DNA of 34,768 nt from Jimgerdemannia flammicorona (taxonomy: Eukaryota). Positions within the stretch are counted from its first letter, which is position 1. The number at the start of each line of letters is the position of its first letter. Both the position numbers and the translations under genes were made by a program. The notes beneath the pieces are model-generated. The model was not told where the DNA came from and did not search any database. It worked only from the letters and a program-made list of their open reading frames with translations. The stretch lies in contig RBNJ01000268.1 of assembly GCA_003990765.1 (NCBI GenBank), positions 1 to 34,768 of the forward strand. Direction: 5' to 3'. Positions 1-34,768 of the stretch are shown here, in pieces.

Positions 1-157
1 TGGTCGAGCTGCTGGACAATAACTAGCCTAGGTTAATGGGGGGGCAGTGCTTGGTGGGTGGTGGGGGAGGGTTTTGGCCTATATAGTCTAGGTTCCCTTC
101 CAATAAAAATCCGCGGGACATGTGTCCGTTAAACAAAAAAAAAAAAAAAAAAAAAAA
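1..157 (+). mobile_element. Probable 3' end (UTR + poly(A) tail) of a non-LTR retroelement inserted into the gypsy relic
   Basis: AATAAA at ~102 and an A-run at ~131-157. The segment keeps CpGs, unlike the adjacent gypsy DNA, and interrupts the family A pol frame right after CPHGTRMYSS. Confidence 0.45.
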
Positions 158-2140
158 GAGGAGTACATTCTAGTACCATGGGGGCATCTTCCTTGAGAGG
201 CATAGCCATTGATGATCTTATTGTACCACTGCTCATCTATAAGCTTGGGTGTCTTGTTCTTGTTCTTATTCACCAAGTGTATGAAGACTTCTGTGTCCTC
301 TTCATCTCCTTCCTCTATGTCTGGTAGGACTCCTTTGTGGATATTGATAGAGACTCATACCTTTCTTCCTCTATAGTTGATCTGCATCTTCTGGGCATTG
401 AGGTCAATGATGGCCTTGGCCTTGTAAAGCCATTGGTTGCTAATGAGGATATCATAGTTAGTGACACTTATAACAATCATATCTACTGGGATGGTAGCTC
501 CTCCTATCTTGATGGAGACTTCTCAGATTTTGCCAAGAGGGGTAGCTTGTATATCATCTACTGTGACATAGACCATATTGGTGGACTCTTCAATGTCCCA
601 ACCTAGACAGTCAATTGCTTTCTTGCTCATGAGGCATCCTCCAGCACCAGTATCAATGATGGCATCAAAGATACAGTCTTCGATCTGACAGGGGGTATAG
701 GCTGATGTCTTGTACTGGTCTTCGGATTCTTCACCTGAGTTCTCGGATTCTTCCATGCATTGTGAGCTTCTACAATCTTGTACTCTTAATTCTTGGCAGT
801 AGTTGCAAGTCCTACTCTCAACTGCTGTCTGAAGGCAGAGACTTCAGCTAGCTATCCAAAGTGGCATTGATCTTCTGTTCCTTAAGGTCCTTGTAGATAT
901 CATACTGGTGGATCTTGGTCTTGCACAGCTTCTGTTCCTTCTTGCTTTCACTTTCTCCTGAGACTGGAGTAGTGCCTTCAATAATTTTAGCAGATAGCTT
1001 CATCTAACTCCATGTCTTAATCAATCTCCTCGGGTTGGGTCTTGCTTTAAATAGTGACAGTTGGGGTCTTCTTTGGTCTTCCAACTGGCTTGCTGTTGCT
1101 CTTCTTGTCATAGGGCTTGGACTGGGTTCTGGTACCTTCAGTAGCAGGGTAGAATTTGAGCTCCTTGTAGTATTCTTCATCATCAGTGTTATCAATCTCC
1201 TTGATGACTACTGTATTGGTTTGTTCTCTGGTTCTGCTAGCATTGCTTGGTTGGGCTTTGTGTCTTGTTTCAGTCATGCAACTCTTTGTATAGTGGCCTT
1301 CTTCTCCACATCTGAAGCATGTGATATTATGTTCTTCTGTAGTAGCTGCAAATCTCTGCACTGGTCTCCTGTTGGTGCTTCGGACTTCTCTAACAACATC
1401 ACCAAGGTGTGTAGTCATCTCAGCAAACTGCTTGGTGAGTTCCTCCACTGGGTCAGCTTTGGCTGTCTTGGGGGTAGGTGGGGTTGGTTGTCTATTTATG
1501 ACTGTGGCAGGTAAGATACTAGTTGACTTTGATGGCTCCATCTTGATGCTAGTTATTTTCTCCATTGAGTGTTCAGCAGGGTGTCTGGCAGTCTAATATC
1601 TCTGTACAAAGACCACTTTCTGATCAAGGGTTAGTGCAGCTGGGGTAGACTGGATTGCTAGGGCAATTTCAGGGTGAACTCCTTTGAGGAAGGTTGAATC
1701 TGCTATTTGTTCCTTGAGGTGGTCATCATAGCCAGCCAAGATAATCTAGTGGCAGATTCGGGTATAGAATGAGTTGGAATCTTCACTAAGTCTCTGGCAG
1801 ATAGTATTGAGTTGATCCTTGAGAGCTTGCTTGATCTCTTCGGTATAATATATTATTCTAAAGAAGACCTTCATGTTGGCAAGTTTGGTTGCACCAGCAT
1901 CAGCAATGGTGATTGTATTGAACTTGTCTCTGGTAGATCCTCTAAGGCTGACTGGTAGAAGGACCAATTGAGCATTCACACCAAGGGCTTGTACAGTGGT
2001 GAATTGTTCAAAGTCTTCAATGAAGATCAGGATTGACTCTTCAGTAGTATATCCATAGAATATGGGGGGGTGCATTTCTATCTTGTCTTGAATTTTTACA
2101 AGGATGACTCTTGTAGTCAGAGTAGTTGTTGTGGGAGTTA
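158..2140 (-). pseudogene. Degenerate Ty3/gypsy (family A) gag-protease
   Basis: Gag-like ORF 1746..2075 (PPIFYG...FIEDFE), CCHC zinc knuckle CFRCGEEGHYTKSC in 1047..1565, aspartic protease motif AIIDTGAG in 523..756. Broken by stops. Confidence 0.88.
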
Positions 2141-2181
2141 TTCATTTTTTAGCTTGAAAGTGAGGGATTTGTCTTGAATTA

Positions 2182-2198
2182 CCAGCCAATGAGTACCA
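2182..2198 (-). promoter_or_regulatory. Primer-binding site of family A element (tRNA not identified)
   Basis: On the minus strand TGGTACTCATTGGCTGG starts 3 nt after the LTR end. Confidence 0.6.
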
Positions 2199-2201
2199 AG
2201 T

Positions 2202-2638
2202 TATCATGTAGTGATCGCTGAGTTCTTCAAATATGCCAGATTCTCTTCAAGGTATATCTCTTAGACTAACTCAAGTTTGTTATAAGTAAGTTCTTATTGG
2301 AGTACCTTCCTAAGATCTTATAGTCCTCAAACTTCTTATCTTTAAACTGTCTTGTTATCTTTTAGATTGCTTGCAAAAAAGTGTGTATAAGTGAAACCAG
2401 AACTGACTTTATTTCAGAGGAAATAAGAGGGGTATTTATACAAAATATAATTCAATAGTTACTAAGATATAAAGCTAAATATAAATTCTAATAACTAAAA
2501 CTACTAAATTCCAGAGTCAGTACTAATGGTTGTATAGGTTCAGGATGCTGATATTATTTAGTATCACATCAAAATGCTGATGCTGGAACAATTTTGCATC
2601 ATCTCAGAATACCAGTGCTGGCATTATCTAGTGTAACA
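2202..2638 (-). repeat. 5' LTR of family A element (~437 bp)
   Basis: Begins TGTTACAC and ends CATGATA (decayed CATGACA). Contains GTATAAATACCCC, is followed by the PBS and gag, and aligns with 2797..3233. Confidence 0.82.
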
Positions 2639-2796
2639 GAGAACTTAGAGCAGAAAGTTCAGGATCATGAAAGCTTCATCATCATCATTATCATCATCAC
2701 TGAAAGAGATAATGATGATGATGAAGCCCCCATGATCCTGAACTTTCTGCTCTAAGTTCTCTGTTACACTAAATAATGCCAATACCAATATTCTTA

Positions 2797-3233
2797 TGTA
2801 ACACTAGATAATGCCAGTACTGGTATTCTGAGGTGATGCAAAATTGTTCCAGCACCAGCATTTTGATGTAATACTAAATAATACCAGTATCCTGAACCTG
2901 TACAACCATTAGTACCAATCTTAGAACTTAGTAGTTTTAGTTATTAGAATTTATATTTAGCTTTATATCTTAGCAATCATTGAATTATATTTTGTATAAA
3001 TACCCCTCTTATTTCCTCTAAAATAAAATCAGTTCTGGTTTCACTTATACACACTTCCTTGCAAGCAATTTAAGAGATAACAAGACAGTTTAAAGATAAG
3101 AAGTTTGAGGACTATAAGACCTTGGGAAGGCACTCCAATAAGAACTTGCTTATAACAAACTTGAGTTAGTCTAAGAGATACACCTTGAAAAGAATTTGGT
3201 GTATTTGAAGAACTCAGCAACCACTACATGACA
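2797..3233 (+). repeat. Second family A LTR in inverted orientation (solo-like)
   Basis: TGTAACAC...CATGACA termini, reverse-complement match to 2202..2638, no PBS downstream and no obvious TSD. Confidence 0.82.
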
Positions 3234-3914
3234 ATAAATAACTCAGTATTATAAGTAAATAAATGTCAGATTAAAACAGTTTAATAAAAACACAAATATC
3301 CTCATAATGAACCTTCAAACATATATCTTTCAACCTCACTTACAACTAAAAGTCAAGACAAAGAAATACAACATACTTTCCAAGTTAAACATTACCTATG
3401 TACAGTGTATATATCTCAACAAATCACAAAGTAAAACTTTCTTGATTGGGTGCTTGGTTTCGTCATCACTAACCCAAAAAGCTTGACCCACTGATCGCGC
3501 GACGCATGCTGCTTATATAACCTGGCACGACGGTATGCATGGGCGGTAATAAAATGTTGGGATCAGAGCACCAGACATGGCAACATCTCTCAAAAATCTG
3601 GCCGAAGGCGTCAGAACCCTGGTTCACATCTTGACCCCGCGGCTTCGAATCGCTCGATTCAAATCCGCCACATGTCGAATCTCATATTTCAATAGCTCAC
3701 GATCCTGGCCACATTGGATATTTAAGAGGTGCACACTATAACATTGCAGGTATCGTCATACCCCAACCATCGCAATACACACATACCGCTCTCGCATCCT
3801 CAAGAACACCACGCTTGCGCTCCTTCCCCGTCATAAGCTTATCACATACATTGCACATCGCACCCCGGTCCAGCGGATCACTGTCTGCTCCAATCAGCAA
3901 ACCCTCGGCTCTCA

Positions 3915-6402
3915 TCAATACCTTCTCGAGAAATTCATTGCGGACCTGGGCCAAGAAGGGTGGAGAGATATAAAGGAAAGTACACAAGGACGCATGAGAC
4001 GCCAAATCCTCGAGTTCTGGCCGGCATAATGCGAAATGCTGTCACTCCTATGCGACTGAGGGTCCATGATCAAACTTACATCTTTGTTCCGGATAGATAC
4101 GCGTCCTCGAGCGCCGACTGCGTGAGCGACGAGTCTGCACGATGTTTGTCGAGTGCACCACATGTGAATTTAGATATGTAAAGCCATGATACAGATAAAA
4201 TAAGTAGGAAGCCCGATGCACGCCCCAACCGCGAATGGCTTTACACACCGCTCAGATCGCTATACGAGCTCCCCACCGAATTCTCGCTCGTCGTCGCCTC
4301 GTTGGGCGAGTCACCTCCCGTGTGTGGTTGAGCGCGTGTCCCCTGCGCTGACGATTCACGGTAGGTGTGTCTGCTGGTGGTCGTCGTCATTGCGGGTTTG
4401 GCGGACGCCGCAGCGGTCGGTAAGCCCGACTGCGGTGCTGGGTTGCGGGGAGGGGCTATCATGGAGCTGGGGCCGGGCGGGCGGGTGAGAACTGGTAGAG
4501 GGGTTAAAAACGAGAGGGATTACTAGTTTAGTGAGTGCCTATGGGTTTGCAGTGGACAAAAGCGGATGCTCAGTTGAACGGGGGGGGGGCATGCATCAAG
4601 ACCAGGCAAGAATCACGCACCTTGCGACGCGCTCATCAACCCAGCCCCCCCACCTGCTGCACTCCTCACCCTTCCTTGGCTCAATCTACTGCCCATTCCA
4701 CCTATATCTCCAGGCACCGGGGCCCCCTTGCCTCTCCCTATGTCTCTCAAATCCATCCTTCCAATAGCAAACGGTCCAGCCCCAGCCTCAGGCCCAGCCC
4801 CAGGTCCCGCCGCCCCCGCGGTACCCTTGGCAGGTAAGAAAGCAGGTTCAGCCTCGATTGTGAACTTTCCCGCCGCGAACCCAATCTCGTCCGTGGGCTG
4901 CTCACGCCTCCGCCGGCGCTCCTCCTCGTCGTAGTCGTCCGCGTCGTCGTCACTCTCGCTCCTCTCGCTGCCCGTCCTGCTGCTGTTATCACTCCGTCCG
5001 CCGTCGTCCGCGTCAAATCCGTGGTACGTGTCCTCCCTCTCTCCCCTCGCCAGTCCCTGGCCGACCGCGTCAAAGTACCTTGACCCTTCCGCCCTCACCG
5101 ACCCAGTGTCTGACCTGGACCGTCCGTCGGAGGCCAGCGAGGCCGTCGAGACCCGCGCGGGCGGCGGAGGGGTAGAGGGAATAGGCGGGAGCGGGGAGCG
5201 CGTGGGGGAGCCGCGCTGCGGGGCGGGGTACGTCGGGGAGGTGGGGTATTTGGGTGGGGAGTCGCGGATGCGGAGGGAAGCGGCCATATGGAGGGACGAG
5301 TTGGCCAGGTTGGTGAGAGACGTGGTGGAGGAGGACCGCGAGCCCAAGCCGGAGCCACGGTGGAGCATAGGACCAGGAGTGGGCGGCGAGTTGCGGATGC
5401 TGGGTTGTTGCGGGGGAGGGGAGGCGGGCAGGACGCGAGGCGATTGGGGGGTTGTGGAGGGGGGGCGGGCGGGAAGATCACGCGGGCTGTAGGGTTGGCG
5501 TGGAGTGTGGGGAGAGATGGGGGCTGCGTATGATGGTGTTGCGTTAGTCGTGTGTTATGGGTGAGTATGCGGCAGTTCTCAAGGAAAATGCATACCTAGA
5601 TCTCCACCTTCGGTTCCGCTTCTAACCGAAAGTCTCGATCCCGACAGGCTCGACCCGCTCAGCTGACGGCGATCCATAGCTGGGGCCCGGTTGTCGGGCG
5701 TAGTTGTGAGACGAGGGGGCCGGTGTTTTGGGTTTAGGCTATCACTGGGGCTTGTGTGGCGGGACACTGCTTGTCGGGAAATGGAAACGTCTCAGCAATA
5801 AATACGAGGTGGACCAACTAGCCGCGAATAGCCATCAGCTTCAATCAAAATAAGAATCGACACGCATGGCTGCTCCACACATACTCTCCGAGCTTCCTGC
5901 CGCGCCAATCGATCTATTGCTCATGTTCGAGTTTCTCCCACTAGCACTGGTGCTCGTCTTCGCATTCTGTAACTGCTGTTGCAAACCACGCAACTGCGTC
6001 TCAGCATGCCGGATAAGGTAGGCTGCGGGGACGTCCATCTGCCTTGAGATCAGGTTCCCTGAGCGGTAAACGAATAGCATGGCATGTGTGGAGAAGTTGT
6101 CGGAACACGGGTAGGGATTGAACGGATTCACGGGCTTCATGGCCAAGAAAAATAGAAGGGACTCACTAACAGTCAAGACTGGCCATTTTGTTCTGACTAA
6201 GGGTCTGCCAGAGCTGTTGCTCTTTCGCCTCGGTCCAGACGATCTGCGGTGAGGGTGATGCTCAATGACTTGTCCGACAAAACGCGAGACTAGGACGGAG
6301 AGCTGGTTGACTTACGGGGGGGGGCTCGACGAAGCCCGGCGGACGTTTGAATGGCAAACGTATTACGACGTGGAGAGATTCTTTTTCAGAGATGTTTGCC
6401 AT
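3915..6402 (-). CDS. ATG29: Autophagy-related protein 29 (Atg1 complex/Atg17-Atg31-Atg29 subunit), 8 exons
   Basis: GT-AG exons splice in frame: 6316-6402, 6171-6243, 5885-6058, 5596-5766, 4621-5523, 4249-4491, 4080-4134, 3915-3945. N-terminus VVIRLPFKRPPGFVEPPP-IVWTEAKEQQLW...LDWNLISRQMDVP and C-terminus SSYSDLSDSSLTQSALEDAYLS match Atg29 motifs; the middle is Ser/Pro-rich and disordered. Confidence 0.9.
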
Positions 6403-6512
6403 TGAGTTTGTTTAGAAAGAGAGAGAGGAGATTGTGGTCGGTCTATAAACAGCACAGTCACGTTATCGATGTCGTGGGATTCTTCTTTAGGTCTATTCTG
6501 CCATCATATCCT

Positions 6513-6737
6513 AAAAATCCTCGACTGTCCACCCTTGACTGTCCACCCTTTCAAAATCCTCGACTGTCCACCCTTTCAAAATCCTCGACTGTCCACCCTT
6601 TCAAAATCCTCGACTGTCCACCCTTTCAAAATCCTCGACTGTCCACCCTTTAAAAATCCTCGACTGTCCACCCTTTAAAATCCTCGGCTGTCCACCCTTT
6701 AAAAATCCTCGACTGTACACCCTTTAAAAATCCTCGA
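6513..6737. repeat. 25-bp minisatellite (AAAATCCTCGACTGTCCACCCTTT(C/A)), ~9 copies
   Basis: Near-identical tandem units are directly visible, with one partial internal duplication at ~6537-6551 and no spacers. Confidence 0.95.
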
Positions 6738-7652
6738 ATACATCCTCAAAACACTCCACCAATTCAGACATGTCGCACGACATCCCTGTGATCCGAGCCG
6801 CCGTTGCTGCTGCTGCTTTTACTCTCCCTTCCTCTATTCCCTCCTCGCCCCCTACTGTCGGCGTCTCTAACCCAAACATCCCCCTCCACGACCGCCAACC
6901 GCACCGTAACATAAACGCACCGGAGCCCGCCGGCCACGTTATGGCTTCCCACGTCATCCACGCGTCCTGGACGAGCCGTCCGGCCTCCGCGCGCACAAAT
7001 GTGAACCGCACAATCACCGTTTCCCCCTCCAACGCCCGCACGCTGAGATTCCGCACCGGTACCAAGTTGCCTACTGTCTCTTCGTGGTCCTTCTCCGGAT
7101 CGTGCAGGAGGCCGACGATGCCGAATACCACGCGGGACGTACGCGGCTCAATGCTCGAGAGAGTGCCGAGGAGGTACGTGTGGTTGAGCCCGCAGCGAGT
7201 GTAGATGTCGTACTAGTTGACGTCATCAATGAATGCAGGCAAGAATGAGGGAGATGGGGAGATGGGGAGATGGGGGAGGAGCGAGAGGTGGATGTGGGAG
7301 AGACACAAGTCTATGACATGAACATTATGTCGGTTGGATTCTCGCAGAGCCACCAGACAAACAGCAATCTTGCATCATATCGAACAGAACTGACCTTCAT
7401 GTGTATTCTTCGCAAAGACAAACCCTTGATAAGCCGTTCGTTCACCAATACTGAGCCCAGCTCGTTGAACATTGTGCTCACCATCCGATTTCTACATAGC
7501 TGTCTCACTGTCAGAAATGTTAATATCGCACGCACGAGCTCCACCGGGATGGTCCCCAAGCCCACTTTCGGAGTATTGAATGGCAAAGGTGCGGAGCCTG
7601 TGGATACGATGCAGACATCAATCTTGGATTTCGAATCGTCCTCGCAGGGCAT
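6724..7652 (-). CDS. F-box domain protein (2+ exons)
   Basis: F-box-like LGTIPVELVRAILTFLTVRQLCRNRMVSTMFN in exon 7395-7652. A phase-0 intron 7213-7394 (GTCAGT...TAG) joins it in frame to ORF 6724..7131. The start codon is uncertain. Confidence 0.68.
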
Positions 7653-8387
7653 GTTGAAAGGTTATGGATGGGGGGTTTGACGTAGCAACAACAGCTATAA
7701 ACTGCTTCCGTCACGTGTGACGCAGCTTTTGGCTTGTCCAACATTACCTTCTGACGTCGAGACATTTCTTCAACGAACATGTACTATGGACCTGTCCACA
7801 CCAATACCAATACTGTCAAATGAAGTAATGGTGCTAGCTGCCATGGCCCATTGCTTCTTTATTCGCCTGTCGCAACCAATTTGATGGGAGTTTCATCAAG
7901 TCGACAGGTCGAAAGCTGTGTCCTGATTCGCTTGAACATAAGTATCTCTTTAAATGCTCTCATTTGTTAACATACTAAATCGACAAAGAAGACCAGTGGT
8001 ATATCGTTGTCATTTATACGAAAGCCATTGCTCTGTTTTGAAAGAGGTCCATTTGGTAAAGTTGGAGAGTAATTAGGTATACTAGAAGTGACCAGTTGAA
8101 ATGTGGATGAAGTCACAACTCGTTCTTGGTGGCTGGAAACATCAACAAATTGTACTTGCCACCTACCTTAGACCCTTTCTCCTTCGCCCGTTGCTGAAAG
8201 GGCCTCACCGACATAACCTTACAACCTCCGTCGGCACACCCAACCGGATCCTCCACGTCAGTCAATCAGCCCATTTATCCCGCCCTTTGGGCAGCAACAA
8301 CCGGCCTCACGAGCCTCGGATCCCAACGTCGTTCACTCCGTTTCCGGATCCAAAACCAAACACCCTACACCACCGACCCCTCCAAAC

Positions 8388-9650
8388 ATGCACGCCCCAG
8401 TTAACACGCAAACCACCACGAGCACCCAGCTCAAGGGAACGACGGCAAATCACCAGCCCAATGGCGCCGTCAAGCGGAAATCCTCCAAGAACCAGACGCA
8501 TTCGCCGGCAGGGGCGTCCCACGCTTCTGCGGCGGTGTCGAAGAGTGGGGCGGGCGCGAATGGGCACGCGAGAAGCAACTCCGCGAAGGTCAGGGCGGAG
8601 GAGGTGAGTCCATATGATTATGAAACTTTAACCATGTTGGCGCCTGGCCAAGATGTTGGGGGGGCCATGGCAGGTTGAAATTGAGGTCATTGTGGAAATG
8701 GGCCAGAGGCCTTGCGACTTGCATGAGAAACTGTCCCCTCACTTTTTTTTTTTTGGGTTTTCCACAGGTGGTTGCCCCCAAAGAAGAGCCTAAGCCAGTA
8801 GAAAAGGGTGGGCTTTTTGCACTGTGGACATTCCTCGTATAACCAATGCTCTGCTGTCAGACAATTGCACCTTTTACGTACTTAGTTATTGTTACCCCAT
8901 TTACCGGCCTCAGATCTTCTTAAGCGACACCTCAATGACCCTCCCTCCCTTGTCCTCCATCTCTACCCGACATACTTCAAGTTTGAACACCAGGTAAGGT
9001 GATTGATTAGTATTACAAACTGTCCGATTCTTTCATTTCACTCACGATTTCTATGGCCTTCTTTTGCTCTTTGATTCCAGGATGGATTTTTTTCCTACAA
9101 GAGCCATTTCAAGGTAGGACATTGCTCGGTTTTTAAATGTTTCGTGGGCCGGTACTAGAATAGCCGATATCTGATACACTCCTGGTTATTCCTTGGCATC
9201 CGCGATGCAGGATTTCCTTAAGTTTGTTAAGGAGCAACGATTGCCACCAGATCTGGTGGATGTATTCGACGAGTCAAGGTGCCGATACTATGATGGTGAG
9301 CAGTAGCGCTTTTTGTCCTCACATTATAAGCGAGAACCTCAAGAAAAAGAAAAAAGAAAAAAGAAAGGTTTTGCTGGCTGGCCACTTTCGTTAACTAGAC
9401 ATATACCCGATTTCCGGTTTGCTTCCTACAGGGTGTCTAATTGTAGAAATTCACGACCATCGGACCAAGTTCCAGGACGTGGTCCATCAGGTTCCTGATA
9501 ATACCAACTCCGAGGTGAAGCGCATTGTGCTGCGGCCAACGGCCGAGACTCTGTGGACGGACCTTTGTCTTATGAATGAGTCGTCGCGAGACCCATGGAC
9601 GGAGGACCTGGCGTTAGAGGTCGAGGCAAAGATTCTGGTAATCATCTCTG

Positions 9651-9706
<56 letters not shown>

Positions 9707-12492
9707 GTTCGCATGTGTCTCGCCTAACCTTCGGAGAAACGGGTGAATGTGCAACATCTATTAACTCTGATCAATATTGCACATCCAACAACAAGCTTGC
9801 GACGGAAGAACCACTCTGTCTCGACCCATCTATTCAGGTGACGCGGGTGAGCAACGCCATTAATTACAAGAACTCTCCGCAGCCGTCGAAGAGGAAGCGC
9901 AAGTGGAATTCGACGGAAAGGGAAGAGGAGCTGGCGAAGAAGGCGGAGAGCGATAAGTTGATGACCTTGATGGATGAGGTTTGTAGATATAATGGGTTTG
10001 AGCGAAATATGTTTCCGTCCGTTCGTTTTATTACTGGGAAATCGGCAGTGATCAGGAGCTTTGATTACTAAAGACTTAATATTATGTATGGAAACCGAGC
10101 AGAGGGCGCAGCGCCCGTTCCCCTTCCAGCCAAAGTGAGTTATTCTCTCCTTTATATTGGGCCTTTTCCTCTTCTTCATAACCATAGTATTGGTGATTGA
10201 TATTCCTCCACATTACTCGTCTCTAGCTTCAACAAAATTTCTTTCGTCCAAGAGTGGCGAGCAAAACGGCAAAAGCTCGATAATGAGGTCATGCCCGCCG
10301 TGGAATCCAAAAAAGGAAAAGGTTCGTCTTGAAAACGTTCTATGTTTGACGTATTGTTGTGATATTCTTGCGGTATTTAATGATCAGTGCTTATTTTGGG
10401 TAATTATGCACTTCCATACAGGCCGTCGATCCATTGTCGAGCCGCCAGCGTTGCCAGACGGCCGTAAGTGCATCAGGACATTACGGTTCGAGCGGCAGGC
10501 GGATCAGAGTAAGTATAATCCGGCCGTCGGCATTAATTTCGTTAGTGTATGTGGTACTCAAACACCTCTTCAAGGAAATCCTTCAGGAGGCAGTGCAGGA
10601 GGCTGGCACCTAGAGTGCCTTGGATGTGTAGTTGACTCAGAGGCAGGGGGTGATGAGATTGGGACAAATGCTACTGGAAAATAACTCCTGTTAATTGCAT
10701 GTCCTCACAGAGAAGGTGTTCACTGTGCTTAACGTATATATGCTCAATAACGAGTATGACGGCGTACTGCGGACGGGCACCGTTTTCGACACGAGCATCG
10801 ACGGGCATACCATGGAGTACGTTGAAAATTTTGCATTAAGCACCATACTACAGGTTCCTGATGGCTGTTATTCACATGCTGAATCTATGCATGTTTTTAT
10901 AGATTCAAAATTGGGCCGGAGTACGTCGTGGAGACATTTGTGGCGCACTTTAAGAATTTCTACATGGTTGACAATAAGTTGATCTGTGATAACAACCCAG
11001 CCGCACCAGTTCCTCGGCCACCATCAATGGCAGCGCGCCTTGACGCCACGCAACAACAGATCAATATGACACGCGCGTTGGTCGCTCAACAGCAGCAGGC
11101 GCAACAGGGGCAGCTCTCGCAATCGCAACTTTCGCAATCGCAGCTTACGCAACCGCAGCTCGCGCAAGCACAGCTCTCACAGCCACAGCTTGCGCAAGCG
11201 CAACTCACACAACCGCAGCTCGCCCAAACTCAAATTTCCCAACCGCAGCTCGCTCAACCCCAAAACGCCCAATCGCAATCCGCGCAACCGCAGAACGCGC
11301 CAGTGGTTACTCAGCAGATACAGCAGCAACCCCAGAACCCAGCGCATACGCAACCCATCCCACAGATCGTGCCACAGATAAGCCAACCGCCGCAGATCCA
11401 ACCCGTTCAAGCGGCCATCCCCCTAGCGTCGCAAGGCCCGGCGAATAACGCGCCCACAAGCATCGCGTCCGTGAACGCCAACGTCCTGCAGGGAATGAGC
11501 GTCCCCATGTCCATCGCGACTCCAGGCGTTACCATCATACCCAACAACGTGCTGGGGGCTAACATAGCACCCAACATCACGCTGGCTTCGCCGCGACCCA
11601 CCGCAACCGGCCAACCGGGTAACCCGTTGGTGCAGTTAGGGTATAACCAACTGTTTACTTTTGCCGGATTACCGCATTTACAGCCACAGCGGTCTCCGCA
11701 GCCGAACCAGCTCAGAGTGAGTTTTATATATCTTTCTGGTTTGATCGACGCGCAATCATATTATGTATGGCGATCTTACATTGGACCGATCTATTACGTC
11801 CTTAAGAGTCCATTAAACAACGGCATGCAATTCGCTGGAGTTGGAGGCTCCTTACCTGTACATAGTCAAGGTAATGGATACACATGTATTATTGATATAT
11901 TTCCTTGTAAAATTCAATTATCGGGAGCGAAATTGACCTCGATATACCATCCTTCACAACAGCAGCCATGTTACATGCCGTTCAGCAAGTAGCAAATCCC
12001 CAGCATATAGCATTACTGCGTAGACAGCTCCAACAACAGCAAGCAGGCGCAGGACAGCTCCAAGTTCCTGTCTCCAATATCAATGGTCCGCAAATTGCTC
12101 TGCCATCCAATATGGCCAACCTGACACCCCACCACCAACAGCTACTCCAGCAGCAGCAGCACTACATGCGTGGCCGTGCTCGTAGTATCAACGTGCAACC
12201 GTTTACATCCCAGCAGCAGCAGCAACAGATGCAAGGGTTCATGAGGGGCGGCGCTGCGGGGATGAGCCTGGGGGTCGGGAGGGGTCTGGCGGCCGTCGGG
12301 AGGGGCCGTGGCACACCGTCGTTGATGGGCGGGGTCAACGCATCGTTGGCAGGGATGGTGTCGGCGCCCGTTCCGGGGATGCCGTTGGGGATGATGCCGC
12401 AGGTACCACAAAACATCAATCCGAACGTGGCCGCGGCGACGATCAACGCGACGATTGGGAACCAGAATAATGCGCCGTCGGGGGATATGTGA
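8388..12492 (+). CDS. SPT20: SAGA complex subunit Spt20 (SEP domain + Q/P-rich C-terminus), ~14 exons
   Basis: Exons ~8388-8603, 8768-8807, 8914-8993, 9081-9113, 9211-9295, 9432-9637, 9796-9978 etc. splice to PPSLVLHLYPTYFKFEHQDGFFSY...FLKFVKEQRLPPDLVDVF...YYDGCLIVEIHDHR...RIVLRPTAETLWTDL...LEVEAKILLATEEPLCLDP, the Spt20 signature. The 3' exon boundaries are less certain. Confidence 0.92.
9653..9703. repeat. Poly(T) tract (~50 nt) in SPT20 intron
   Basis: Homopolymer between the GTAATC donor (~9638) and the AAG acceptor (~9795). Confidence 0.9.
11110..11300 (+). repeat. Coding 15-bp repeat (QL[S/T/A]Q[S/P/A] pentapeptides) in Spt20
   Basis: QLSQSQLSQSQLTQPQLAQAQLSQPQLAQAQLTQPQLAQT... in ORF 10928..11992. 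Confidence 0.85.
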
Positions 12493-13015
12493 AGGTCGGG
12501 TGAGTTGGTGGAGAGGAAAAGTTGAATGTGGGAAGTGTTGGTGGTTTACCCGTCTGCTTTTCTGTCTACTTAACTCCTGTTAATATGTACATATTACATC
12601 GCATACATTTGTTGCCTTTCTGTTTTCCCATGTTTTTCAATTAATCCATTGGCTTTTTTCTTCTTTCTTTCTTCTTTTCTCTTTTCTTTTTTTAATTTTG
12701 ATATTTCGTGGTCTACCGCTAGGGTAAATGCGTAGGTAGTTTTGTTTTTGTTTTGTTTTTGCGATAAATTTCATTGATGTGTGGACGTTTTATAGCTTAC
12801 GCTCCCACATGGTTTATTGGACACGTTCAGTATTGCCTCTTTTCGTATTCTTCCAATAATGGTTTAGCTTTTGTATCTCCAATTGAAATTATATTAGCAA
12901 CACGATCACAACGCGTGGTGGTCGACTCGATTGATGACGTAATAGCATGAAATGTAATGGCGGCAAAGAATAAAGATATAATTATACGAGACTAGACAGA
13001 CAAGGTCTTCTTTCG

Positions 13016-13016
<1 letters not shown>

Positions 13017-13056
<40 letters not shown>

Positions 13057-13062
13057 TTTTTT

Positions 13063-13096
<34 letters not shown>
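13017..13096. repeat. Interrupted poly(T) tract (~80 nt)
   Basis: T-runs broken by two G's, located at the edge of the gene island. Confidence 0.9.
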
Positions 13097-13097
<1 letters not shown>

Positions 13098-13646
13098 GTG
13101 GTTGTGGAGCTAACCCGTTTTTCTATTTCTGTTTACTAATATTGGATGACTGATAAAGGATTCATCGTTCTTAGACTGGAAGTTTGTTACTAATTATAGA
13201 ATTTTATTTATTATTTTTTAACTGAGACTTTGTCTTCAGTATTTCTTTTTATTTCTAAGATTCTTTTAGTTCTTTCAGATTTTATATAAATATTTTCTTT
13301 GTTCTCTTAAATAAAGTTTAGAATATTCTCTTTTAAAATTCTTTTAAGAATATGTATTTAAATTTAAAATAGTTAGTAATTATAATAATAAGCTTTCTTA
13401 GAATACTTATATTATTAAGAAACTTAATATATATAGTTTAAGAAGTCTTTTTAATAAATTGAATTAAATCAAATACTAATTTAATTTAAAATTAATTCAA
13501 ATACATCTGTAATAAGAATTACATAGCGAACGGCGTCACGTGACCCGTCGATACCGTCACCATGCGACATGCGAACAAGACGAACGAGACGAGCAAACGA
13601 GACGAACGCGGAAAACGAGATACCAAACCCCCTGAATACTAGAGCC

Positions 13647-13897
13647 TGTACCAGTGCTGCAGCAACTGTATTACTTAACCAATGCATTACCAAAAGCATT
13701 TGTCCTGATCATAAAACCAAAAGCAATTGTCCTGAACACAAAAGGTTATTTGTTTTGTAAGAACAAACAACTAAAGCAGCCAAATACCAAATTAGCCATA
13801 TGTAGATAGCTAGAAAAACTGTGAAATATTACTTAGCCAACATGTATAAATACCCCAGCAATTGTATTAAAAATAAACCAACTCTTAGCCAAGTACA
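13647..13897 (+). repeat. Probable solo LTR (family C, ~250 bp)
   Basis: TGTAC...GTACA termini, internal GTATAAATACCCC followed by AATAAA, CpG-free. No TSD seen. Confidence 0.5.
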
Positions 13898-13962
13898 ATT
13901 CTCTCTCCATATATATATATTCTCTGAGTTTCTTAGTAATGAATAGTACTCTGAATGAGTCA

Positions 13963-14467
13963 ATCCAGATCAACTCAGATAGGATTTGAATCCCCATCTA
14001 GATGGATTCGAATCAACGATTGTTTTGATTTCCAAATTAGACAATTAACATCAATAACTTGATAAATAATCATCCAAATTTGATAATCTTAGTGTCATTT
14101 AAAAGCTCTTAATAAGGCCCTTCTAATGATATCAAGAACATTAAAATCGGATTGCACATTGCTAAGATATTAAGGAAAATGTTCTGTTTGATGAAATTTC
14201 CAAAATTAGCAAATCAATAATTTTCCAAATTGGCAATTCAGATGTTTTCCTTGATAACTCAGCAATGCATAATCTGATTTCAATATTCTTGGTATCATTA
14301 GAAAGACCTTATTAAGGGCTTTCAAATGACACCAAGATCATCAAATTTGGATGATTATTCATCAAGTTATTGATGTAAACATTTAATTGTTTAATTTGGA
14401 AATCAAAACAATTGTTGATTCAAATCCATCCAGATGGGATTTGAATTTCATTTAAGTTGATCTGGAT
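13963..14467. mobile_element. Foldback/MITE-like element with ~220-bp imperfect inverted arms
   Basis: 13963-~14185 is the reverse complement of ~14240-14467 (ATCCAGATCAACT...AGTTGATCTGGAT), with a ~55-bp spacer and no ORF. Confidence 0.75.
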
Positions 14468-14749
14468 GAGATTCAATCTGAATTAATTTGAACTTTAAGT
14501 TACTTTAATATTTCTAACTAAACTTCAGAAGTCTAGCTAACTTTTACCAGAACTAAGAACTGATATATAAATCTAAAAAGGAAACCTCTTTGAACCTAAA
14601 TTATAAGAGATTCAGTCTGTTTATAGCAAGAACAAGTCTTTTAGAATTATAATTACTAAAGAAGAGTAATATCTTTATTTTACTATAAAGAAATAGTATT
14701 TTCTTAATCTTAATAAATACTACTAAGTAAAAGAATAATTGAAAGACTT

Positions 14750-15215
14750 TATAAGAGGGTTGCTTTTTAGGGTAACTATTACATAGTTCTGGAGGGTTTT
14801 CTGGAAGTTTTGGATATTCTGGAAGACTGTTTTCTTATGATCAGGATCAATTTTATATAGAGTATGTCCTCTATACTTATTGATTTCTAGATTGGATTAA
14901 TGTCTCAACTAAAGTCCTTTTTTCAGACTAGTTCTGGATGTTCAGGATTTTCCATATTTCAGGAAGTTAAAAAAACTAAGACTAGCTTAGTTGAATTGGT
15001 GTATCACTGCAGACAATACCCAATTAAGAAATTTCACGATTGGGTTAGAAGTGGGACCTAATGGGGAGTGGATTTACTTAAGAGTGATTTGTGGATTATT
15101 AAATAGATTTATTCACTATTCATGATATTGCTATACTAGGAGTAGTTGTATGAAGGGATATTGTGGGAAAGTGCTCAGAAGTTATATTCAGATTATTCAA
15201 GTATTCAAGTCTGTT
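14750..15215 (-). repeat. Family B LTR fragment (R-U5 end)
   Basis: Aligns with 23427-~23885 and 31447-~31910. The terminal TGTAAG has decayed to TATAAG, and no PBS is adjacent. Confidence 0.85.
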
Positions 15216-16328
15216 CAGAGCATACCTTTCACCGGTAACATTCAGGTGATACAAGACTCAGGCAACACTTTCAACAACATTTTTAGTGAAAGGCAACTAG
15301 CAATATGGAAAGCAATAAATATACAGGTATACATACTAGGTCAGGTGGACCTAGGGCCTTTGACTGGCAGCAGATAGAGAGGGGTTATGGCCTGGAGATG
15401 GGGGCCTTCAGTGGGCCAAAGAGTAGAGAAGACTCTGGAGGGGAACTAGTATCCAGTGGCAATGGGGGAAGATCTGGTCTCCCAAGCTTCATAGACAAGG
15501 TTAAGGAGAGTGGATGGCTGGCTGGTACTAGGGCTGGTGCTGCTGAAGGGAAGGGCAAGGTGAGCCTTGGGAGGGGGAGTGGTGCTCTGGCTGGGAGTGC
15601 AGGTATAGGGGCTAGAGGTGCTGTAGCAGAGGGTGTGACTATTGATGAGAGTGTGATGGGGAATTAGAAAAAAAAAAAAGATGTGATGGCTAATGGCCAG
15701 GTGGGGTAGGGGTTCCCAATGCAGAAGGGGGATCTGGCAGATAGTGTAATGGGGCTGGTGGTGATCCTGTTGCTCAAGAAGTCAATCTTGGAGTTCGTGG
15801 TGACCTTATGCTTCCAGAGCTTAGCAGTGATGGTGAGGATGGTTCTGGGGCTTGTTTTGAAGCAGGTGGCTGGGGTGGCCTCAGTGAAGTTCTTGAAGAG
15901 TCTGGAGGGGGTCAAGGTGGGCTTTGAGGAGGCAGGCCCACTGGATGAGGCACTGAAGACTAGAGTCGTGATTAGGGAGGTGGTGGTCCCTATGGTGTGG
16001 TGTTTGTAATGGGACCCCAGGGTGGTGTAGCTTCTGGTGAAGGGGATGCCTACAGTGACTAAGGAGGAGACTAGGAAGAGGGTGGAGGAGGTGATGATTG
16101 AGTAGGTGATGTGGTAGACATCGGCTTTCAGATGTGGGAGGGGACAATGATCAGGATGGGTAACATTGATGTCAGGATTTGGCTGGCAGGCAAGGAGGCC
16201 ATGGGGAAGACAAGTGACTGGCCTTCTGTACTGATGTGGGGGGCATTTATCTATAAGGTATCAAGGATGAAGGGGAGTGAGGAGGAGGAGGAGGACTTGT
16301 TGGAGGCACTGGAGGAGATGAGTAGAGT
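15216..16328 (-). pseudogene. GC-rich but CpG-depleted coding-like relic of unknown origin
   Basis: Pro/Ser/Thr-rich minus-strand frames, a GTATGT donor-like site near 15335, and very few CpGs despite high GC. Confidence 0.35.
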
Positions 16329-17367
16329 AATACTAACTCAAGGACAACACTATCTATTATAAGGATAGATTGTATGTTCCAAACAACTGAGACCTCCAAA
16401 GAACTATCCTATTTGAATGTCATGATGCCCCTATAGCTGGATATTTAGGATTTGACAAATACTATAAAGTTATTTCCCGAAACTTCTATTGGCCCCATAT
16501 GGCAGATCAGCTCAAGACCTACATTACTTCCTGTGATGCCTGCCAATGGAACAAGTCCTCAACACTAGCAAAACCTGACTTACTCTACCCTATCTCAGTA
16601 CCATCTGCTAATTGAGAACAAATCTCTATGGACTTCATTGTATAACTACTCTGAACCAAGAATAGGAAAGATGCAATTGTTATCTTTGTAAACTATCTCA
16701 GTAAACAAGCCCACTTTATATCAACTACCACCACTACAATAGTACTAGATATAGCTACACTCTTGTTTAATAACATCTTCTGCTATCATAGTCTTCCTAA
16801 GATCATTGTTAGTGACTAAGATCCAAAATTCACCAGCCATTTTTGGAAAGCCCTCTATGTACACCTTGGAATGAAACTTGCACTATCCACAGCCTTTCAC
16901 CCTGAAACTGATGACCAAACTGAAAGAATGGACTGAACTCTAGAACAAATGCTAAGAAACTATGTTTCCCACAGACAAGATGATTGGTATGAACACCTCA
17001 CTGCAGTTAAGTTTACCTATAATAATAGCAAGCAAGTCTCTCTTGGAATGACCTCATTCTTTGCCAATACTGGACAAAACCTAAACACCTCTTTGACACT
17101 CATCCAAACTACTGAAGAACTCTCCACAGTCGAAGCTATTGAAGAATTCTTACTCCGAATATGTAATCTAAGCCAGATTGCAATTGAGAATTTATCACGA
17201 GCTCAAGAACAACAGTCACAGTATGTTAACCAATACTGCCAAGAAGAAACCTTTAATATTGGAGAAAAAGTTCTACTAGACATCTGAGAATACTAAGTTG
17301 ACAACCTCAAAGCTGAACAGCAAGTTCATTGGACTATTTGAAGTTATTATACAAATCTCTCTGACCT
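16329..17367 (+). pseudogene. Family B integrase fragment (heavily mutated)
   Basis: HHCC region (CHDAP..G...CDACQ), ISMDFI and FHPETD motifs. Aligns with ~25660-26715 and is interrupted by the LTR at 17368. Confidence 0.9.
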
Positions 17368-19632
17368 TGTAAGCACACAACCTCTAAGCCACCAAAATTG
17401 TATAGCATCCTCAGCACTAATTTGGAAACCACATGCGAGACTACAAAACAAGTTACTGAAGAGATCATCTGGTTACATGAAATATGCCAGCAAGTATAAG
17501 AACCCACCATCAAGATATAAGAATACTAGAAGAAGTACTATAACCACAAGACTGACTCCAAATCACTATAACTAGTTTGGTGTACTGTACTATTACAAAA
17601 GGAAACTGAAAGTATCAAACTCAAATTGAGACAAGAAGAATCCTATCTCATCTACCAAAAGGTTCACAAATTGTACTTATCAACTCAAGACCAAGATATA
17701 CTGTGACTATACAAGACCTCATTACTTAGCAGAAGTAAAATGCATTTGAACAACTCTGTTTACTCTATCTGTGTTATCTCCATTAGAGAGTGACAGATGC
17801 TTCATCTGAACTCAAGAAAGCTGACATCATCGAAACCAATCTCAAACCATCCATGTGATAGATATTACTACTAGAAATTGCCTCGGATTACAGAAAATAT
17901 TATTTCCAAGAGGTTTGAACCACCAGCCATGATATTGGGAGTCCTCGCCCTAGACAAGAATGGCCAGTCCTCACAAATGCACCAGCAGACTAAAAAAAAA
18001 AGAGAACCAAGACCTGTTATCCTTGTGCAACCACTGCCACCAAGGACAGCCTTAATCTTGTAAGAGATAGAAGTAACGGCACCTTGAAACTAATGATATC
18101 AGAAGTCAGAAAACTACTCAGACTTTGCCAGAGATAATGTCATTAATAGTGATATCATCAAAGACTACCCAGACAGTGTCTAAACCTATAAATAGCTTAG
18201 CAGTCATAGTATAGTTAGATTAGCCTTATACGATGTGACTGTGAACTGACTCAGCAGTCAGATGATCTCTTGATATGTCAGATTACTCTTGTACTATGTG
18301 ACTGCATTCCAACTCAGTAAGATACTAAGTACTATAATCTATATCTAGTATAGTACAGATAGCCCCTCACTAGTATAAATACCCCCTCCCCCAGACCTCA
18401 GAATTACAGACCTGAATAATCTGAACACAACTCCTAAGCACTTTCTACAATATTCCTTTACACAACTACTCCTAGTATAGTAATATCATGAATAGCAAAT
18501 AAACCTATTTAATAACCCACAAACTACTCTTAAGTAAATCCACTCTCCATTAGATTCCATTCCTAACCCTATCACGAAATTTCCTAATTGGGTATTGTCT
18601 GCAGCAATACACCAATTCAACTAAGCTGGTCTTAATTTCTTGAACTTCCTGAAATATGGAAAATTCTGAACATCCAGAACTAGTCTGAAAAAGGACTTTG
18701 GTTGAGACATCAACCCGATCTTGAAATCAATAAGCATAAAGGATGTACTCTATATGAAATTGATCTTGACCTTAAGAAAACAGTTTTCCAGAATATTCAG
18801 AACTTCCAGAAAACCCTTCCAGAACTATGTAACAGTTATCCTAAAAAAGCAATCCTCTTACAACTTGGTAGCAGCAGTTTATAATCTAATTCCACTTCAA
18901 GATGCTTCCTCACCCTACTACAAACCCTTCTGAGAATTCCTACAAGTTGATATAAAGCCCAACCTCTGAACTGGAATTTATCTAAACCATCTGACAATCT
19001 GGAGAGAATTGAACCTGATGTATAAGGACAATTTGATCTCCATATCTGCAACAAGTGGGACAAACTTCATTCAAAGAAAGAAATACTCCAGTTAAATCAG
19101 TAAATAGGTGAAATTCTATTCACTGAACTCCTTGCTCTATACCTAGCAAGTCAAGATGAAGAAGGTCTTATAGAAGCCTTCTTTACTCTTCTCAACAAGA
19201 GTTTTTGTCAGCTTCACAAATCTGAGTGACCTAGGATAACCAGCAGCAGTCTTTTTAGCCTTAGTTCCTCATGAAGCCCAAGTCTCTGTAGCTAAGTGGC
19301 TCAACTCTACTGACTTTTACTACACCAGGACCAAGATCACATTATACTACCAATTCCAGAACAGCAAGGCCCACCATATTCTTAAAGAAGAAGCAAGAGA
19401 AACCCTTCATCAACTACCTGACTCTGAACCAGAAGCAGGCCCAGCTACAGCTCTACCTGAACCAGAAACCAATACCAAACCAGAACTGACTTTAAATTAA
19501 GTCCATCTGAAATCAGATATACAACTGATTCTGTCTACTTTGACACTGAGCAAACCCAATTACACAGGGACCAAACTGAAGAAGAGGAGGAGTATCTCAG
19601 TGAATTCGATCCTGGATACACTACTGAAGGGA
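17368..19632 (+). mobile_element. Truncated family B copy: 5' LTR (17368-18862), PBS and gag leader
   Basis: TGTAAG...CTTACA LTR of ~1495 bp with no PPT before it (it is inserted into the integrase), PBS at 18866. Inverted match to ~22660-24925. Confidence 0.88.
18866..18877 (+). promoter_or_regulatory. PBS (tRNA-iMet type)
   Basis: TGGTAGCAGCAG lies 3 nt after the LTR end. The other copies read TGGTAGCAGTGG and TGGTAGCAGCAG, implying ancestral TGGTAGCAGCGG, similar to the eukaryotic iMet 3' complement TGGTAGC... Confidence 0.75.
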
Positions 19633-19633
19633 C

Positions 19634-22600
19634 ACAGATAAAGCGAACAGAGTTGTTCAAATGCGTTTTGCTTCTACTAAGTAATGAGGTCTTGTATAGT
19701 CATGGTATATCTTGGTCTTGAGTTGATAAGTACAGTTCGTGACCTTTTGATGGGTGAGATAGGGTTCTTCTTGTCTTGATTTGAGTTTGGTACTTTTGGC
19801 TTCTTTGTAATAGTACAGTACACCAAACTAGCTATAGCGGTTCAGAGTCAGTCTTATGGTTGTAGTACTTCTTCTAGTATTCTTGTATCTTGGCAGTGGG
19901 TTCTTGTGCTTGCTGGCATATTTGTGTAACCAGATGATCTCTTCGGTAACTTGTTTTGTAGTCTCGCATGTGGTTTCCAAATTAGTTCTGAGGATACCAT
20001 GCGATTTTAGTGGCTTGGAGGTTGTGCGCTTACAACTCTCCCCTTCTTAGCTTTCGACGTCCTCATCAGGGTCTTCTAATTTGTTCTAGTGTTATTGTAC
20101 CATTTGGATGGTTCTTGTGGCTATTTTTGTTGAGGATTTGTTCAACCTTGTATTCTTCTTGGTCATTAATAATGACAGGTGCAGGTGGTTCTGTGGTTCG
20201 GTTTGGGAATGTGTCTCGGACCTTCTGGAGTAGTGGTCTGACATGGCTGTCAACTTTGGAAAAATCTTCTTCAGAGTTCTTGGGTTCTCCTTTGGATGGT
20301 CAGATGGAGATAGTAAAGAGAGGGCATTTCTTGGCCAATTTCTTGAGTTGTAGCTTATTGATGTGGGTGATCTTTGGTCCAGGGTCACTAGAGTTGAGTG
20401 GGTCCTTTTTGCCTTGTAGTTTGAAGTTGTGGCGTCCTTTCTTGATGGTCAGGGAATGGTTTACCCAATCAATCATGGAGTTCTCTTGTTTTAACCATGG
20501 AGTCCCAAGGATGATTTCATTGTCAGGAAGTGGTACGATTTGGAGGGTAACATGTACTCGGTAGTCGCCAATTCGGAAGGGTAGATTGCAGACTTCTTTG
20601 CTAATAACATGCGAGGTTCCATCAGCTGTAGCAACTGCTTGAGTTTGCTGTACTGGGGAGGTGAAGACCTTGAGTCTGTTTGCTGTCTCTTCATTGATGA
20701 AGTTGCCTGAGGCACCACTGTCTATCATAATCTTGACAGGTGCTCCATTGACAAAAGCTTTAAGGGTGAGCAGTTTGTCTGATCCAATTGTGGTGATTTC
20801 GGTTGTAGGAGCCTTTCTTCTGTTGGTTCTTCTTTGAGCCAATTCGTTGACACAAGAGAAGCAATCATCAATCATTCGGGAAGAGTACATTTCAATACCA
20901 TGAGGGCATCGGCCACTTGGTACATATCCATCTTCTATCTTCTTGTAGAATTGTTCTTCTTTGCTTACAGTAGGTTGGGCTGGGGCCTTGTTTGATGAGC
21001 CAAATCCTTTGGATCCTCAGATGGTGGGTAGTAGTTCAGGGACTTCCTTGACTGTCAGGGTTGACTCAATTTTTTCGAATAGGATCTGGGCGATGCAGAA
21101 GCCAATAGGGATCTTGAAGGGTGTCCAACTGTGGTTTCAAATGAGGACAATAATTTCGCCTGTATAATCTTCGTCAATGATTTCTCCTTCTACTGAAAGT
21201 CCTTTCAGTGCTAGGCTGCTGCGACAGCATATTCTTCCAACATGTCCTTCAGGGATTTGGATACTGATTCCTGTATAGACTTGTTTGACTTCTCGGTTGG
21301 AAACTGTAGCTTCTTCGGCTGCATACAGGTCATATCCAGCTGCTTTTTGACTTCCTTTGGTTGGGGCCTTAGTAGTTTGTCTTAACTTGACAAAGTCTAG
21401 TATTTTGGTGGTCAGGTTGTTGAGGTGGTGCAGAGTAGTAACAGTTGCTCGTGTTGCTGTTCGGGGTTTTTGGTTGGGGCAGACACTGGCCATGTGTCCT
21501 GTCTTTCGGCAATAGAAGCATGCTCCACTTCTTCGAAGTTCATTCCTTTCGCCTTCAGTGAGTTTCTTGAAGGTACTCAGCTGGGTGGGTTCATGATTTC
21601 TGGGTGTCCACGAGGTGGATGTGGAGGGAGCTTGGGATGCTTCATGTTTGGGTTCTTCTTTCTTAGTCCAAGTCTTTTCCTTGTTATTGAATTGCCTTCG
21701 GGACAGAATTGGTCCAGTTGTTAGGATTCGCTTGACCATAGTCTTGATTCTTGCCAGGCACTATTGTTGGTGATTGCAACCAACTGGGCAGCCTTGTTCT
21801 CGGATTTTTCTAGTAAGCCATTCAGGCAGGGCATCGAATAAATGGTCTGCTCTTGTACCATTTCGTGCTTCATCATTGGCAATGTATCCTAGGCCAACAG
21901 TGTTCAGGAGTGACTTGAGTTTTGTACAGAAGGTTTCGAATTCTTCTTTGCCATGTACATCAAATTTGAGGTTGCAGAGTTTTACTTGAGATTCAGCAAT
22001 CATGGTCTTGCTGCGATATTGTGCAATCATGAGTTGTTTGAGTCCAGGGGCTGCAGGATGGGCTCCATATCCTGGGGCATTGTTTGCTGCATTCTGAGCA
22101 ACTACTGCAGGTCGGATATCCCATGTGAGGGGTTTTTCAGGAAGCGTTCGCCACCATTCTTCGGCAGGTCCTCGGAAGAATGTAACAACTCGGTGGACAT
22201 AGGCTGTAGTCATAGCAAAGAGTTGTTCCAGGGTGTAGTCTTGATTATTTGTCAGAACGCGGTCAGCAACTCGCTCATTGGTCCATTGATTGGCTTCAAA
22301 GTTGGTGTCAACTATACTAATGAAGCTTTGGACTTCTTGTGCAGTACCATTGAAGGTAGGTAGGCTCAGATTTTTGGTAGGTTGGGTCTGTTCAGCTAAG
22401 GTAGTAATGGTTGCTGCCATTATAGCCACTTGGGCTGTGAGGTCTAGAATCTGTTGGTTCGCCATGTTGTTTACTAGAGGTGGCTGGACTGCTGGTAGTG
22501 GTGTTACTGGTACTACTTGAGGTACTGGTACAGAGTGTGATGGGGTTCTTTGGGTCTGTGTAAGTTGCTGGAGTAGTAGTTGTGGATCTGGAGTGAGGGC

Positions 22601-24925
22601 TTGATAGATAGCTGTTTGTTGCTGTGTAGGTGTATTCTGTCCTGATGGATGTGTGTCTCCTTTGGTGGTGTATCCGGAATCGAATTCAGTGAGATACTCC
22701 TCCTCTTCTTTGGTTTGGTCCCCATGTAATTGGGTTTGCTCGGCGTCAAAGTAGACAGAATCAGTTGTATATCTGATTTCAGATGGACTTAATTCAAAGT
22801 TGAGTTCAGGTTTGGTATTGGTTTCAGATTCAGGTAGGGTTGTAGTAGGGCCTGCTTCAGGTTTAGGATCAGGTAGTTGATGAAGGGTTTCTCTTGCTTC
22901 TTCCTTAAGAATATAGCAGGCCTTGCTGTTCTGGAATCAGTAGTATAAGGCGGTCTTGGTCCTGGTGCAGTGAAAGTCGGTAGAGTTGAGCCACTTGGCT
23001 ACAGAGGCTTGGGCTTTGTGAGGAACTAAGGCTAGAAAAACTGCTGCTGGTTGTCCTAGGTCACTCGGATTTGTGGAGCTGACAAAACTCTTATTGAGAA
23101 GAGTAAAGAAGGCTTCAATAAGACCTTCTTCGTCTTGACTTGCTGGGTGTAGTGCAAGGAGTTCGGTGAATAGGGTTTCACCTATTTGCTGGTTTAACTT
23201 GAGTACTTCTTTCTTTGAATGAAGTTTATCCCACTTGTTGCAGGTGTGGAGGTCAAATTGTCCTTGTACGTCAGGTTCAATTCTCTCCAGATTGTCAGAT
23301 TGTTCAGATAAATTCCAGTTCAGAGGTTGGGCTTTATACCAACTTGTAGGAATTCACAGAAGGGTTTGTAGCGGGGTGAGGAAGCGTCTTGAAGCGGAAT
23401 TGGATTGAAAACCACTGCTACCAAGTTGTAAGAGGGTTACTTTTTAGAGTAGCTGTTACGTAGTTCTAGAAGGTTTTCTGAAAGTTCTGAATATTCTGGA
23501 AGACCGTTTTCTTATGGTCAAGATCAATTTTGTATAGAGTACATCCTCTATGCTTATTGATTTCAAGATCGGGTTGATGTCTCAACCAAAGTCCTTTTCC
23601 GGACTAGTTCTGGATGTTCAGGATTTTCCGTATTTCAGGAAGTTTAAGAAACTAAGACCAGCTTAGTTGAATTGGCGTATCACTGCAGACAATACCCAAT
23701 TAGGAAATTTCGTGATGGGGTTAGGAGTAGGACCTAACAGGGAGCGGATTTACTTAAGAGTGGTTTGTGAGTTATGGAATAGGTTTATTTGCTATTCATG
23801 ATATTGCTATACTAGGAGTACTTGTGTAAAGGGGTATTGTGGGGAAGTGCTCAGGAGTTGTGTTCGGATTGTTCAAGTCTGTTTGAGTCTGAGATTCTGA
23901 GGTCTGGGGGAGGGGGTATTTATACTAGTGAGGGGCTATCTAGACTATGCTAGATATGGATGTAGCACTAAGTGCCTTGCTGAGTCGGAATGCAGTCATG
24001 TAGTACAAGTGTGATCTGACATGTCAAGAGATCATTTGACTGCTGAGTCAGTTCACAGTTACATCATACAAGGCTAATCTAACTATACTATAACTGCTAG
24101 ACTATTTATAGGTTTAGGTACTGTCTGGTTAGTCTTTGATGACATCACTATTGATGACATCATCACTGGCAAAGTCTGAGCAGTTTTCTGACTTCTGACA
24201 TCATCAGTTTTCAAGATATCGTCACTTCTATCTCTTGTAAGATTAAGACTGTCCTTGGTGGCGGTGGTTGTACAAGGATAACAGGTCTTGGTTCTCTTTT
24301 TTTTTGGTCTGCTGGCACATTTGCGAGGACTGGCCATTCTCGTCTAGGGCGAGGGCTCCCAATATCACGGCTGGGGGTTCGAACCTCTCGGAAATGATAT
24401 TTTCTGTAATCCGAGGCAATTTCTAGTAGTAATATCTGTCACATGGATGGCTTGAGATTGGTTTCGATGTTGTCGGCTTTCTTGAGTTCAGATGAAGTGT
24501 CTGTCACTCTCCAACGGAGGTGATACAGATAAAGCGAACAGAGTTGTTCAAATGCGTTTTGCTTCTACTAAGTAATGAGGTCTTGTATAGTCATGGTATA
24601 TCTTGGTCTTGAGTTGATAAGTACAGTTCGTGACCTTTTGATGGGTGAGATAGGGTTCTTCTTGTCTTGATTTGAGTTTGGTACTTTTGGCTTCTTTGTA
24701 ATAGTACAGTACACCAAACTAGCTATAGCGGTTCAGAGTCAGTCTTATGGTTGTAGTACTTCTTCTAGTATTCTTGTATCTTGGCGGTGGGTTCTCGTGC
24801 TTGCTGGCATATTTGTGTAACCAGATGATCTCTTCGGTAACTTGTTTTATAGTCTCGCATGTGGTTTCCAAATTAGTTCTGAGGATACCATGCGATTTTA
24901 GTGGCTTGGAGGTTGTGCGCTTACA
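19634..24925 (-). mobile_element. Young non-autonomous family B copy: 5' LTR 23427-24925, PBS, Gag-dUTPase-PR, PPT, truncated 3' LTR 19634-20034
   Basis: The LTRs differ at only ~3 of ~400 shared bp. PBS at 23412-23423, PPT AAGAAGGGGAGAG at 20036-20048. RT, RNase H and integrase are deleted. Confidence 0.9.
20090..22465 (-). pseudogene. Gag-zinc knuckle-dUTPase-protease polyprotein fused to a chromodomain stub
   Basis: ORFs 21761..22465, 21137..21739 and 20300..20890 are in the same frame, separated by single TAG/TGA stops. Motifs: CFYCRKTGHMASVC; dUTPase AAGYDL, RSSL, IIDEDYTGEI, IAQI, (R)GSKGFGSS; protease IMIDSGASGNF. Confidence 0.9.
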
Positions 24926-25339
24926 CATTTGATCCTGATTAGTAAGATTCTGTTTGTGTATATCTTGTGTTCTGTGACTTTGTATTGACTCAGCTTTGTG
25001 TGCTGTAACTTCAGTTTGACTCAGCTTTGTGATCAAGCAGGTGATTTTCAGATTTGTTCAGAGGTCGTATGTGATTTCAGTGGCTTGTTCAGAGGGTGAT
25101 GTGTAATTTCGGTGGCTTGGAGGTTGTGTGCTTACAACTCTCCCCTTCTTAGCTTTCGACATCCTCGTTGGAGCTTTCTAATTTTATTCAGTAGTACAGG
25201 GAAAATAGGCTTGCTTTCAGTTTTGCTATTTTCCAGAGGGTCAGTATTCTTGTCTTGTTTTGCTGAGTTCTTGGTTTGGTTTGCAATAATTATAATGTCT
25301 GGAAGGATAATATATAGTATGTATGGATAGGTGTGGAGT

Positions 25340-28300
25340 ATTTGGTTCTAGTTGTTCAAGGAATCATATTCCTGAACTAGGTCGGTAGCATTCTGGAGAT
25401 TGGTCTTGGGTTCCCAGGTTGCATTGTGGATCAGGTAACCTTTCTATTTGACAAGGTACTCAGGGTGGCTCTTATTACTATATTTGTTGAGGATTTGTTC
25501 AACTTCATACTCTTCTTGATCATTAATAATGACAGGTGCAGGTGGTTTGGTGGTCCAGTTTGGAAATAGCTTGTCATCATTCTCATTATATCACTTGAGA
25601 CGTTGAACATTAAAGACTGGGTGAATCTTAATGGTGTCCAGTAGTACCAATTTGTAGAAGGTTGGAGAGACTTGTGCAATAACTTCAAATGGTCCAATAA
25701 ACTTACTGTTCAGCTTTGTAGATGGTCTGTGCTTGAGGTTGTCAACTCAGTATCCTCTGATGTCCAGTAGAACTTTTTCTCCAATATCAAAGGTTTCTTC
25801 TCAGTGGTATTGGTTAACATACTGTGATTGTTATTCTTGAGCTCATGATAAATTCTTGATTGCGATCTGGCTTAGATTGTGCATTCAAAGTAGGAATTCT
25901 TCAACAGCTTCGACTATAGAGAGTTCTTCAGTGGTTTGGATAAGTGTCAAAGGGGTGTTTGGGTTTTGTCCAGTGTTGGTGAAGAATAGGGTCATTCCAA
26001 GAGAGGCTTACTTACTATTGTTATAGGTAAACTCAACTGCAGTGAGGTGTTCATGCCAATCATCTTGTCTGTAGGAAACATAGTTCCTTAGCATTTATTC
26101 CAGAGTTCAGTTCATTCTTTCAGTTTGGCCATCAGTTTCTGGGTAAAAGGCTATAGATAGTACAAGTTTTGTTCCAAGGTGTATATGGAGGGCTTTCCAA
26201 AAATGGCTGGTAAATTTTGGGTCTCGGTCACTAACAATGATCTTGGGAAGACCATGATAGTAGAAGATGTTGTCAAACAAGAGTGTGGCTATGTCTGGTG
26301 CTATTGCAGTAGTGGTAGTAGGCACAAAGTGGGCTTGTTTGCTGAGATAGTCCACAAAGACAACAATTGCATCTTTCCCATTCTTAGTTCAGGGTAGTTG
26401 TACTATGAAGTCCATAGAGATTTGTTCCCAATTCACAGATAGTACTGGGATAGAGTGAAGTAAGCCAGGTTTTGCTAGTGTTGAGGACTTGTTTCATTGG
26501 CAGGCATCACAGGAAGTAATGTAGGTTTTGAGCTGATCTGCCATGCAGGGCCAATAGAAGTTTCGGGAGATAACTTCATAACATTTATCAAATCCTAAAT
26601 GTCCAGCTGTAGGGGCATCATGATATTCAAATAGGATAGTCCTTCAGAGGTCTCAGTTGTTTGGAACATACAGTCTGTCTTTATAGTAGATAGCATTGTC
26701 CTTCAGTTGGTATTGATGATACTGTGTATGCTTGTCAGTATCATCACTATTTAGGATTTCTCACAGTGTTTGAGCTTCCTTATCATTGGCATGTGCTGTG
26801 ATAATTTGTTCTATGATAGAGTTTATAACCAAGGTGAGAGTTTGGATAACCTCTTCGATTAGTGGTCTGGATATTGTATCAGCAACAATATTTTCCTTAC
26901 CAGAGTGGTACTAGATTTCATAGTCAAAGTTGGTGAGGACTTTCATCCATCTGGCTTGCTTTTGAGAAAGGGTAGTCTGTGTCTTGATATTGACTAATGA
27001 TTTGTGGTCAGTCAATATGGTGAAGTGTGCTCCTTCTAGGTAGGGTTGCCATTTGATCAGAGTATCTATGATGGCTAGCATTTCCTTCTTGTGGGTTACA
27101 TAGTTAATTTCAGCATCATTGAACTTGTGGGAGTGATAGGCCACAGGGTGTCCTTCTTGCATGGGTACTGCTCCAAGGGCTAGGTCAGAGGCATCAGTGG
27201 TAACTTCATATGACAGTGTAGGATTTGCCGCTTGAAGTACTGGAGTAGTTATCAGGGTATCCTTTAGTGCTTGAAAGGCGATATCTTGCTCAGGTCCCCA
27301 AGTTACAAGATTGTAGAAGTCTTTTTCTTGTTTTATGGTCCAGGGTTGTTCTTATTTCTTGCTATGCTTGGTCATTTAGATGAGGGTGGTAGCAATTTTA
27401 GTAAAGTTGGCAACAAATTACCTGTAATAGTTTGCTAATCCCAGGAATGACTAGAGGTATTTCAGTTTCTTGGGTCTGGGCCAATCCTTGATTGCAGAGA
27501 TTTTGCTAAGGTCCACTTTGATTCCATTTGGAGTGACAATGTGTCCAAGGAATTGAATTTCTTTTAGGAGAAATTCGCACTTGCTGAGTTTTGCAAAGAG
27601 TCAGTTTTCTCAGAGTTTCAGTAGTACTAGTTCAAGGTATTCAAGATGTTCCTCCAGGGTTTTGCTGAAGACTAGGATGTCATCAATGTAGACAACAACG
27701 AATTTGTCCAGATATGGATGCAGAATGGTATTCATCAGTATCTGGAAGGTTGCTGGAGCATTAGTTAAGCCAAAGGGCATAACCAGGAACTCGAAGTATC
27801 CATAGCGAGTTTGGAAAGCTGTCTTGTAGATGTCTTCTTCTTTCATAACAATTTGCCAATAGCCATTTCGCAGGTCAAAAGAGCTCATGAATTGTGGGTT
27901 GGTAAGTCTATCAAATATTTCATCGATCCTTAGTAGTAGACAATAGTTCTTGATGGTCTGTTCATTGAGATTGCAGTAGTTAATACATATTCGCAGGTCT
28001 CCTCCTTTTTTGACAACAAAGAGGACTGGTGCGCCATAGGGTGATACACTGGGTCTGATGAATTCTTGTTCTAGGAGTTTATCAATTTCTTTCTTGAGTA
28101 CATCAATTTCTCTCAGAGACATATGGTAGATTGACTTGAAGGCTGGTTTGGTATCTGGAATAGTCTTGATGGCATAGTCTACCACTCGTTTAGGAGGTAG
28201 GCCTTTTGGGAGTTTCTTTGGGAATATGTCTCGAAATTTCTGGAGTAGTGGTCTGATATGGCTGTCAACTTTGGAAAAATCTTCTTCAGAGTTCTCAGGT

Positions 28301-30484
28301 TCTCCTTTGGATGGGCAGATGGAGATGGTGAAGAGAGGACATTTCTTGGCCAATTTCTTAAGTTGTAGCTTATTGATGTAGGTGATCTTTGGTCCAGGGT
28401 CACCAGAATTAAGTGGGTCCTTTTCGTCTTGCAGTTTGAAGTTGTGGCATCCTTTCTTGATGGTCAGAGAATGGTTTATCCAATCGATCATAGGGTTCTC
28501 TTGTTTTAACCATAGAGTCCCAAGGATGATTTCATTGTCAGGAAGTGGTACAATTTGGAGGGTAATATGTACTCAGTAGTCACCAATTTGGAAGAGTAGA
28601 TTGTGGACTTCTTTGCTAATAACATGTGAGGTTCCATCAGCTATAGCAACTGCTTGAGTTTGCTATACTGGAGAGGTGAAGACCTTGAGTCTGTTGGCTG
28701 TCTCTTTATTGATGAAGTTGCCTGAGGCACCACTGTCTATCATAATCTTAACAGGTGCTCAGTTGACAAAAGCCTTAAGTGTGAGCAGTTTGTCTGATCC
28801 AATGGTAGTAATTTCAGTTGTAGGAGCTTTCCTTCTATTGGTTCTTCTTTGTGCTAGTTCATTGACACAAGAGAAGCAATCATCAATCATTTGGGAAGAG
28901 TACATTTCAATGTCATGAGAGCATTGGCCACTTGATACATATCCATCTTCAATCTTCTTATAGAATTGTTCTTCTTTGCTCATGGTAGGTTGGGCTGGGG
29001 CCTTGTTTGATGAGCCAAATTCTTTGGATCCTCAGATGGTGGGCAGTAGTTCAGGGACTTTCTTGACTGTCAGAGTTGACTCGATTTTTTCGAATAGGAT
29101 CTGGGTGATGCAGAAACCAATAGGGATCTTGAAGGGTATCTAACTATGGTTTTGGATAAGAACAATAATTTTGCCTGTGTAATCCTTGTCAATGACTCCT
29201 CCTTCTACTAAGAGTCCTTTCAATGCTAGGCTGCTGTGACAGTATATTCTTCCAACATATCCTTCAGGGATTTGGATGCTGATTCCTGTATAGACTTGTT
29301 TGACTTCTCGGTTGGAAACTGTAGCTTCTTCGGCTGCATACAAGTCATATCCAGCTGCTTTCTGACTTCCTTTGATTGGGGCCTTAGCAGTTTGTCTTAA
29401 CTTGACAAAGTCCAGTGTTCTGGTAGTCAGGTTGTTGAGGTGGTACAGAGTGGTAACAGTTGCTTGTGTTGCTGTTCGGGGTTTTTGGTTAGGGCAGGCA
29501 CTGGCCATGTGTCCTGTCTTTCAGCAATAGAAGTATGTTCTGCTTCTTTGAAGTTCATTCCTTTCACCTTCAGTAAGTTTCTTGAAGGTACTTGGCTGAG
29601 TAGGTTTATGATATCTAGGTGTCCAAGAGGTGGATGTGGAGGGAGCTCAGAATACTTCATGCTTAGGTTCTTCCTTCTTGGTCCAAGTCTTTTCCTTGTT
29701 GTTGAATTGTCTTCAGGGCAGAATTGGTCCAGCTATTAGGATTCGCTTGACCATAGTCTTGATTCTTACCAGGTATGTACCATTGTTGGTGATCACACCC
29801 AACTGGGCAGCCTTGTTCTCAGATTTTTCTAGTAAGCCATTCAGGCAGGGCATCAAATAAATGGTCTGCTCTTGTACCATTTCGTGCTTCATCATTGGCA
29901 ATATATCCTAGGCCAACAGTGTTCAAGAGTGACTCAAGTTTTGTACAGAAGGTTTCGAATTCTTCTTTGCCATATACATCAAATTTGAGGTTATGCAGTT
30001 TTACTCAGAATTTGGCAATCATGGTTTCACTGTGATATTGAGCAATCATGAGTTGTTTGAGTCCAGGGGCTGCAGGATGGGCTCCATATCCCAGGGCATT
30101 GTTTGCTATATTCTGGGCAACTACTGCAGGTTGGGTATCCCATGTGAGGAATTTTTCAGGAAGGGTTCACCACCATTCTTTGGCAGGTCCTCAGAAAAAT
30201 GTAACAACTTGGCAGACATAGGCTGTAGTAGTAGCAAAGAGTTGTTCCAGAGTGTGGTCTTGATTGTTTGTCAGAGTGTGGTCAGCAACTTGCTCATTGG
30301 TCCATTGATTGGCTTTGAAGTTGGTATCAACTATACTAATGAAGCTTTGGACTTCTTGTGCAGTACCATTGAAGGTAGGTAGGCTTAGATTTTTGGTAGG
30401 TCTGGTCTGTTCAGCTAAGGCAGTAATGGTTGCTGCTATTATGACTACCTGGGCTGTAAGGTCTAGAATCTGTTAGTTCACCAT
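25340..30484 (-). pseudogene. gag-dUTPase-PR-RT-RNase H-integrase-chromodomain polyprotein with many stops and frameshifts
   Basis: RT: KTAF...[23 protein letters not shown] (27610..28491). RNase H: TDASD...PVAYHS...EMLAI...ILTDHKSL. Integrase: IVSDRDPKFTS...YPETDGQTER. Chromodomain: EEYEVEQIL...YLVK.KGY...ATWEP (~25360-25520). dUTPase at ~29010-29415. Confidence 0.93.
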
Positions 30485-32133
30485 ATTGTTTACTGGAGGT
30501 GGTTGGACTGCTGGTAGTGGTGTTACTGGTACTACTTGAGGTACTGGTGCAGAGTGTGATGGAGTTCTTTGGGTCTGTGTAAGTTACTGGAGTAGTAGTT
30601 GTGGGTCTGGAGTAAGGGCTTGATAGATAACTGTTTGTTGCTGTGTAGGTATATTCTGTCCTGATGGAGGTACTTCTCCTTCGGTGATATATCTGGGATC
30701 GAATTTACTGAGATACTCCTCCTCTTCTTTGGTTTGGTCCCTATGTAATTGGGTTTGCTCAGTATCAAAGTTGATAGAATCAGTTGTATATCTAATTTCA
30801 GATGGACTTAATTCAAAGTTAAGTTCAGGTTCAGTATTGGTTTCAGATTCAGAGAGGGCTGTAGCAGGGCCTGCTTCAGGTTCAGGGTCAGGTAGTTGAT
30901 GAAGAGTTTCTCTTGCTTCTTCTTTAAGAATATGGTGGGTCTTGCTATTCTGGAATTAATAGTATAATGCGGTCTTGGTCCTGGTATGGTGAAAGTCGGT
31001 AGAGTTGAGCCACTTGGCTACAGAGGCTTGGGCTTTGTGAGAAACTAAGGCTAGAAAGACTGCTGCTGGTTATCCTAGGTTGCTTGGATTTGTGGAGCTG
31101 ACAAAACTCTTGTTGAGAAGAGTAAAGAAGGCTTCAATAAGACCTTCTTCATCTTAACTTGCTGGGTGTAGTGCAAGGAGTTCAGCAAATAGGGTTTCAC
31201 CTATTTGTTGGTTTAATTGGAGTACTTCTTTTTTTAAATGAAGTTTGTCCCACTTGTTGCAGGTGTGGAGGTCAAATTGTCCTTGTATGTCAGGTTCAAT
31301 TCTCTCTAGATTGTCAGATGGTTCAGGATAAATTCCAGTTCAGAGGTTGGGCTTTATACCAACTTGTAGGAATTCTCAGAAGGGTTTATAGTGGGGTGAG
31401 GAAGCATCTTGAAGTGGAATTGTATTGAAAACTGCTGCTACCAAGTTGTAAGAGAGTTGCTATTTAAGGTAACTGTTACATAGTTCTGAAAGAGTTTTCT
31501 GGAAGTTCTAGATGTTCTGGAAGACTGTTTTCTTATGGTCAAGATCAATTTCATATGGAGTACATCCTCTACACTTATTGATTTCAATATCGGGTTGACA
31601 TCTCAACCAAAGTCCTTTTCTCAGACTAGTTCTGGGTGTTCAGGATTTTTCATATTTCAGGAAGTTCAAGAAACTAAGACCAGCTTAGTTGAATTGGCAT
31701 ATCACTGCAGACAATACCCAAGTAGGAATTTTCATGATAGAGTTAGGAGTGGGACCTAACAGGGAGTAGATTTACTTAAGAGTGGTTTGTGGGTTATTAA
31801 ATAAGTTTATTCACTATTCATGATATTGCTATACTAGGAGTTGTTGTGTAAAGGGATATTGTGGAAAAGTGCTCAGGAGTTGTGTTCAGAATGTTCAAGT
31901 ATTCAAGTCTGAGATTCTGAGGTCTGGGGGAGGAGATATTTATACTAGTGAGAGGCTATCTGGACTATGCTTGATATGGATGTAGTACTAAGTACTTTGC
32001 TAAGTCAGAATGCAGTCATGTAGTACAAGTGTGATCTGATATATCAAGAGATCATCTGACTGCTGAGTCAGTTCACAGTTACATTGTATAAGGCTAATCT
32101 AACTATACTATGACTGCTTAGGCTATTTATGGT

Positions 32134-33380
32134 TTAGGTACTGTCTGGGTAGTTCTCGATGACATCACCATCGATTGCATCATCTCTGATGAAGTAGTCA
32201 TCTAGGAAGAGTGGTTCGTGGATTACTTCTCCTTGTTTGCTGAGGTAATAATATATTGGAACTTCATCTCCATTCTACAAGATGGCATCATCAGTCTCAT
32301 ATGCTAAATAAGGTATTGGTGGGCAAAGGAGGGGTACATTGTCTTCACTTTCATCAGATTCACTGTCTGCATACCTTCTGTAGGTTACAGCACTATAAGT
32401 CATGGGGTTATAGTAAGCAGGGGGCTGTGGTTCATGTCACTTATACTCAGGTGGTAGAGTGGTTGGTTCAATCTTGAGGGTTGTCTGGAGGTACAGGTTG
32501 TGTTCTCCAGTTTCTTCATTGTAGTTGAAGTAATTGAGAGTGAAAGCAGGTTGGTATTCATGCCAGTGGTCATTGTCCCAATAAGTCTTGTATGCTGTTA
32601 TGAATTGTTATAAGTTCATCAGCAAGATTGGCAGTGTGATCAGGGTTGGCAGAGATCCTTGGCTAGAGGTCATATCAGCATCAGAGGGATCATTGTCTTC
32701 TGCTTTGTCTTCATCGAAGTGGATTATATCATAGATGTCCTTCATGGTATATCCAACTTGGGGCATTTGCAGGATGTGATCATTGGGGTGTGGGAAGGTT
32801 CTGTCTGTGGTTTTGATGTACTCGAGGTACTTGTGGTTAAGTTCTTGTATCATGTCATCGATTTGGCCATAGGACAGAGTAGCAACCATTTTGGCTGTGG
32901 TAACTCGGAGACAGGGAATAATAATGCTATACTCATAGAAGAGTTCTCGATGTTTGCAGGCAATGAGCTTCTGGTGTTGAGACATCTGGGTTATATCTAT
33001 ATCATAGTGGTGTTCGATCATGTCTTCCAGGAGGTAGCCGATCTGGTAGTAACTTGAGATTTGTCCGATTCAGTGGGCCTCACTAAGCATGTTTAGAGCA
33101 TTCCATCAGGCTTCTACAAAGTAGAGGGGTGCTAGGCTATGGATATTCATGAGGGGCAAAGAGGGTGTGGCTCGGTTGACAATGGCATTTCAAATATCAG
33201 CGCAGATATGGGTATAGATCTCGGTGGTTATGTTTGTGTGTTTTGGAAGTTATAGTTGTTGTTTGTTTTTGGTTCTCTGATTTGATGCATCTCGGTACTC
33301 AGTATATATGTATTTGATCCTGATTGGTAAGATTCTGTTTGTGTAAATCTTGTGTTCTGTGACTTTGTATTGACTCAGCT
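32134..33380 (-). pseudogene. Decayed protein-coding cargo ORF inside U3 of the 2.1-kb LTR
   Basis: The 137-aa ORF 32608..33021 extends upstream in frame through three TGA (CGA-derived) stops and one TAA, and downstream with frameshifts to ...DDAIDGDVIENYPDST*. Confidence 0.6.
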
Positions 33381-34090
33381 TTGTGCACTGTGACTTTGGT
33401 TTGACTCAGCTTCATGATCAAGCAGGTGATTTCCAGATTTGTTCAGAGGTCGCATGTGATTTCAGTGGCTTGTTCAGAGGGTGATGTATAATTTCAGTGG
33501 CTTGGAGGTTGTGCACTTACAAGAGCTGTAGATCCTAAGAAGAGCACAAGATAAAACAGGTCGTGCTGGGGAAATTTAAATAAGTAAAAAGTAGTAGCAG
33601 AAAAAAGCAACCTATATCTACTACTGGCTGCTCCAAAAAGGCTACTATATACATAACTGTGAGGTCTGTGAATTCCAAGGTCTGAAGGGCTGCTGTGAGT
33701 TATTGTCAGAATTCACCCTCATCCCTGCCATTGCTGTCACCATTGCTATTGCCATTGCTATTGCCACTGCCATCACTCCTTTGGCTCTCAATGAGCAGCT
33801 TGTGTGCTGCCCATATAAGAAAGAATCTAACATTGTCAGCAGAGAGTGTATTTCCACCTTAAATACTCCCTCTTTTGATAATCATTACAGGGTGAAAATG
33901 AGTAAACTGGACCAACATATGAATTAAGGGCTGCTGTTTTGTTTGCTTGTGATGCGGCAGGAAAGAACAAAGAAAAAGAATAAAGAAAAGAGAGGGAACA
34001 AAAGAAAAGGGTGATGTCACCAAAGTGCAGCAGGAAAAAAAAAACAAGAGCAAAATAAACAAAAGAAAGAGTGATGTCACCAAAGATTTC

Positions 34091-34175
34091 AATCCAGATA
34101 GATCAATCCAGATAGATCAATCTGGATGGATCAATCTGGATGGATCAATCTGGATAGATCAATCTGGATCAGATC
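34091..34175. repeat. 14-bp tandem repeat AATC(CA/TG)GAT(A/G)GATC, ~6 copies
   Basis: Directly visible. It resembles the termini of the 13963-14467 foldback, and 34226-34246 matches that terminus. Confidence 0.75.
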
Positions 34176-34768
34176 ATGAGACCAATCTGAGTTGATTCAA
34201 ATCTATCATATGACAAACCTGAATCAAATCTCATCTGGATCAACTCTATTTGTTTGGAGTACTAATCTGATCTCTACAGATAAATATAGAGATATGTTCT
34301 TTTTGGCAAAATATTTACCTTATAGACTAATCATCAAGCTCTTTGATATATCTAGATACAGCCAATTCTCATAGAAAGACAGATCTGATAAATGTAGATC
34401 TTTATACTATTTGATGTCAAAATCAAGCTTATTGCTAGAACTAAGAATAAAGTAGACAATATACTCTCTCAAAGTACTCAGAAAGATGATCTTATTACAA
34501 TTAGTAATATTGTTACCAGCCTATTCAAAGAAGTCAAGAAGGAGTATATTAAAGATATTAATATATAAGAAATTTTCAAAAAAATTCTCAAAGAAGACAG
34601 TAATATTACAAAAAAGATCTATAAGAATATATCTATCCAAAATAGATATATATACCTTAATAATATAAGAATATTGATTCTAGATACTCTTATCTATTTA
34701 TGAATCCTATAAGAACTATATAATATATCTATAACTAGATATATAGGTTTTAACAAGATATACTAACA

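Follow-up and report, generated by a model that had tools for sequence, protein, structure and literature searches.

Context-dependent C-to-T load in the repeats of an apparently non-Dikarya fungus is led by CpG rather than CpA

Introduction

The window, a stretch of 34,768 nucleotides analysed here at its full length, contains a single-copy gene island surrounded by decayed repeats, and it raises the question of whether a RIP-like process mutates repeated DNA outside Dikarya. The initial annotation had read the differences between the repeat copies as RIP-like CpA>TpA hypermutation in an apparently non-Dikarya fungus, with heavy non-CpG methylation followed by deamination as its alternative. 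We find that the repeats have undergone C:G>T:A changes on both strands after insertion, at rates that follow the order CpG >> CpA >= CpC > CpT. CpA is neither the main nor the sole target of this C-to-T load, and the methylation alternative fits the data better than the RIP-like reading.

Organisation of the window

The coordinates of the repeats, the gene island and the AT-rich tracts are given in Table 1. The label 'integrase' for the remnant preceding the truncated third copy comes from the initial annotation and from its position after the RT and RNase H; a Pfam scan of a single ORF in this remnant (16937-17287) gave no match. The inner element is 90.5% identical to positions 28217-32188 and has the highest CpG o/e among the retroelements of the window (0.39). 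Its young LTRs (19634-20034 and 24525-24925) differ at 3 positions in 401 bp, two at CpG and one at CpA, while the older end repeats of the outer element (24927-25137 and 33312-33522) differ at 15 positions in 211 bp, nine of them at CpG; CpG thus leads among the young LTR changes too (2/3 and 9/15). The TATAAG motif at 14750, previously taken for an LTR end, proved to mark where an internal fragment is truncated; this fragment is homologous to 23426-23878 and to 31446-31911.

Table 1. Repeats, genes and compositional tracts of the window
Feature	Coordinates	Strand	Basis or properties
Second retroelement family, remnant (zinc knuckle, protease-like)	170..2141	-	CpG o/e 0.07
Left foldback repeat, nested palindromes	2201..3234	.	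35 transitions, 1 transversion
Single-copy gene island, internal control	3441..13130	.	64 CpG per kb; borders sharp near 3450 and 13130
Conserved Spt20 exons	8913..11038	+	Pfam Spt20_SEP E=4.5e-12; basis for host placement
AT-rich tract 1	13150..13510	.	GC 17%; surviving C before A/C/G/T = 15/2/2/44
CpG-rich islet spared within decayed block	13515..13625	.	17 CpG in 111 bp
Foldback repeat, arm differences mainly transitions	13963..14467	.	Two arm segments compared: 26 transitions, 2 transversions
AT-rich tract 2	14480..14750	.	GC 23%; surviving C before A/C/G/T = 10/4/0/46
Fourth copy, short internal fragment of same family, not LTR end	14749..15213	-	87-88% to 23426-23878, 31446-31911, 18399-18863
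Ty3/gypsy integrase-region remnant, first copy	16329..17367	+	86.6% to 25655-26714 reverse strand; in-frame stops
Truncated third copy (LTR, 5' region, gag start)	17368..19636	+	88.8% to 22649-24925 reverse strand
Inner element, younger, non-autonomous (gag, zinc knuckle, dUTPase, protease, without RT/integrase)	19634..24925	-	Pfam dUTPase, zf-CCHC, aspartyl protease
Outer Ty3/gypsy element (gag, dUTPase, protease, RT, integrase region)	24927..33522	-	Alignments; RVT_1 match at 27610-28572
Integrase region of outer element, second copy	25655..26714	-	Alignment to first copy
AT-rich tract 3	34260..34768	.	GC 24%; surviving C before A/C/G/T = 37/10/0/76

A degenerate pattern derived from the four-copy region had 0 matches in metagenome contigs, an RT protein search recovered 1 locus out of 123 candidate stretches, a gag search found no homologue in 585 candidates, and an Rfam search returned 0 matches. 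The sequencing-run search yielded 2 runs, with no RNA holder recorded, in which the pol region was covered in 3/30 and 14/30 bins.

Sequence context of the substitutions

Nine essentially non-overlapping repeat pairs, amounting to 6986 columns, were pooled and contained 641 transitions and 58 transversions. The mismatch rate per cytosine was 0.62 at CpG (192/308), 0.24 at CpA (242/1015), 0.16 at CpC (117/717) and 0.07 at CpT (68/950), so that CpA and CpC reach between about one quarter and two-fifths of the rate at CpG. These values are blurred by selection, under which some of the divergence built up while the lineages were active; the synonymous share is 46-65% in gag, in the protease and in the upstream frame. 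The two integrase copies (16329-17310 on the plus strand and 25733-26714 on the minus strand) had been said to differ almost wholly by C>T and G>A, and they do: 864 columns are identical, 110 are transitions and 6 are transversions, with 23/30 cytosines changed at CpG, 59/160 at CpA, 19/104 at CpC and 8/132 at CpT. The corresponding rates are 7/10, 12/33, 5/17 and 3/16 in the foldback repeat 13963..14467, and 5/6, 13/55, 9/29 and 8/65 in the left foldback repeat.

All of the motifs quoted in the initial annotation are present (16742/26286, 16715/26321, 16640/26397, the foldback arms at 14080/14319, and TATAAG at 14750), and the proposed Trp codon change is seen as TAG at 21761-21763, where the outer copy has TGG. 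One of the quoted CpA examples, TTTGTGCC vs TTTATATC, includes a CpC change, however. Hidden CpG ancestry behind the CA/TA mismatches was ruled out, since every route to TA passes through CpA; TA accounts for 14/261 states at old CpG sites. At CpG itself the 5' base has an influence, with TCG changed in 63/122 cases vs 129/186 for the other NCG (odds ratio 0.46), which makes TCG the least mutated CpG trinucleotide in the window repeats.

Direction of change and the +2 base

Polarisation by three copies gave C>T in 48/534 cases at CA (0.090), 37/435 at CC (0.085; p=0.82 between the two) and 19/711 at CT, while the reverse T>C was found in 23/1920 (0.012). The polarised non-CpG changes at CA and CC are therefore 3-8 times as frequent as the reverse, and the CT rate is low yet above zero. 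By the terms of the initial annotation, a CpA rate no higher than those of CpC and CpT would refute its reading; CpA is indeed no more mutated than CpC, but it exceeds CpT. The sequence L001 proved uninformative as an outgroup for direction, being itself decayed: at CA-context differences it carries C in 20 cases and T in 13.

A pyrimidine at +2 doubles mutation of CA and CC cytosines, with an odds ratio of 2.05 (p=5e-9) and an increase in 9/9 pairs; it does so both in non-coding (1.98) and in coding pairs (2.11), and has no such effect at CG (1.09) or CT (0.78). Selection against stop codons was ruled out as its source by its presence in the non-coding pairs. CAG (45/266) and CCG (8/79) have the minimum rates of their own classes, with CAA and CCA equally low, so the split among the CA and CC trinucleotides is one of pyrimidine vs purine at +2.

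The load is graded by copy, with 20, 33 and 51 non-CpG C>T changes in the three copies compared, the truncated third copy (17368..19636) being the most mutated, and dispersion tests found an uneven distribution in 2/10 cases (p=0.033 and 0.039). The headline reading of RIP-like CpA>TpA is not sustained by these data: CpG dominates, CpC (52/231) is close to CpA (93/376) in the non-coding repeat pairs, the composite RIP index ranges from -0.11 to -0.68 over the retroelements, and strand-coordinated runs were seen in none of 17 tests (P 0.08-1.0), a signal that many rounds of mutation would mask.

Origin of the C-to-T load

We consider it probable that the repeats are the scar of transposon-targeted CG methylation and Dim2-type non-CG methylation, followed by gradual deamination. 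A DNMT1/DNMT5-type enzyme would methylate transposon heterochromatin densely at CG, and a Dim2-type enzyme would methylate CA and CC more sparsely, avoiding CT and preferring C-[A/C]-pyrimidine. The resulting 5-methylcytosine would deaminate across many generations, the T:G mismatches becoming fixed, and copies would decay with age until CpT cytosines alone survive, leaving AT-rich tracts. A +2 effect at CA and CC with none at CG and CT is expected from such a second enzyme, and the graded, age-like load of the younger and older LTRs also counts for methylation, while the excess of CpA (149/639) over CpC (65/486) in the coding pairs and the uneven distribution in 2/10 dispersion tests count against it.

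A less probable explanation is an active RIP-like mutator that would recognise repeats by homology or heterochromatin and change C into T episodically, in addition to the usual decay of CpG. It could consist of a Dim2-like methyltransferase with a deaminase, or of a mutagenic methyltransferase, acting on the non-canonical target C-[A/C]-pyrimidine premeiotically or mitotically. The excess of polarised C>T at CA and CC over the reverse change (0.085-0.090 vs 0.012), the end of the load at repeat borders and the separate +2 motif are compatible with such an enzyme, and the composite RIP index is positive in two of the three AT-rich tracts, and only there (0.46 in tract 1, 1.16 in tract 2). Precedents are the RIP mediated by DIM-2 without RID in Neurospora (10.1101/115501) and the mitotic mutator of Zymoseptoria (PMC8016269). 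However, as described in the accessible parts of these sources, strong CpA specificity marks each of the two Dim2 mutators known so far, while in the window polarised CpC equals CpA and CpG leads; the 401-bp direct repeat of the inner element, 4.9 kb apart, carries just 3 changes; and the missing strand runs argue against a mutator, although such runs would be lost once many rounds overlap. That a repeat-killing, RID-independent mutator has (not T)-C-[A/C]-pyrimidine as its target, distinct from CpG decay, seems doubtful.

Editing or error during retrotransposition, by a cytidine deaminase acting on cDNA or through a reverse-transcriptase bias, would suit the fact that the compared sequences are mostly retroelements carrying a dUTPase. 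It is nevertheless very improbable, as the strands carry non-CpG changes at about equal frequency (255/1655 vs 145/1054, with p >= 0.058 in each pair) and the same spectrum appears between LTRs of one element and between foldback arms, which were identical at the start.

Confinement of the load to repeats

The C-to-T load is limited to repeats. CpG occurs at 2.4-8.2 per kb in the repeat blocks vs 64.3 per kb in the gene island, a contrast of composition only and not of alleles, and the CpG o/e of the island is 0.96, in agreement with the earlier observation that CpG decays reciprocally to CA and TG while the gene island keeps it. We regard a genome-wide C>T bias, visible only where selection is lacking, as highly unlikely: the non-coding DNA of the island keeps its CpG (o/e 0.75 at 7700-8300 and 1.08 at 12500-13010) with no excess of CpT, a 25-bp tandem array inside the island retains its CpG motif in 9 units, and at each border CpG density shifts about 25-fold over a distance of 100-200 bp.

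The AT-rich tracts had been proposed as the end products of the process. Their composition fits, with the surviving C mostly in CpT and CpC depleted as much as CpA, but a repeat origin was not borne out within the window, where the tracts had no homologue (scores 34-46 vs 30-48 for shuffled sequences).

Placement of the host

The host looks non-Dikarya and Mucoromycota-like from its Spt20 sequence, a placement for which the Spt20 tree by itself is not decisive. Spt20 identity is 58-62% with Mucorales over 310-360 residues vs 37-42% with Microbotryomycetes, and ascomycete Spt20 is absent from both match lists (12 and 29 matches), which supports the initial suggestion of an apparently non-Dikarya host. 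The species-named matches of the window's own Spt20 exon are Mucorales in 7/7 cases. A 30-row tree placed the sequence with Mucoromycotina (SH-aLRT 99), in a position outside Mucorales and Umbelopsis that is Endogonales-like, while a 15-row tree did not reject a grouping with a long basidiomycete branch (AU p=0.41); both are quick trees, and neither includes an Endogonales or ascomycete reference. A host that is in truth an ascomycete, undergoing the usual RID-dependent RIP, might hide behind this tree sampling and the AU result, but the species-named exon matches, all of them Mucorales, the identities, the SH-aLRT value and a spectrum that is not CpA-specific make this extremely improbable. 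A 69-aa Spt20 exon submitted to the ESM Atlas matched calpain clusters only (0.90, low recognition), which was dismissed as noise.

Implications

If the repeats are indeed scars of methylation, old transposon copies would preserve the target preference of a non-CG methyltransferase, as yet unstudied, from a hard-to-culture fungal lineage, and the methylome would be predicted to follow CG >> CAY, CCY > CAR, CCR > CT. Dim2-type methylation would then be able to erode repeats into AT-rich relics without RIP, which would account for a kingdom-wide k-mer screen scoring Endogonales as RIP-less despite heavily mutated repeats. If an active mutator were responsible instead, the origin of RIP-like defence would shift outside Dikarya, being either older than Ascomycota or a second origin that started with a Dim2-like enzyme, and a screen designed around CpA>TpA would be blind to it.

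Comparison with known systems

Canonical RIP acts premeiotically, is set off by homology, depends on RID, DIM-2 or both, and proceeds by clustered, strand-coordinated bursts of mutation within one sexual cycle. The window shares with RIP in Neurospora crassa and other Pezizomycotina the repeat-confined C:G>T:A changes on both strands, the stop codons and AT-rich tracts that resemble its end products. However, in the accessible parts of the sources CpA is preferred in both the RID and the DIM-2 branches (PMC3318451, PMC12543289, 10.1101/115501), unlike the CpG >> CpA >= CpC found here; the RIP indices of the retroelements are negative, and a close 401-bp direct repeat 4.9 kb apart, which by Neurospora criteria is a good substrate (PMC3318451), is almost intact. 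In the portion of the Badet and Croll supplement available, Jimgerdemannia flammicorona and Endogone sp. are scored 'no_rip'. The TpCpG hypermutation of Pucciniomycotina, as far as the available text of PMC3318451 describes it, is likewise a context-dependent, CpG-centred C>T process in transposons outside Ascomycota, but TCG is hot there and the coldest CpG here, where non-CpG contexts are also heavily struck.

Phycomyces blakesleeanus, apparently of the same phylum as the host, encodes DIM2 and DNMT1 and methylates its transposons at CG and CHH but not at CHG (PMC11258239, PMC7862722); in the window CAG and CCG are the lowest of their own classes, but CAA and CCA are as low. The accessible parts of these reports concern methylation and give no mutation spectrum, CA/CC/CT split or +2 preference. 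Genome-wide methylation in Phycomyces is 3.4% at CG and 0.9% at CHH (PMC11258239), and if non-CG methylation were as low in the present host, the CpA and CpC rates would be high for passive deamination.

The Dim2/Dnmt5 system of Zymoseptoria tritici, a Dothideomycete and not a Mucoromycota-like host, is likewise confined to transposons. According to the accessible text, >98% of its Dim2-dependent C>T mutations are at CA, with CG spared (PMC8016269), whereas in the window CG has the highest mutation rate and CC comes near CA; methylation and mutation profiles therefore need not match. Dim2-dependent methylation of Zymoseptoria transposons amounts to 43-61% at CG, 10-22% at CA, 3-8% at CC and <0.01% at CT (PMC8016269), and the order of mutation in the window is the order of methylation there, CG > CA > CC >> CT.

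Organisation of the repeat blocks

The features of the window are collected in the table. The inner and outer Ty3/gypsy elements have about 4 kb of internal sequence in common (90.5%), while their terminal repeats are different except for a shared first stretch. The inner element has lost RT and integrase; in it, protease-side sequence is joined to the 3' end, and 20106-20210 matches 25463-25567. Its left end (19623-19636) shows no clean LTR terminus and abuts the truncated copy at a short common stretch, which points to a subsequent microhomology-associated deletion. The frame upstream of gag was probably coding, as 13 synonymous and 7 non-synonymous changes separate its copies. Part of the divergence between the elements arose under selection.

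Positions of features in the window
Feature	Position (strand)	Remarks
Single-copy gene island	about 3441-13130	Flanked by a repeat block on each side
Right repeat block		One dUTPase-carrying Ty3/gypsy family, present as four pieces
Outer Ty3/gypsy element	24927-33522	
Inner, younger element	19634-24925	Lacks RT and integrase
Truncated copy	17368-19636	Preceded by integrase-region remnant (16329-17367)
Short Ty3/gypsy family fragment	14749-15213	
Two foldbacks	2201-3234; 13963-14467	First: 1 kb, nested palindromes, directly upstream of left retroelement gag; candidate LTR part or foldback transposon
Three AT-rich tracts		
Gene initially labelled Atg29	4613-6403 (-)	Single long frame scanned, no Pfam match
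Tandem array in gene island	6508-6737	25-bp units; CpG motif kept in 9 units; short repeat that escapes decay
CpG islet	13515-13625	111 bp, 17 CpG
G-rich stretch without CpG	15213-16330	Minus-strand Thr/Pro-rich frame, 198 aa; no Pfam match, no homologue within the window
Frame upstream of gag	22937-23353 (-)	No Pfam match
Acidic open frame in 5' part of outer element	32608-33069 (-)	153 aa; no Pfam match

Repeat-confined C>T mutation

The integrase copies, among the sequences from which the initial annotation had deduced RIP-like CpA>TpA hypermutation, do differ mostly by transitions (110 versus 6 transversions), and all the motifs it quoted were found in place; TATAAG at 14750, taken for an LTR end, is a truncation edge. 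Over nine essentially non-overlapping pairs of repeat copies (6986 columns) there are 641 transitions and 58 transversions. Majority polarisation among three copies gives the direction as C>T, the reverse T>C being found at only 23 of 1920 per copy-site. Across four reading frames a stop occurs in 34 codon pairs: 27 set a sense codon against a stop in a way that C>T or G>A accounts for, four have a stop in both copies and three carry transversions. The island has 64.3 CpG per kb, the left block 2.4 and the right block 8.2, and at both island borders the density shifts within 100-200 bp.

The CpG islet persists within a block devoid of CpG and carries the palindrome GTCACGTGAC at about 13535; TCACGTG is present also at 7711, upstream of Spt20. 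The islet is possibly a protein-bound, protected site.

Sequence context of the mutated cytosines

Mismatches per cytosine in the nine pairs were 192/308 at CG, 242/1015 at CA, 117/717 at CC and 68/950 at CT. CA exceeds CC in coding pairs (149/639 and 65/486), the integrase pair being the most CA-skewed of these (59/160 versus 19/104), and the two are close in non-coding pairs, a class assigned by assumption (93/376 and 52/231). When changes were polarised over three copies with old CpG sites removed (CA 48/534, CC 37/435, CT 19/711), the proposed preference for CpA held against CT (p about 1e-6) and vanished against CC (p=0.82); four-copy polarisation, at partly overlapping sites, gave CA 15/164, CC 22/164 and CT 9/236. 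The C>T process is real and confined to repeats, and it is not canonical CpA RIP, since CG is hit most and polarised CA and CC are about equal.

A pyrimidine at +2, the base after next, doubles mutation at CA (123/383 versus 119/632) and CC (75/359 versus 42/358), with an odds ratio of 2.05 and a p value (5e-9) that is post hoc because the effect emerged from a scan of 32 trinucleotide classes; it was replicated across classes and pairs, being higher in 9/9 pairs, coding and non-coding alike. In the nine pairs it is absent at CG (1.09) and CT (0.78). A T immediately 5' reduces mutation at CA/CC (0.60) and CG (0.46). The CAY/CAR ratio (0.93 in the island, 0.62 in elements, 0.20 in tracts) agrees with the +2 effect, and CC composition does not (0.95, 1.17 and, from 16 sites, 1.67). 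This +2 pyrimidine rule is what the window adds, and its confinement to CA and CC suggests that a second enzyme may act there beside the one acting on CG.

In the AT-rich tracts, 44/63, 46/60 and 76/123 of surviving cytosines precede T, and CC is depleted equally to CA. Their composition fits the end state initially proposed for them; because no homologue of the tracts was found within the window, we only infer their origin from repeats.

When contig pieces of two public runs are compared with the outer element, 17/17 and 81/85 of the differences are transitions. Among the 40 differences listed, beside 54 unlisted ones, the 26 with C or G in the window comprise CA 14/94, CC 5/53, CG 3/10 and CT 4/99 of those available. 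Positions 1-1345 of L001, a metagenome relative with 80% identity, are likewise CpG-poor (o/e 0.13) and contain stop codons; compared with the outer copy, they show differences at CA 60/173, CC 29/108 and CT 32/170.

Host placement

A search with the window's Spt20 exon gave 12 matches, and the seven named to species are all Mucorales. Five of seven Mucorales proteins share 58-62% identity with the Spt20 exons over 310-360 residues; two more share 54-56% and one 46%, whilst Microbotryomycetes reach 37-42%. In a 30-row quick tree the window is the sister lineage of a group uniting Umbelopsis and Mucorales (SH-aLRT 99, 97), the position at which Endogonales branch. In a 15-row tree, grouping with Mortierellaceae was rejected (AU p=0.033) and grouping with a long basidiomycete branch was not (p=0.41); both trees comprise only rows from outside Endogonales and ascomycetes. 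Judged by this gene, the host is probably an Endogonales fungus.

Mechanism and comparison with known systems

Badet and Croll (PMC12543289) report RIP-like signatures in Ascomycota only, with 'no_rip' entered for both J. flammicorona and Endogone sp.; they counted on scaffolds over 50 kb, and the assemblies of these two fungi are fragmented, with an N50 of about 11 kb. Our literature search returned no description of a similar C>T spectrum in Endogonales. Clutterbuck 2017 reportedly deals, by its title, with a CG deficiency that TEs show in 'some lower fungi'; together with Bewick 2019 it may already cover the CpG part of the signature, and the supplements of both may be informative about the enzymes present.

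The mechanism we favour as reasonably likely is that TEs would be targeted by cytosine methylation, and that the methylated cytosines would then deaminate, leaving a C>T scar. The young LTR pair shows 3 changes in 401 bp (2 CpG, 1 CpA), an older terminal-repeat pair 15 in 211 bp (9 CpG, 4 CpA, 1 CpC, 1 transversion), and three copies carry 20, 33 and 51 non-CpG changes. Both strands are about equally affected (255/1655 versus 145/1054), none of 17 runs tests detected strand clustering, and mild unevenness appeared in 2 of 10 dispersion tests, which fits gradual decay. The main rival, an active mutator with a C-[A/C]-pyrimidine motif, is less likely; many superimposed RIP-like rounds could give the same lack of strand clustering.

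As regards methylation and deamination, both DIM2 and DNMT1 are encoded in Phycomyces, whose TEs carry methylation at CG and CHH (PMC11258239, PMC7862722), and the flanking preference of DIM2 is called unresolved in PMC11315935. Dim2-dependent methylation of Zymoseptoria TEs (PMC8016269) reaches 43-61% at CG, 10-22% at CA, 3-8% at CC and <0.01% at CT, the same order as mutation in the window repeats. In contrast, the Zymoseptoria Dim2 mutator places >98% of mutations at CA, and DIM-2-mediated RIP in Neurospora is reported to favour CpA very strongly (10.1101/115501), both unlike the window repeats.

Follow-up and report, generated by a model that had tools for sequence, protein, structure and literature searches.

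The window, by which we mean the whole stretch of 34,768 nucleotides from Jimgerdemannia flammicorona that was analysed (contig RBNJ01000268.1 of assembly GCA_003990765.1), contains a heavily nested and rearranged set of LTR retrotransposon copies. Its open reading frames place elements with pol genes on the minus strand, and therefore the LTR ends that an earlier note on this DNA had called first and last run from 33521 to 31447. Element 2 has an internal region at 25138-31446 (minus strand) encoding gag and a pol with the order dUTPase, protease, RT, RNase H, integrase, SH3 and chromodomain, which now has 29 stops in 1450 codons. In Pfam searches pol matched RVT_1 (E 7e-30), RT_RNaseH (3e-30), Integrase_H2C2 (5e-19), rve (5e-7), SH3_Tf2-1 (4e-14) and, at residues 1398-1446 of 1450, Chromo (8e-12), and a dUTPase domain (3e-29) precedes the protease. 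On its protease-RT-RNase H-integrase order, C-terminal chromodomain, TG...CA LTRs, PBS and PPT, element 2 can be assigned to the chromoviruses; its pol relatives, from plants, algae, fungi, animals and metagenomes, do not exceed 50% identity.

The 5' LTR of element 2 (31447-33521, minus strand) is 2,075 bp long, has the ends TGTAAG...CTTACA, and is followed by the PBS, TGGTAGCAGCAG, at 31432-31443. The PPT, GAAAGCTAAGAAGGGGAGAG, is found ahead of the 3' LTR copies; that of element 2 lies at 25138-25157, and directly after it comes a 3' LTR remnant (24927-25137, minus strand) consisting of the first 211 nt of the long type and cut where element 1 begins. Element 1 has a 5' LTR of 1,499 bp (23427-24925, minus strand) and a truncated 3' LTR (19623-20034, minus strand), which keeps 412 nt from the start of the short type and is 98.3% identical to 24514-24925. 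Another short LTR, that of element 3 (17368-18862), is a plus-strand copy with internal sequence on both flanks. A further family fragment at 14749-15213 (minus strand) holds the last 465 nt of an LTR and is 87-88% identical to the long LTR and both short LTRs alike; it may be of either U3 type. No target-site duplication was found in a comparison of the sequence from 33522 onwards with that at the LTR fragment ending at 14749. None of the 14 open reading frames outside the elements had an informative Pfam match, and Rfam gave no match in the window.

The earlier note had described long and short LTRs that share their ends and differ in U3 interiors that do not align, and BLAST bore this out. 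By self-BLAST and sensitive pairwise BLAST, the 749 nt at 31447-32195 (minus strand) are 88.3% identical to 23427-24175 and 86.4% identical to the corresponding part of the copy at 17368-18862. At the opposite end, beginning with TGTAAG, about 31 near-identical nucleotides are common to both types, and beyond these the similarity declines, with BLAST matches of 69-74% over 72-118 nt. The interiors gave no alignment at all in the sensitive pairwise comparison; that of the long LTR measures approximately 1.25-1.3 kb, and those of the short LTRs 0.68-0.72 kb. A TATA-like motif, CATAAATAG, lies at 32123-32131 in the long LTR and has the counterpart CTATAAATAG in the short LTRs; GTATAAATATC at 31935-31945 and AATAAA at 31806-31811 also fall in the common part, and a second TATAAATA with the AATAAA lies farther downstream than CATAAATAG. 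The common part presumably comprises the LTR promoter, R and U5, as these motifs suggest, with the limits of U3 set by motifs and not by mapped RNA ends. On these limits, variation between the LTR types is confined to U3 before the TATA-like motif, and the 3' half is conserved.

Within the long U3, a pseudogenised gene of 365 codons and a stop codon extends over 32134-33231 (minus strand), starting 290 nt into the LTR and stopping 2 nt short of CATAAATAG; it is on the sense strand and wholly within U3. The earlier note had proposed a decayed sense ORF of roughly 400 codons, and the peptides that it listed read in minus-strand frame 0; a decayed sense-strand gene with six internal stops is indeed present, but its length is 365 codons. 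The gene contains no frameshift, and its start codon, placed by the initial Met of a relative (P0003, below) and by an in-frame stop 7 codons upstream, is now ATA. The internal stops, at 33192-33190, 33108-33106, 33072-33070, 32610-32608, 32439-32437 and 32277-32275, lie opposite W, R, R, Q, Q and W in relatives, and every one of them is a single transition away from a sense codon. The 749-nt common part begins about 20 codons before the gene's stop, which accounts for the terminal peptide that both U3 types had been noted to share.

Several measures point to coding sequence. In dinucleotide shuffles, six or fewer stops were reached in only 7 of 5000, with a mean minimum over six frames of 15.2 against the 6 observed, and over a core of 324 codons the gene frame has 5 stops, compared with 17 and 34 for its two sister frames. 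G occurs at codon position 1 with a frequency of 0.265 versus 0.099 and 0.130 at the other positions, the values for pol being 0.254, 0.119 and 0.123. Scored against the codon usage of the element's own pol, the sense frame gave +130.7 bits and the other five frames -39 to -247 bits; gag, as a control, gave +74.7 bits. We conclude from these signals, together with the relatives described below, that the long U3 holds a real sense-strand gene, now decayed. Its density of stops (6 in 365 codons, or 1.6 per 100) matches that of pol (29 in 1450, or 2.0 per 100), and the gene was therefore probably intact when this copy integrated; we infer that transitions have degraded it since then at the rate of pol.

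The 290-nt leader that precedes the gene (33232-33521, minus strand) carries two tandem arrays, at 33439-33504 (32 nt, 2.1 copies) and 33350-33412 (31 nt, 2.0 copies), the motif ACATATATAC at 33302-33311, a TATATA motif about 70 nt ahead of the gene's start codon, and three upstream ATGs at 33455, 33415 and 33290. Its first 211 nt are repeated at 24927-25137 with 93% identity. The long type is represented in the window by a single full copy, the remainder of its 3' counterpart having been replaced by another element, and of the three LTR copies whose sequence runs through the U3 interior, one has the gene. Neither in the window nor elsewhere did the analysis meet an element with both LTRs carrying it.

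A HMMER scan of 1,835,955,588 representative proteins returned two true matches, with E values of 1e-97 and 8e-61. P0003 (128 aa) is 83% identical to the gene product and has its Met at the proposed start; P0002 (247 aa) is 65% identical and ends in the same ...YPDS residues. Together they span the whole gene in open frames, with sense residues at all six stops, and the two indels in the alignment are both in frame and of 2 aa each. Both are fragments from soil metagenomes, one called a hypothetical protein and the other without a name, and each is the sole member of its cluster, the contigs measuring 998 and 1180 bp. Since protein databases admit open frames alone, that these relatives are intact is in part an effect of selection. 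That P0002, at 65% identity, is still open, differs by indels that keep the frame and ends in the same way argues for long maintenance. A word-index search of proteins confirmed none of 656 candidates of near length and, at shorter lengths, returned the same two relatives from 180 candidates. A third HMMER match, P0004, a 1598-aa repeat protein (E 8e-6), was rejected as compositional, its similarity consisting of 9 short stretches on query residues 351-389.

On this evidence the protein family is new, with two soil-metagenome fragments among 1.84 billion representative proteins as its sole relatives, and the likeness to extra ORFs of Mucoromycota and Glomeromycota gypsy elements, suggested in the earlier note, found no support there. 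Searches for the DNA of P0002 and P0003 confirmed none of 74 and 92 pattern matches in metagenome contigs, none of 29 and 56 in genome contigs, and not the single pattern match in viral contigs. The gene itself is covered by contigs in all four metagenome runs, which come from three studies; these are DNA contigs, whose depth gives no copy number, and the best word share among sequencing runs was 0.21. No RNA run was among those matched to this DNA, a result that has no bearing on expression. One soil-metagenome contig joins position 33519 to 25138, that is, the PPT to the start of the LTR, and another (33137-33384) spans the boundary between the leader and the start of the gene.

The predicted product is acidic (pI 4.4), with a helical N-terminal part of about 140 residues and a C-terminal part of about 220 residues that is acidic, rich in Tyr and Pro, and probably disordered. 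Pfam searches at E values up to 1 gave no transposase or RT match and only RAMP (0.042), which is below the cutoff and attributable to chance, with no match for P0002 or P0003; a sequence search of the PDB gave none better than E 0.36. AF2 returned a mean pLDDT of 30.2 for a three-row alignment and 51.3, all-helical, for P0003 alone, and Foldseek found no PDB match at E of 0.001 or less (best 0.9), so that the structural check suggested in the earlier note gave low confidence and no known fold. The Protein Atlas model of P0002 has a pLDDT of 0.39 and no usable match; matches listed there for P0003 (0.90-0.93) are leads at most, the 131-155 features in common being fewer than the 170 for the same family. 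With mean pLDDT values of 30 and 51, any function is a guess; the composition hints weakly that the product might influence, in trans, how the element itself is transcribed or silenced.

The short U3 has no comparable signal. Its frames score 0.3, 18.1 and 20.7 bits against pol codon usage, with none standing out; substitutions between two copies are spread evenly over codon positions (26, 24 and 23), and indels between them are of 1, 2 or 10 nt. One frame in one copy has only 5 stops in 238 codons, a count reached in 53 of 2000 shuffles. The short U3 retains only the last 20 or so codons of the gene. The idea of two alternative cargo segments and an exchangeable accessory gene is not upheld by these results, and the two LTR types therefore differ by the presence or absence of one gene, the 1.5-kb LTR being a gene-less form of the same LTR.

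With a probability of about 0.6, we consider the 2,075-bp repeat to be the 5' LTR of a decayed minus-strand chromovirus whose U3 carries a complete 365-codon gene of the element lineage. A chance open frame could be imagined in a strand that is rich in A and C and poor in T and G, where one short-U3 frame is also poor in stops, but the two database relatives, together with periodicity and codon usage that fit pol and the rarity of so few stops in the shuffles, effectively refute it, and we give it almost no weight. That an unrelated transposable element is nested in the LTR and contributes the frame as its own gene is very improbable. Nesting is common at this locus, and the long U3 interior has no aligned counterpart in the short LTRs; at the borders of the 1.3-kb segment, however, neither inverted nor direct terminal repeats were found (among inverted pairs the best has 11 nt at 91%), so that the separate termini of an unrelated insertion, which the earlier note had named as evidence against its own proposal, were not seen there. 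In addition, the similarity to the short LTR on the 5' side fades gradually with no sharp break, the gene is in sense orientation with pol-like codon usage and runs on into the common LTR sequence, and its product matches no Pfam transposase or RT.

It is also improbable, if somewhat less so than nesting, that the 1.3-kb segment was joined to a truncated LTR in this one copy and was not duplicated at retrotransposition. The segment beyond nt 211 is found once in the window, the locus is rearranged, and one metagenome contig is itself rearranged, from 33522 back to 32722. On the other side, the segment opens with the canonical LTR end TGTAAG directly after the flank, its first 211 nt follow the PPT both at the 3' end of the same element and in another contig, the contig 33137-33384 crosses position 211/212 into the gene, and the last 20 codons of the gene lie in the common LTR part and are kept by the short LTRs. 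A passenger, that is, a host gene or fragment transduced into the U3 of one sublineage and amplified without serving the element, is unlikely but is the alternative to which we give most weight. Neither retroelement proteins nor Pfam families showed homology to the product, the gene is confined to one of the two LTR types, the gene-less type is in more copies in the window, and a review (PMC7264820) describes similar captures by plant elements, affecting one copy or a few. A passenger is less easily reconciled with codon usage that fits pol, with a stop density that implies an open gene at integration, with a 65%-identical relative that is still open and has in-frame indels and the same C-terminal end, with the lack of a non-TE homologue among 1.84 billion proteins, and with the close fit of the gene between the leader and the TATA-like motif, 2 nt before the latter.

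Under the preferred reading, a gene of the element lineage, the coding sequence would have on one side a leader with tandem repeats of 31-32 nt and on the other the TATA-like motifs, R and U5 of the LTR. Since the 3' end of the genomic RNA is the template for U3, the gene would travel downstream of pol and be doubled into both LTRs in each cycle. The three leader ATGs argue against translation from any RNA that contains the whole leader. We favour expression from a short transcript of the gene's own, which would start behind the TATATA motif and end at the AATAAA of the LTR; a spliced or subgenomic RNA of the sag or nef kind would be the alternative. The 5' untranslated part of element 2, itself a decayed copy, showed no consensus splice donor, and of five GTRNGT sites in the 8.4 kb scanned, one is at the first bases of the LTR and four are in the integrase part of pol.

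If a gene is maintained wholly within a chromovirus LTR, then the LTR is usable as gene space outside the retroviruses, the dose of the gene doubles with each insertion, and the gene may survive in solo LTRs. The occurrence of gene-bearing and gene-less LTR types with a common promoter half would offer a natural comparison for the use of the gene to the element. A more speculative extension, which we think doubtful, is that the long LTR is a self-contained mobile gene, with enhancer-like repeats, TATATA, an orphan gene and its own polyadenylation signal, expressible from any LTR including a solo LTR; the protein would trans-activate the LTR promoter of the family or blunt host silencing, and the gene-less 1.5-kb elements would be free-riders. 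Were this so, it would be the first accessory gene wholly in the LTR of a non-retroviral LTR retrotransposon.

Accessory genes in U3 characterise a few complex retroviruses. In MMTV, sag is a superantigen gene inside the U3 of a betaretrovirus LTR, and nef of HIV and SIV and bel2/bet of foamy viruses overlap U3. Like sag and nef, the gene described here is on the sense strand and upstream of the LTR promoter, and, from the way LTRs are made, it would be carried 3'-terminally on the genomic RNA and be duplicated with the LTR. Searches of Pfam (E up to 1) and the PDB showed no sequence similarity to Sag, Nef or Bel proteins, its carrier is a chromodomain Ty3/gypsy element without env, and a possible promoter of its own in the leader would set it apart from sag. 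A phrase search of open-access full text for ORFs located in a retrotransposon's LTR or U3 gave retroviral cases only, which is no proof of absence.

Among non-retroviral elements, the additional ORFs (aORFs) of plant LTR retrotransposons, as described in a review (PMC7264820), lie between pol and the 3' LTR, and chromoviruses of fungi have been drawn with an 'add. ORF' in a figure legend of a paper that also reports dUTPase-bearing chromoviruses from fungi (PMC2864245), the one hint of a fungal affinity that these comparisons gave. Like aORFs as presented there, the U3 gene is an extra gene 3' of pol in a Ty3/gypsy element and has no gag or pol homology; unlike them, it is inside the LTR, past the PPT and the TGTAAG end, and phrases for a location within, in or inside the LTR do not occur in the aORF review (PMC7264820). 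A likeness in LTR structure is offered by crapaud of Podospora, in which, according to part of its description (PMC10787394), LTR subfamilies differ in the U3 half before the TATA box and elements with LTRs of different subfamilies occur. In both families the 3' half of the LTR is conserved, the U3 variants ahead of the TATA are not homologous and decay is of the RIP type, but the variable part of crapaud is less than 200 bp, with no coding reported in that portion of the description, and here one variant is about 1.3 kb and coding. CERV of the C. elegans element Cer1, a novel Ty3/gypsy accessory protein that serves the element's own RNA (PMC10309623), illustrates what an accessory-type gene in such an element can do; it is made from a spliced mRNA and is not placed in U3 in the relevant part of that report, and the HMMER scan showed no relation to the U3 gene. 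A gene inside the U3 of a chromovirus-type LTR is an arrangement otherwise known from a few retroviruses.

The retroelements at 19.6-33.5 kb of the window lie on the minus strand, as judged from open frames and Pfam domains, and the coordinates, lengths and peptides of the earlier note are right once they are read on that strand. Element 2 has a 5' LTR of 2,075 bp (33521->31447, TGTAAG...CTTACA), a PBS, TGGTAGCAGCAG (31443->31432), then gag and pol, in which open frames and Pfam matches identify dUTPase, protease, RT, RNase H, integrase, Tf2-type SH3 and chromodomain, and a PPT, GAAAGCTAAGAAGGGGAGAG (25157->25138). Behind the PPT is a 3' LTR remnant, in which just the initial 211 nt of the long type are left (25137->24927; 93% identity with 33522->33312). 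Element 1 has a complete 5' LTR of the short type (24925->23427, 1,499 bp), an internally deleted body and a 3' LTR cut after 412 nt (20034->19623; 98.3% identity with its 5' LTR). This arrangement is most simply explained by a younger short-LTR element sitting in the 3' LTR of an older long-LTR one. Another short LTR, on the plus strand (17368-18862), belongs to element 3, and 14749-15213 is a 465-nt LTR tail.

Several independent tests argue that the long U3 is protein-coding, as the earlier note had proposed: stops, periodicity, shuffles, codon usage and two protein relatives. The three sense frames of a 324-codon core contain 5, 17 and 34 stops, and those of pol (1450 codons) 29, 69 and 115. 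Codon position 1 is rich in G (0.265 vs 0.099 and 0.130), and likewise in pol (0.254, 0.119, 0.123). The whole 365-codon frame has 6 internal stops; after dinucleotide shuffling, the best of the six frames had 15.2 stops on average, and 6 or fewer in 7 of 5000 shuffles. A codon-usage model trained on the element's own pol against the pol off-frames gave the U3 gene frame +130.7 bits, a gag control +74.7 and the remaining five frames -39 to -247.

A HMMER search of 1,835,955,588 representative proteins returned two true relatives, which jointly tile the gene. P0003 (JGI metagenome, 128 aa, E 8e-61, 83% identity) starts with a Met that aligns exactly with an ATA in the window, 7 codons past an in-frame stop, and P0002 (ENA metagenome, 247 aa, E 1e-97, 65% identity) reaches the same C-terminal ...YPDS. 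Both frames are open, and the sole two indels are in frame. Because the Met of P0003, the C-terminus of P0002 and the unbroken alignments place them, the bounds of the gene are taken as 33231->32134 on the minus strand (365 codons, 33231->32137, plus a stop at 32136-32134). The decayed sense-strand ORF of the earlier note therefore stands, at 365 rather than roughly 400 codons. For pol, the closest proteins share no more than 50% identity and come from scattered taxa.

The copy in the long LTR is inactivated by loss of the start codon (ATA) and by the six internal stops. The stops are revertible, as had been suggested: each is one transition away from a sense codon, and they face W, R, R, Q, Q and W in the relatives. 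No frameshift was found by tblastn, which gave one unbroken alignment per relative. Since stop density is similar in the U3 gene and in pol of the same copy (1.6 vs 2.0 per 100 codons), we infer that gene and pol were equally intact at the time element 2 integrated. Between the element copies at 20202-24168 and 28217-32188 there are 373 substitutions, 328 of them transitions; T in the long-LTR copy faces C in the other at 140 sites, and the reverse holds at 62. CpA is over-represented, with A as the following base at 70 of 144 C/T sites against a background of 32%. This pattern fits RIP-like or methyl-cytosine (deamination) decay but proves neither.

Long and short LTRs have 749 nt in common at the R/U5 end (31447-32195 vs 23427-24175, 88.3% identity; 86.4% with the plus-strand short LTR) and about 31 nt at the U3 end, beyond which similarity declines across some 40-90 nt (69-74%). 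No alignment was found between the U3 interiors, which measure ~1.25-1.3 kb in the long type and ~0.7 kb in the short type. The earlier note saw here two alternative U3 segments, one of them clearly coding, converging on one terminal peptide frame. That peptide is indeed present in both types, only because the shared DNA begins ~20 codons before the stop, and the short U3 bears no sign of coding. In codon usage no frame stands out (0.3, 18.1 and 20.7 bits; for the second copy 11.6, 4.1 and -14.2); the 73 substitutions between two short copies are even over codon positions (26, 24, 23), their indels are of 1, 2 or 10 nt, and a low stop count in one frame of one copy (53/2000 shuffles) is not repeated in the other (742/2000). 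Members of the family thus differ in whether they have one particular gene, rather than carrying two alternative ones. The short form may have arisen by loss of the gene, or the long form by its gain.

The gene-bearing segment starts at the canonical LTR end, and its first 211 nt also stand directly behind the PPT at the 3' end of element 2. The last ~20 codons and the stop of the gene fall within the shared LTR part, and neither inverted nor direct terminal repeats were found at the borders of the segment. Contigs from four public runs (three soil metagenomes and one organism; three studies) were mapped to 25138-34200, their depth not being read as copy number. All 30 bins were covered in all four runs, and each of the four has listed pieces that overlap the gene in part and differ from it by ~8-17%. 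One contig links 33519 to 25138, again PPT to LTR start, and another (33137-33384) runs through the breakpoint at position 211 and across the start codon. Beyond nt 211 the window has one copy of the gene only, and the 3' LTR of element 2 keeps just those 211 nt. An element bearing the gene in each of its LTRs was seen neither there nor elsewhere, the chief weak point of the case.

Signals around the gene were assigned from motifs only. CATAAATAG lies 2 nt past its stop, with CTATAAATAG at the same place in the short LTRs, and GTATAAATATC (31935-31945) and AATAAA (31806-31811) follow. Since all three are downstream of the stop, by any reading of these motifs the predicted gene is in U3, and the mechanism of reverse transcription would place it downstream of pol in the genomic RNA. 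Within the 290-nt leader (33232..33521) are two tandem arrays (32 nt x2.1 at 33439-33504; 31 nt x2.0 at 33350-33412), ACATATATAC at 33302-33311, ~70 nt ahead of the gene start, and three upstream ATGs, which would disfavour translation from an RNA with the whole leader. The last of these ATGs (33290) opens a 20-codon frame (33290-33228, minus) whose end overlaps the start codon, and which might couple or hinder translation of the gene. Given the upstream ATGs, the tandem repeats and the TATATA motif, we slightly prefer a separate promoter for the gene, inside the leader, to a sag-like spliced RNA.

The predicted protein is acidic (pI 4.4; 57 D+E vs 18 K+R). A helical fold is predicted for residues 1-143, which are close to neutral overall; the ~220 residues after them form a strongly acidic part (pI 4.1) containing ~9% Tyr and ~10% Pro. 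Searches of Pfam, PDB sequences and Atlas features and by Foldseek gave no match; the predicted models (mean pLDDT 30 and 51) are too poor for use, and the Atlas model of P0002 has a pLDDT of 0.39. From the acidic-hydrophobic tail, our guess is that it acts in trans on the element's transcription or silencing. Two motifs, PPAY (PLAY in P0002) and the conserved C-terminal YPDS(T/I/V), noted at residues 368-371 and 457-460 of P0001 and at the P0002 C-terminus, may resemble the PPxY and YPxL-type late domains of retroviral Gag.

Elsewhere in the window, LTRs are nested or tandem across 16329-25137. Element 1 starts 1 nt past position 211 of the element 2 3' LTR, and its 3' LTR is truncated at 19623, up against the plus-strand copy. 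The short LTR at 17368-18862 has internal sequence on both sides, a 3' pol part before and a PBS/gag part after. Upstream of the long LTR, the flank (33523-34200) is probably another repeat and not unique host DNA, because many metagenome contigs cover it in all four runs. A G+C-rich region (4000-6000, 59-62%) has long ORFs on both strands without Pfam match, a tandem repeat of ~64-nt unit occupies 6514-6737, and a minus-strand ORF at 1047-1592 with a CCHC zinc knuckle (Pfam 1.4e-4) is probably gag of another retroelement. The dUTPase domain of the chromovirus pol (29000-29400, minus; Pfam 3e-29) lies between the gag zinc knuckle and protease; dUTPase and chromovirus domains also occur together in two ENA metagenome proteins with 47% identity to pol, P0069 (1120 aa) and P0081 (1964 aa, on a 28.7-kb contig).

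Chromoviruses bearing dUTPase are described, in excerpts of PMC2864245, from fungi including basidiomycetes and Tuber. By the excerpted account of PMC10309623, CERV of Cer1 is a Ty3/gypsy accessory protein able to serve genomic RNA export. In crapaud, U3 variants upstream of the TATA box occur inside one fungal LTR family (PMC10787394); they are <200 bp and the excerpts report no coding in them, whereas the long U3 interior here is ~1.25-1.3 kb and coding. Extra ORFs of LTR retrotransposons are placed between pol and the 3' LTR in excerpts of a review (PMC7264820) in which the phrases 'in/within/inside the LTR' occur 0 times, and open-access full-text phrase searches for genes inside U3 surfaced only retroviral cases. 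On this basis the U3 gene has a sag-like architecture, lying in U3 as sag does, and its product falls outside any known protein family.
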